A stretch of DNA of 63,993 nt, the filler included, from Dirinaria sp. TL-2023a (taxonomy: Eukaryota): assembly GCA_051941275.1 (NCBI GenBank). It is 5 parts of 5 records of this genome, joined end to end, with 100 filler letters (N's around TTAATTAATTAA, not from the genome) between each part and the next. Parts side by side here need not be neighbours in the genome. Positions count along the whole stretch, not along the records: positions 53,086 to 63,993 come from JAVEBF010000896.1; 4 more parts are not named here. One strand, 5' to 3'. A program made the position numbers and the translations under genes. Positions 1-63,993 of this stretch are shown here, in pieces (positions within the stretch are counted from its first letter, which is position 1; each line of letters starts with the position of its first letter). Under the pieces are notes generated by a model that had not been told where the DNA came from, searched no databases, and was given only the letters and a program-made list of their open reading frames with translations.

Positions 1-1
1 A

Positions 2-2329
2 TTACTTGATGCACACGAACCCCAACCCCTCCCTGGCCCTCGCGTACGCCTTCTTCATCTTCTGCTCCTCCTCATCCGTCCACTGAACGCTCAGCTCATC
101 CCACTTCTTGCTCTTGAACTCCTTCTTAAAAGTCCCCTGCATCATCTGCATTCTCGCCAGTTCCTTCGGATCGCCCGTGCCGGTGTATACGATCAGCAGG
201 GAACAAGGAGGGAGGAAGTCGTGCACGGTTTTGATCTGCTGCACGAGCCGGGCGACGGCGTTTGAAAGCGTGGATCGCGACGGCTCGGCGGCACTTGCTG
301 TTTGCGTTGTCGTCGTGTCGGAGTCCTTTTGCGGGTGGCGGTTGTCGTTCGACCAGCCGCGCAGGGCTTCTAATTCCCGGAAGCGCGCCCACGTGAAATC
401 GACGCCGCCCCCGGGGATGTATGAGCCGGATTCGTCGCCGAGGACGGCGCGCCGGATCCCGGCTACGACGTCGTCGTCCGTGCTGCAGCCAATGCTGTAG
501 GTTGCCATGTGTCCGAAGTTCTTCTCGGGCTTGCCGTGGTCGATGATCGCGCCAGTTTTGCCGTCGTGCGCGTCATGCGCTTTGCTCACTCTTCCGGGTT
601 TGGGTACGCGAGAAAGGCGTTTGAAGATTGATTCGCGCTCTGCGTCTTGGCTGCCCCAATCGGGACCTTTTTCGCATTTGAGGCGCACCAGATCGATGCA
701 CACGCGCGCGTCCTCGATACTGTTGTGTCCTGTGCTGCCATGGCCTTTCTGGATTTCGCGGTTGAGGTATCTTTTGGATAGCCATTTGAGAGAGGATTTG
801 AGGGGCGGGCCGCGGGGGTGAGGGTAGAGTATCGCGGTGTCAATTATGAAGGGGTGGGTTAATTTCAGGGCATCGAGATCAGAGTTCAGGGATTGGCCGA
901 CAAGAATCGTTTGCGGTTTGATCAAGGTAAGGAGGCGTTGCTGGATGTCATTGAGAGTGGTTGTAGTGGAAGCAAGTTTGTCCTTTGTGATGCCGGAATA
1001 GCTACGAATGGATTAGCAGATGTGACTTGAGACTGTGGAGAGTAGTTACGGTGTTAGGTAGTCAATGATTGGCGTAGATGGCTTGACTAACTCGTCCATG
1101 ACCACTTTTCTGTCCCAATTGACGATGCTGATGCGTGTAAGAGCTGCTTCACCGCCCTCTACAGTGCACATCTCGCAGTCTATAGCCAGAATTGAACGGC
1201 CAGCCGAAATATTTCCTTTTGTAATGGGATTGGCCAAAAGGTCTCCCTCCTCGAGATTTTCGATTTTTGTATCGATCCAGCCATCTTCTACCGACTGCTT
1301 TTTCAATTTCCTCCATGAGGCTTCGTGCTCCTTTTCCTCTGTAGAAGAGAGATGTGCTGGATGAATAACGTAGTCGTTCTCTCGCAAGTCATCCACAGAA
1401 GTTAAATAAGCAACTACAGGCGTATATTTATTCTCCCAGATGTTGCCTGCGCTGGGTGGCTTTGGACCTCTGCTGTTCTTTGTTTGGCCCTTCTCCTGTG
1501 ACTTGGATACAGGCGCCGTAAGCATATGATGCAAAGGGGAATGAACTTTAGAAAATCTGTCATCGCCTGGTGCTCTGACAGGCCAGAGATGTACAAACAT
1601 ATCTGCTAGAGACTGTAGAGACACGGGAAGCTTCCCAGCATTCAGACATACTGGCAAGTAATCATCCGGAGATGTTAAGTTGGGCAGAGTCGGACTACCT
1701 ACATGCTCTACTGTTTGAGTAGCTACATGTGATTTTGGAGTGTTGCTTCTTTGCTTGTCGTCAGTATTGTTGGCTTTTGACTTAGCCTCGAGCTCAGATT
1801 CGGGCAAGATTAGAGAGAAATCTTCCGAAGATACTATATCATCCAATGCAATAGTACTGTTGAACATGCCTTTTTCTAGGCCAGGTACGAAAAGCACCAC
1901 AGCCTTCCTGACTGCCTGATGATGTCTTACAGATACCCATTGCGGCGCTATGCAGTCTGCGAGACAGTAGAGCAAAAGAGTACGCAAATCACTCAATTTT
2001 ATCATATGATGTAGCTGATGAAGCTCTGCGAACATTAAGCCAGGGTATCGGCTCTTGTCAATTTCAGCTTCTGTTTCTTCCTTTTTTGTCCTTTTGTTGC
2101 GAGAGCGAGTTTTTCTTAACACTGTCGTCCATCGATTTTGGTCTGGTGCAGGCTTGCCGCTTTTTCCTTCGTCCAAGATTTCGGAGTTGATTGCATCAGT
2201 TGAAGATATCTTTGGATCTTTAAGATGAGCAAGTGTCGCGCCAATGCCAACTGTTGAGGCTTCCGCAGTGTGAGGCTGAAAATCAGCCTCAAACTGAGCG
2301 CGAGAGCGTTTTTTTCTGCTTCTGCCCAT
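2..2329 (-). CDS. REX1: RNA exonuclease 1 (Rex1/Rnh70, DEDDh 3'-5' exonuclease), 2 exons
   Basis: Motifs AIDCEMC, LVGQSLNSDL, IIDTA and GHNSIEDA. The two ORFs are joined by a GT-AG intron at 1002-1049, giving IIDYLTPYSGIT. Stop at 2-4. Confidence 0.9.
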
Positions 2330-3352
2330 GGCGAACAGTTAGTCAAGTGTTTTGGCGATAAAGTTTGAGCAAGAGAAGTCGCGAGAGGAAGTATCGCGTC
2401 CGGGCATGTTAAGCCTATCAAGCCCTGACTGAGCCCTCATCAAATGTGATAATTCGCAAACCCTAAAAGACAATAACGTACAAGTACCGTACCTTAGTAC
2501 TTTAAGCTTCTACCACCTCAGATACGATTAAAAGGATTACAGGTTCAGACGATCTATGTGTATCTAGACTTAAAAATACAAAGTCATGAGTTAAGGATAT
2601 TTTCTATTCAGCGATGCCTCATGTGACTTTATCCTATGCTCTGGCAAAGTACTAATTTCGACCCGGCCAGCAGCTCATGGTCAAAACATATTAGCGAAAC
2701 AATGATGGAACATTACATTAACGAGGAGTCATCATCAGTTCCACAACTCATTAATACTGTCTTAGTCACAATGAAAGTGCCGAAAAAGCAACCACAAAAA
2801 TCGACCAATCTCCCTAGAGGTTGATCAAGGAATAGAAAAACTATTTCTTGTCAGTGCATGGAATATTTAATTAAAATTCACAGGGAGGATTGGAGCCGCA
2901 CATGAAAGAGAATCAGAAACATTGTCTACTACTCATCAAATTGTGGAATCGGGTTTACAAAATCGTGAGTACGTATCGCAGTGCAAGTAATGATGGAATC
3001 GATATATTATGGTTTTGCAATATCATAAGAGTCTGTTTGCAGAAATTGCTATGAGCACTCAGAATTTTTTTACTAAGCTACTGGAAAGCAATTTCGATTG
3101 CTTCTCGAAGCATAGATCTCGAATTTACAAGACTGTGAATGTGTATCGAAGTGCAAGTAATGATGGGACGGACATACCATTCTTTCTGGCTTTGCAAAAA
3201 GATTTTGCTTGCACAAGTCTCTATGGGCATTTAAAGAATGTCTGTTTAGCTACTCAAAAGCATTCATCGATATATCATTTTGCCAAGACCCAATCCCTTT
3301 CCAGCATGCTGGTGCAATGGGAAGCGACTCTTGCTCCCACATCAGATATCAT

Positions 3353-4202
3353 CTAGCATTGGCCATTGGTGTTGCAGAAATGCCTGTTATTGCGAGCGTT
3401 AGACTATCCAGCTTGCAACTGCGCCTGAGTTCATCAACTTACCAGCTGATGTTGATCTCTCCGGGAGGGTCGAGGTTACCACCAGTCAAAGCTTGGAAAG
3501 CCCCGTGACTCAAATCTAACAGGATTAGCTAATGGTCAAGGATTTCCACTGTTATCAACTTGTTCGCACCAAGATGGTTCTCGTCACAGCTGGGGCAAGT
3601 GTCTGCCACAGTAGCAACGACCACGTTACCAACTCCGTTGTTGCTTTGTCCTCCACCGGTGTTTGTAATCTGGATCTTTCGGCCGCAGTACGGGCCAGGA
3701 GACTGGTTGTTCTGCCAGTAGTTGGACAGCGCAATGATCTTGGACGAATCCTGCGCGAGACATCCATGTCAGCTGTGGAATATACGTGTTATGTGAAGGA
3801 TTCCTCGCAACATTCGAACATTTGTGCTTTCCTTTTACGAGTCTCAAACCCTGTCAAGCTTGTGGTATACAGATAGATACTGGTAAAAAGCGAAGAGCGG
3901 TCTGAAGATAAAGCAGACGTTGGAGTGGCTCAACCGGCACGGGCGCTGCAAAGAGTTTTTGAAGGGCAGACTGTTTGCTTGGGATATAGAGTTAAGTAGA
4001 GGAAAGAAATACCACTGACACTGTTGACTTGACCACAGGAACCTGCAGCTCCACCTTGCTCGTAGAAAGTGGCAACTCCGTCATGACTATTCACAGACCA
4101 TCAGCAAAACCGAATATCAAGCTATGTCTGGAAGAGTACCCACGTTACTGCCATAGCTTGGGTAGCCAAGAAGGCGCCAACGAAAAGGCTTTTGAAGAAC
4201 AT
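3353..4202 (-). CDS. Small secreted RlpA-like double-psi beta-barrel (expansin/loosenin-like) protein, 5 exons, 136 aa
   Basis: Spliced by hand from exons 4202-4144, 4086-4020, 3750-3570, 3515-3443 and 3383-3353 (all GT-AG introns, total 411 nt). Product: MFFKSLFVGAFLATQAMAVTHDGVATFYEQGGAAGSCG...YCGRKIQITN...VADTCPSCDENHLDLSHGAFQAL...ISWHFCNTNGQC. Signal peptide plus the ATFY, GSCG and DxCPxC..HLDLS motifs. Confidence 0.88.
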
Positions 4203-4298
4203 GATTGGTATTCGCTACTGAGTCGAGCTGAGCAAGAGACTGGATAGAATTCTTTGAGGTGTTAGATATGCTTGAGTTCTGTGGGTCCTTGCTCTGCC

Positions 4299-4304
4299 TT
4301 TATA
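4299..4304 (-). promoter_or_regulatory. Candidate TATA box of the expansin-like gene
   Basis: TATAAA on the minus strand about 97 bp upstream of the ATG at 4202. Confidence 0.5.
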
Positions 4305-6625
4305 CCTTTCGTCTTGAACATCAGCATGACTCCAAGCGAACTGGCTAAGCCGTCATGCTGCGCATCTTCCTCGTCCATGTCGGATCATTTGCTTCTAACA
4401 TTGGCCATCATCTGCTTAGTGATCGCAAAGGATGTGATGACCAAGATTTTGCACACTATGTTCGGTGATTACACTTCTCCATGAATAAGCCATTCAAGCG
4501 ATTGCTATAGAGTAGCACAACGTGAGTCTGACGAGTCACCCTGCGATGGGGGCCCGCCGCAGTTGCACTGAACCCCCCCTGGATGACAAGGCGTAGTCCC
4601 ATAAGTTGACGTCGGCTGCCTGGTCCGCATTTATTGGAGGAAAATTCGTGGCGACGGTTCGTAGACTCTCCCCTTCTTGAATACAGTCAGCCTTCCCGTT
4701 CAACAGAACATAATGGATCGGCGTTTATGAAGTGTGGCGGCAAGGTTCTCCAGACTCTCACAGAGATCCTTGAATATCTGTGGAGAACGGACTTCCGAGC
4801 AGCTCTGACATAAGACCGCACTTGCTGAACGATTACACCCTCCGATGTCTCAGATTGCGTAGAGTCCACCTATACTCCCGAGAGACGGACGTTGCAAACC
4901 CCTCATGACCTCCTGAGCCAGAGAAGAGGTATTATCCGTCAGATCCTAATGCCATTCTTGGTTACTTTCCCTGTTGCAAGCCGGTCCGGAGGCCAGGTTC
5001 GAGTCATGCGTGCCGTGTCAGGGTGCTAATTTCAAGCACACCAGTACCTCATGACAAAGACTGATCAACGGGTTGACGGTGTACAAGTCCTTTAAGGAAG
5101 ATCTATCTCCAAATTGGCAAACCGATAAAGTTACACATTGCTGTTTGTAGTAAGAGCACCAAAAAGAGATCACGAACATGAAGCAATACGCTGATTGGTT
5201 AGCTAAATAGATGAACACCCATTCTTCCCAGGGTATGAGATGACATCTGTCAGATGGATACGATCTGGACTGCATTTACCTGCATTTGCGGGGAACACAA
5301 CCCCGGATTTGGGCTAAGGTACCAGTGAAGCTCTGGCTTCATAGTCGTCCAGCTGATACTGTAGCATGGTGTGAGAAGCTTCGATATAATTGGGGAAGCT
5401 GATTATGATTAGACACATAAACTCGATCTTTGAAGGCGCATTCTATTCCAAGCTCGTCAAAAGCAAGCGACAGCATCCTCCCTCCGAATCACTGAAATAA
5501 GCACATAGGTAGAGCCTCGTGATGGAAAATATGGCCCCATAAGCATGGGGGTCAACGCCATCAGATGCTGACAGCAAAGCCCCCGCAATCAAAGTCCCTA
5601 TCAGCGCGGGATAGCAAAAGCAACTTACACGTAGAGCCGACGATGAATAATCGAGCCCATTCTCATATTGTAAGACCGAAACAGGATTCCGGTTGAGGTC
5701 CAGAATAGGTTCGGAATCCTTAGTCAAAAGAGCAACTTCCCCAAACGTTTTCGGATGGCTTATTTCTGAATCGCCAATTGATCCTTCTTGAGGTAAGCTT
5801 CACTCCACGTCCAGAGCTTAATCAAATTAGATGTGCTACAGTGAACGTGGAGCAATGATGGGGTACATCATAAGGTACGAACGATTCGCACAGCTGACGT
5901 GAGCGTGGTCCCAGGGCTTGCTTGCCTCCCCAAATATTACCATACACCTGGCACAGTCAGCAAAGATCTTCCGAAAGGTACGGTCCAATGATCTATAGCT
6001 ATGACATCGTGAGAATAGAACATCCGACCTCCTGGGCTGAAAAACATCATGCCATCATTACTAAACGGATCAAACTTGCTTGGAACCCTCTGAATCACAG
6101 ACACTGAGAACTCGCTCTCTGGGATCGTTGAAAGAAAAGCGAGACAAATATTTAGAGAGCATTTATTTCTCTCGTATAATATTAGCAGGGTTCCAGCGAA
6201 CCGCTGAGGTATGAACTTTCTCAATAGCGAGAAAAATGATTTGGAACTATGTCATTGTCAGCATTGCGCATAAGCCTATTTGAGCAGGATATCCTGATGA
6301 ATAAAACATTCTCCGTCACCGCAACTATTAGCAATAACGTGTAACATTCAGAGAATAGCGTCCGAGTTTTGATGTGTGCCGTAGATTGTAAGGTTACTAC
6401 GTTCCACTTTAAAGATGTATTTTCCGTGTGACCGTAGATGTCTCAAGGCAAAGTGCAAACGAGCTGTGCTGTAGCATCCACCAATCGATTGACGCGACAT
6501 TGGAAAAGTTGTCCAAAATACCTAATGCAAGTCTCTTGCGAGTAATCATATACAGTTAATGCAATCGAACCCCCATCCTGCAAGCCTACGCTGGACTCAT
6601 TGAGCGCTCCGAGCGTAAGCTCTGC

Positions 6626-8843
6626 CTAGTAGGTCCGCTTGAAGGGCGGTACAGCTTTACACTCGTTTTCGTCAAGCGTATTTCCTACGACCTTTCTGTA
6701 CCCTAACTGAACTGGACCTTGTGGATCTCGCTGGAAGCTGAGAGTATGCTTCATCCACTCTTTGTCGTCCCTCTCGGGAAAGTCCTCTCTTGCATGCGCT
6801 CCTCTTGATTCTTTTCTGTTCGCCGCTGACTCGGCTGTCTGCACTGCACACGTTAGAAGATTCCGGAGTTCCAGGGATTCAACGAGATCGCTGTTCCAAA
6901 TCATGCTCCTGTCTTTGGTGCCTAGATCCGCGTATTGGGCATCTACGTCTTTGATACGTCGTACACCTTCGTCGAGGGATTCTTGTGTACGAAAGACGGA
7001 GACGTCTGTCTGCATTACTTTCTGCATGGCGCCGCGAATCTCGCTCGTGGGCTTAGGACCGGAGGCTGTACGGACTTTGTCAAGCACACTGATGCTGTCG
7101 GCGCCGGCGTCGCCACGGATATCTTGATGTGGTAGGCCAGGCTCGAAATTGTCTCTGATCGTGTGAGAAACCGCTCGGCCAAAAACGATGAGATCGAGCA
7201 AGGAATTTGCACCAAGGCGGTTGGCGCCGTGGACGGAAACACATGCTGCTTCACCGCAAGCAAAAAGACCAGGGACGACCTTATCCTCACCATTCTCGTC
7301 AACGGTGATGACCTCGCCAGTGTACTTGGTAGGAATACCGCCCATGTTATAGTGGACCGTGGGGAGAACTGGGATGGGCTGTTTGCGGACGTCGACACCC
7401 GAGAATATGGAGGCAGTCTCCGAAATGCCTGGTAGGCGGTCATGTAACACTTCAGGTGGGAGATGTGAGAGCTGTAAATAGATATGGTCCTTATCGGGTC
7501 CGACTCCACGACCTTCACGGATCTCCATGGTCATGGAGCGAGAGACGACATCTCGACTTGCAAGATCTTTAGCTGTAGGGGCGTAGCGTTCCATAAATCG
7601 TTCACCTTCAGAGTTAAGCAAGTACCCTCCCTCGCCTCGGGAGCCTTCAGTAATTAAGCAGCCGGCTCCATAAATACCGGTTGGATGGAATTGGACAAAC
7701 TCGAGGTCTTGGTTTGGTAGACCGGCTCGAGCGACCATAGCCATCCCATCTCCTGTGCACGTATGGGCTGATGTGCAGCTGAAGTATGCTCGGCCATACC
7801 CGCCAGTTGCCAATACGGTGTTGTGCGATCGGAAGCGATGTAAGGTCCCATCTTCCTGATTGTAGGCTATGACACCCTTACATGCGCCGTCCTCCATGAG
7901 CAAGTCCATGGCGAAGAATTCGATAAAATAATTGGTATTATGCCGTAACGACTGGCCATATAAAGTGTGAAGAAGAGCATGGCCTGTCCTGTCTGCCGCA
8001 GCGCAACATCGATATGCTTGGCCACCCTTGCCATACTTCTGTGACTGTCCTCCGAATGCTCTTTGGTAGCTGCCGAGAATTAGTAGGCTTCACGTTGTGC
8101 TATGAAAACGCTGAGCTTACATCTTCCCCTCGTCTGTTCTCGAGAAGGGGCACCCATAATTTTCCAGTTCAATCACACTTTGTGACGCTTCCCTAGTCAT
8201 GTAATGAATAGCGTCTTGGTCTCCTAGCCAGTCCGAACCCTTCACAGTGTCGTACATATGCCACCTCCAGTCGTCTTCGTGCATACTACAGGCCGTCAAC
8301 GGTCACTCCTGCCAATCCTGGTCACCCGCATGGTTCTTACTTTCCAAGCGCAGCGTTTATTCCACCTTGTGCGGCCACAGTGTGACTTCTTGTAGGGAAT
8401 AATTTGGAGATGCATGCCGTATTGAAGCCCGCCTCTGCGAGACCGAAGGCCGCTCGAAGTCCTGATCCACCAGCGCCGACGACGAGCGCATCATATTCGT
8501 GGTCCTGGAGTGTTTATTTAGTCAAGTTTCTTGCGCTACTCCCACTGGCATACTCACGACAATGGCGTAATTATGATTCACGAATGGCGAGGCTTCCTTC
8601 GCGCGCAGTGGCTGATTCGCGATTATCCGTGCTAAGTTGAGTTAGTCAAGCAGACTCTAAGCGCCATATGAAAGATTATCGTACCGGCAGGCCTGGTAGT
8701 TGAGAAGAACCTGGTATGTCTCGCAGACCTTGCACCCTAAGAGATCTTATGTGAGCCTCCGCCCCTCATCTCGGAGTAATGGACTGGGGAACAAAACTAA
8801 CGTTTGGTGCTGCTGCAAGGCGCCGCAGACAGATTGAAGTCAT
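6626..8843 (-). CDS. SDH1: Succinate dehydrogenase flavoprotein subunit, mitochondrial (multi-exon)
   Basis: [11 protein letters not shown]-binding motif, [42 protein letters not shown]. Arg-rich presequence [12 protein letters not shown]. Several short 5' exons. Confidence 0.96.
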
Positions 8844-9010
8844 CTTGGAGCACGAAAAAGACTGCAGGCACACCGAGGCCGAGCGACTACAGCTGCAATC
8901 ATACGCTGTGACAATTGTGAACCAAGACAGGACGACGCCCTTGAAGACGTCAAGTAATGGCATTCAAGCGCCTAGTCTCATTTAGGAAACAGCCGCGGCA
9001 CGCATCTCGG

Positions 9011-9015
9011 CCAAT
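9011..9015 (+). promoter_or_regulatory. CCAAT box upstream of SDH1 (possible HAP/CBC site)
   Basis: GGCCAATCA in the 254-bp gap between CCT4 and SDH1. Respiratory genes are typical HAP-complex targets. Confidence 0.35.
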
Positions 9016-9097
9016 CACAATCAGATATTTGCAAGCAAAATCTTCACGTGTTTTATGGGCTGGAAAGGGTTGTTCAATTTGATACTTGCTGCCAGAC

Positions 9098-11064
9098 CTA
9101 TCGTGACAATGCTATGTCGTCTATGCGTAATAGCATTTTGACTGTCTCGGCCGCTAGCTCCACTGCACTTGTGCTTACCAGCAACGGCTGTAGCACATTC
9201 TCTTCCGCTATGTTGTTCTTGACTCCACCACTACGGATGCTTACTCCAGCATTCCTCTCCCCAAACTCATGTCGATGCCTGAGATCCGTGACCACCTTTA
9301 TGCTGTTCAGGCCGGCGTTTTCTGCTAAGGTGGTCGGGATCACCTCCATTGCATCTGCAAAAGCCTTCCAGCAGATGGACTCAGTCCCGGTGAGACTTCT
9401 CGACTGGTGGCTGAGTGACTGAGCAATGGCAATCTCCGGAGCCCCTCCACCTGCTATCAGGGCTTTCTTCTTCACTAAGCACCTAATGACACAGAGAGCG
9501 TCATGGAGACTTCGTTCCGCTTCGTCTAGGATTAGTGAGTTAGCACCTCTGCATACGATCGACACTGTCTGGCCGGCGCCTTTATGGGTTACTCCAGTGA
9601 CTTTCACTGTTCGAGATCCAAATTCTTGGACTTCTTCAATCCGCTCTGCGGAGCCTAACTTCTCCTCCGTAAACGACTTTATATCCGCTATTGGCTTGCA
9701 GCCAGTGCTCTTGCAGATAAACTCGACTTCGTCTCTTTCAATGTCCTTGACCGCTAAGATATTCAACTTCGATAAAAAGTGCAGGCTAAGATCGTTGACT
9801 GCATCTCTCAAAATTGACTTCTGAATGAATAGAGCGTTACATTTAGCTTTTTTGATCTTCTTGACCATGTCCAGTAGATAGGTGCGTTCTTCTTTTAATA
9901 TCTTGTCCATTTGTCGGTAGTCATTCACCACGATCTGATTTTCCATCTTTCATGGGTTAGTCATTGCAGATGAAGAAGAAAGTCCGGTACTTACATCTGG
10001 TTTTGGAGGACTAAGCTGGAATTGTATCAAGCCTATCCGCGCTTTCTCCATTCTGGCAGGACCTCCCCCACTTTTCACTACAGGCTGATTCAGAACTAGA
10101 CCATCGACCATCTCACTGTCTTCAATAGTACCGCCGACCCTTTTGATGATTCGTATATTCTTCAGATCGACGTTGTCCGCAGTTTTGGGATCAATGGTTT
10201 TAAGAACAGCGTCTACGGCAATAGGACCGAGAAGACTGGAATGCTGCGAAACAATTTTAGATGACAAGGATGTAGAAGCGGCTTGTAAGAGGGTTGGGCG
10301 GTCTGATAGTGAGATTGGATGCGACATTTTATGTAGAACCTCAACCGCCGCGGCCGCGGCTCGCTGGAACGATTCTGAAATAACGGTTGGGTGTATCCCT
10401 TTGCTTTTGATTAGTGGTGAATCGCTCATAATTTGAAGGGTCTAACCCTTCGCGAGCAATCTGTCTGCGGCTCCCAACAGGCTTCCTGCGATCACAACAA
10501 CGGATGTGGTACCGTCACCGGCTTCCACGTCTTGAGCAGCTGCTAGGTCGACCAGCATCTTAGCTGCAGGATGCATGACGCTCATGTCCTTTAGCATGGT
10601 GTTGCCATCGTTGGTCTTCAAATATCAGCCTCGAATTCCCTCCTAAAAGTACTTCTGCTAGGTCCTGAAGCTCACGATTATCGTTTCGCCTTTTCCGGTT
10701 TGTATCTGCCTTATTGTCAGACTAGAGCTCCCAGGTATGTGGAGCTTTCATACCATCTTGTCCATGCCCCTTGGACCTAAGGACTATTTGAGTGATTTAG
10801 CTCAACGTGATGAGAAGCCTTTGCAGCCGAAGCTTACAGTCCGTATTGCGTCAGCGACAGCTGAAGATCGTCAGAAAGGCGCTGACTGAGATTCGGCCAG
10901 GAAAATACCTCGAGCTGCCATTATATTGGCATTCCGAACAGCCATGGGCTTCTCCTTGTCCTGTAGCGTACCTTAGCAGCACGCACATACCAGGCGTTTG
11001 GACCCATCCATACTTTAAAGGCATTGTTGCCCGCATTGGAGCTGGGCGCGACAGTAGTGGCCAT
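9098..11064 (-). CDS. CCT4: T-complex protein 1 subunit delta (chaperonin CCT4), multi-exon
   Basis: Spliced N-terminus [26 protein letters not shown], then [50 protein letters not shown] and AGGGAPE. C-terminus [10 protein letters not shown]. Confidence 0.95.
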
Positions 11065-11496
11065 GTCCAGGCCACTGTTATATGAAACTTCTCCTCGAAT
11101 GTTTTACAATCTCTCAATTTTTCTTGGTCCGCTATTCGAGGTTGGCGTGAGTAAAGCCATATCGTGCTAGAGCAGTGCCTGGTCGCGTCTCTCGGTTCGT
11201 GTGAATTTCTTCGGAGTCGCGCCCTTAGCGCCGGCGAATCGGCGCTTGAATTGATCCGCCAAGCTGACATCAGTCATCAACTTCACGCCCTTTCTGGAAG
11301 GATTTTGGGTGTTTGTAGACCTTGTAGACAACTCCTTCACTTCGTCGAGCCTCAGACCTTCAATACCTGATCATATCGAACTCCTATTGCCATCTCGACA
11401 GAAGAAAATAATCCGACTTCTAGCAGGGTTTGGCATAAATACATTTTGGTCCAGCTTAATCCCACTTACGCCAGCTTTTCTTCGCGGGAGCTCACT

Positions 11497-13059
11497 ATGC
11501 CCAGCGCAACTGGACAAAACTGGGAGAAATACAAGAAGGAATTTGCAGATGATGAAGAACCAGAGAAAAAGATCACGCCCTTGACAGATGAGTACGTCAA
11601 AGCTGGCGAAGCATTTTGCAAAGCTCAAGCTATTGGCGTAGGAGCCTATACTGACTTGACTGTTATACAGGGACATCCAAGTCCTGAAAACGTATGGTGC
11701 TGCACCATACGCGGCCGGTTTGAAGCGGCTAGAGAAGCAGATCAAGGAAAAGCAAACTAGCGTCAACGAGAAAATAGGTAAGCTCAATGTTGGCAAAAAT
11801 ACTCTAAGCTTCTATGGCGGCTGATCCTTGCTACAGGTGTCAAGGTAACCTCAAAAGCTTGAAACTGCATCATTTCCGAAGCTCATGGCTTTCAGGAATC
11901 AGACACAGGTCTTGCGCCACCGCACCTATGGGACATAGCAGCAGACCGACAACGAATGTCCGAAGACCATCCCCTACAAGTCGCCCGATGCACGAAAATA
12001 ATACAAGACGAGAAAGACACCGAGAAAAGCAAATATGTCATCAATGTCAAGCAAATCGCCAAATTTGTCGTGAAGCTGGGCGAGCGGGTTAGTCCGACAG
12101 ATATCGAGGAGGGTATGCGAGTAGGGTACAGTTTCACCATTCCCTACAACCTCACTCCATGGTATTAACGAAAAATAAGCGTCGACCGCAATAAATACGA
12201 AATTCTCCTCCCTTTACCACCCAAGATCGACCCCTCCGTCACCATGATGACCGTGGAAGACAAGCCTGACGTGACCTACGGCGACGTAGGCGGCTGTAAA
12301 GAGCAGATCGAAAAGATCCGGGAAGTCGTAGAAATGCCTCTGCTGTCTCCTGAGCGGTTCGTCAACCTCGGTATCGACCCACCGAAAGGTGCTCTCCTCT
12401 ACGGGCCCCCAGGCACAGGCAAAACCCTCTGCGCGCGCGCCGTCGCCAACCGCACAGACGCCACCTTCATCCGCGTGATCGGCAGCGAACTGGTCCAAAA
12501 ATACGTCGGCGAGGGCGCACGCATGGTGCGCGAATTATTCGAGATGGCCCGCACAAAGAAAGCGTGCATCATCTTCTTCGACGAGATCGACGCCGTGGGC
12601 GGGGCGCGCTTCGACGACGGCGCCGGCGGCGACAACGAAGTCCAGCGCACAATGCTGGAGCTCATCACGCAGCTCGACGGCTTCGACTCCCGCGGCAACA
12701 TCAAGGTCATGTTCGCCACCAACCGGCCCTCGACCCTCGACCCGGCCTTGATGCGTCCCGGCCGGATCGATCGCAAGATCGAGTTCGCGCTCCCGGATCT
12801 CGAGGGGCGGGCCAACATCCTCCGGATCCACGCCAAGAGCATGTCCGTCGAGCGAGATATCCGCTGGGAGCTGATCTCGCGGTTATGTCCCAACAGCACG
12901 GGGGCCGAACTCCGGAGCGTGGCGACCGAGGCCGGCATGTTCGCCATCCGGGCCCGGAGGAAGGTGGCGACTGAAAAGGATTTCTTGGCCGCGGTGGATA
13001 AGGTCATCAAGGGCAATTTGAAGTTTAATTCCACGGCTTCTTATATGCAGTATAATTAG
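11497..13059 (+). CDS. RPT1: 26S proteasome regulatory AAA-ATPase subunit 7 (Rpt1), multi-exon
   Basis: [12 protein letters not shown] start, [24 protein letters not shown] Walker [11 protein letters not shown]alker B, C-terminus YMQYN. Confidence 0.97.
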
Positions 13060-13190
13060 TTAGGGAGAGGAGGCCGAATGTACAATAAATAGGCGTTTGG
13101 GAAAGAGTATTAGCATCAGCATTCGAAAGCAGCATCAAAGACACTTTTTGTCGTTCTAGTCATATCATATATCACCATCCCAAGTATCCC

Positions 13191-13290
13191 NNNNNNNNNN
13201 NNNNNNNNNNNNNNNNNNNNNNNNNNNNNNNNNNTTAATTAATTAANNNNNNNNNNNNNNNNNNNNNNNNNNNNNNNNNNNNNNNNNNNN
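13191..13290. other. Artificial contig spacer (N44-TTAATTAATTAA-N44)
   Basis: 100-bp N-run with a central six-frame-stop/PacI linker at 13235-13246. Identical to the other three spacers. Confidence 0.97.
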
Positions 13291-14164
13291 TAATGGGGGT
13301 TTTCGTTGATATGAGGATTGGTGTTGGTGTTAATGATCAACGCGAGATTTGATAAAGGTATTATTGCGGGAGGGAATGCTGGAAAGTGGAAGCTCTGTTT
13401 TGTGGGAAAGGGGGGGGAGCGGGGAGATTTGGATTTATAATTTCACATGGTGGAAAAGCAAATGGTTAGAAGGAGGAGGAGTTAGCTATTTTGCAGCCTT
13501 GGAAATTGAGGATAGAGTGAGTTGGAAAAGGGAGTTTTCGGTGGCTGGTTGATTGATGGGGACGCTTGTCTTTGATGCGGATGAGGTGGTGGATTCGAGG
13601 GGTTCGTATATCTACCTACCTGCTTTAGGGGTTTGGAGGGTAGATAGATGGCTGTAGTCTGGAGATTGTTCGGAAGCTGTTGGGGATAGTGAGGGGATGA
13701 ATTCTGGCATGATGCTCTTTTTTGGTAGGAAAAGCATTTATTGCGTGCTTTGTTAGGGTCGAAAGGGTGTTTTATGAGTGTGACAGAGACGGATTTTTGG
13801 AATTGAATATTGTAATGCCAGGTTTTATTGTAATTTTTCTGGCACTGACATGATGTTTTGTGCAATTTCGAATGCCTTCGGGCTCGAGCTTCAGAGCTAC
13901 ACGGGTGGAGATATGCTCCAAATGTGTTACTGAACAGCTAATTGGCCTGCAAAGGAAGGGATTCTACCATCTCTTAGCTTGACGGCCCCTGACAGAGATC
14001 TGGACTACTTACTCCTCGCTCAAGCGCTCAAATCGGATTTACCAAAGATATTGAGTGCTGATGGAGACATTTTGATCAGCTTAGATCGAAGTTCTGCAGC
14101 AAGTGCCCGAGGGTTTCGTCTAATTCTCGAAGCTAGGCTACGTCGTCGAGCCTAGGATCATCAT

Positions 14165-15066
14165 TTATTCTTCAAAGAACCCTTCGTCGCTTTCGGCATT
14201 CTCTGTATCTCGTACAGCCTCCCTAACCTTCTTATTTCGCTCCTTTTTAGACCTCGATTTCGATTGTGCTTTCGATGTGCGACCATTTGCGGGTGCTAAG
14301 CCCTCAACGTCATCCCTAGCAAGCTGGTTTGGCAGCTTGCCTTCCCTCAAAGTCTCTAATGTTCCGTCTTCCATGCATTTCTCGACAACTTTCCACATTG
14401 GAGGTTTTACTATCTCTGCTGTGTTTTCATAAGTGCTAGGGGTAGAATCCGACATAGCCATGTCGGCACTACCTGTGCCATCGGTGCGTTTGTAAAGGCT
14501 GGTATACTTTTCGTTCAGAGGACAATAGAGCGTATAATTTAGGTCCACCTGAGCTCGATGTATTTTTTCTCTGAGATCGAATAATTCAGCACTCTGGGGC
14601 TCAGCCTTTGAGGCTAGATTTTTCAATCGCTTGAGTTTTCTTGTGGCTTTCTGCCGCTCTGTAGAGGCACCGAATTGTCAGCAAACCTCAAATGCTTGAC
14701 CTGCAAACAGCGTAACAAGAAACATGGTATCATAGATAGTATTCACTGACCAAAGAAGCGTACCATATGGTACTTCTTGATCATGTGTTTTTTCCGCTTC
14801 TCGTTCTCAGCCTCTATCAGGTCGGCCTTATAACCCGCAAGAGCCCTTTCTTGTTCAATACGGACATCTTCTGGAAGTTTCTTAGAGCGTTCCAGTGTCC
14901 GTGTCACATCGCGTATTTTGCCTTTGAGATGATTGATAGATGAGGATGATGGTACAAATGGAGCTTCTCGACGCGGACGTTTCGTCGGGTGACTTCGAGG
15001 TAGCCTTTCGGCGATTGAGTTGGTCTCGTCGTCCTCTTCATGATTTCTTTGACGCTTTTTACCCAT
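14165..15066 (-). CDS. EFG1: rRNA-processing protein Efg1, 2 exons
   Basis: KIRDVTRTL, KKYHMVRFF-(intron)-ERQKATRKLKRL, VDLNYTLYCPLNEKYTSLY, acidic FFEE end. Confidence 0.9.
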
Positions 15067-15500
15067 CGCTCTTTCTTCGGCTTGGGGAGTAGCTCAGGCA
15101 GGAACGGTTTAGGAGGTTGTCCAGAGATTTATGCAAAGGTAGAATTCCTCTGACCTATACTGAAGCAAAGTGCTCATAGAGTGAACATGGCCAATTGCTA
15201 GGTAGAGGCAATGTTCCGACGTCGAAAATGGCGCACCGGCGACAGTATCCTCGCATTGTGTTGCACTATCAAAATTCGCGGTGGAGGAAGCGATGTTCTG
15301 CATGGGCTGTCCGATATCAGCAGCACTAGCTGTAATTTACGCGTAATATATTACGATATCACAATCGATACCTGTCTTAGCACTCATTGGCTAGCGTTCC
15401 CAAGGCCTTCTAGGTAATAATCATCTTTGTACTTGCTATTACGACGTGGCTGCCCGATGCTACCTCAACCATCGAATGCTGCCGGCAATATGGAGCTGTA

Positions 15501-18500
15501 ATGGAGACAGCGATTCGCTGGTCCTCCAGCTCCACGATATCCCAGCAGAGGTTCCTGCTAGTCGATGTGAACAGACGTACATTTCAGCATTGCCAAGTAG
15601 AATCATATGAGGGTTTTGACTTTCGGTATGAGACCTTGTCGACTCGAACAAAGGTCCCACCATTTCGTGCGTTTGACTGGTCTCTTCGTGACGAGAAGCT
15701 CGTAGCTGTAGGGCAATGGTCTGGAGAAGCCACAGTATTGAGATTGGACGATGAGTCTCGGTCTATCAATCTACCTATCAAGCATCAGCGTCTATGCAAT
15801 GCAGTAAACTTTAGTCCAGGTGGTCTTCTAGCTACCGGTCTCGAACGAGTGCGAAATGATTTTTGTCTCAACATCTGGGATATCGAGCGCGGTCCAACCT
15901 CCACACCGTCTTCGCCACGTACTGTTTCAGGCAGGCAGACCTTGGAACCATTGCGAAAATTTGCAAGTTCGGAAGGAATTACGAGCATCAAGTTCTTCAC
16001 CCAACCTGAGACGCTTGTTGCTGGTGTCAAGGGGACCTACCTTCGAATATACGACCTCCGGGACAACTCAGGAAACCCAGTCCTGCAGTTTCAGACAGGC
16101 TGTGTTCATAACATAGCTGTCGATGCCCTTGATGATAACTATTTCGCGGCGGCAGCACCGGCGAAGGATTCTTCAATTCAAATATGGGACCGCCGAGTGG
16201 CACCGTCCCCCACAGCATCTGTCATAACTTCTGGGCTTGGCCACCAGTCTCAGCATACTCCAGCTTTGGAATTCAGCAGGGGTTTTGGTGGGCCCCAGAA
16301 CTCTATACAAGGGACGATTTGGAGTCTAAGGTACTGTAAAAGCCAGCGCGGCTGCCTTGGTGCTCTCGCTAGCAGTGGAGATTTCAAAGTCTTTCAAACT
16401 CAAAAGCACTATCTACCCTCCACTCCTAAGTCTCATTACTTCCCGGTCTCTGATGATGAGCATATGTCTTACCAAGAAGTTGTCTCAACAAAGCGTGTCT
16501 CGCATATTGATCACGCTTCCGATGGCGGTAGGACCCAGCAGTACAGCAAAGGACGCATTGTGGCATTTGATTTTACTCATCTAGGAGGTCCTCATGGTAG
16601 GCCTTGTGCCATTGTGCTTCGTGCAGATCAAACGGTTGGCCTCTGCGAGCTCGAAAGTCCACCTGCAGCTGTATCTCTTTCATTGCTCGGTGGGCTTGCT
16701 GTCGGAAAGAGCTCCTCGTCTCCCTATAGCCACGTGAGTCCGAAGAGCAGGCACTTTTTGAGTAGTAGTATAGACGTTACCTTTCCCAACGGAGGGAAAA
16801 CCGAAACAGGATTTCCTACATACATCGATAGGAGTACGAAAATCTCCGACGATGGTCACTATAGCTCGAACGAACAGGTCAGATTATCAAGTCGTGAAGC
16901 TCATGAAAACTTGGTCCTGCCTAAAGCAGGGATAAGGCTAGAGGCAGCATTAGCCCTTCCCACGATGAATCGCCGCCGGTGCCTTGAGGGGTACCTCTTC
17001 AACTGCAAACGCAACGCAGAGATTGTCTCCGGTGATCCATGGCTGGAGGACATGTGGGCTTGGATTGGACGTGGGTACGGTATCGCCTACGATGAAACTA
17101 GCTAATGGCTAGACTTAGGTGCCAAAGGCAATGCTGCCGATGAAGGCATGGTTGCTGACTCTGTTGATTTGAGCTTCCTAGGAGTCTTCAACATATGGAA
17201 TAATGATCTTGGTAAGCTTGCTCCACGTTGATTTCTACATCTTCATTTATCATTGTATGCATAGGTCCGCAGAAGAGCACGCGAATTCAAAAAGAGAAGG
17301 CAGCAGACGTGAACATTGGCCAAACTGTTCAATCTTTAGTAAGGAGTCTTCAATTACCAGAGTCGATTCCCGCAAGTACAGCATTCCTATCGCATCGTCA
17401 ACTTTGTTTGTACACTTGCGGCTTAGGTCTTACCCGCCAGCAACTCGAATCAACTGTTCAAGAGCTTGTCAATAAAGCGCAGAACACCAAGGCCGCTGCA
17501 CTCGCCCTGATCCATAGTAATATCAGCCTTTCATCCGACGCTCTCCGAAGCGGTAAGGCTTCATTAGTACACAGAGAGTTGTCGCTAGCACTTGCAGGCT
17601 ATGTGAAAGGCAGCAAGGACGATGTATGGTACGAGACAGTCCAGGAGGTAGCTAAAGAGTTGGACGACCCTTACGCACGTGCTATGTTGGCATTTGTAAG
17701 CGACGGGGATTGGCATGATGCTTTAAAAGAAACTGCTCTCCCTTTAAGATACCGCATGAGCATCGCATTACTGCAGCTCGAGGATGAGGAGTTGGGCGAG
17801 TATGTCCAAAAGACTACAGAAGACTGTATTCGTTATGGCGACATCGAAGGTATCGTACTCACGGGACTCACGGAGCGTTCAGTGACACTGTTCGAGAATT
17901 ATGTATTGAAATTTTCAGACTTGCAGACCGCAGTCTTAGCCCTTTCTTTTGTCTGTCCGCGCTATTTCTCAAGTCATGTCATGGAGCTCTGGCGCGATGT
18001 GTACCGCTCACATCTGAATAGCTACCGCCTCTTTATTCAACGAGTACAATTCGATGTTCAAGCAACCAAACTTTCCGTTCGCGGTCGCGATCGAAGCGCT
18101 AAACCGACATTAAATCCAGCTTCAAGACAGGTTTCGTTGCGCTGTCATACATGCGACCAGGCATTAGACCGTAATCCAGACAATATGCCATCTCCAGGCG
18201 CCAATTCACAGTCACAATCTTCGGCAGGATTGGGCACTACGCAACGAACTTCAATCTTTGGCGATGTCAAGTCAGGCACGGTATGCCCCAAGTGTGGACG
18301 GCACATGCCGAGATGTGTTATCTGCATGATGTGGTTGGGCATGCCAGACACTCCGGGAACGAGTAGCAGAGCTTCAAACGTTCGGAAATCTGCGCCTGTT
18401 AAGAGTCCTAATAAGCCTCAAGATCAAAGTATGCGCAATCAAAAAGCGGAGCATGGCCTTCAGAAAGGAATAGAAGGTCAAACTGCTCAAGATCCTCTCA

Positions 18501-18646
18501 AAGATTTTACAACCGTCTGCAGAAGTTGTTGGCATTTGAGTCATGCTCTGCATGCCGAGCAGTGGTTCAAAAGTCATAAAACCTGCCCTGTTCCTGGTTG
18601 TGAATGTCAATGCGCTCTTGTGGATAACATACAATCAGCCATATGA
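15501..18646 (+). CDS. SEA4: SEH-associated protein 4 / MIOS (SEACAT/GATOR2 subunit), 3 exons
   Basis: N-terminal WD40 region (RLCNAVNF, LATGLERVRNDFCLNIWD), LDDPYARAMLAF, GDIEGIVLTGL, C-terminal Zn/RING region CPKCGRHMPRCVIC...HAEQWF..HKTCPVPGCECQC. Confidence 0.9.
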
Positions 18647-19625
18647 AGCATCACGCGATCATAGTCAAACTATTAGCTTCTGGTTTTTCGCCCTAGACTA
18701 ATTCGAATTACCGTGGCTGGTTTTCCAAAGGGCGCAGAGTTTTGTGGTATGACTACAAATTCGTCTGCTTCAAGAAGTCTACTATCCGCCCAGAAAGCTC
18801 CTTATTCAATCCGAAGACCTCAATTGAATCTCCGTCAAACCACGGTAGCAGTGGATCGATTTCAAGAAGTGCTACTCTGAAATCCAGGGCCCGAGTACGT
18901 AGCAGCTAGTGCTATGCTATGCAATGAAAGCTTTTTTGTTTCTTTATTAATACAGCGAGACACGATGAAAGAGCATCTCAGGCCACTGCCAGCGCCACGT
19001 TATCGGATTGAATGCTACGGTCAAATATTTCAACTAGAGATGACTTTGTTGGTAGTGAACAATTCCGAGTCATAAATTAATCCAAACGACGATCCATGCC
19101 GAGATAACACCCTCGTTCCTCGAACACCTGGCACTGTTGAACAGAACGGAAAAACGAATTCTTAACCTAACGCCTACCGTTCGTTCTATAATATGATACA
19201 AAACAAGTTCATCCTGTTCCTATCAAATTTTGAATGCGTGTATTCATGCCCGGCCTATTCAAGAGTACATGATATGCCGGACGTTATAGAGCTTGAGAAG
19301 TCAGATTGCATGGAATAATCTCTATGTAAGATATAGATTCGGAAATCTCTTTGGGGGCGATGTGAGACTGGGAAGGTAGGTGTGCCTCCGAGGATTTGGG
19401 AGCTTGGCCGTGTTGCGCGATGCGTCAGGAGTGAGTGGCGCTTTGAGATGGTGATTGATTGAATGAAAAAGTTTTGGGGGAGACGTCGATATGTGTTTAC
19501 ATATATCTTCCAAAAAGAGACAGAAACAGAGAGAAAGAATGGAGCGATTCGGTCTTTGGACCCCCCTCTATACTCTATATACCTATATTTCACAATCCCT
19601 TCAATTAACGGATTCATCGCCGAAC

Positions 19626-19675
19626 AAAAAAAAGGAAAAAGGAAAAAGGAAAAAGGAAAAAGGGCAAAAAAAAAA
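19626..19675 (+). repeat. Polypurine (GGAAAAA)n / poly-A tract
   Basis: AAAAAAAAGGAAAAAGGAAAAAGGAAAAAGGAAAAAGGGCAAAAAAAAAA read directly. Confidence 0.85.
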
Positions 19676-20349
19676 GTACATATCATCGCAAATGAACCAA
19701 CGACGTTGCTTGGCTTCGAGGAGCGAGTCTCCTATCCGCACGTCCTAGATCTACAGCCTTCCCACCTCACGTCCGAAGCTCAATTCTCAGCATGCTATCT
19801 ACTTCACACAGCCACTAATTGTTGACTGCTTGCTGTTGGGGGATTATTTCAGCATAGGCCAGCCTTTTGGTACATCTCAGGGTCAGAAGCTGTATGTCTG
19901 CTTTTAATTCAAAGCCTGAGTTGACTTTCCAGAGGATATTTGACGATGTTGCAGAGGGATCAAACCTAGTTCTGTAAAATCAGATCATAGCATTCTTGTC
20001 AAAGAGATCCCTTTCTTCTGATCTTGATCATTCAAGCATGTGAAATCAATGTGCGAAAGGAAAATGTATCGCACCTGGACATCCTCGTGCGCACTAGTCA
20101 AAGAGCGCGATTTTTTTTCAAACTAGCGAATCAGCAGCACGGAAGATGGCGTGGAAGGTAAGTAGGGAGTCATCGGCTTCTGATCGTTGATTACGGGGAA
20201 TGAGGAGCCCGACGGGGCAGATCCTTGATTATTTTACTTTGCCTTAGTGATCAATCCCTTAGCCTCGCAAACCATTTCCCTCGAGGGACTAGATCGTGAG
20301 ATACTTTAGTCAGATCCAAATCCAGAAACTTAACGCGACATCGAAGGCT

Positions 20350-20935
20350 CCGTCGGATTTGCAAAGGGGGAGAAAATACTTTCAAAGCTCAAATGGCAGT
20401 CTCAGGAGTCAGAAGCCGGATTATCACCTACCTTTGGTCAAGAAACCATGTTAGGGCTAACAGGGTTTCTGCGCCAGCCTGATCTAGATTTTTCACTCGT
20501 TTCTGTCGGTTTGTGAAGAGGAAAATGATATTTCCAGAGCTCAAACGGCAGTCCCAAGAAGCAACCTGACCTAAGGTACCTTAACGTACCTAAGGTGCCT
20601 TAACTTGCTCTATCTTACCTTACTTGCGTTACCTAGGGCTTCAAGAGCCCTCACGCCAACCCAATTCAGGTTTTCGATAAACCTGTGTCGAATTGTCAAG
20701 AGAAACATAATGCTTTCAGATTCAAATAGCAGTCCCAGCAGGCCAAAAAACCGATAATAAGAATCAGTCTAAGGGCTTCCAGACCATCGCGCTAACCTAA
20801 TCTCGGGTTCCCGTTGGATTTCCGTCGGATTGTAATGAGGAAAATAATACTTTCAAATTCAAAGAGCAGTCCCAGGAGCTAAAGAAGATTGTTAAGAATC
20901 AAGGGCTGCAAAGACCCCATTTCGAGCCTTACTTT
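20350..20935 (+). repeat. Degenerate tandem repeat, about 4 units of 135-180 bp
   Basis: Core GTCG(G/A)..TG.....AAA...AT.(C)TTT..A..TCAAA..GCAGTC(C/T)CA recurs near 20352, 20505, 20687 and 20824, each followed by an AGGGCT... segment. Confidence 0.75.
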
Positions 20936-21247
20936 AGGATCGCATGCCAATTAACATGCACACAACTCCGTAACCGATCATCTACGGGGAAGGATCATGA
21001 GAAGTTGAGTTACCTTCATCCCATTTATCCTCACTGTCAATTGCTATCTCATCGCACTTCGTTGTGAGTTGTTACTTACGTAACTACTGTAGTAAATACA
21101 TACGCTGCACAGTAAGCACTATCAAATAATCCATCGATTAATCAGTCGACGCTTGCAGGGTCTCTTTATTCTATCGCAATGGGTTTGTTTCATTTCGATG
21201 TTACAAACACGTGTGAAATACAGCTCATGCTCACGGGTAAGACTACC

Positions 21248-22169
21248 TCACTTCTGCGCATCGGCTTTCTGGTTTTTCTGGATCCACTGCGCCGTCTCTT
21301 TCGCATGCCTTTCCATCTCTTCCGGGTCCTTGAGCAGTTCCTTGAAGCGATGCGGCGTCGGCACGTGCCTGCCTTTCTCCACGGCCGGCCTCTGCAACAT
21401 CCTCTCCTCCCAAGCCTTCAGATGGGGGAATTCTTCGATGTCGACACCTGACCAGCCCGCCAATGCAACCCATCCCCAATGCGCGATGTCGGCGATCGTG
21501 CACTTGTCGCCGACCAGGTACGTGGATTTGGATGCCGCAAGATGCGTGTCGAGCACTTTGTACAGTCTCCTTGTCTCATTTACGTACCGATCCACGCCGT
21601 AGGGGATCTTCTCGGGCGCGTAGCGGCGGAAATGGTTCGCTTGTCCCTGCACTTTGAGATACAAACTCTGTCAGCATCTCCGGCATTCGCTAGCGGCGTT
21701 CGAGTGCCCTGGAAATATGAAAGAGGAATATGTATCGAGGAGCTTACTCGGCCCCACGCCTGCGTTCATGAAAAACAGCCAATTATTGACTTCGTAGCTC
21801 TCCCGAGTCCCCTTGGGATAGCTGATCAGATGCTCGGTGTCGTACTGCTCGACAAGGTATTGCATGATACTACCGGATTCGAAGAGGCGGATGCTTTGCC
21901 CATCGGAGAAGGTGTCTGTCAAGGCGGGGATGCGGCCATTGGGATTGATGGCAAGGAACCAAGGCTCTTTCTGCGTGTTTTTGGAGATGTCGACCGCGTG
22001 GGTGGTGTAGGGAAGACTACCGTACTTGGTCAGTTCTCTCCAAAAGGAGAGAGAGATGCTCAAAGAGCGCAACGCCAAACCTGAGTTCCTCAAGCGTTAT
22101 GGATATTTTGATCCCATTGGGAGTCTGGGCAGTGTACAGATCGATTTTCGGACTTCTAGCGCTGGCCAT
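21248..22169 (-). CDS. Glutathione S-transferase (Ure2p-like class), 3 exons
   Basis: YTAQTPNGIKISITLEEL, QKEPWFLAINPNGRIPAL, FESGSI, GPMQGQANHF, DKCTIADIAHWGW. Confidence 0.93.
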
Positions 22170-22791
22170 TCTGGGCACGATTTGATTCTTCAGCTGAACA
22201 ATCCGACTGAGCATGTACGTTCGACGGAGCGAGTAAGGCAGAGCCGACCAGATATACTCGACGGTGATATGGGCTTTGAAATCGTGAATTACCAATCGTC
22301 GGAAGACCGCATTAATAATTGGCAAGCAATGACGACACATGATCGCCCCACATTGCAGACGCCGGCCGTTTTAAGCTTCGGCACCAGGTACACGCTCTGC
22401 CTGCAGCTCGACCTAGTTTATGTATGATGAGATGATTGTTGAAGGTAAGGTAAGGTAGCGCAAAAATCCTGCGAGTATAGAGGATATGGAAGAAAGTTGT
22501 ATATGCTCTCATATAACTTGCGAAGACGCATGCTGATCGAATTGACATGGAATTGGACAAGAAAAAAAAAAGTAAGGGATGAATCTATGCTGACTGTCTA
22601 TCGACTCAGAAACAAATAGTGTACATACCAGGGTTTTGGTCGCTATCCCATTTGAAATGCTTCCCATGCCGTCCCGCAGCTCTAGCCCTTGACCACCTAC
22701 CTAGACGCCAAGCTCTGCTATGCAACATTGTCACCTAACGTTACGCACAACACCAGGTATATTCGATCATGGTAAGAGACTCAAGTCTCTT

Positions 22792-23605
22792 CTACTCGCT
22801 GTCGCTTGCACTTCCCGTGGGGCCCACGTCTTCCTCGTCTTCTTTCACCACATCGTCTCCTGCCGTCATGGTAAATTCGGCTTTTTGCAATATAGCTCTC
22901 AGGTCTGTATTTCGGGGATCGACTAGCTCTCTCGCGGTCAACTTTGCTTTGTTTCTTATCCTGTGCGCAAGATTAGCTCCGGTATCCCCGCGCTTCTTTG
23001 AACCTGGTCTGGCATGATATGGGATAAGACATCCGAGAATGACGGACCTTGGATCTGAACCAGCGTCCAGCAACAGCTCCACTATTGACGCGCCCGCTTC
23101 CCACTCAGCCCTCACCAGCCCATTCACGAAGCGCACGGCCTTATGGAGTGGAGTATCGAGTTCCAGCCGGTCCAAAGGATCAACTTCTAGGCCTTCTTGA
23201 TCCAGGAGGATGTCAAGCACTTCGTCTATTGTTCGAAATCAGCATCAGACACGGATGTTGTTTGAACAGCCTATTGATTTAGGCGCCCCGGCAACTTCGA
23301 AGGGCAGATGCCGAGGGAGGCCGACTCACAGCTTCCATAGCTCGCCGCTATATGCAAGCAGTGACTGCCCACTCCATCCGTTGCCGTGTTCAGAAGCTGC
23401 GCTACTTGGGCGGGCGAGGGAAGGGAAGAGATGACTTCGGACAGGAGGGAGGTGTTGTTGCGGCGGGAGGCTTCTAGAAGCTGTTCACGAGGTGAGGCAC
23501 CCTACCAAACGAAGTTATCAGTTGAGTAATCCATTTGAAATGTAAACAGGGTGGAAGCTTCTGCTCGACCATTATTACTAAAAAAGGACTTACCTCGTCG
23601 CTCAT
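22792..23605 (-). CDS. Small ankyrin-repeat protein (conserved fungal, YCR051W-like), multi-exon
   Basis: Spliced MSDE-GASPREQLLEASRRNN, GSHCLHIAASYGS, DTPLHKAV, LLLDAGSDPR-IRNK, acidic tail. Confidence 0.8.
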
Positions 23606-23947
23606 GGCCGGTTTTCGACGGAGTTGCTGATTTAGCAGCCAAAAGCGGTCTCTTCTTGAAACCGGCTCAGGTTTCTATGTGATTGCAGCAGTCTTGACAA
23701 GGAGTAAGTATCTTAGGTCTATCGTTGGACTCTGAAAAACAAAAGAGGTACAAGTAGGTCCATGAGTAGGATCTTCCTGATACCGCTGACACGTCCGAGG
23801 GAAGCCTTGTTGGTTGGCCGTGTCTTGAAGATCACATCATGCATTGAATCCTTGTTCCTGGTTTCGTAATGAAGCTTGGCATTACTTGTGTGGCTTCACA
23901 AGCCCAGCCAGACACGCTCACGCTGACACGCTCACACTCACAGGCCA

Positions 23948-23996
23948 GAGCCCCCTAGGCCTACGGTAAGCCCCCTAGGCCTAAGGTAAGCCCCCT
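23948..23996 (+). repeat. Short 21-bp tandem repeat AGCCCCCTAGGCCTA(C/A)GGTA in a divergent promoter
   Basis: agccccctaggcctacggtaagccccctaggcctaaggtaagccccc. Preceded by a GACACGCTCAC duplication at about 23911-23935. Confidence 0.8.
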
Positions 23997-24250
23997 CTCC
24001 CCCCACCCACTCGGCAGTCGGAATCACCGCTTCCACGGCTCGGCAACCGCGACCCAGATCTTACTTGACCATCATTCAAATAAACAATAAAGTAAGTACG
24101 ACAATCTTCAGTCATGTTCCACTAACAACTCAACTACAGCCTGGCAATCTACAAGCAAGGAAGGATCACAAACATGATCAGCTCCAAGTCATCTTGTGTC
24201 TGTCAATTGCCGCACTGACAGCCAAGTTCATCCTGTTTGCAGCCGTCAAC

Positions 24251-26477
24251 ATGTCGAAGCTGGCAGAACTACTCAATCCTGCTCCGCGACCAGACCCCTC
24301 GTCGTCTTTGACCAGGGACCCACACTCGGACTCTTCAGATGCTTCAAATAGTCATCAAAGAAGTGACCATAATATGCGCCCGGCCAATATCTACACCGGA
24401 CTCGCTCCCCGACGCCCGTCCATTACCTCTCCTCTCGACGCGCTTGCAGAGGCCGCAACCAGCAGTGCGCCTCTGCCTTCACCATCTTCGACACGATACG
24501 TCAGTCATCACCGAAACCCTTCTTCATCGTCATCCCGACCTACATCAAGCCACACCCCGCAATCGCGAGCGTTCGAGCTCCCACCCGTACCCCAGCAGTC
24601 GGCCGCGCAATCCTCGCCGAGCTTGGAGCAATATTACCACAGCCCAAGCATTGAGGTGATGGGACGAAGACTATCAGGGGCGGGTGATGGCGAATCTCGA
24701 ATCCTGCCTCCGATTCGGTCACTGCAGGAGGAGAATGTGTCACCGCCAGCAGTTGCCGAGCTGCAAACACGCAAAGAAGATAACACTCACTCTACTCAGA
24801 GCACTTTTACTTTACCACCTTATTCCTCACATTTTGAACCTCCAAGGCCGATACCAGAACCTTTGTCTCCAGTCACCGATCAGATTCGACAACCCTCACC
24901 AGGCGCCTCTTATACCGCCCAGGAATCCAACCTTCCAAGTAAGCAAGCCGATCAAGTCCGAGTCAAAACAGAGGTAGCAGAGGCTCCAATTGAGCTACCT
25001 GGATCAGGCGAGCAAGAGACTATGCCAACGACGGAGACCCCAACTGCTTGGTACGCTGCAATAGGCGAAGCGCCACCTTTGAATAAGAGCGTCGCAGACC
25101 TTAGAAGCGATGCGAGCCACAGACCTTCACCTGCGGCGAACATGTCTGATGCACCAGCCAAACCCAAACCTGCTCCATCCAAGAAACGAGCCGCTCCTAA
25201 GAAAGGCACGGCGAACACTGTCAAACCCTCCGCAAAGAAGCGCAAAGTTGATAATGACAATGCTGCGAGTTCGCCGGCTCTGCCGCGCACGGGCACACCG
25301 AACTCAAGCCGCGCCAGCAAGACACCGGCTCCAAGGGGGGCCCAGCAAGGCTCAGTCACACCAGCACCAAAAGGTGGCCAGCGAAGCTCGGTGACGCCGG
25401 CTGGAAAAGGTGGTAAGCAAGGCTCGATCACCCCGGCTCGGAGCTCCTCTGTCGCAAACGCGAACGATGAAGATGATGAAATGGACGAGGGAGATTCGTC
25501 AGAGCTTTTCTGCATATGTCGCAAACCCGACGACCACACCTGGATGATTGGATGTGATGGTCCATGTGAGGATTGGTTCCACGGCCACTGCATCAATATG
25601 ACCGAGAAGGAAGGGAAGCTGATTGAGAAGTATTTCTGTAAGTCAAGCCTTTGGGTCACTGCCAGCCAATTGCTAAGAAGTTGGCCTACAGGTCCTAACT
25701 GTGTGGAAGCGGGCGTGGGCGAGACCCTCTGGAAACCCATGTGCCGCCTCGAGACTTGTCGTGAACCTGCTCAATCAACAGGACCTAAAACCTCCAAATA
25801 CTGCTGCGATGAGCACGGCGCTGAATTCATGCGCCAGCGCGCGCTCAAGCATGAGCCAGAGCAATCGAAGAGGCCAACATCGCCAGTCACGGGCAGGAGA
25901 AGGAGCAGGAAAGACAATTATACCGACAACTTTGGGAACGGCAGCACTCTGATCCAGGATGAGACCGACGATGAGAGCCATTTGCGAGGAGGAGTGCTAC
26001 GACCCAGCGATCTGAAGGCCCTCGCCGGTTCCGCCAAAGATATTGCCGAGTTTCGCAGACTGGGCGAAGGAATCCTTAGCCCGCCCGAAACAGATGTTCC
26101 AGAAGGAGACACCGTCATGGAAGATGCCTCCACCAGCGCTGTCTATACACCGCAAGAAGCCCAGCGTGTTTCCGACATCCAAGCCAGAATGACGCGGCTG
26201 CGCGAACGCAAGCAACTGCTCGACGACCGCGAGACGTTCCTCACCATGGCCAAAGCCCGCGCCAAGGCCGCGCTGCCGGAGAAGAAGAGCGCCGACTTCC
26301 TATGCGGGTTCGATCCGCACCTCGTCTGGACGGACGAAGAGTTCGACGCGTGGCGGAACACGCCCGAAGGCCAACGCTACCTCCAAACCCCTTCCATCGA
26401 CCTGATCCCCTATTCTATCCTCCCTGCCACGAACGGTACTCATATCCAACCACCACCACCACCACCACCACCACCAA
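24251..26477 (+). CDS. SPP1: COMPASS/Set1 complex PHD-finger subunit Spp1 (3' end truncated by the spacer)
   Basis: FCICRKPDDHTWMIGCDGPCEDWFHGHC...KYFC-(in-frame intron about 25638-25691)-PNC, then CRLETCREPA...SKYCCDEHG, a coiled coil and CGFD. Confidence 0.85.
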
Positions 26478-26577
26478 NNNNNNNNNNNNNNNNNNNNNNN
26501 NNNNNNNNNNNNNNNNNNNNNTTAATTAATTAANNNNNNNNNNNNNNNNNNNNNNNNNNNNNNNNNNNNNNNNNNNN
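26478..26577. other. Artificial contig spacer
   Basis: 100-bp N-run with central TTAATTAATTAA. Confidence 0.97.
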
Positions 26578-27622
26578 CGTACGACCCTCGCCACCTTTCT
26601 TCATTTTGAACCCCCATTCTAAAAATTCCAAAACTACTTGAAAACTAATAATCTTCATCCAAATGATAAACCCTGCCATACCTGACCACCTCTAGCCCTG
26701 ATAAAGAAATACTTAACAAAACCCTTAATCTCTAGCACAAAGATATGATAATACTCCCTATCTCCCTACGGATACGAGATCTTCACAATTACAAAGCCCA
26801 AATTTACGCACTGATGAATGAAAAGACCCTATAGATTTGGTCTTACGCAGTGCATACATGCAGGACCGTGTTTTGAAAGGAGTGAAAAGACGATGGAGGC
26901 GTGATAGTAGCTCTCTGTGTCTTACTGTTGTTCAAAGAAAATTTCCAGCTGTTTGCAGCCTCTGTTCTGCCAACACTACTCCTCCAACTTCTCGATCGAG
27001 AAAACATTTCCTTACCAGTAAACATCTGTTGGCCAAAGTCCCATCTTATTCGAGATCTAGATTGGAAAGATTCACTATGTGTGGTCGGAGCTCAGCCTAG
27101 TTCACATATATACAAATGCAAGATCTGGGCTTGGCAAAGCTCCGTAATTAGGCGAGGAGGATAAAGATGCTATCTGCAAACATCCTTTGTGCACTGATAG
27201 CCTATTCGGTTCAGACACATCCCCGAGATCAACTTGCACGGGGTCATGGGCCCTGGGACCCTGTCCCATAGTGACTGCCAAGTACGAGTACGAGTACCTT
27301 ACTAGCTTAGTCATTTCCAGTTTTTATGTGCCTCCGGGCACATAGGAATCCATGCCAGAACCCGCCTGGCAGATTCTGCTGCACCATAGCATGGCCTGGC
27401 CAGACCAGGCCAGTCCCACCTGATCCCAGTCAAGCCAGACCCAGCTCCACGTACCCATCCCATGCCCACATTACCACACCATCCCGAACACCGAACCCCA
27501 ACCGAATATCCAGCGCCTCCATAACATGTGTATAGCGCCTTGCCACCATGCCCGCTGGAACGCTTGAAAGAAGTCTTAGAATGCAGAAATTGTAGCGAAA
27601 GAGAGAAAGAACAAGCTGGGTA

Positions 27623-30129
27623 TCACTCCTTCTTCTTCCTCGTTAGTGACCCTTTCGCGTGAGGGATATCGATTCCCAGGCCCCAGCTACGCTTCCGACG
27701 ATGTGCACCATGGATGTTGGGCGTATTGGTCTCACCATCTGGATCCTGCCGGTCAGGATGGAACGGGTTCTTGTATTTCGGCTCGGGTGAGCTCGGAGTC
27801 ATCGAGAGCTGGCTCATGGCTGGAGTGGGTATTGTGGGGCCCTTCTGTGGTACGCCAACGAAGGGAGAAGACGCTCGTCTACTCGAGAAAACGTGTGCCG
27901 AGGGAGTGGAAGGCTGAGAATACGAGCTAGACAAGATCGCCGGCTGCTCGTGGGCGGGTGATTGAGGCGACGAGGGCGACTCCATGGGGGATGAGTAGGA
28001 CAAAGAGGAAGATGACGCGGACGAAGGTATATTCGAGGTGTCGGCGCCGGAGGAGGTAAGATCTTGGTGTACTGGAAGGTTAAGCGTAGGAGCGGTGTGG
28101 GTGAGGGGAGGCGCTAGGGTCATTGGTTTGGTAGAGTGAAGCGCAGTATTGATGCTCAGAGGCTTATGTGTATGGACTTTGTGGGGACGGGGTTTGAGAA
28201 TCCTGGAAGATGTGGAAACTGCTGTATCGGGAGCATTGGTTTCGGATAGAGGTCGACTTTTCACTTTCCTTTGACCACGACCGCCCCTCTTCGAGTCCGA
28301 TCGTGACCGGACATGGCCCAGCCTCAAATCAACCTGGCTGGGGCTGAAGACGACTCTTGCCCGAAGTCTTTGTACTGCATCGTCTAGTGCTAACTCAATA
28401 GCACAATGATTCCTTATCCGACTTAGCTTCGGCCATGTGGCCCGCTCACCGCAGACCATGGCTTGGTACATGAATTCTGAAGTAGGATTTTGGAGCATAC
28501 GCGGGAAGTGCGCATAAGATATCTCTGGCATAATGGTAATGTCGCCGGAGTATTTCTGACTCAATACCGAGATTACTTTCGTCAATGTGTTCGGGAATAT
28601 TCCTATATCTGCCATTGTATGCATCCGATGTAGAGCCTCACCTTTCGCGAGGTGAGATACACTGTTGAGCCAGGTTGGCCCGGAAGTCACAATTCCGGAG
28701 GATTGTTGCGCTTGTTGTGCCAAAGAGTCCTCTTCTTTGACCAGGAAGGGGACGACATGAGGATTGACTTGTGACACAATGAAATGGTTGACGTTGAACA
28801 TCTCGGCCAGCCTTGTCATTGGGAGGTCGTTGTCGACAGAGCCGTCGATCCATCGTTGAGGTGAAGGATTCCATGGTACTGCCTCGCCTGTCTTCGGATC
28901 TTTGGCGAGCAGAGAAGCAGCCGAAAAAATCAAAGGTACAGAACAGGATGCTGCAACAGCTGACCAGATCAGGACATTTGGTGCGGTAATGTAGTTGAGT
29001 AGTCGCGGGAGCTCGTAGAGGCTGGCGCTTGAAACACAGATGTTCAAGATCTTCCTTGTCCTATTGTAAGCTTCTTGAAATGTTATTTCGCCAAGTATAT
29101 CGCGCATGACCCTTATTAGGTGCGATATGTCAAACATGGCACCATGCTTGAGGAACCTCGCCACTTTGCGGAGCATACTATCTTCGTTACCCGCCTCTTC
29201 GAACACGGCGAGGTCACCATCGCAAAAGGTTGCAAATAATTCACGAATCTCCTCGTCCGTCCGTGTACAGAGCACAGCACAAACAATACTCCCCGCGGAA
29301 GCACCAGAAATTATGCGAGGGAGTAGTCGAGCTTCCCATAGCGCCTTCAGTACTCCAGTATGATTCATGCCGAATGTAGCACCTCCAGACAACAGCAGAG
29401 CACTTCTACCAAAAGCCTGTCGTGCCGATAGCACCTGCTCTAAGATATATTTTGTCTCCAATCCGTCGCACTTGGCCTTCGCAGAAATGTCCAAAAGCGT
29501 GTCCAGAGTTGCTAATGCCGAGGTTATGTATCGTTCGATGAGGTCTTTAGTTCCGATATGGGTATGCTTGTATAGTTTGAGGTTCCCCATGCCCCCCAGA
29601 CCTCGAGTGAGTGACGTTCGAACCAAAAACAGCATGCGGCCCACGTCGCAACTAATCCGTGCCTCGTCTAGCTGCCTCAGCCTGCTTTCCACAAGTTCTG
29701 CATCGTAGTCTGGAGACTCGAAGACCGACTTCCACTCGTTGTTTCCTTCGATGTTGTCGAGGGATGTTGCCGCGATACGCCAGTCTTCGTAGGCAGCTGC
29801 CTACATTACCCGTTAGCTATCTTGTCTACTCTGGAAGGTCGGTTTCCTTCAGTTCCTACCTCCCGCAACCGGACATACAAGATCTGCTTCTTATCTTCCA
29901 AACTCCGCTTACGAGCTTTCTCTTCTTTTGGACATCCATCCTGCCAGTACTCGACGACCTCGGTCGCACTCTCGAACGGGCTGCGAACAAAACGGATCAA
30001 GTTGGCGAAGGAGCTCTTGGGATGAAGGGCAGTGTTTCGAGTGTTGCCTTCAGCCGCTACAAAATCCCGGTCCGAGTCATGATTGAAGTCGATGCCATGC
30101 AGGAAAGCAGAGCTTTGGAAAATTGACAT
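27623..30129 (-). CDS. TGL4: Patatin-like triacylglycerol lipase (Tgl4/Tgl5 type), 2 exons
   Basis: ALLLSGGATFG oxyanion region, ISGASAG nucleophile elbow, WIDGSVDNDLP, FNVNHFIVSQVNPH. Intron near 29805-29860. Confidence 0.88.
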
Positions 30130-31147
30130 TGCTCTACATCAAAGGACGCCATACGTATATGGGAATCCTCGTGCAATGAAGGAATCGGCGGTTGGGTGCG
30201 CTTTATTGCTGGGCCATGATGTCGCACGAAGGTTGGCGACTGTCTGTAGGAAGGAGCGTGCATGTGAGGAACTAGAAGGATGGTAAAGTACGGTAATGAA
30301 TGAAGAGATCGACTGGTGTTTAGACGTGGGCGGTGAGCGCATCACGAGGGTCATCTATATTCCTTTTTCTACTAGCCGGCATTTCCTCGGAACTTGGACA
30401 ACTGACCATCCCGTCACCCACCACACACACGTAAAGTATCAAAGACAGGGCATCTCGGAACCAGACTTGAAAGAACTCTGTCCACACGCTAGAACCCAAT
30501 CCGCAAAGTCAGATAAAGGCCCTCGTTGCGCGCAAATCAACGACCGCTTCTTTGTCATGATTGGCAAGCTAGATACACACCGCCGCTACCTGACTCGATG
30601 CTTTCAGCCATGTGAAAATCAAGTCTTGTGAACACACTACTAATACTGCTACGTTCACACCATCTTTACATACCTGGGACAATGGCCATTGGTACCTTAG
30701 CCCACAGAAAGTTTGGTGAAGTTGGGATCGATCAGCAGGTCTTGGTATGACATACTTATCGATGCTATTGTGTACTGCTCCCTCAGACCATGGAGTTTTC
30801 AGTCATCTTTCCTCTTGCGTCTAAGCTTCCCGTTGCTGTAGAGTGCATTCTGAATTTGTTGGCGTAACTTAAATCACTCTACCATATATGGTAGTGTATT
30901 CAACATTTTTATATTTTTGTTTAGACTACCTACATCTCCGTATAGTAATGTTTGCTATTGTGTCCTATCCTCAACACATCATTTGGGCAAATTGACCTCC
31001 CTTGTACATCGATCATCTTCAAATTTTCATGTGATCATTAAGCTCTGAAAAGACTGAAGTTTGCTCAGTCCTCAGTCGTTATCGCTCTTGTCCTTCTCAG
31101 AGCAAGATTGATACTCTCAGCTTGATGTTGCCATATGGTCATTTCAA

Positions 31148-31990
31148 CTATGTAGGCTGATTCCCTACAACATCTGAGGTGTCATAATTCCGATACTGCT
31201 GCAGACAAGGCCGCTGATGCGATCCTAATGATACTCCTACCCCGAGTTCCTGTGCCCAAGTCCCCAAATGGGCATATGCAATTGGATTTGTGACCGTGTC
31301 TTGGCCCGCTTGGACTGCAGCTATGACTGAAGCGGCTGTAATGTTGTTGGGATTGCCCCTCATGGTGAGGCCCGGACCTGAGATGCGCCTGAGTTTGACC
31401 ATAGACTCGAGCACTACCCAACCCAAGTAGATTCCTCCGGGCGCTCTAGTGCACGGGTCCGGAGTGGGTGCCAAATTGAGTGCGATAGGGCAAAGAACTA
31501 TAAGTGGAAGCCTAGTAGGTCCTAATGGTTGAATTGAATAGGCTGGCGGTCCACTGAGTGGCATCTGCGTGCTGTTGATGGTGCACTTCTTGTATATGTC
31601 GTGGCAGAGAACCCCAATCTGACCTCCAGTCCCAGATAAGTTTTGAAGCGTTCGCCTGTATACCGAGGCTACAATCTGAGAAACGTCTTTATCCGGAGGA
31701 AAGAAAGTACTGAACGGGGGTTGTGTGAAGTTTACAGTAGCCGCTAACCCGGCTTGAGCAAGACTGTAGGCTTCAGTGAGAGCTTTCCGGGCGGTGGCGA
31801 GATCATTGCCTGGGCAACTGCCTTTCACAACTCCGATTCCCTCATATGGCTTGTTTGTCCGGCTCTCTAGGGAGCCGTATCCTGTGTTGCCCCAATATGA
31901 ACCCTTGAACAGCGCATTCGAGCTGCCCAGCGCAGAAGTAAGTAGAACAGTCAGATAGAACAGATAGCGCCACATGAACATGGGAGACAT
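31148..31990 (-). CDS. Secreted Cys-containing protein resembling deuterolysin/M35 metalloproteases but lacking HEXXH
   Basis: Signal peptide MWRYLFYLTVLLTSALG. Pattern C..A..LA.AG..A..PF..FF..V...Y..C.D....C..AY..IVLCP..P..C..N..AYA. Family assignment by eye. Confidence 0.6.
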   Translation of the reverse strand: MSPMFMWRYLFYLTVLLTSALGSSNALFKGSYWGNTGYGSLESRTNKPYEGIGVVKGSCPGNDLATARKALTEAYSLAQAGLAATVNFTQPPFSTFFPPDKDVSQIVASVYRRTLQNLSGTGGQIGVLCHDIYKKCTINSTQMPLSGPPAYSIQPLGPTRLPLIVLCPIALNLAPTPDPCTRAPGGIYLGWVVLESMVKLRRISGPGLTMRGNPNNITAASVIAAVQAGQDTVTNPIAYAHLGTWAQELGVGVSLGSHQRPCLQQYRNYDTSDVVGNQPT

Positions 31991-33040
31991 TCTTCGAAAC
32001 GGTCTATATCTAGCTTCATCAGGCGCTATGAGTAAATCTTCCAAGTAATCCGCCTGAGCAAGATGTTCAATGTTGGAGCTGACGGTCACAAATTAGCAAC
32101 CGAGTGTCGTTGTGCTGAGGCTCATCGCTCACCTATGTATTCAGATACTGATTAAGCCAAATTATCTGCTCAATTATAGCCCAAAAATTCGTTAGAACAC
32201 CGCTTGGACAGAATATACGAAGAGCAAAGACGAAAAGTAGCTACCGCTATAGATACTTAGTAACGAGAAAGAACAGTCGAACAAGAGAATCTCGCTAATG
32301 CAAAGGCTCTATCATGAGGAAAGCAAGACACATTACATAGTCACACTCGGGTGGGCAATCGCGCGACAGAATTTCGTTGCAGTCAGTTCGCAGGTGTCAT
32401 AGCCAATTACTATCTGCACTGTCTAGGTGGCGTGGTCTTCATTTTGCAGAAATGATATGTATCGCATAGATTAGCACTCGAATGGCGAGCCAGCCATGCA
32501 TTGCCCGAAGTAAAGTACCTGCTGATGTTATTCAACCGTGGGGAGAGCGTTGGGACTCTAAGACTCAATCACGTTTCACAAGTGTGCTAGCTCTGCAGCA
32601 CTGACCTCCTAGGATCCCAAGTTTGAGAGCGCGCAAAAAATTGTTAGATACACCCGCTAGTTTGGGGAGCTGGCGCATATACCTTACCTTAGGCCTTCTT
32701 TTACATCGTAGCGCCCTTTGCCACAGCATACCTGAGTAGCGATCTCCATCTGAAACAGGCATGATAGAGGATAGAAAGGGATGCAAAGTTTGAATGAGCA
32801 AAGTATTTTGGCTAATGTACATGGCCCGCACAGAAGTATGATCTTAGCACTTCTGCTGCGGCTACTTTTGCTATTGTACATGGGCCACAAAGGTGGTGCA
32901 GGATGATTGCAAGGCTTGGCCTAACTTCGATTTGGGCGCCTCGCTGCAAATTTCGTTCTATGGTGAAAATCAAAGACCTAATCGAGTTGTGTGATCTTGT
33001 CGCATGAGATCGAGAGTGTTTGTGCTGCTACGTCTACGAT

Positions 33041-36000
33041 TCAAGGACTTGGCGTGCCTTCCTCGTAGCGAGGCCCATCTGTTTCCCCAGCGCCCCAGCC
33101 AGGGGTCTCTGGCTGGCCGCTATATGGGGTCTCCACCTCGCCACCATAAGGGGTTGCTGCCGCCGCTGCAGGAGTAGGTGCGCTGTACGCGTTGCCATTC
33201 GTGGCAGACGGTGTGGGCGCGGCGGCTGGGGTAGGGGCGTCATAGGCCGTTCGGGTGTTACGTGTGTCATTGGAAGCAGTGGTGTTCGACTGCCCATATG
33301 AAGTATGTGCGTCATTGTTGTAGGATGTATACGCCGGGGTACGCGAAGAGGGTTCGTAAGCAGGAGTACGAGATGAGAATGGGTCGTTGGTAGCACCTCC
33401 GTACGAGGTTCGGGATGAAGGATCCCAAGCTGGCGTACGCTGTCACGAAGCGTCAGTATTCCATGGAAAATCATCGACCGCGTTAAGAGGATGGATGGAG
33501 GTCATCAAACTTACACCTCCAGCAAACCCGCCGTACTGAGTACGCGACCCATCAGCATAGGGATTAACAGTTGCAGAACCTCCACTACCATAAGCGGGAG
33601 TACGGCCACCAGACATGGCGTTCTGCTGCCATGCCGGCGTACGAGCAGAGGAGCTTCCGTATGCCGGGGCTTGAAGACCGTTAGTGGGCCTCGACTCAGT
33701 AAGTGAAGGAAAGACTTACTTCGACTTCCAGCTGCTAAGCCCCAAGCTGGTGTTCGTCCCCCTTCAGGGATTGGTAGCGGGGTACGGTTTCCCTGCGGAA
33801 CTCGCGAAGATGGCACTCTGCTACTGAAGCCACTGGGACCACCACCGTAGCCACCGCGAGAGGCCCCTCCATAGCTAGTGAAGCGCGCATAGTCGATGTC
33901 ATTGCCTGTCAGCGGACTGCAGAATATTAGCAGGCCGCACTCTTGATACAAAGTAACAGACGAGACTCACTCTTTGAACTTCAAGGTCTCCTTAGATACA
34001 GTGATCGTTTTAGATTTTGAATGTAATTCGACGCGCGCTTCAGTATCTGTGGTATCCTTTATGATACCGAGCAATCCCTTGTGAGGGCCTTTTCGAATTG
34101 TGACAGTCTGGCCTAGCGCTCGATCGCGACCGAACGATCTCGGCGGAGGCATTGCACCAGCGCCATTTGCGCTACCTCTCTGCAAGGCTGGATTCATCTT
34201 TGTGAGGTCCGGTCCATTGCTCGCCTGAGCAACTCTGCCTCCCTTTGCTGCAACGGTGGCAACGTTTGAAGCTCTTGCAACGGAGACGCCCAGATTCTCG
34301 GTCTGTTCACGGTCGTAAAGGAAAAGGTAAGAGCGATTGATGTGTAGAATCACGCCTTTCTTCTGATCGCCACCAAGTTCGCGGACTGTGTCGTCGATTC
34401 GGATCTCAGAGCCATGTCGGTCCGTAGCGACAGCATGACGACGGCGCTCAAGCCTATTTGAGATTTGAGAAGGCAAGACGGAGCGTACGGAGCCATTTTG
34501 GTCTAGGATCCGCAATGTCTCGCGGTCGACTTTGATGATACAGCCGACTGTTGAAGGACTGCACAGCAAATCAGCACTTGTACCAAAATCATGTAGCGTT
34601 GACCACTTACTCAAGTTGAACAAGATCATGTAGATGGTACTTGCCTAGACTACCGACAGTGCCAGTATCGCTGGCCTCCCTCAAGTCTTTGCTGAAGACC
34701 GTGATTTCTTGCGTGCTAAGGTCGCTCAGGATAGTGACGGTATCGTTCTTGATGCGAACTACCATGCCAACTTCGTCGGCGTATCGGCTCCCTCCAATGA
34801 CTTTGACATGATCACCTTCTTTGAATTGCTTTCTCAGACCTTTGACAGGCACTTCGATGCTCTGACCTTTAAGATCTCCTTCGGTGATCGTTACGGAAGC
34901 GATATCTGCTCGAACCGAAGAAATCTTGCCAACAACGCCTTGTTGCTCGCCTTCATAGACTTCGACCACGTCACCTGGCTGGTAGCTCTCGACCGATGCG
35001 TTATTTTTCAGGGTCGCTTGCAATGCCGCGAGATCGAGATTCTCCGTTCCATCAGCTGCTCCTGACGCAAATAAGGTGACCTCTTCGAGCTGAGGGTCCA
35101 CATTTTCCATTTGAAGCTGGTTCAGCTTGAAGTCTTTGATCAAGAACCCGTTGATGAAGTTCTCGTTGCGATAGCGCCAATGCTTCTTATCAAAGGTCGA
35201 CAGAGATTCGAGGTATCTCGATTCCTTCTTCTTGGCCTCCACTTCGCTGAAAAGACGCTGGGGTGGCCGCTGGAATGCGCGGGAGTAGACTCGCTTCCTA
35301 TTATTGCCCATAGGCGTTGGCGCGGCACTGCTATCGGCCGCGGGAGCCGTCTTGTCCTCGTTCAACCCATAATCAAGTCGTGGCACGAGGCGTACAGATG
35401 CGGTGTTACCATTAGGTTCAGAGTCATCAACCTGCCCGAGATCGCCTGCGTATTTTCCTTTCTTGATCCTTACGTACGAGCCATTTTCAAGGGGTTTGCT
35501 GGGGATTACGCGAAGCAGATCCGGCATTTCCTTGACCTCGATGAGGGTGATTTTCGATTTGTGGTAGCTAAGGCTTAGACCATCGAGGGCGGTGAAGACA
35601 TGAGATTGCATACGAGCTTCGACATAAATGTAACCGGTCGTATGGCTTCTCTCGAATGCAGAGATGATTGGAACGGGGTTTTGACCTTTGCCCCATTCTT
35701 CGATTCGTTTCGTAATCAACATCACAAGCTCCCTCTCCTTGCCGGGTTTGCATTTGACGCTCCAAATACTTGGATCGTTAACGCCAGGCAGTAGAGCTCG
35801 CTTCGGAACGATTGCCGCCCCCATGGCTGCTGTTCGAGTAGATCGACCGTATCGCTCTTTGTACAGCTGCGCTTGCTGTTCTGCGTCCATTTGCTGAGCG
35901 CGTTCTCGCTGGCGATCAAGTTCCCGATGTCGGCGATCGTCCGTTTCCGCCCCGGCGGGCAGATCGGCTAAATCATCCGGGTGGGTATCTGCAATGAACC

Positions 36001-36482
36001 CTTCACCTTGCCCCTCCTCATCCTCCTCATCGCCCTCCTCTTCATCTTCATCGACTTCAGCTTCAACATCGAGGTACTGATTGCGGGGGTCTCGACGAGC
36101 TCTCTTGCGTGGGCGTCCCTTAAACACGAATTAGCTAGACATTGCTTACTGGAACAGAGCCTCGTACGGTGATCGCGTCGTCCTCGTCCTCATCTTCATC
36201 CTCGTCATCCTCGTCTTCATCCTCCACCTGATCGTCAGCGCCATTCGCGTCGTCACCTTCATCCCCGTCCTCGGCGTTCGGGTCGTTCCCGGGGCTCGTC
36301 ACACGCCCCCCATGCTCTGCAGATGGACGTCTTTGCTCATTGCCATCTTTGGTCGGCTTGGAACGCTGCCCCTCGTCCGAGTCGCCTCCAGCTTCATTGT
36401 CGGATTCGTCGGCTGGAGCAGGGTTGAAGTTGTCGTCTTCGGACTCGGAGCCAAAGTCCTGATCAAGCAGAGTCGCAGACAT
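33041..36482 (-). CDS. SPT5: Transcription elongation factor Spt5, multi-exon
   Basis: Acidic N-terminus, [20 protein letters not shown] (NGN domain), KOW motifs ([34 protein letters not shown]), C-terminal GGRTPAW / APTP repeats, stop at 33041-33043. Confidence 0.95.
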
Positions 36483-37657
36483 CTTCACCTGTCTTGCTAT
36501 GGGCTAGCAGATGAGAGTGATACAAATATGAGGCAGGAAACTACGAGACCCATGCAGGTGTTGGGCCCCTCGACTACTGCAAGTGTTTACACATTGTGTA
36601 TGAGAACAGCAACTAGGAACATTCTGAAGAGGAAGAAGTGATAAGGTATGATGCTGCTCTTGGATTAGCCGCTTAGCTGCCTGGGCGTCTGGCAGTGTGC
36701 CAAGGCCGGAGATTTCCCGACGCTAGCCTTCAGCTGGTCCCGAGGTCTATTGTCCATGCTCTACAGCATCACATCACCAGAACTCTCTGGGAAACAGAAC
36801 AAGACCAGGACAAGACCAGGGACAATACACTATACTGTGCACACGCGGTCCAAAGGCCTACTGTGTAGCTCTACTGATATGTCTGCGTGTCAAAGCCATA
36901 TATCTCGGAACCATCTTGGCTATGATCAATGCTGAATATGAGGCTGCAGCAGATGGCTAATGGCGTCAAACCGTTCTTGCAGACCGTAAAGCAGCTACAA
37001 TTTGCTCACAACCTCAAGGCTGGCGATGATTCTCCGCCAACCTTCTCTGCCGTGTACACTGCCTTACTTTGGCTTGCAAGTCTCGCAAATGTCGAAGCTG
37101 TGCCGGGTGTCAGTCCCGCGGGCGGCCCATGAAACCGCTTGGCATTGAGGAGTCCTTAAGCCTCTTCAGGAGTTCGTCCGACTGAAGGATGCGTCGGGGG
37201 TACGTCGTCACGTCTCACTGCTGTGCCAGAAATGTCCAGGTATCTTTGGGCCAATGAAGCCTGCCAATCTGACTCCATACCTTCCGAAACTGGATGAGTG
37301 CAGCTTCCAAAGTGGGCTGTGCCCGGCATAGCACATCCTTCAATGATGCTCAAACTACCGCGAAACCATCCCCATTACTAAAGTTTCCGCGTTGGCAGTG
37401 CCCGCATGTTGCATTATGCAAGCCGCCATCGTACAACAAAGTGTTCGATCTTTAAATATGCTCTCCAAATGCTGTCGCCGTGCGGCGTGCCATCGCTATC
37501 ACAGACGATCGCAGCATCACCTTTTGAGGCTGGAGGACAGAAAGAAAATATATATCATGATCGTCGATAGTCTCCGAATCGAACAGAAGCCGCCTTACAG
37601 CCTCGTGTCTTTGCAAGTAACAAATTTTGCTATTCTTCCTAGGGTCTGACATTCTAC

Positions 37658-39749
37658 ATGGTAGCTATGCTTTGCTTTACGCACAACTCTCGAAATCTAT
37701 GGCTAGCATCTTTGATCTGCCTTTTATATGCATCGGCTATAGCTATCGCTAGCCCAGATTTCCCCCTAGATTCTCGAACCCATGACGGAGCTGTTGGCCG
37801 CCGTATGGCCGCCGCTCGCCTGACAAAGTCAATCGAGCAGCGAAACATTGAAAGCGCTCTCCGTTACGATCACAAGCTCCACTATCTCGAAGGTAAAAGC
37901 TCTACTTTCTTTGCCGCTGCCTGTTCAAGAACCTTTCCATGACCGTATGCTGTTGATGTTGAAGGTCATCGATGACCTCAATCCGGACGTGACTCTTCGA
38001 AAGATGCCTTGACCTGGGATCCAGGACAAAATCAATCTTTCATCAATTGTTCTAGCCTTCAAGCTCCTCTTTCAATTGAAGATGTTCTTCTCGTCGTATG
38101 GGGTCGATTCAGTGGTCCTAATGTACAGCACAGAGCTCCCCGGAAGTGCCTCCGCGCCCGCTGCGGCCCAGCTTCGGATTTCGACGAAAAAACCAACTCT
38201 AGCCCTTGAAGCTCTCGAAGACCGAATCTGGTCTATTGAATGTGCGAATGGAGAGCTTCGTTTAAGTTTTGCGACGACCGAAGCCCTCGAATCCCTGTAC
38301 AAGTACTTTGACAATACCTCGGGGTTCTTCGTGATTACTTCACACGACACCTGCAACGAGGATGGAGCGCGCAGCGTCTACCTGTACGCTGTCCCCTGGT
38401 CATCTCAACTTCCCAGTCTAACAGCTGCAGTGTCTCTGGTTCGACTATAGATCGTTTCAGTCTCCTTGTCAAGCTTGCAATTACACCTGTATCTTGGCAA
38501 GATGCCTGTCATACGACGAATATCAAGTTCGGTAGCGCCAATGAGGATCTCGTCTTCCGCAAGCCCAATGGACTACGAAAGCGACAAAACACGTTCCCAA
38601 CGGCGACAAGTGCAGTATCAACCATTCCCTTTCCAGTCCCACCATCTTCCAGCCCAACTCCATCGACCACGCACCAAATCCACGAGAACATTAACCTCCA
38701 TTTCCAAAACACTCAGATCCTCCCACCCCAATTTCCCGGAGTGGATAGTACAACCCTGCACGCGCCATTCGTCCCGCACGGCATAACCTTCGGCTGCGCG
38801 AATTGCACCGCAGTGGGCAGCCTCGATCTGATTGAAGGGGAATTCAGCGTCGCCCAAAGTAACACGAGTACCCTACTATCACGCTCAGACATAACAAACG
38901 AAACCGAAACCGTAGAGCACTTCTTCGAACGAGGCTACCTCACCTTCAACCTCAGCAGCTTCACCGCATACATCGAGCTAGACTCTACAATCACCGCCAC
39001 CCACCAGCTCGCAAGCTTCAAAGTTCCCCTTCCCTCAATCCCCCTCTCTCCTTTCCAAATTCCGGGCATTGCCTCCATCGGCCCAATCTTCAACCCCAAT
39101 CTCGAGCTCACGTTCACCGCCGGCACATCATTGAATTTCACCTATGGCTTCACGCTCACACTCCCACCCTCAACCATAACGCTCGACATCGCAAATCTAA
39201 CCAACAGCAATGTCACCGGTTTTCACGGAGCAAACATAACCGCGCTCCCCTTTCAGTCCACCTTTAACTCGATCTCTCTCACCGCTTCGATGGGCTTCAC
39301 ACCTGAACTGCTGCTCGGAGTCTCCGTCTTTTCCGGCTTGGGTACAGCAGGCGCCGGTGCCTATCTCACTCTGCCGTCGGTCTCCGCAACCGTAGCTCAA
39401 GTCTCGCACGTGGATTCGCATTGCGATCCCCTGCCTGCCCCTCAGTCCTCCTCGGACACGACGAATGCCACAGCCGACATCTTCACCTCTCTCACGCACC
39501 TTTCCGCAAGTACAAACCTCTCTGTCGGCCTCGTAGCCGAAGCAGATATCCACGCTGGAAGTTTCAAGCTTGGAGAAGAGCAACTGTTTCCGGTTTTCGA
39601 AACGGGATTCCCACTCCCGACTGCATGTCTGAGTTTCGATGAAGGGAGCAAAGGGTTCGTGCCTGCTACTCAGGTCGTAGCGAGCGCGACTGCGACTGCA
39701 ACTGCCGGGGGCAAGGCTTTGCCGGGCGGGGGGAAGACAGGAGGTGTGG
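37658..39749 (+). CDS. Secreted/putative GPI-anchored beta-rich protein of unknown function (multi-exon, 3' truncated)
   Basis: Hydrophobic signal LWLASLICLLYASAIAIA, then LHYLE, FFVITSHDTCNEDGARSVY, FGCANCTAVG, SPFQIPGIASIGP, LPTACLSF and an Ala/Thr-rich tail. GT-AG introns link the ORF fragments. Confidence 0.7.
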
Positions 39750-39849
39750 NNNNNNNNNNNNNNNNNNNNNNNNNNNNNNNNNNNNNNNNNNNNTTAATTA
39801 ATTAANNNNNNNNNNNNNNNNNNNNNNNNNNNNNNNNNNNNNNNNNNNN
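39750..39849. other. Artificial contig spacer
   Basis: 100-bp N-run with central TTAATTAATTAA, followed by a poly-A contig end. Confidence 0.97.
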
Positions 39850-39885
<36 letters not shown>

Positions 39886-40091
39886 CGCTTAGTTGGTATC
39901 AATGGTCCGCAAGACGCATGAAAAAGGCATTCAAAAATCTCCACACTGCCTCATTCCCCTCTGCCCTGCCTCAGGCCCTTTGCCTCCACAAAAGCAAGGC
40001 TGTTCGAGGTTTCCTAAGGGCAGTAGACCCTTCGAGTAGAACATGAGCTTTATAGACATATCGACCAAAGTTTCTAGGCTATCCCCATCGT

Positions 40092-42258
40092 CTAAAGGCC
40101 CGTCGGCTGCATTTCCTCCTCCGCCCTGTCCTCCTCCTCGCTTTTCAACTCGTCTGGATTGACTTCGTACGCACTTTCGTCCAGACCATTGGTAACATTT
40201 TCATCCTTCGCCTTATCCTTGCTTCTCTGTTCTGCATCTTTGTCATTCCCTTTACCGACCGGTTTGTCGCTTTCGCCATTGGTAGTAGGCTTGGGATCTT
40301 TCTTTTGTGGGCTAACATCCCTCTTTATTGGACTTGGGTCTCGCTTGGGAATCTTCGACTTCTGGTTTTTGTTCTTTTCTTTGCGCGTCTGTGACTCGGC
40401 TCTCTTGCTCTCGTCCTTAGCTTCCTGTTTCTTCTCGGCTTTTGCGTCAGCTTCGTTCGCCGTGTGCTTTGCATTCTCCGCATTTCTGTCGGTCTCGCTC
40501 TTGGCACGCTCGCTTTGGTTTTTACCGCGCAGCGCTTCCATATCTTTCTTCAGCTCCTCCTTTGCCCTCTCGGCGATATCGCTTACATAATTCCGCGCTT
40601 TCTCTGTCGCGTGCTCAACCTTCAATTTAGCTTCGTCTGCAAGATCACCGGTTCTAGCTTCTGACTTCCGGGTCACCTCGTTAAGCTTCACCTTCGCATC
40701 CTCTAGCTTTTCTTTCGCGTTATCGACCTTAGCTTTGACTTCTTTGGGGACTTCAGTCCCCTCGTCAGCATGCTGCTGCTCCTCCATCGCTTCCTTGATT
40801 TCGGTCTCCAGGTCTCTGATCGCGTTGTTCGCACTCTGTTTTGCCACCTCGCGCCTTATCTCCGGCGGAACGCGCTGCTTAGTTCCCAGGACGTATTTTT
40901 GAGTGAAGAACCGGAGAAAGAGTACGGTGAGTGGAACCAGATACAATGCGTTAAGCAGAATCGCAAAGGTTTGACCTGGAGTGTCAAGACAGCTCGTTAT
41001 TTGGTACTCCGATTTGTATATGATCTCTTCAGTAGCGCGCTCAACCGCCGCTGCATGCACAGCATCAATGCCGAAGGTGTTGCCCTGAGCGTTTCGCACA
41101 TTTTCCGCTAGCCCTTCTTCACCAGCAGCGCGCAAAGCGGCCTTCTTGAGCCAGCTGCCTAGTCCGGCAGTAGCGGTGGCAGTTGTTACAGCTGAGGAGA
41201 TAGAGGACGCAGCAGTAGGCAAAGCCGAGGAAATACTGTGCATGAAGACGTAGGGGACCGAGACAGGCCTGCTATATGCGATGAAAAGATGCCCTATGGC
41301 GTAAGTTGCACCAACAACAAATTGCGTAATCTGTAACGTGGTGAGAGTACGTTTAAGGGTTGTAGGGACATGTACTGAGAGCGTCGACGCGGCGTAGTAA
41401 ATGTACTGTTCATGGACTGTGTTAGTGATGCTCGTGGACCCAGCTAAGCTTTTAAGGATAATTATCATGACTTGCCATCAACCCGTGGAGTCCAGAGTTT
41501 ACGATCACAAACACCCATATTGGTGGACTCATATACCGTATTCCGGCCCACATACACATCATCGCCCCGGCATGGTGAAACGTCTGCAAATACGAGCTGT
41601 TCTTTCCTTTGGCCAGAATGATCAACGTATCCACCACCTCATAGAATTTGGAGATGTAGAAAAGCCAGCCGTAGAAGCCCAGGCCCTCATTCCACAGCCT
41701 TCCGACATCAGTCGGGTCAGGCGAACCCTGCAGCAGCTTCATCGTATGATCACCTATCGACCAGCTTCCGGTAGTAGTGTTGTATGCAGCTGCACTGCCC
41801 ATACCCCGCGGCCCATGTATCTTGCACAGCGCGTCCGCCGCCTCTGCCCATTTGTGCTCGCCCTGGAAGCCTGGCCAAGAATGCCTTATGGCTCTTACCA
41901 TGCCAGCGAATGTCCATAGCGAGAAAGCAGCTAAGGCTAGATTGTGTAGAAAGACGAAGGCGAAGAAGATCGCGTTTTGGCTAATTGCCCACGGTTTATT
42001 GTTACGCTTGCGGTTGAGGCGGTTGAGGACTGTGGCAGTGGCAGAGTAGATAATGGCAATGGAGATAGGCCAAGCGACGTGCAGGAGATTGTTGTAGAGC
42101 GTAGGGTCGATACTGAAGGGCTGATGTAAGGTCGGCTCGTCCGTTTGAGGAGCTGGAAGGGCGGTAGGAGCTGATGGCGGAGGAAAGAAAGCAAAGGATG
42201 AGAAAGGGGGTAAGGTGACATGAACGGTAGGCGCCGTCGGCGTGTGAGAGGGGATCAT
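40092..42258 (-). CDS. ELO/GNS1-SUR4 family fatty acid elongase-like protein with long charged C-terminal tail; GC-AG intron
   Basis: FYISKFYEVVDT, LQTFHHAG, NSGLHGLM|YIYYA (splice 41475-41406), LTTLQITQFVVG. An upstream ATG at 42312 is an alternative start. Confidence 0.88.
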
Positions 42259-43148
42259 TTTGGCTGCTGCTCGGAAAAGGTTAGCTGAAGTCGCGATAAT
42301 ATACGACGCCATTTTGAGCAGCGGTGTGAGCCTTGAAGCGTCTCTACGGTTCCGAGACCAGACAAGCGCAAGATGTTGAATTGAAGAGGATTAGGTGAGC
42401 ATTCCAGGACGCGTGCCAGAGGTTCAATTTGTACAATGGGATAGAAAGCGGACAGAATGCTATTTTCTCACTTCACTTACCTGAAGCTTTATGCTCGCCG
42501 CGTGAAGTGGAATTCAAGGACGGTCTACAATATGTGAACCAAGCGAAACCGAGATCTCACTTTGTCGCGGGCACGTAAATCTTGATGTTTGCGGACCAGG
42601 GTACGAGGTACGTCATGCCGAAGCTAAACTGCATCGGTAAACAACCACAAGCCCAATTGCGGTGGGAGCAAGAATTGCCGAAGCAAAGTTTGGTCTCTCC
42701 GACCTTTTTTGCTACCTCATAACCTCAACCGCGCTAACAGCATTGAGACTATGTTTTTAGGTTCACATCCTACCCGAAGCCGTTTACTGTGCAGTCCGAC
42801 GCACCTCAGGGAGTTCCGTTCGAAGCCCAAATAAGGTTAGCTCCTTCGCTAGCACTATCCAGATGTACCTTTGGTTATTCCTCTTTACTACTACCTACCT
42901 TAAGTCGTTGATTCACGATTTCTCTCCGATGCAAATGCGAAAAAGAGTGGATCAGCTCAGCGATTCTCTCATGCGTGTCGGTCCTTTTCTAATTTCCGCT
43001 GCTTTCGAAATATCCCTTGCCGACCATGCTTTGAAGCACCCCACTCATACGCTTAAGATTCAGAATACAAGGGAGGCGATTTCATTGATTCTGCAAATAG
43101 TATACTAAATACCAGCGGTCTGCAAAATTGGTATAATGATATAGCCAT

Positions 43149-45397
43149 TCATGTTTTTCTCCAATGTGTGATGGCCCATCCGAAAAGACGGTAAACCGCA
43201 ATGATCCCCAGCATAATACCGACCCATTTCCCAGTCTCCCCAGTGGCTTTATATCCATATTCGGCCAAAACCCCCTTACCGTCAATCTTGCATTGAGGAG
43301 CTAGTGCGGTGTCATACATGCAGTGGCATCCCTCGCCACAATTATATGTACGATGCGCGAACTCGTTCACCATCATGCCCTGAAATACATACGATTGCTG
43401 GCCCACGATTAGCGCGATTTTCTCCAAGCACAAAGATCCATAACGATACTTACGTAGTCGATGTAATGGAAAACGTACTTCCAGAACGGGTTCAGTATGG
43501 TTGGCGAGACCAGGAAACCTCCGACACTCATCCATAGGCCATTTGCAAAAGCCGTGAGTGCGAGCGAGACGACGAAATTGGGAAAGATAGAGGACATCAG
43601 TATGACGAGAGACTCGCCAGCCAAGAGATCGAGAAAGAGCCACATAACCCACGTGAAAAAACCAGAGGCCCCAGATCGTAGGTTGATTAGAAAGTAGGTT
43701 ATGATTGAGAAAATCAAGGATATCATGACTGTAATATAATATATATCAGTATGCCCTGCCCTAAATTGGATAGTGAGAGGTCGTCAACCACTGACAGAGA
43801 TATGGTATGCCGATCAAAAAATTAGAGATCATAAAAGCACTGGCCCCATAGAGCCCATTAGCGCGCTCTTTGATGAAGGTGGCGCGGTCTTCAAGAAAGG
43901 CTGGAACATAAGCAACTGCCATAAATGACATGAACGCTGATCCGAAGAACTTGAGAGCAGTAAGCGCAACCCATATGCTGTCATCGGCGGCACTTACAAT
44001 GGCGTTGATGAATGGTTGAATGTGTGATTGGATAGGTGACAAACGCAGCCAGACCGTACCCATCATGATCGCAAGGCCGATATACATTGCGAAGCGAATG
44101 CCATATGCTACCACATCGCGATAGCTTTTGATGAAATTCCTGTGCAAGAGGGCCATTATGACCCTTGGCATGCTGCTATGTCTTCTCTGAAACGACAAAT
44201 TCGCCTTGCTTCCCGAATCTGTTTTCGGCTCCGCAGCGCTAGGCGGCGACACTTTCGAAAAAGATTCCCATGCGGAGTGAATTTTATCCAACCGCGGTTG
44301 CGATCCCTCATCGTCCAGGGAGAAGTCGGAGCTGGTCAAATCGAGGAGAAATTCAGCCGGATTGACATACAAGGGAATTGGTGTGTCAATCGAATCAAAA
44401 TACGTCCTCAGAGAACTTTTATGCCCATTGTAGCAAGTTTTGCCTTGCGATAGTAGTAATAGCTTATCGAAAAGGTCAAAGGTTGAGGAAGAAGGTTGGT
44501 GGATGCTAGCAATCACGATGAGCTATATTGCGTTAGATAAGAACATAAAAGCCTTTGATATCTTACTTTATGGCTGTGAACAGCCGCCTTCAGATACTTG
44601 ATTACTTCGTAGCTGGCAGTCGAGTCCAGGCCACTAGTGGGCTCATCAAGGAAAAGGACTTTGGGTGCGGTAATCAGCGCGCTTGCAATGCTCAATCGGC
44701 GCTTCTGTCCACCACTGATTCCTTTACGAATAGGTGTTCCAACGATGGTATCACTTTGGTTCTGAAGACCAAATGCAGCAATCAGGCCATCAACCCGCCG
44801 CCTACGCTCTCGCCTTGTGACAGAGCTGCGCTAGCTTTAGCATCGTACAGAGAGAATTGGGGCGTGAATTTGCAAGAGCACACACCTAGGTAGGGACAAA
44901 CGAGCCGCAAAATCCATCGTCTCTCGTACTGTCAATGATCCAATGAGAGCGTCTTCTTGCTCAACATAAGAGCTGAGCGCTTGGATAATCGATGTTGAGG
45001 TTTCAACCCCATCCAAAGCCATCTGACCGTTTATCTCCATGCGCTGAGCGCGACGGTGGGCGAGTACATTAAGCAGACTTGTCTTCCCACCACCACTATA
45101 AGCCAGAATTAATAAATACCGAAGCGAGGTTTGGGGCGTAAGTCATACCTCGGACCCAGAATGGCCATGATTTCGCCTTGTATGATTCAGCTCGCGTCAA
45201 CCAATTGTGGCGTTGGGCAAAATACCTGCGTTTACATGTCCGTCGACTCCATGAAGAATAATCTTCGCTTTAGTGCTCGTGCGAGCCCTCATATTGACGT
45301 TATTCCAAGTCATGGCACGCACACTATGGTTAAAAAGGTCGCCCTCGCTTGAAATCTGACCCTCGACATCCATGTCTACATCTGAACCAGCCTCCAT
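43149..45397 (-). CDS. ABCG (white-type) half-size ABC transporter, multi-exon
   Basis: [15 protein letters not shown] Walker [30 protein letters not shown] signature, [27 protein letters not shown]-terminal TM domain. Confidence 0.92.
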
Positions 45398-48300
45398 TAT
45401 TGCATATGGCAGGACACAAAAATGCTAGAAGTATCGACTTGAGGCTTGCTCCCTTGCATCAGGGGCTCTAGCATTCCATCAACGCTCTGTCATCTGATAA
45501 AAGCCAGCAGTAAATATCTCCGACGTCAGTAACATGGTTTTGTTATGTTGAATGATGGGGTCCAATGCGTCAATCGACTGGAAGTTTGACGGACAGCGGG
45601 ATGCTAGTCTCAAAAGCTATCGAGGTCATTTCGGCTATTCGGTTAACTAAGAGTGCCCGTGGATACCCGCGAAATGATGGAAGGGGTCAACGCATCAATA
45701 CTATTGCAGAACAATGGCGACCATCGAGGGAAGATGTTCATCAAATTAGGACTGCTACCGAGGTAACACTGTTATCTTGGTAAGATAAGGTGGATATATC
45801 TAGTAATTACCGAGAAGGTGCGGAGTGGACCGGAAATGCCCGAGCTGCAAGGCTCCCTTTTGGGTCAACTAGTGCCGAGCAGAGCGACTGCTGCACGAAC
45901 AACAATTCGAATGCCTTTCTTTCTACGGCTTGGACTGAGTGCTTTATGTCTTTAGATTTGAAGCCTTGATCGTCTTTCCCAAATCATTCTAAAAACGCCT
46001 AGGTTCTTCGCAATCAATCGTGTTGTCCGCATGCAAATAGAGAGCTCGTATGCTGGAAATCGGAACAGAACCTCCAGCGAGTCCAAGCAGCCAATGATGA
46101 GCGTCTTGAATAGATTTGAAGTACGAGCGTCACCACCGTATGAAAATCCTTTTAGAACAATTGTGCCGGCCTGAAAGGACTAATAGTTCTAGCCCGTGGA
46201 TTGTCGGATCGAAAGGGCGGCCTATGCCGCCGCTGACTCGTGTGATGACTTGCTGATAGGAGTTGACAATGGTACTAGCGCTTTTATATACCTTACGCGT
46301 TGCAGACATGAAGCTAAGCCATGTCGCGGCTTTTGCTAAATCTAGGACGCGAAGTGCAATGCAACTGTAATTTCTCAACTGCGAGAAAATATGGAAAAGG
46401 CCTTGAAAACAATAAGCTAGCTGAATTCAGCTTCACGATACAAGCGATGATTGGATGAAGAGCACGGCTACTCATGAGAAACCGAACATGTAGACGCAAA
46501 CAATCGATGGGTCGCTGGATTTGGCTGCAGACCAGAGCGTTGGCAAAGGAAAAGGAATTTCAAAGAAATTCTGTGAGCAGCACGTTCAAGACGATCCATC
46601 AAGGACTTTACTGCAGCGCGAAAGACAGTTAGCCAAAGACTGATCAGCTTCTTCAATTTGTGACATAAGACAGTAATCAGGCTATTTCATAGGGAACGAA
46701 GTGCTTCGAAAACAACAATGGGAGAGATCTGACATTGCGACAGAGCATGTATAGCATTCAACGCTAGCAGCGTGGTGAATGTACGACTTTGCGCACCATA
46801 ACGTCTACCAAACTCCTCATTAGTACTATGAATCCTACGTGTATTATTAGCTCTCCTAAGTCTTTCTGAAGCGGCAACATAGCCCGATCTTGAACCCAAA
46901 CGAGAAGCTGCGAATTTGCGTTCCTGCGTTTTACGAGCATACTCATGGTTTTTGGTTACACTGAAACCACTGGAAGTCTTTACAATTCAAAAACAGGACG
47001 GAATAATTAAAAGTCGATGGAGCTTTAGGCTTTGTCAACAATCAACATACAAGAATTTTGTAAAAGCAGCTGTGCACAGGTCGGAGTGAATTCCAAGGTT
47101 GCTTTGGAAATTGAATTCAATGTAGATGAATTCGGGTGAAATTGAGCTTCAACGTTCTTTACCAAAACCTAAGTACACTAGCTGATTAGCGATAGCATCT
47201 TGTGACAGGGTGCAAGATGTAGAATACGGGAAACGAAGGTCCCATGCTTAGTGCTTGAATTGAAAAGCTCCGACTGTTTCAAGGAAAAGCTTTCGATATT
47301 GTAGCTTGATTAAGCCTTTTCAGGCACAGTCATTTTGGAGTTCTCCTGTAAAGCAGACGCAATACTCCATGTACTCATGGTACTTTCATTGTTGGCGCGC
47401 CGCGCCCGCATTCTATGAGCGCGAATAATTTTCTTCGTTTATTACGTGGCCACGATGAATCCTAACGAGTTGGACCAGACCTCAAAACCGCAGCACACAA
47501 TATAGGTGTCGACAACAGAGGTGGCGCGGGCTTCTGCTGCCAAATCAACACCACACTCCCAAGCCGAGCTCATTACTATTTCAGAAATTCGGGAGCGCAA
47601 AGAGGACTTTCAGGAGCAAAATTCATGCTCAATGTAGCAGCTACCACAGACTTTTCTGGGGAACGGAGAAATCCCCAGCCTGACTTTGTAAGAATATACC
47701 CTGGCACTCGAGGTCGATAACACGGCGCGGAAGGGCCGTGCACTATCATAAATTAGATCAAGGGTGACAATGTTAGCGCCCGTCAAGCACTCCCAAACAT
47801 TGGAGAGGCCAAAACGCAAGGCATCCCGAATCAGCGTTTAATTACGATAGTAAACCTAGCAACCTTTGGATTTGGGTAACTCCTACTGTACGTTAGGTGT
47901 ACCAAGTAGCAGAGTTCGCCCACTGCTTGGACCGTCACCATACCATCCATGGCTGGGAGATCATCAGTATGTAGTCTATCCTGGGATTATTGCTGACAAT
48001 GGTACGATATGAAGCGGAGGTCTGAGCGATGAAAGCTCAGAACATGTGTTCAAATTACTTCGGAGAATTTTGGTCGAGTATCACGCGAAGTCCGAAGAGC
48101 CCAAGAAGTGTCACCAACACATTGAGCGAGGAAGAATAATTTGAAAGCATCTTGACCAAATGTTGTAAAGGTCTTTCATTACTATCGAAAGCAGAGAGAG
48201 GACCCTTCCGACAAGCACCACATCAATCCACAGAGAGTGATGTGTCATCAGATCGAATACACGGAGAAGACGCTGGAGGAACGCAATTCTTTTCAGATGG

Positions 48301-49174
48301 AATTTTCTTCTTCCGCAGGGTTTGTGCGCTTATTTCGCGAATCAGCTGGCGATTACTATTCTCAACCACAGCCTTATTATTATTGTTGACAACTCTTGAC
48401 AGAAGTCTGCTGGTGTGTCTTACTCATGGGCGGATGTTGCTCTAGAGTCCTGAGGGAAGGAAGTTGGGTTTGGAGACTAAAATTAAGCCGGTTCCAATCG
48501 TTTGCGTCTCATTGCGCCGGTTAACTGCAGATCACACCGCGTAGCGACGTGTTTCACTTTCATCCCCTTCTGCTAATGATGACTATTCGCTTCCCACACT
48601 CGAGCTTACTATCTTGCTCTATCCCACTTCCACCTGCAAACTCCCTTTCCCCCCATACTGATAGCTTCCGCCACTCGTGCCCGGCAACGCGTGTGACTCT
48701 GCCAAGTGTGGCGAGTTTCGCTATCCCCTGATCCGAATGAAGCTTTCTGGTAGGTGCTCTTAGTTCTTCCAAAGTTTTCGTTGCTGTTGTTGCCCGGCGC
48801 CATAGAGGCTCAGGTAACAACATTTTCCTCCAATATCATGTCGCTGCGCCTTGCGCAACCAAGCAGAGAGCCTCCTCACATATGGAAAAATCATTGTCAC
48901 GCGTTTCACAATAGTTCCTATCCTGACTGGCTATTCCACTTGGTATGGTCTCACTTCGATCTTATTTCCCTTTCAACCACTTCTCCGCGCTTCTCCGCTA
49001 CTGCTCCTATCGTCAAATCGGCTATCTTCTTTCCTCCGTATAGACATACAAAAGATGTATACAGCAGGCATTGCTCCTCCAAGAGTTTCATAAATGTGAC
49101 AACCACTTCGCTGTGCCGTGTCTATCTGCGCTGTGCCCCAATATCGACTTTTGTCGTATGTGAGACGAACTACT

Positions 49175-50326
49175 ATGGCAGTCCAAAACCCCAATGTTCC
49201 ACGGTTCGAACCGGTCAATCTCTCCTCTAAAACACCAATACCCACATCTATACTCACGGACTCGAGGAGCCTGGAGACTACTTCGGATTCTCATCTACTC
49301 AAGCCAACGCCCACTACTCACTCGTCGATTACACACAGACCGTCTTACACATCCACAACCCCAAAAGCGACGCATTCTGGTGCAGCAGAAACACACCAAG
49401 CCCATGGCATACCTGCCAATACTCTCATCGTTGCAATTGTCATTCCATTGGTGTTGATAGCAATCTTGATCCCTCTCATCATTCTTCTCTGCTATACCAG
49501 CCGGCGGAGGCGTCAAAAGCGAAATCGATGTAGCCACCACAGCGAGCCGAAGCCGAGGATGAGGTCTCCTACCCGCCAGAAGGAATTGCTAGCCCACCGG
49601 CCAAGGGGCAAGTATGGTCCCAGTCTTCTGATGCGGCGACCAGACTCGTTCAGTGGTTTCGATTTCAACTTCTCAAGGCCGAGGACAGTGCTTTCTGCGA
49701 TATCAGTCCGCAGTCCCAAAGCCACAACGCCTATGAACGCTACGAGGTCCAATACCCAAGCATCCGCATTTCACCGTCCTTCCGTATCACGCCGCCCAGC
49801 GCTCAGTCTGCTGTCGAAATATGCAAGTCAAGAACCGGGGGCCAACGGGAAACATGTGCCATCGCCAAGCTCTCCGCCACCACCGTACATTCCAGTGCGT
49901 CCAATGACTTTGGCACATCCCTACATCCCTCCACCTATCGAAACACCCCAGCTCCCGGATACTCCTCGATCACTGTCGCCGCAGTTACAGGTCGCGACGC
50001 CCATGGAGATTCAGAGGCTTTCTGGTCCCTACGCTCCTATATCGCAGGTGCTGCGGCCTCCGCAGGAGGCTCATAGCAGAGCCCATAATCAATCTCCTCC
50101 CTTCAGACATTCACGCTCGCCGCTTGCGGATCACTCCAGCTCGATCGCGCAAACGAGCGCCAATCTTCAATCCCCGTTTGTACCGAGCACTAGCCCTGCT
50201 CCAACTGACATTTCTGGATTTTCCTTCGACCCATCGTTATGGATCGCGGCTTATGAAAGGGACTCCGTTGTTACGCCACTCGATCGTGATGACGAGACTC
50301 AGATAAACCCTCATCAGCTGGTCTAG
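49175..50326 (+). CDS. Single-pass membrane protein, Ser/Thr/Pro-rich, unknown function
   Basis: Long intronless ORF. TM helix LIVAIVIPLVLIAILIPLIILLC followed by a RRRRQKR stop-transfer. Pro-rich cytoplasmic tail with PPPY. Confidence 0.65.
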   Translation: MAVQNPNVPRFEPVNLSSKTPIPTSILTDSRSLETTSDSHLLKPTPTTHSSITHRPSYTSTTPKATHSGAAETHQAHGIPANTLIVAIVIPLVLIAILIPLIILLCYTSRRRRQKRNRCSHHSEPKPRMRSPTRQKELLAHRPRGKYGPSLLMRRPDSFSGFDFNFSRPRTVLSAISVRSPKATTPMNATRSNTQASAFHRPSVSRRPALSLLSKYASQEPGANGKHVPSPSSPPPPYIPVRPMTLAHPYIPPPIETPQLPDTPRSLSPQLQVATPMEIQRLSGPYAPISQVLRPPQEAHSRAHNQSPPFRHSRSPLADHSSSIAQTSANLQSPFVPSTSPAPTDISGFSFDPSLWIAAYERDSVVTPLDRDDETQINPHQLV

Positions 50327-51326
50327 TGGTAATACACTATCGATCAGCACGATGAAGCTCATGGCTTAATGTTTTTTCGTTGAGAAGATACCAACGCATT
50401 GGTGCGGCGTCTTATCTTACAGGGCACAATACACTTTGCCGCAGGCCGCAGATGTATTGCCATTTATGTATATAGGCACCATATAGATATGAGGGTGAGA
50501 ACACTCGTACCCACATCTTGTTCCATTAACGTTGCCGGTTTGAAGTATTTTCCTCTTACATGGTGACAATTTCACAGCATGCATACAGCAATGCTCATTG
50601 TGAACCTTACGATCTCCCGATCTCACTATACTCTTCTTGGAGAATAGCCAGTCTTGCCTGCATGCCATGTCTCACCAAGTCTATCAATCTTTCCCATTCA
50701 GATGGGTTGGTAATTACCTTAGTTTGCATGAGAACCGTAGCGTACCACTATATAAGCTTTCGCTTGTACCCTTGCAAGCGCAGGGCTATCGGATCGAAAC
50801 CCTACAGATAGTATTTACCGCGGAGAGCTTTTGGCCCTTGCTGAGATCCTTAGGTAACAATCGTGATCCATACTCCTCAGTCCTCATAGCCCGAGCTCAA
50901 TTGATATTCTGAAAAGCTTGTTAGGATTTGGGTGATAACTTGTTACTTTCCCGTCTTTGTTAATGGTTATGATCGTTGACGCACGATTCAACAAGTAATT
51001 TCTTGGGAGCGGCCGATCTCATTGCTGCTCAGATACGCCGCCCTTAAAAGTTTAAACGCTGATCTGAGTTTTGGCACATGACGGTAAAGTACTAAGGTAC
51101 TGTATGTGCTTGAAGATTGCCTAGATGGAACTAAACTAAAGTAGCTTCTAAAGATAATGTAGGTAGCAGCGGAATAGTCCCGCCCCGGCCTCGGCGAGTC
51201 GTCGGTCCTCGGTTCATCTGGTCTTTGGAAAGTGACTGCGCTCCGGAGTACCTCCGTACTGTATACACTGCTGACAGCGTGGCCATATGACGAGCGCATA
51301 TCACCGCGATAGCCACAAAACAGGCG

Positions 51327-52645
51327 ATGGACAAAGTCAAAGGCGTTGCGAAAGGGGGATGGCACCCAAAAGGCAAGGATGGGGGTAAGGAGAGCTGGCG
51401 GGGTGATTTCAAAGGCATCAACCAAGTCGTATGTCCCGATGCGCGATTCTCCAAGATTCATCTCGATCTAAATCAAGCCCCAGTCTGACAGAATTGGCGA
51501 AGGCAGGTTGGGTTGGCAAGGGTAAAAACCCCCATACTAGTTCGGCTGGAGGTCAAGAGCACCAATCCCGCCCCTTGTCGTCATTGAAAGACCCCGATGC
51601 ATTTGGCCCACCGCCGAAGAACGTCAACTACTACGGTGGGGCTGCAGTACCGAACGCCATCACACCCGACAGAAGGGGACTCGGTGCGCCTTTGAGCACT
51701 GAAGAAGTCCGTGCGAGCCACGAGGCCGAAGAAAGCGAGAAGCGAGCTGCAGAGGAAGCGGCGCAAAAGCCCAAGCCGCCTCCAGTGCCGTATAGGGCGG
51801 ATACCACGGGTCTGACGACAAGTGATCTACCCAGACCACCGGTAAAGCGCATCGACGTCGAAGACGAGGCAAGCTCTGTTGTGTCGGCGAGCCCCACGGT
51901 AAAGCCAAAGCCTACCCTTCCTCCACGCCTCCCACCACGACAAGCTACATCGACGCTAGAGCCTTCGTCGCCGCCCTCCACATACAGTAGCGCAACACAG
52001 CAACAAGCGACAGGCGGAGGGCATCTGAACCAAGGTGCTTTGGGTAGGCTCGGGTCTGCAGGTGTGTCTGTGCCAGGCTTGAATATCGGTGCTGGGTCCA
52101 ACGAAGGTTCCACTACGAGACAAGCTCAGGCATGGCAACCTGCACCAGCTAGAGCATCCACCCCGGTGGGTAGCCAAAAACCCACACTGAACGAACTCCA
52201 TTCGCGTTTTTCCGGCTTGTCGACCAAGTCACCTTCATCTGAGTCGCCTACTCAGGGAACTACCCTTGCACAGAAGCAAGCTGCTTTGAGAACAGCGAGT
52301 AACTTCCGCAATGATCCATCTTCGGTGTCATTATCTGACGCAAAAGCCACGGCTGCGACTGCCAACAATTTTCGTGAACGGCATGGGGATCAGGTAGCAG
52401 CAGGTTGGAAAAGTGCAAATGCATTGAACAAGAAGTATGACGTCGCTGGCAAGGTAGGCGGATTGACTGGAAATGGGCCTGCAAATGAGCAAGATGCGAC
52501 ATCACCTCCTGAATCGGCGACGCCTGCCTCACCGGCCATCATATCTGAGAAGAAGAAGCCTCCGCCTCCTCCACCAAAGCGAGTTGGCACTGGATCCGGG
52601 GCTTCCCCACCACCCATACCTTTGTCTAGCAAGCCAAAGCCATGA
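51327..52645 (+). CDS. Proline-rich AIM3-like actin-associated protein, 2 exons
   Basis: MDKVKGVAKGGWHPKGKDGGKESWRGDFKGINQV-(intron)-AGWVGKGK, PLSSLKDPDAFGPPPK, GTTLAQKQAAL, PPPIPLSSKP. Confidence 0.7.
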
Positions 52646-52985
52646 TATGAGCGCTCAATTGTCACACCTGAAGTGTGTTCCGTGACGAAAAGTTTCCGTT
52701 GGAAGGGAGAAAAATCTTGTAGAAAGCTCCACATCAAAAATTCCCACTATTACCTCTCTTATTCAAAACCCCCTTTTCCCAACCCCATTTCTGATAGACC
52801 ATAGAGACATAATTTCACGACGGAAAAGCGGGCCTATCAACGAGTCGACGTTAGCTATGTTTACCACGAGAAATTGAGAGTGCAGTAAAGAGTATCAACA
52901 CAGCAGATGGGCAATTCAACCTAGATTCATTCTTGTTCCGAGAAACATCTCCCAAACAACTCCTTCACCACCCTCTACCTACAGT

Positions 52986-53085
52986 NNNNNNNNNNNNNNN
53001 NNNNNNNNNNNNNNNNNNNNNNNNNNNNNTTAATTAATTAANNNNNNNNNNNNNNNNNNNNNNNNNNNNNNNNNNNNNNNNNNNN
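52986..53085. other. Artificial contig spacer
   Basis: 100-bp N-run with central TTAATTAATTAA. Confidence 0.97.
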
Positions 53086-53699
53086 CTTAGCGCGGTTCAC
53101 TAGAGGCTTGGCACTCACACATCGGGTACTTAGCACCTTTCCTTCTCACCTGCTTCATACTTTCTTCCAGTAGTCTCTACACAATACATACTATGCACCC
53201 TACCTTGCTACTTGCACCTTATCCTGGATTGCACCCTCATAATCTTAACATTTAGGTATACAATACGATCAGAGTCGATCGATTATTTCAGTCATATTCT
53301 TTGAATGCTTGCTCAATGCTATGAAGCCATCATTATCCTTGTCGCTACTTTGACGTTCATATTCGGAGAAACTCGCTACCCCAATCGATACCTTCAATGG
53401 AAAAATCCGACTTCCCGATTGGTATGAAACAGCCTCGCGCGTTTTATACGGTAAGTACACTACAATTGCAAACTGTATTGTAACAATCTCTGGAGCTGGT
53501 ATCGTCTAAAGCTAACTGTCCTAGGTCTAGTGTTGAATTGAATCTTATAGCCTGCATTACCTTGCGCCCAGATGCCCTTTCCCTTATTAAATCATACACT
53601 TTCCTGCACGCACATTTGCGATACTTATTGAGAAGTGTACTGTGCGTCTGAGTGCAAAAGCTACTCGAGGTCATTTGTGATTACCAGATATTGTTTGAT

Positions 53700-56600
53700 A
53701 TGAGTGGCAATCCCAGTCCGTCTGTAAATATCAGTCGTCGGGAACGATGGCTTGCCTATTTTCCTTTTAGGCACCGTACTCCATCCCCATCACCGTCCTC
53801 ATCGTCTCGGTTGAGCCAAACTGTTAGTTTGTCAATAGCACAGACGTCAAGTTCGATATCCACCCAGGCTATATCCTCGAATACAGCACCAGCCGTACGT
53901 GTCTCCAGTAATTCGTTGACCACTAGCGTTAGCCCGCTATCATTACCGCAAGCGACATCTGCTCCCTCGCCAAACCCAGATCTCCTTCAAAATGTGCTTA
54001 AACGACTCTCAGAAGATGATCGAGCAACTCTACAAGACTGCACGTCCCATAATGTCAGTAACATCGACTTGGCGCTCGAACAAGCTTTGGCCGCGGCGAA
54101 GGAGAAGCAACGATGCTGCATCGAGAAGAGGTGGACATTCACAATTAAAGGGCGAACCGTCGTAATGAAGGAGAAGGCAGATAAGGTGGTCGGCTGGCTG
54201 AACCGATTCGCAGCGGTCGGAGACATCGTGGCCAATGTCGACCCGGTGCATGTGGGCTTGCCGTGGGCTGGCATTCGTCTGATGCTCGAGGTAAAAGCCT
54301 GCGCTTTCGAAATGAATTATCTAGAGATCTTACAATTCAGCTAACAGGCTGCCGTGTCTGAAGCGAACCAGATGACTTCGCTACTCGTTGGATGCGAGAC
54401 TGCCCTGTACATGGCGAACAGACTCAAAGCCTATTTCGAGTTTCTTCATCAGCTGCCGATGACGCTGACCCGCGCCAACTTTGAGATGGCCGTAATAGAG
54501 CTGTATGCGCGTATCCTCGGATTCTTGGCTCACGCTATTCGGATCTACCAGACTTCGACCTCTCATCGTGCACTTCGTGCCTTTTGGACCGACAGTGATA
54601 TTGTAGAATTTGAAAAAGCGTGCAACGAGCTCGGAGCTAGGGCTGAGATTGAGGCGAGCAACTGCGACCGCACACTCGATGCTCAAGATCGAGAGTATAT
54701 CAGAAAGCTGAAGCAAGATCTACAAAAAGTGCTCGAGGAGCTCAAACAATCCCATCAGCTTCAAGTATCGCTCGATCGGCTTGAGACCAAGATTGATCTG
54801 GATAAGTTGCCGTACGCGAAAGGAGCAATGTACAACTCCTACGGAGACGATCACGTCACCTGTCATCCTGACACCCGAGTTGACTTACTTCATGAAATCT
54901 ACGATTGGGCTCAAGATCCTCACAGTAAGATTATATTCTGGCTGAGCGGCTGGGCGGGCATTGGCAAGTCGACGATTTCTCGAACCGTGGCTGAACGGAT
55001 AGCCAGTCAAGGTGGCCTTGACGATGTTGATCTTGGTGCTAGCTTCTTCTTTAAACGTGGTGAAGGTGATCGAGGGTCGGCATCACGATTCTTTTCCACC
55101 ATCACGCGTGAGCTTGTGTTGAAGATATCAGGACTCGATATTTTCATTGCGGACGTGATTAGCCAAGATCCATTAATCTTTGATAAAGCATTAGGTGAAC
55201 AGTTCGACAAGTTAATTTATCAACCATTACGTCAAATGGATTTGACTACGAGTCGTTATACTACTTTCATTGTGGTCGTTGATGCGTTGGACGAGTGTGA
55301 GAAAGAACGGGACGTGAAAGCAATCATCGATCTATGGTCTCGATTAGCCGATCTCGCCACTGTCCGTCTTAAATTACTCCTCACGAGTCGGCCGGAATTA
55401 CCTATTCAACTAGGATTCAAGAACATATCTACAGCCATTCATCAGGATATCGTTCTTCAGGATGCAGTCCCTCAGACAACGATAGAACATGACATTTTGA
55501 TTTTTCTAGAGGATGCTTTTAGGAGAATTCGCGATTCCTACAACTTAGACCCTTTATCAGGAATACGTTTAGATCAAGACTGGCCTGGAGAACAAGAACT
55601 TCAAAGTCTGGTCGATATGGCTTCTCCTCTGTTTATCATTGCAGCAACCGTGTGTCGTTTTGTTGGTGATTCTGACTGGGACCCTCGAGAACGACTGAAA
55701 AAGATTTTACAATCCTCAAGCATTGAAAAATCACAACAGATAGCACAGACGTATCTACCTGTTCTGACTCAGTTATCGACACGATTGAAAGACTCAGATG
55801 ACAAGGATGAGTTGCATCGAGAGTTTCGCATGATCGTCGGATCTATCGTTTCACTTGCTGAGCCACTGTCTAAACAGTCCTTATCTATTCTTCTGAATAT
55901 CTCTGCAGACATAATTGAGCTCCGTCTTCGACCGTTACACTCTGTGCTGCGGATTCCCACTAACTCGGATACACCAGTTCGAACTCTCCACCTATCATTC
56001 AATGAGTTCTTAATCAGTGATCAGCTTCAGTTGGAACCGTTTGGAATTAATGGTCCAGCTACACATCGCATGCTGCTCTCCAGATGCTTACAGTTGCTGT
56101 CTAGGCCTGGAGGTCTAGAAGAGAACATGTGTAAGCTCGAGTATCCTGGTAAGCCAAGACGAGAGATCAATCAAGCCACGATCGATAATCGCCTTACGCC
56201 TGCAGTTCAGTATGCATGTCAGTACTGGGTCCAGCATATTGAACATAGTAAGATTAAGATCCACGATCAAGAAGATGTGCATTTGTTCTTACAGAAGCAC
56301 TTTCTCCATTGGCTTGAAGCAATGAGTTTGATGAGCAGGCTCGCTGTAGTCATTAAACAAATACGAGTATTACAATCACTCGTGTCGGTGAGTGGCTGTT
56401 AAAACTTGCGATTGAGAATTCAATACTGATATTTTTGGTGCAGCCGAATAATTCAACTTATTTGTTAGATTTCCTTCAGGATGCGCTAAGAGTTGTTTTA
56501 GCTAATAGAAATTCTATGGATCTCGCACCGCTTCAGATTTACTCGTCGGCGATGGTTTTCGCACCACAGACCAGCATAGTGAGAAATATCTGTAGTCAAG

Positions 56601-58534
56601 TTCCATCATGGATACGGAGATTCCCAATCACTCCATCAACGTGGAGTCTGGAGTTACAAACGCTCGAGGGACACACTCATGTGGTCAGCGCAGTGGCATT
56701 CTCGCCGGACGGCTCGCTGCTCGCTTCAGCCTCAGATGATGAGACTGTTCGACTGTGGAACCTAGCGACGGGCCAAGAAGTGCAGAAGCTTAAGGGACAC
56801 AGTGATGAGGTTAGCGCAGTGGCATTCTCGCAGGACGGCTCGCTGCTCGCTTCAGCCTCAGATGATCAGACTGTCCGACTGTGGGACCCAGCAACGGGCC
56901 AAGAAGTGCAGAAACTCGAGGGACACACTGACAAAGTCAATGCAGTGGCATTCTCGCAGGACGGCTCGCTGCTCGTTTCAGCCTCGTTTAATGAAACTAT
57001 CCGACTCTGGAACTCAGCAACGGGCCAAGAAATGCAGATGCTCAAAGGACACACTGATCAGATTAACGCAGTGGCGTTCTCGTCGAACGACTCGCTGCTC
57101 GCTTCAGCCTCAGATGATCAGACTATCAGACTGTGGGACTCAGCGACGGGCCAAGAAATGCAGAAACTCGAGGGACACACTGACAAAATCAATGCAGTGG
57201 CATTCTCGCAGGACGGCTCGCTACTCGCTTCAGCCTCAGATGATGAGACTGTTCGACTGTGGAACTCAGCAACTGGTCAAGAAGTGCAGAAGCTCGAAGA
57301 GAACACTCATTGGGTCCGCGCAGTGGCATTCTCGCAAAACGGCTCGCTACTCGCTTCAGCCTCATTTGATGGGACTATCAGACTGTGGGACTCAGCGACG
57401 GGCCAAGAAGTGCAGAAACTCGAGGGACACACTCATGGGGTCAGCGCAGTGGCATTCTCGCAGAACGGCTCGCTACTCGCTTCAGCCTCAAATGATCAGA
57501 CTATCAGATTGTGGGACTTAGCGATGGACCAAGAAATGCAGAAGCTCGAGGAACACGCTACTGAGGTCAACGTAATGGCATTTTCGTCGAACGGCTCGTT
57601 GCTCGCTTTAGCCTCATATGATCAGACTATCAGATTGTGGGACCCAGCGACGGGTCAAGAAGTGCAGAAACTCGACGGACACACTCAAGTGGTCAGCGCA
57701 GTGGCATTCTCGCAGGACGACTCGCTACTCGCTTCAGCCTCATATGATCAGACTATCAGACTGTGGGATCCAGCAACTGGTCAAGAAGTGCAAAAGCTCG
57801 AAGGACACACTCATTGGGTCCGCGCAGTGGCATTCTCGTCGAACGGCTCGTTACTCGCTTCAGCCTCAGATGATCAGATTATCAGACTGTGGAACTCAGC
57901 AACGGGTCGAGAAGTGCAGAAGCTCAAAGGACACACTGATCGGGTCAATGCAGTGACATTCTCGCAAGACGGCTCGCTACTCGCTTCAGCCTCATTTGAT
58001 GAGACTATCAGACTGTGGAACCCAGCAACTGGCCAAGAAGTGCAGAAGCTCGAAGGACACACTCATTGGGTCCGCCCAATGGCATTCTCGCAGGACGGCT
58101 CGCTACTCGCTTCAGCCTCAGATGATCAGACTATCAGACTGTGGGACCCAGCGACGGGCCAAGAAATGCAGAAGCTCGTATTTGGGAAGCGCATTGACAC
58201 ACTTAGCGTTACGAACGGCAATAAAATTCTACTCACTAATCGCATTGAAACACTTAGCTTTACGAACGACGATAAGATTCTACTCACTAATCGGGGGACT
58301 ATAGAAATTGAACAAGGATCGAGACTCGTTCTGCCTCCCGAATCTTCCCCAAATCAGACATCGATGATATACGGCAACTGGATTCGGCAAGGTAGCCGTG
58401 ATCTCCTCTGGCTTCCGCAGGAATATCGGAACTGTAGCTCAGCATTTAATGGCAACACCTTTGCATTTGGATTGCACTCTGGTCAAGTCAATTTTATAAA
58501 GCTTGATTTTCCTTCTAAAATGTCTTATGATTAA
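53700..58534 (+). CDS. Fungal NLR (HET-E/NWD type): N-terminal helical NACHT_N/Goodbye-like domain + NACHT + 12 WD40 repeats, about 1573 aa, 3 exons
   Basis: Exons 53700-54290, 54348-56387 and 56444-58534. DPVHVGLPWAGIRL, CHPDTRVDLL, GWAGIGKST Walker A, VVDALDECE Walker B, LLTSRPE, LHLSFNEFL, FLHWLEAMSL, APLQIYSSA. Confidence 0.93.
56663..58174 (+). repeat. 12 x 126-bp high-identity WD40 tandem repeat array
   Basis: 42-aa unit LEGHTxxVxAVAFSxDGSLLASASxDxTIRLWDxATGQEVQK counted 12 times, with exact 126-bp periodicity. Confidence 0.95.
58190..58291 (+). repeat. 51-bp in-frame tandem duplication in the NLR C-terminus
   Basis: RIDTLSVTNGNKILLTN / RIETLSFTNDDKILLTN. Confidence 0.85.
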
Positions 58535-60507
58535 GATGAAGAAGACAAAACACAAATGTTTGGAACAGTAACTACTATGCTCCAGTAGTGTCTCACCATG
58601 GCAGACAGCTGGCTTTTAGTTTTACGGCAATACAGTCAGGCTCTAGAACATTAAAACAAAAGATGAACTGTAAGCTGTTCCGTTTAACTTATGATCAGCA
58701 GTCTGTCTCTGCATCGGGATTTGAGTCACTTGAATATCAACAGAGGACTGATCAAATTGGTTGTCAGGGACTAGGCTAGGATGACTATCAATATATTATA
58801 TTATAGTCGGATGGACTGAGGTCTATATACATGGTAGTATACAAGACGAAAGACGAGGAAGAAAACAGGACGAAGGTGCGAAAATGTAATTTAACATCAG
58901 ACGAAACCTGCTAGCGCGCCAAGTCAATAGCGCGGCCACACGTGATTGCCTGCCAGGCCTGGCACAGGCCTGGCAACATGACATTGGTGAAACATAAGAA
59001 AGTTAAATGCGAAATATAACTTACACATGAACATCGCTTAAATTTTTTTAAGGTTGTAAAATATTACCTTGAGCTTAGGCCATGCATCTGACCAAATCAC
59101 GCTCTTTTGGTCGGGTGTACTTGAGAAGAATGAATAACGATGTTATCTTATGTTCATAACTTTACAGCAGAGGATTCAGGGGTAGAGGTAGAATTTATTT
59201 GCAGTGTTGTTTCTTGTCGATTGTGCCAGAATCTTCGAGGCATTTCAGAACCTTAGAAAAGTTATAAAAATTTACAAAACTTTTGTTCATATGGGCAGCA
59301 TTAGCAAGCTTCTATAACAACAAAAGCTAGTAAAAGTGTGAACCTTATTCGTATAAAATCTCGAGACCAGATATTAGATCCTTAGCCTATTTAAGCGTTT
59401 TCTCTTGCGACGAAGTAAGATATCATTGGTATAAGTCTTCTTTTGAACGTCGCATATGTACACGACCATGGAGGTAAGAAAGAGAGACATTCCTGTGTCT
59501 CACTATAGCATGGTATTCTTGAGGCTCTCCCAGCAGAAGGCCTCGTGCAAGGGCTGTACAAAGATGGAGACCGGAATGGCACTTCAGCACACAGAGGAAT
59601 CTGACTTGTGGCTGTTCATAGAGGCCCCCAGAAGTACGCCACAATGTCTGGATACAGAGTTATTTAAATCATAATACGACTAGCGTGGTAATAACAAACT
59701 GCGATAAACTCTTCTGGTATGAAATTTTGCTCCCTTATTGTCCGGACAAATTCGGCAAGCTGACTTTCTTGTATTTCGTATCTTCAAATTTTGATCTCAT
59801 AATCTTCCATAATGCTGCTTTCATAATAAAGCTCCGAAATTAATAAAATAGCCTGTAATCATCGAGCAGGGGGGTGCAGTGGGAACGGCTTTCGACGCCA
59901 TGGACGGAATTATTGACAATATGATCACAACAACGGTTTTTTTCCAATGAAATTCAGATCCTTCTGGAGTAACAATCGAAGAACCATTGCATCTTTAAAA
60001 TGACTTGATATGCTGATGAGGGGGGAATTTAATACCGCAAAACAGTAAAATTGTCTCGGCACGGGGGGATTCTCGGCACGCAGGGATGGACGTTACGTGT
60101 TACACACGCTCAAAGGTGGCGTGTATCGAGAATAACTTAAGCATCGTTTTTTGATAAGTGTTATGGAACGAGATTTATGAAAAAGAGCGGTGTTCGTTAT
60201 GGGAAATAGCTATACTCAGCGCCTGAATGCATATCTTCAGTGCGAAGCTACCGAGTAAGACGCTTATAGCATCGAAGCTGTGAGACAGGGACTAACTTAG
60301 TCGACTCAGTCGATAACCAACATTGCAATATGGGAACATGATCTTGTCCATGCGCCAAGTCAGACTTTATGCTATTGTTAACTAAGTTAATATGATGCTT
60401 CAGCCCTAGGTTTTTCAAATCGATGCTCGAGACTCAAGACGACTCTTCTGCCATCGCCGCAAGGAGCGCGCTGAAAGTTTCCCCTTGTTTCTTTCTCACG
60501 CATTCCT

Positions 60508-61379
60508 CTATTCGCTATCTTCACCGTATTCATCCTCATTCATCTCATCATCCTCGTACTCATCATCAGAGCTGTCGCCATATTTCGACGTAGATAATGA
60601 GTAGTTGTCATCATTTTCACCGCAATCTCTATCTTTTCCTTCACTGTCCCTCGAGAATTCACTACCATCTTCACCCTCATCATTATGCTCATGCATACAC
60701 ATATACTCTTTGCCACTATTATCGTTCTTGAAACTACTACGTACCTCGTCGTCCTGACCCTCGGCTTTGATAAGTTGATAAATCTGCGCTAACACGATCT
60801 TCTCGATCGCATTGCAGTAGATTGACGGAGCTCGATGCTTCGCTGCTTTGACTGCGACCTTCAACCAATCGACTTGATCTAAAAGAGATTCTAAAACCCT
60901 TTGAAGTTCCAGCGAGAAGATATCCAAAACCGAGTTCGACAACGAATGACATAGACTAACGATCGAAGAGTCACGTAAGAGAGTTGTGACATTTCGTTCA
61001 TCTTCGTGTTCCGTTGCATGGACTAGATTATCCCATGTTGTTTCAAATGGGATAGAGAAAATCCTCTCGATCTTCGAGATCATCGAGTAAGAAGAGAGCG
61101 AGTAAACGTGAAGAGATTGAGAGTTTCGCGGGGGCAAGAGAGATGGAAGTCGAAGATATTGAGTCGACAGATCTGTCGTATTTGAAACGTTCATGAGTAA
61201 GATATGACAAATTGACTTTCAAGAGGATTTTCTGCTACTTCTCTTGAGATTGAATAGATTTGAAGATTCAGCTTCGATTTAACAGTTATGTACATCCTCA
61301 GATAATGATGACTCACCGCTGCAACCTTCAAGCTTCTGAATTTAGTCTTCGGATCCAGATGTGCTTTTAAAAAGCTCAT
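60508..61379 (-). pseudogene. Degraded unknown gene with acidic C-terminus in the mutated tract
   Basis: Abutting 228-aa and 62-aa ORFs, acidic tail, S/F/E/D-enriched composition like the neighbouring mutated sequence. No family recognised. Confidence 0.35.
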
Positions 61380-62080
61380 AATTTAGCATTTAAAAATAAA
61401 TGAAGTGGGTCAGAATGAGAGAAATGATCTCTGTATTCAAGAAGAAAGACATCGACGTTGAAGGACATGACGGTTGACTTAAGACGAATCGAGCAATGTA
61501 ATAAGAATCTTGACTTTAATATTTGAGATGCAAATGAATTTTACTGATGTTGATCATTCGATCGATTCTTAATCTTCTGGTCTTTGTTAAGGCTCAAGAC
61601 CCGCGTATCTTTTTCTCGATGTATGAAGCGCTGTTCGAATGTCCACACTTCGCTCAAGTAATCTAGATCGTGCGGCTTATAGAACGAAGTGCCGTCAGAA
61701 GTTATTCGAGCATATTCGTAAGTTCTGATCATTCGTTAAGAAACACGAACGATCTGACAAGATCTCAAAAGTGAACAAGCTTGAAATCTCAATCGAGTCG
61801 ACAGAAGTACGATTGATTACAAGTGATGACGATGATTACGTCTGAAAAATACTATCGGAGAGACAACATCTCTTTGAAAAACATTTAAGCAAGCATTCGA
61901 TTGACGCTTATCGAGAGCTATGTCGAGAAGTCGGTGTTTCATTTGAAGCTGTCTCAGCTCAAGAATCGAACGTTGCTGCGAAGAGAAAATCATACGAGCT
62001 GAGATCAGAAGTTAGAAAACGTCTGATCTCTGTCACTGAGACTCAGCTGATGCAGATAATAGAATAATTCGAGTCTCGAA

Positions 62081-62377
62081 GTGAGCTTTACCACGATCAT
62101 CGAACAATTAACAGCGAAGAAGCTAAAATTGACCGCTGAACTAGAGAAGTCAAGCGATCAAACTAAAAAGGCAATAAAGATGAAGGAGCTTGCGGAAGAA
62201 GAGATGACTCGCTTAAAGTCAATCATACAAGCAGTCGAGATGAACAAGAGAATGTTACAGCAACAAGTGCAAGATCTTACAGATCTGATGAAATATTTTC
62301 GAAAGACTATCACACAGTCAGTGAACGAATTTATAAATCGACTCAAGCTTGACTTGAATATCTTGTCTGTAAGATAA
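62081..62377 (+). pseudogene. Coiled-coil ORF remnant
   Basis: Heptad-rich 98-aa frame with no ATG start, in CC/GG-poor sequence. Confidence 0.35.
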
Positions 62378-62711
62378 AATGGCGGATAGAAGTTGTATGA
62401 GACATTGTACCTTAGAACATTAAAGATTGATGAGATAGAGATCTTTGTAAGCGAGGAAGTTGCATAGTCTTTTCAAGACGATAATAAAATCTCATCCCCG
62501 CGTCGTGAAAACAAATCTGAGTAATGAAACTTGATCAAGATACGAATACTTCGATTTTCGAGACTCTCTTTACGATATGGCAACGCGCTGAGGAAGTGCG
62601 TGCTGGGGCACATCTTCTCTGAGGGTTCTACTCGGAAAGAGCACTTTGTGAGAAATGTCCCTCAGACGTCTTCAAAGAACACTGTGAGTGATGCTTATTC
62701 GTTTATTTCAG

Positions 62712-63993
62712 CTTGTCGTTGTTGATGATCAATCTAGCGAGAAGTTTTTCGTCTTGAAAGGTCTCACTGAGCTCCCATTCTCTCGCGATAGCACTCTGTG
62801 TACTCGCTTCGCAACGCAGATTATTCTTCGAAGAGCTGAAGAGACAAGCATGACAGTTTTCATCATTTCATCTTCATCGAGCGATGCAGCACGAGAGACA
62901 AAGCTGAAAGCTTTCAAAGATGATCGCCCGAGAGCCTTCTCGACAGATGACTTCAGTCGCTTGCTGACGAAGATATGTCACTATATCTATTGCAAGCATT
63001 GCTCTAATATTTGAGCTGAAAGAATTGAAGACTAATGATACGATGAGTATTTCTGCTCCTGAGTGTCAAAGAGTCGAGAAGCAATCGAGTTTTTCGATGA
63101 TGTCTTCAGAATTCAGCTCTGCGATTTCGAAAAAAGTCACTTAAGCGTGATTGACGTATCTGAAATATTTCGAACCACTGAAGAAGGCAACATCACTGAT
63201 GAGGATAAATTATTGATCAAGAATATGGTCCGTCGCTACATCGAAAATCCTCGCACCATTATACTTGCGGTAGTAGTCGCCAATGTCGACATTGCAATCA
63301 CGAAAATAGTTGATATGACAGCAGAAATTGATTCGTCCGAGCAGCGAATACTTGAGATCATTATCAAGTCAAATCTGATAGACTCAGAGACGGAACATAA
63401 CGTCATGAACTTAGTTCGGGGCAGAAAGAAGAAGTCAAAGCTTGAATACTGTGTCGTTCGAAATCGAGACAAGCGAGAACAAAATCTCACTTCGATCGAA
63501 CGTAATCGTTTGTAATCAGTTTTTTTGCAGACAGATTCGTGATCATTTTTCGAGCGAAGTCGAGTCGACATACATGCTCTCGTCATTGATGCCAACTCGA
63601 TTTTTTCTGAAAAGCTAGAGAAAAGAGAGTGCACGACTACTTTCTGTGAGACTAATCATCTTTCTAGTAAGAGATCTAGAAAGTTCAAAACAATGCGGTC
63701 TCGCAAGCTGAAGCTCAAAGAAGAAATATTAACGTCGATTAAAAAGACGATAGTCGAGAAAAATCAAAATGAAGAATTCACGACGTTCGAGTCTTTCGAG
63801 TATTATGAGATATTTAACATCTTGTCGATTACATCAAACTCTTTTCTTTCTCAGATAGAAGACGTTCTAGAATGAATCGAGCGTGAATATAAGTCTTCGA
63901 GAATTTTTGAGCTCGACAGTTTCAATTCATTCATCTTCTCGACCCTTTTTCAAGAATTGTCAGTCAAATGAGAAGATCTGACGAGCCGATAAG
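62712..63993 (+). pseudogene. Dynamin-like (fungal Mx/Vps1-like) GTPase pseudogene, runs off the window
   Basis: Degenerate G motifs LVVVDDQSSEKFFVLKGLTELPFSRDSTLCTRFATQIILRR (G1/G2), LSVIDVSEIF (G3), NPRTIILAVV.ANVDIA, IIIKSNL (G4) and YCVVRNR. In-frame stops, several TGA where W is expected. Confidence 0.88.

Follow-up and report, generated by a model that had tools for sequence, protein, structure and literature searches.

The right-hand end of the window, by which we mean the whole 63,993-nucleotide stretch of Dirinaria sp. TL-2023a DNA that was analysed, is occupied by a hypermutated tract that is probably a copy of a duplicated multi-gene segment, inactivated by a RIP-like burst of enzymatic C-to-T mutation specific for CpC. 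The spectrum and context of the changes were directly observed, as were their confinement to tracts, their saturation (about 70% of CpC), their variation from sample to sample and the multi-copy state of the tract in the window.

Extent and base composition of the tract

The following features were recognised at this end of the window.

60100..63993, no strand: CC/GG-depleted hypermutated tract, defined by composition and contig depth, reaching the window end; left edge approximate, depletion strongest from about 61200
60511..61218, minus strand: copy of a gene for a small acidic-tailed protein conserved in Lecanoromycetes; 236-codon frame still open, with Pro>Ser and Ser>Phe changes
61219..62690, no strand: intervening sequence that separates the two genes, of unknown origin and strongly depleted in CC/GG, with 0-5 CC/GG per 100 bp over most of its length and 8 in 62601-62700
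62691..63993, plus strand: dynamin-family (Mx-like) GTPase pseudogene, identified by a Dynamin_N match, likeness to P0129 and DNA alignment with intact homologues; truncated where the window stops
62718-62744, plus strand: mutated G1 motif of the pseudogene, from alignment with homologues
about 62975-63060, plus strand: retained intron of the pseudogene, from DNA alignment with intact homologues
63089..63090, plus strand: 1-bp deletion (frameshift) relative to all intact homologues
63540..63542, plus strand: example of a Trp codon changed from TGG to TGA; further aligned cases begin at 63012, 63873 and 63969
63581..63582, plus strand: position of an in-frame deletion that removes 261 bp found in homologues

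Between 60500 and 63993, 105 CC+GG dinucleotides were counted against 280.3 expected from base composition, giving an observed/expected ratio of 0.37-0.38 compared with 0.91 elsewhere (1-58000); at the background ratio of the window 255 would be expected (Poisson P about 1e-26). The poverty in CC/GG that a preliminary description had noticed by eye, and on which it had staked its reading, is thus real, and so is the retention of CpA/TpG and CpG that it had reported, with observed/expected ratios of 0.99 for CA/TG (1.10 in 1-58000, hence no CpA loss) and 1.34 for CG (0.94). TC/GA was raised (1.65 vs 1.14) and TA showed no excess (0.55 vs 0.72). The most depleted 3-mers were CCA/TGG and GCC/GGC, and the most enriched TCT, TCA, TCG (1.64-fold) and TTC. 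CC/GG was lost on both strands (CC 0.33-0.70 and GG 0.25-0.43 per kb), and the lowest six of 242 sliding 3494-bp intervals for CC/GG all overlapped the tract (minimum 0.41, median 0.91). The left edge had previously been placed at 60500, whereas both the depletion and the multi-copy depth described below begin near 60050-60100. Blastn and tblastx of 60000-63993 against the whole window returned the self match only.

The GC content of the tract is 40% and its classical RIP indices were all negative, with TpA/ApT at 0.55, (CpA+TpG)/(ApC+GpT) at 1.25 and the composite at -0.69, against the RIPper cut-offs of >1.15, at most 0.75 and >0 given in the accessible text of PMC7882544; the earlier prediction that standard indices would miss the tract was therefore correct. 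The (CpC+GpG)/(TpC+GpA) index, which the available part of the RIPCAL paper defines together with a CpC>TpC category (Hane and Oliver 2008, PMC2621366), was 0.15 in the tract and 0.81 in 1-53000.

As a scaffolded draft, the window contains gaps of 88 N. A one-strand CC depletion at 56500-58000 was considered and set aside as inherent to the 126-bp WD40 repeat unit (consensus unit CC 0.39, GG 0.88); the array at 56662-58178 illustrates that a repeated coding unit can have low CC by itself. The NLR gene of the window is intact, the in-frame stop at 54342 falling in an intron branch site and 56388-56442 being an intron.

Gene content of the tract

The dynamin identity proposed earlier for the right-hand gene was upheld by a Pfam Dynamin_N match at 63063-63512 (E 1.9e-7) and by the best relative, P0129 (E 2e-103, 61% identical). 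Both Dynamin_N and Dynamin_M are present in the intact orthologue at locus L001. The G1 motif, GDQSSGKS in homologues (family motif GxxxxGKS), reads DDQSSEKF in the window copy, and the frame 62529-63992 contains 13 stops, namely 10 TGA, 3 TAA and no TAG, a TGA-rich and TAG-free set as predicted by GG>GA. The codon changes previously deduced from the protein consensus were all seen in the DNA alignment with intact homologues: GGC>GAT, GGG>GAG, TCC>TTC, TTGGAA>TTGAAA, CCT>TCT, GGT CCC>GAT TTC, ACC>ATC, CCA>TCA and TGG>TGA. Point mutation is not the whole of the damage: C>T/G>A changes dominate, and the window copy also carries the 1-bp and 261-bp deletions. The 261-bp segment is kept by other copies in the lichen metagenome run X1, in which two contigs have a loose end at 63572. 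Since RIP does not make deletions, these two events count against a RIP-like origin. The retained intron indicates that the window copy arose by duplication at the DNA level.

The small acidic-tailed protein has 13 relatives, one of which, P0279, is encoded by the window itself, while another, P0280 (74% identical), also looks mutated; a protein atlas search with the 236-aa frame gave no usable match. Compared with the 70% consensus of eight homologues it shows 60 mismatches, 24 of which fit C>T/G>A in the window and 10 the reverse, with Pro>Ser accounting for ten of the changes. The database proteins P0131, P0245 and P0280 represent other mutated-looking copies. As for the sequence between the two genes, 61219..62690 has no similarity to any of the 24 loci compared in this work, and 60400-62700 gave no Pfam family in any of six frames and no tblastx match to the 24 loci.

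Mutation spectrum and context in the window copy

The dynamin copy was compared with a strict consensus of six intact homologous genes, which yielded 171 differences over 794 sites: 114 C>T/G>A, 24 T>C/A>G and 33 transversions. Ancestral states were here taken from homologues only 65-73% identical in DNA, not from the true progenitor. Mutated sites were concentrated at CpC, with 44/66 changed against 27/157 in the other contexts (Fisher P 1.5e-12), the latter comprising CpA (6/46), CpG (6/48) and CpT (15/63). Neither an absence of context bias nor a dominance of CpA or CpG, which the preliminary description had named as contrary outcomes, was found in the alignment. CpT looked raised both at strict sites and at the 75% majority (37/124), with CpA and CpG at 12-20%; these CpT, CpA and CpG changes represent either divergence noise or a weaker secondary target. 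The modest CpT targeting (15/63) is absent from the preliminary description.

At the protein level, the dynamin copy differs from P0129 at 148 positions, 89 of which fit C>T/G>A and 14 the reverse. At sites where the amino-acid pair leaves the context free, the base 3' of C>T changes was C in 11 cases, T in 9, A in 2 and G in none, and the base 5' of G>A changes was G in 16, A in 9, T in 5 and C in 4.

Polymorphic tracts in related lichen metagenomes

The clearest view of the process came from L001 and L007, two of the 24 loci, which derive from related lichen metagenomes. L001 is intact and L007 is the same locus, aligned without gaps over 7864 bp. The pair differs at 646 positions: 329 G>A, 314 C>T and three others. 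The direction L001 to L007 is given by five other intact homologues, which side with L001 and read TGG where L007 has TGA. CpC/GpG accounts for 593 of the 643 transitions and CpG for 41, and G>A is preceded by a 5' G in 301/329 cases, so that the target proposed earlier, the 5' C of CpC or the 3' G of GpG, holds here as it does in the window copy. Over positions 1-6500 the rates were 546/769 (71%) for CpC, 40/728 (5.5%) for CpG, 3/892 (0.3%) for CpA and 6/881 for CpT. The two strands were hit equally, with C>T and G>A alternating in a nearly random order (runs z = -2.95). Beyond about position 7050 the changes become sparse, fading over about 400 bp, and the final 445 bp hold only two changes, neither of them C>T.

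The extended motif was scored on 852 CpC sites. With T at -1, 228/278 sites were mutated, and by the +2 base the counts were 224/267 for A, 147/175 for G, 165/241 for T and 50/169 for C; TCCA was mutated at 91/93 sites. The best target motif is TCC[A/G] (TCCR), and CCC mostly escapes change at its first C. A second copy of L007 was not found among the 24 loci.

L012 and L015 provide a third polymorphic tract, in which 64 of the 81 C>T/G>A changes from L012 to L015 are at CpC and 58 of the 81 fall within the last 1.7 kb; the two agree at about 99% in the flanks and about 96% in the tract. In the older paralogue group L012-L020 the CpC bias is weaker (72/202 vs 10-19% in other contexts). The low-CC stretch of L009 was examined as a further candidate and rejected, being an island of GC 0.22-0.25 with TpA observed/expected about 0.9, which is classical-RIP-like and not a CpC signature.

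Repeat status of the window tract

Run X1 is a lichen metagenome of a close relative, and its summed contig depth, which is not a copy number, was 16-37 over 60042-63993 vs 5.5-10 over 58170-60041, with the bin 61212-61445 as the one exception (5.7). The tract therefore coincides with a segment at 2-4 times the summed depth of its flank and is covered by many diverged contigs, in agreement with the repeat association claimed earlier. The flank contigs listed share about 99% identity (4 differences in 497 letters, 8 in 905 and 7 in 566), while the longest tract pieces listed, with 95 more existing, are 86-92% alike. The copies differ from the window mostly by transitions (614, vs 99 transversions); the 35 variant positions listed, out of a set with 713 further ones, fall in mixed contexts with no clear bias. 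In run X2 next to none of the stretch was covered.

Proposed mechanism and comparison with known systems

The duplicated segment, lying in the nuclear DNA of a lichen-forming Lecanoromycete, would have comprised the small acidic protein gene, the unknown sequence and an intron-bearing dynamin-family GTPase gene. Enzymatic C-to-T conversion would then have struck both strands in a burst, limited to a tract of several kilobases and leaving the flanks nearly clean, with the enzyme reading the base 3' of the cytosine and converting the 5' C of CpC. By analogy with RIP, duplication may be the trigger and the sexual cycle the setting, and the enzyme may be a homologue of the RID/Masc1-type or DIM-2-type cytosine methyltransferases with an altered flank preference. 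In Neurospora RIP, CpC is the least-used context, so a RID-type enzyme would need a reversed preference. RID and DIM-2 homologues are reported in the Lecanoromycete Cladonia rangiformis in the text available from PMC12542154.

The tracts resemble the RID- and DIM-2-dependent RIP of Neurospora crassa and other Pezizomycotina in several respects: C:G>T:A transitions only and on both strands (643/646 from L001 to L007), multi-kilobase tracts that appear confined to a duplicated segment and fade over a short distance into the flank, heavy saturation, and the killing of genes as well as transposons. They differ in that the target is CpC and not CpA, with no TpA gain and three negative indices. A 2025 kingdom-wide survey, in its accessible part, gives CpA preference as common to RIP-like defences (PMC12543289). 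RIPCAL covers the same dinucleotide class and its index detects the present tract, but in the part of that paper available CpC is a bookkeeping category, one of four formal possibilities; CpA dominated the species analysed there and no CpC-dominant taxon appears. No report of CpC-dominant RIP was found in the open-access literature searched. Classical RIP regions described in lichen fungi, namely the LRARs of Xanthoria (10.1101/2025.11.25.690456) and those of Cladonia rangiformis (PMC12542154), belong to the same class of fungi and likewise represent genome defence against repeats; according to the available parts of these sources they are called by GC content (10-35%) or RIPper, whereas the present tract has 40% GC and fails the RIPper indices.

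Lineage-specific shifts in the context of a repeat-associated C>T mutator have precedents that the present case resembles. A TpCpG RIP-like hypermutation in Pucciniomycotina (Microbotryum) was reportedly described by Horns et al. in 2012, and a CpG-biased RIP occurs in Aspergillus and Penicillium. Here, unlike in those systems, CpG was hit only at 40/728 sites, and the enriched TCG is a product and not the target.

Alternative explanations

An unlikely alternative is a mutator that has no relation to RID/DIM-2 and does not need repeats as a trigger, possibly an enzyme of the deaminase fold (APOBEC/AID-like or a double-strand DNA deaminase), hitting chosen loci that may be foreign, introgressed or heterochromatic DNA. 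APOBEC3G, which deaminates the 3' C of CC (GG>AG) on single-stranded cDNA and leaves a strand-asymmetric pattern, shares with our tracts a CC-associated C>T seen as GG-associated G>A. The lack of an L007 partner copy among the 24 loci, the moderate T preference at -1, as in TC-type deaminases, and the absence of a CpC preference from the accessible parts of published RIP descriptions would all suit such an enzyme. However, A3A/B read TC, AID reads WRC and the known APOBEC/AID enzymes in general read the 5' side, whereas the decisive base here lies 3' of the target (CpC 71% vs CpA 0.3%). Furthermore, it is the 5' C that is hit (GG>GA, hence TGA and no TAG), the two strands are equally affected and interspersed, unlike in single-strand or retro-copy editing, and the window tract retains its intron and is multi-copy in run X1.

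Slow decay of a CpC-methylated tract by spontaneous deamination of 5-methylcytosine over long times would also give context-specific changes of the C>T/G>A kind only, and the weaker bias of the older paralogue group fits it, but this reading is close to refuted: 643 such changes vs 3 others in 7864 bp, with 71% of CpC converted, indicate a burst and not clock-like decay, and the contrast between flanks and tract in L012/L015 says the same. Sequencing damage, misassembly or ordinary compositional or codon bias, to which the gapped draft and the low-CC WD40 array (0.39) lend some colour, is refuted for practical purposes, as the tracts are bounded with normal flanks on the same contigs, the signature recurs in separate assemblies and Logan contigs, and both strands are affected, with stops created and conserved Gly, Pro and Trp replaced.

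Implications

Beyond the proposed RIP-like inactivation of this one segment, it is possible, if still doubtful, that lichen-forming Lecanoromycetes possess a second defence mutator, distinct from CpA-type RIP, which would act on CpC (best TCC[A/G]) in duplex DNA in a single near-saturating burst and coexist with AT-rich RIP islands. Such a mutator would be active now in natural populations, given that samples share a locus that is intact in one and mutated in the other, and it would be invisible to every index-based RIP survey, because CpC mutation lowers GC by only about 9 points (about 0.51 to 0.42) and leaves TpA unchanged.

RIP is the textbook fungal repeat defence, and all survey tools measure its CpA signature. 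If a RIP-like process can be CpC-specific, surveys built on such indices would miss part of the genome defence of lichen fungi, and perhaps of other organisms as well. The enzyme involved would prove to have a reversible flank preference, and the question of cytosine deamination in RIP might then be approached by comparing target recognition in RID and DIM-2, or through a different enzyme. An enzyme able to edit TCCR in duplex DNA would also be of interest to base-editing work. Since CpC mutation makes stops only via TGG>TGA, mutated copies keep long open frames and are annotated as proteins, and P0131, P0132 and P0245 are such copies present in public protein sets. Duplicated immune-type genes of lichen fungi, here a dynamin/Mx-like GTPase adjoining an NLR, would thus be culled by a process that rarely makes stops, and polymorphic CpC tracts may mark recent sexual cycles in organisms not amenable to laboratory crossing.

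Dinucleotide composition of the tract

The final 3.5-3.9 kb of the window is sharply different in dinucleotide composition from the preceding 60 kb. Over positions 60500-63993 the observed/expected ratio of CC/GG was 0.38 as compared with 0.91 elsewhere in the window, and 105 CC and GG dinucleotides were counted against 280 expected from base composition, confirming the preliminary description, which had judged the tract poor in CC/GG by eye. Both dinucleotides were depleted in every 1-kb step of the tract, i.e. on both strands, and, among 242 sliding windows of equal length, the six with the lowest CC/GG all overlapped it. The GA/TC ratio was 1.65 (1.14 in the rest of the window) and that of CG 1.34 (0.94), while CA/TG was nearly unchanged at 0.99 (1.10), so that CpA/TpG and CpG are still abundant, as originally noticed; TA was lowered rather than raised (0.55 versus 0.72). 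A RIPCAL-type CpC index returned 0.15 in the tract and 0.81 in 1-53000. CCA and GCC were the most depleted k-mers and TCT, TCA, TCG and TTC the most enriched. The depletion sets in at about 60100 at 100-bp resolution and is strongest from about 61200; the start first proposed, 60500, lies inside the depleted region and has to be moved upstream.

Genes in the tract and in its surroundings

Two gene copies were recognized in the tract, which adjoins an intact gene:

53652-58534, plus strand, intact NACHT-WD40 NLR gene with two introns, adjoining the mutated tract
60511-61218, minus strand, copy of a small acidic-tailed protein gene of a Lecanoromycetes-conserved family
62691-window end, copy of a dynamin-family GTPase gene (Dynamin_N, E 1.9e-7)

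An exhaustive HMMER search with the dynamin copy returned 2368 relatives, the best being the database protein P0129 (61% identity, E 2e-103). Its frame is interrupted by 13 stops (10 TGA, 3 TAA and no TAG), and four of the TGA codons stand at Trp positions of intact relatives, bearing out the proposed Trp-to-stop changes. In the G1 motif, DDQSSEKF takes the place of the GDQSSGKS of relatives, so that the changes of GDQ to DDQ and SGK to SEK were correctly recognized. The copy also carries a 1-bp and a 261-bp deletion. It has retained the intron present in the intact genes, indicating that it arose by DNA duplication.

The copy at 60511-61218 shows Pro to Ser and Ser to Phe changes and no stop. 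Its family, which has a conserved LQRVLDSLLDQVDWL core followed by a long Asp/Glu tail and occurs across Lecanoromycetes (e.g., Stereocaulon), matched no Pfam family. No gene or family was recognized in 61219-62690 by Pfam search in six frames or by comparison with 24 fetched loci.

The remaining window holds ordinary fungal genes, encoding an SDH flavoprotein, MIOS, Spt5, a patatin lipase, ELO and the NACHT-WD40 NLR. The best named relatives of the patatin ORF are found in lichen-forming Lecanoromycetes (Heterodermia, 73% identity; many Teloschistales, 67-69%), other database proteins reaching 90-97%. In the NLR gene, twelve WD40 units of 126 bp are arrayed in tandem, with 83% matches; among the 155 differences between units and consensus, 87 were G>A or C>T, 29 of these 87 in CpC context, and the low CC of the plus strand in the array is a property of the WD40 unit itself. 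Four runs of 88 N, within about 12500-14000, 25500-27500, 39000-40500 and 52000-54000, were read as scaffold gaps, the window thus deriving from a scaffolded draft assembly.

Direction and context of the changes in the window copy

When the dynamin copy was aligned with intact proteins, 148 of 416 residues differed; 89 of these mismatches were explained by C>T or G>A in the window and 14 by the reverse direction. At the sites whose context the amino-acid pair leaves free, the base 3' of an inferred C>T was C in 11 cases, T in 9, A in 2 and G in none, and the base 5' of an inferred G>A was G in 16, A in 9, T in 5 and C in 4.

The same question was addressed at DNA level using a consensus of six loci with intact genes, 69-73% identical to the window and not including the true progenitor, taken from the 24 loci encoding relatives that a scan of public metagenome contigs had yielded. 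Of the 794 columns on which the six loci are unanimous, 171 were different in the window, comprising 61 G>A and 53 C>T changes, 33 transversions and 24 transitions in the reverse direction. Hit rates were 44/66 for CpC, 15/63 for CpT, 6/46 for CpA and 6/48 for CpG (CpC versus other contexts, Fisher P 1.5e-12), and a 75% majority consensus gave 61/101, 37/124, 15/90 and 22/108, respectively. The aligned substitutions were inspected for a lack of context bias or a dominance of CpA/CpG, and CpC was dominant, in line with the CC/GG target originally put forward. The CpC preference therefore holds in the window copy, over a noisier background, which is expected since the ancestral states come from homologues and not from the true progenitor.

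A near-isogenic pair of loci

Two of the metagenome loci, the intact L001 and the mutated L007, align without gaps over 7864 bp at 91.8% identity. CC/GG was 0.16-0.33 in the first 7 kb or so of L007 and normal afterwards, while L001 was normal throughout. The 646 differences comprised 329 G>A, 314 C>T and 3 others; the 3' neighbour was C in 292 of the C>T changes and the 5' neighbour was G in 301 of the G>A changes. As other intact homologues agree with L001, L007 represents the derived state, and the presence of only three other substitutions beside 643 transitions points to a burst and not to slow decay.

Within positions 1-6500, changes affected 546/769 CpC, 40/728 CpG, 3/892 CpA and 6/881 CpT sites. 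They thin out at about 7050-7420, and the final 445 bp carry only two changes, both non-C>T. The 852 CpC sites, of which 586 were mutated, revealed a wider motif: mutation was favoured by T at -1 (228/278) and by A (224/267) or G (147/175) at +2 and hindered by C at +2 (50/169), TCCA being mutated at 91 of 93 sites. In CCC runs the middle C was converted in about 80% of cases and the first in about 30%. This motif agrees with the k-mer picture of the window tract. C>T and G>A were interspersed nearly randomly (285 runs, 322 expected).

Repeat association and spread among samples

The public lichen-metagenome run X1, from a close relative, contains 31% of the window's words, and its contigs were placed on 57000-63993. 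Flank pieces were about 99% alike among those listed (4 differences in 497 letters, 8 in 905 and 7 in 566), whereas tract pieces, among the longest listed and with 95 further pieces beyond these, were 86-92% alike. Summed contig depth, which is not copy number, rose from 5.5-10 over 58170-60041 to 16-37 from 60042 on, with one low bin of 5.7. Differences from the window were 614 transitions and 99 transversions, and the 261-bp segment lost by the window copy is kept in other X1 copies. Several diverged copies of the tract thus clearly exist in X1, and on its left side the multi-copy segment begins where CC/GG depletion sets in, which supports the suggested repeat association. The database proteins P0131, P0245 and P0280 resemble further mutated copies.

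Further tracts were found in an older paralogue group:

L012-L020, locus positions of about 4500-5500, paralogous 1.5-kb dynamin segment, in eight assemblies (CC/GG 0.34-0.49)
L015:7500-9169, fresh tract at the locus end

The group shows a weaker CpC bias (72/202, versus 10-19% in other contexts). A fresh CpC>TpC tract closes L015, L016 and L017, from three assemblies, and is absent in L012, L013, L014, L019 and L020, so that the process is polymorphic among samples. From L012 to L015 we counted 81 C>T/G>A changes, 64 at CpC and 58 in the last 1.7 kb. The window dynamin shares only about 70% identity with these loci, and the process therefore occurs in at least two lineages. The L015 contig shares its record-name prefix with that of L001.

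A classical-looking AT-rich island was observed in another metagenome contig, directly downstream of a dynamin homologue (L009:3750-5250; GC 0.22-0.25, TpA observed/expected about 0.9, with depletion in every C context). The lichen data thus contain tracts of both kinds.

Comparison with known mutators

The recurrence of the tracts across separate assemblies as well as Logan contigs, their boundaries inside contigs and their destruction of conserved residues exclude an artefact. Hypermutation of TCG or CpG type was discarded, only 40 of 728 CpG sites being changed in L007. Editing of the APOBEC3G kind was also rejected, as the 5' rather than the 3' C of CC is mutated, the two strands are affected to the same extent and the intron is retained in the copy.

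As for classical repeat-induced point mutation (RIP), the tract indices were all negative (0.55, 1.25 and -0.69, against RIPper thresholds of >1.15, at most 0.75 and >0 as quoted in PMC7882544); standard TpA/ApT indices do miss the tract, as predicted. RIPCAL includes CpC>TpC among its four formal classes, with CpA dominant in the species analysed (PMC2621366), a 2025 kingdom-wide survey concludes that a CpA preference is common to RIP-like defences (PMC12543289), the terms CpC and TpC being absent from it, and papers on lichen genomes rely on GC content or RIPper to call RIP (10.1101/2025.11.25.690456; PMC12542154). In searches of open-access full text we found no report of CpC-dominant hypermutation.

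Possible mechanism and implications

The enzymes implicated in RIP are RID, Masc1 and DIM-2, and APOBEC/AID-type deaminases recognize the base 5' of their target. That the base 3' of the cytosine is decisive here is in keeping with the way cytosine-methyltransferase-like enzymes work. Given this dependence on the 3' base and the 5' reading of the deaminases, we favour an enzyme of the RID/DIM-2 type whose flank preference has changed and which would act on duplicated DNA.

Translations of hypermutated copies are present in public protein sets (P0131, P0132, P0245 and P0280), P0132 agreeing with L007 over the part inspected. CpC>TpC creates a stop only from TGG, so that long open frames persist in the mutated copies, which find their way into protein databases. 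With stops so rarely made, hypermutated pseudogenes get predicted as proteins.
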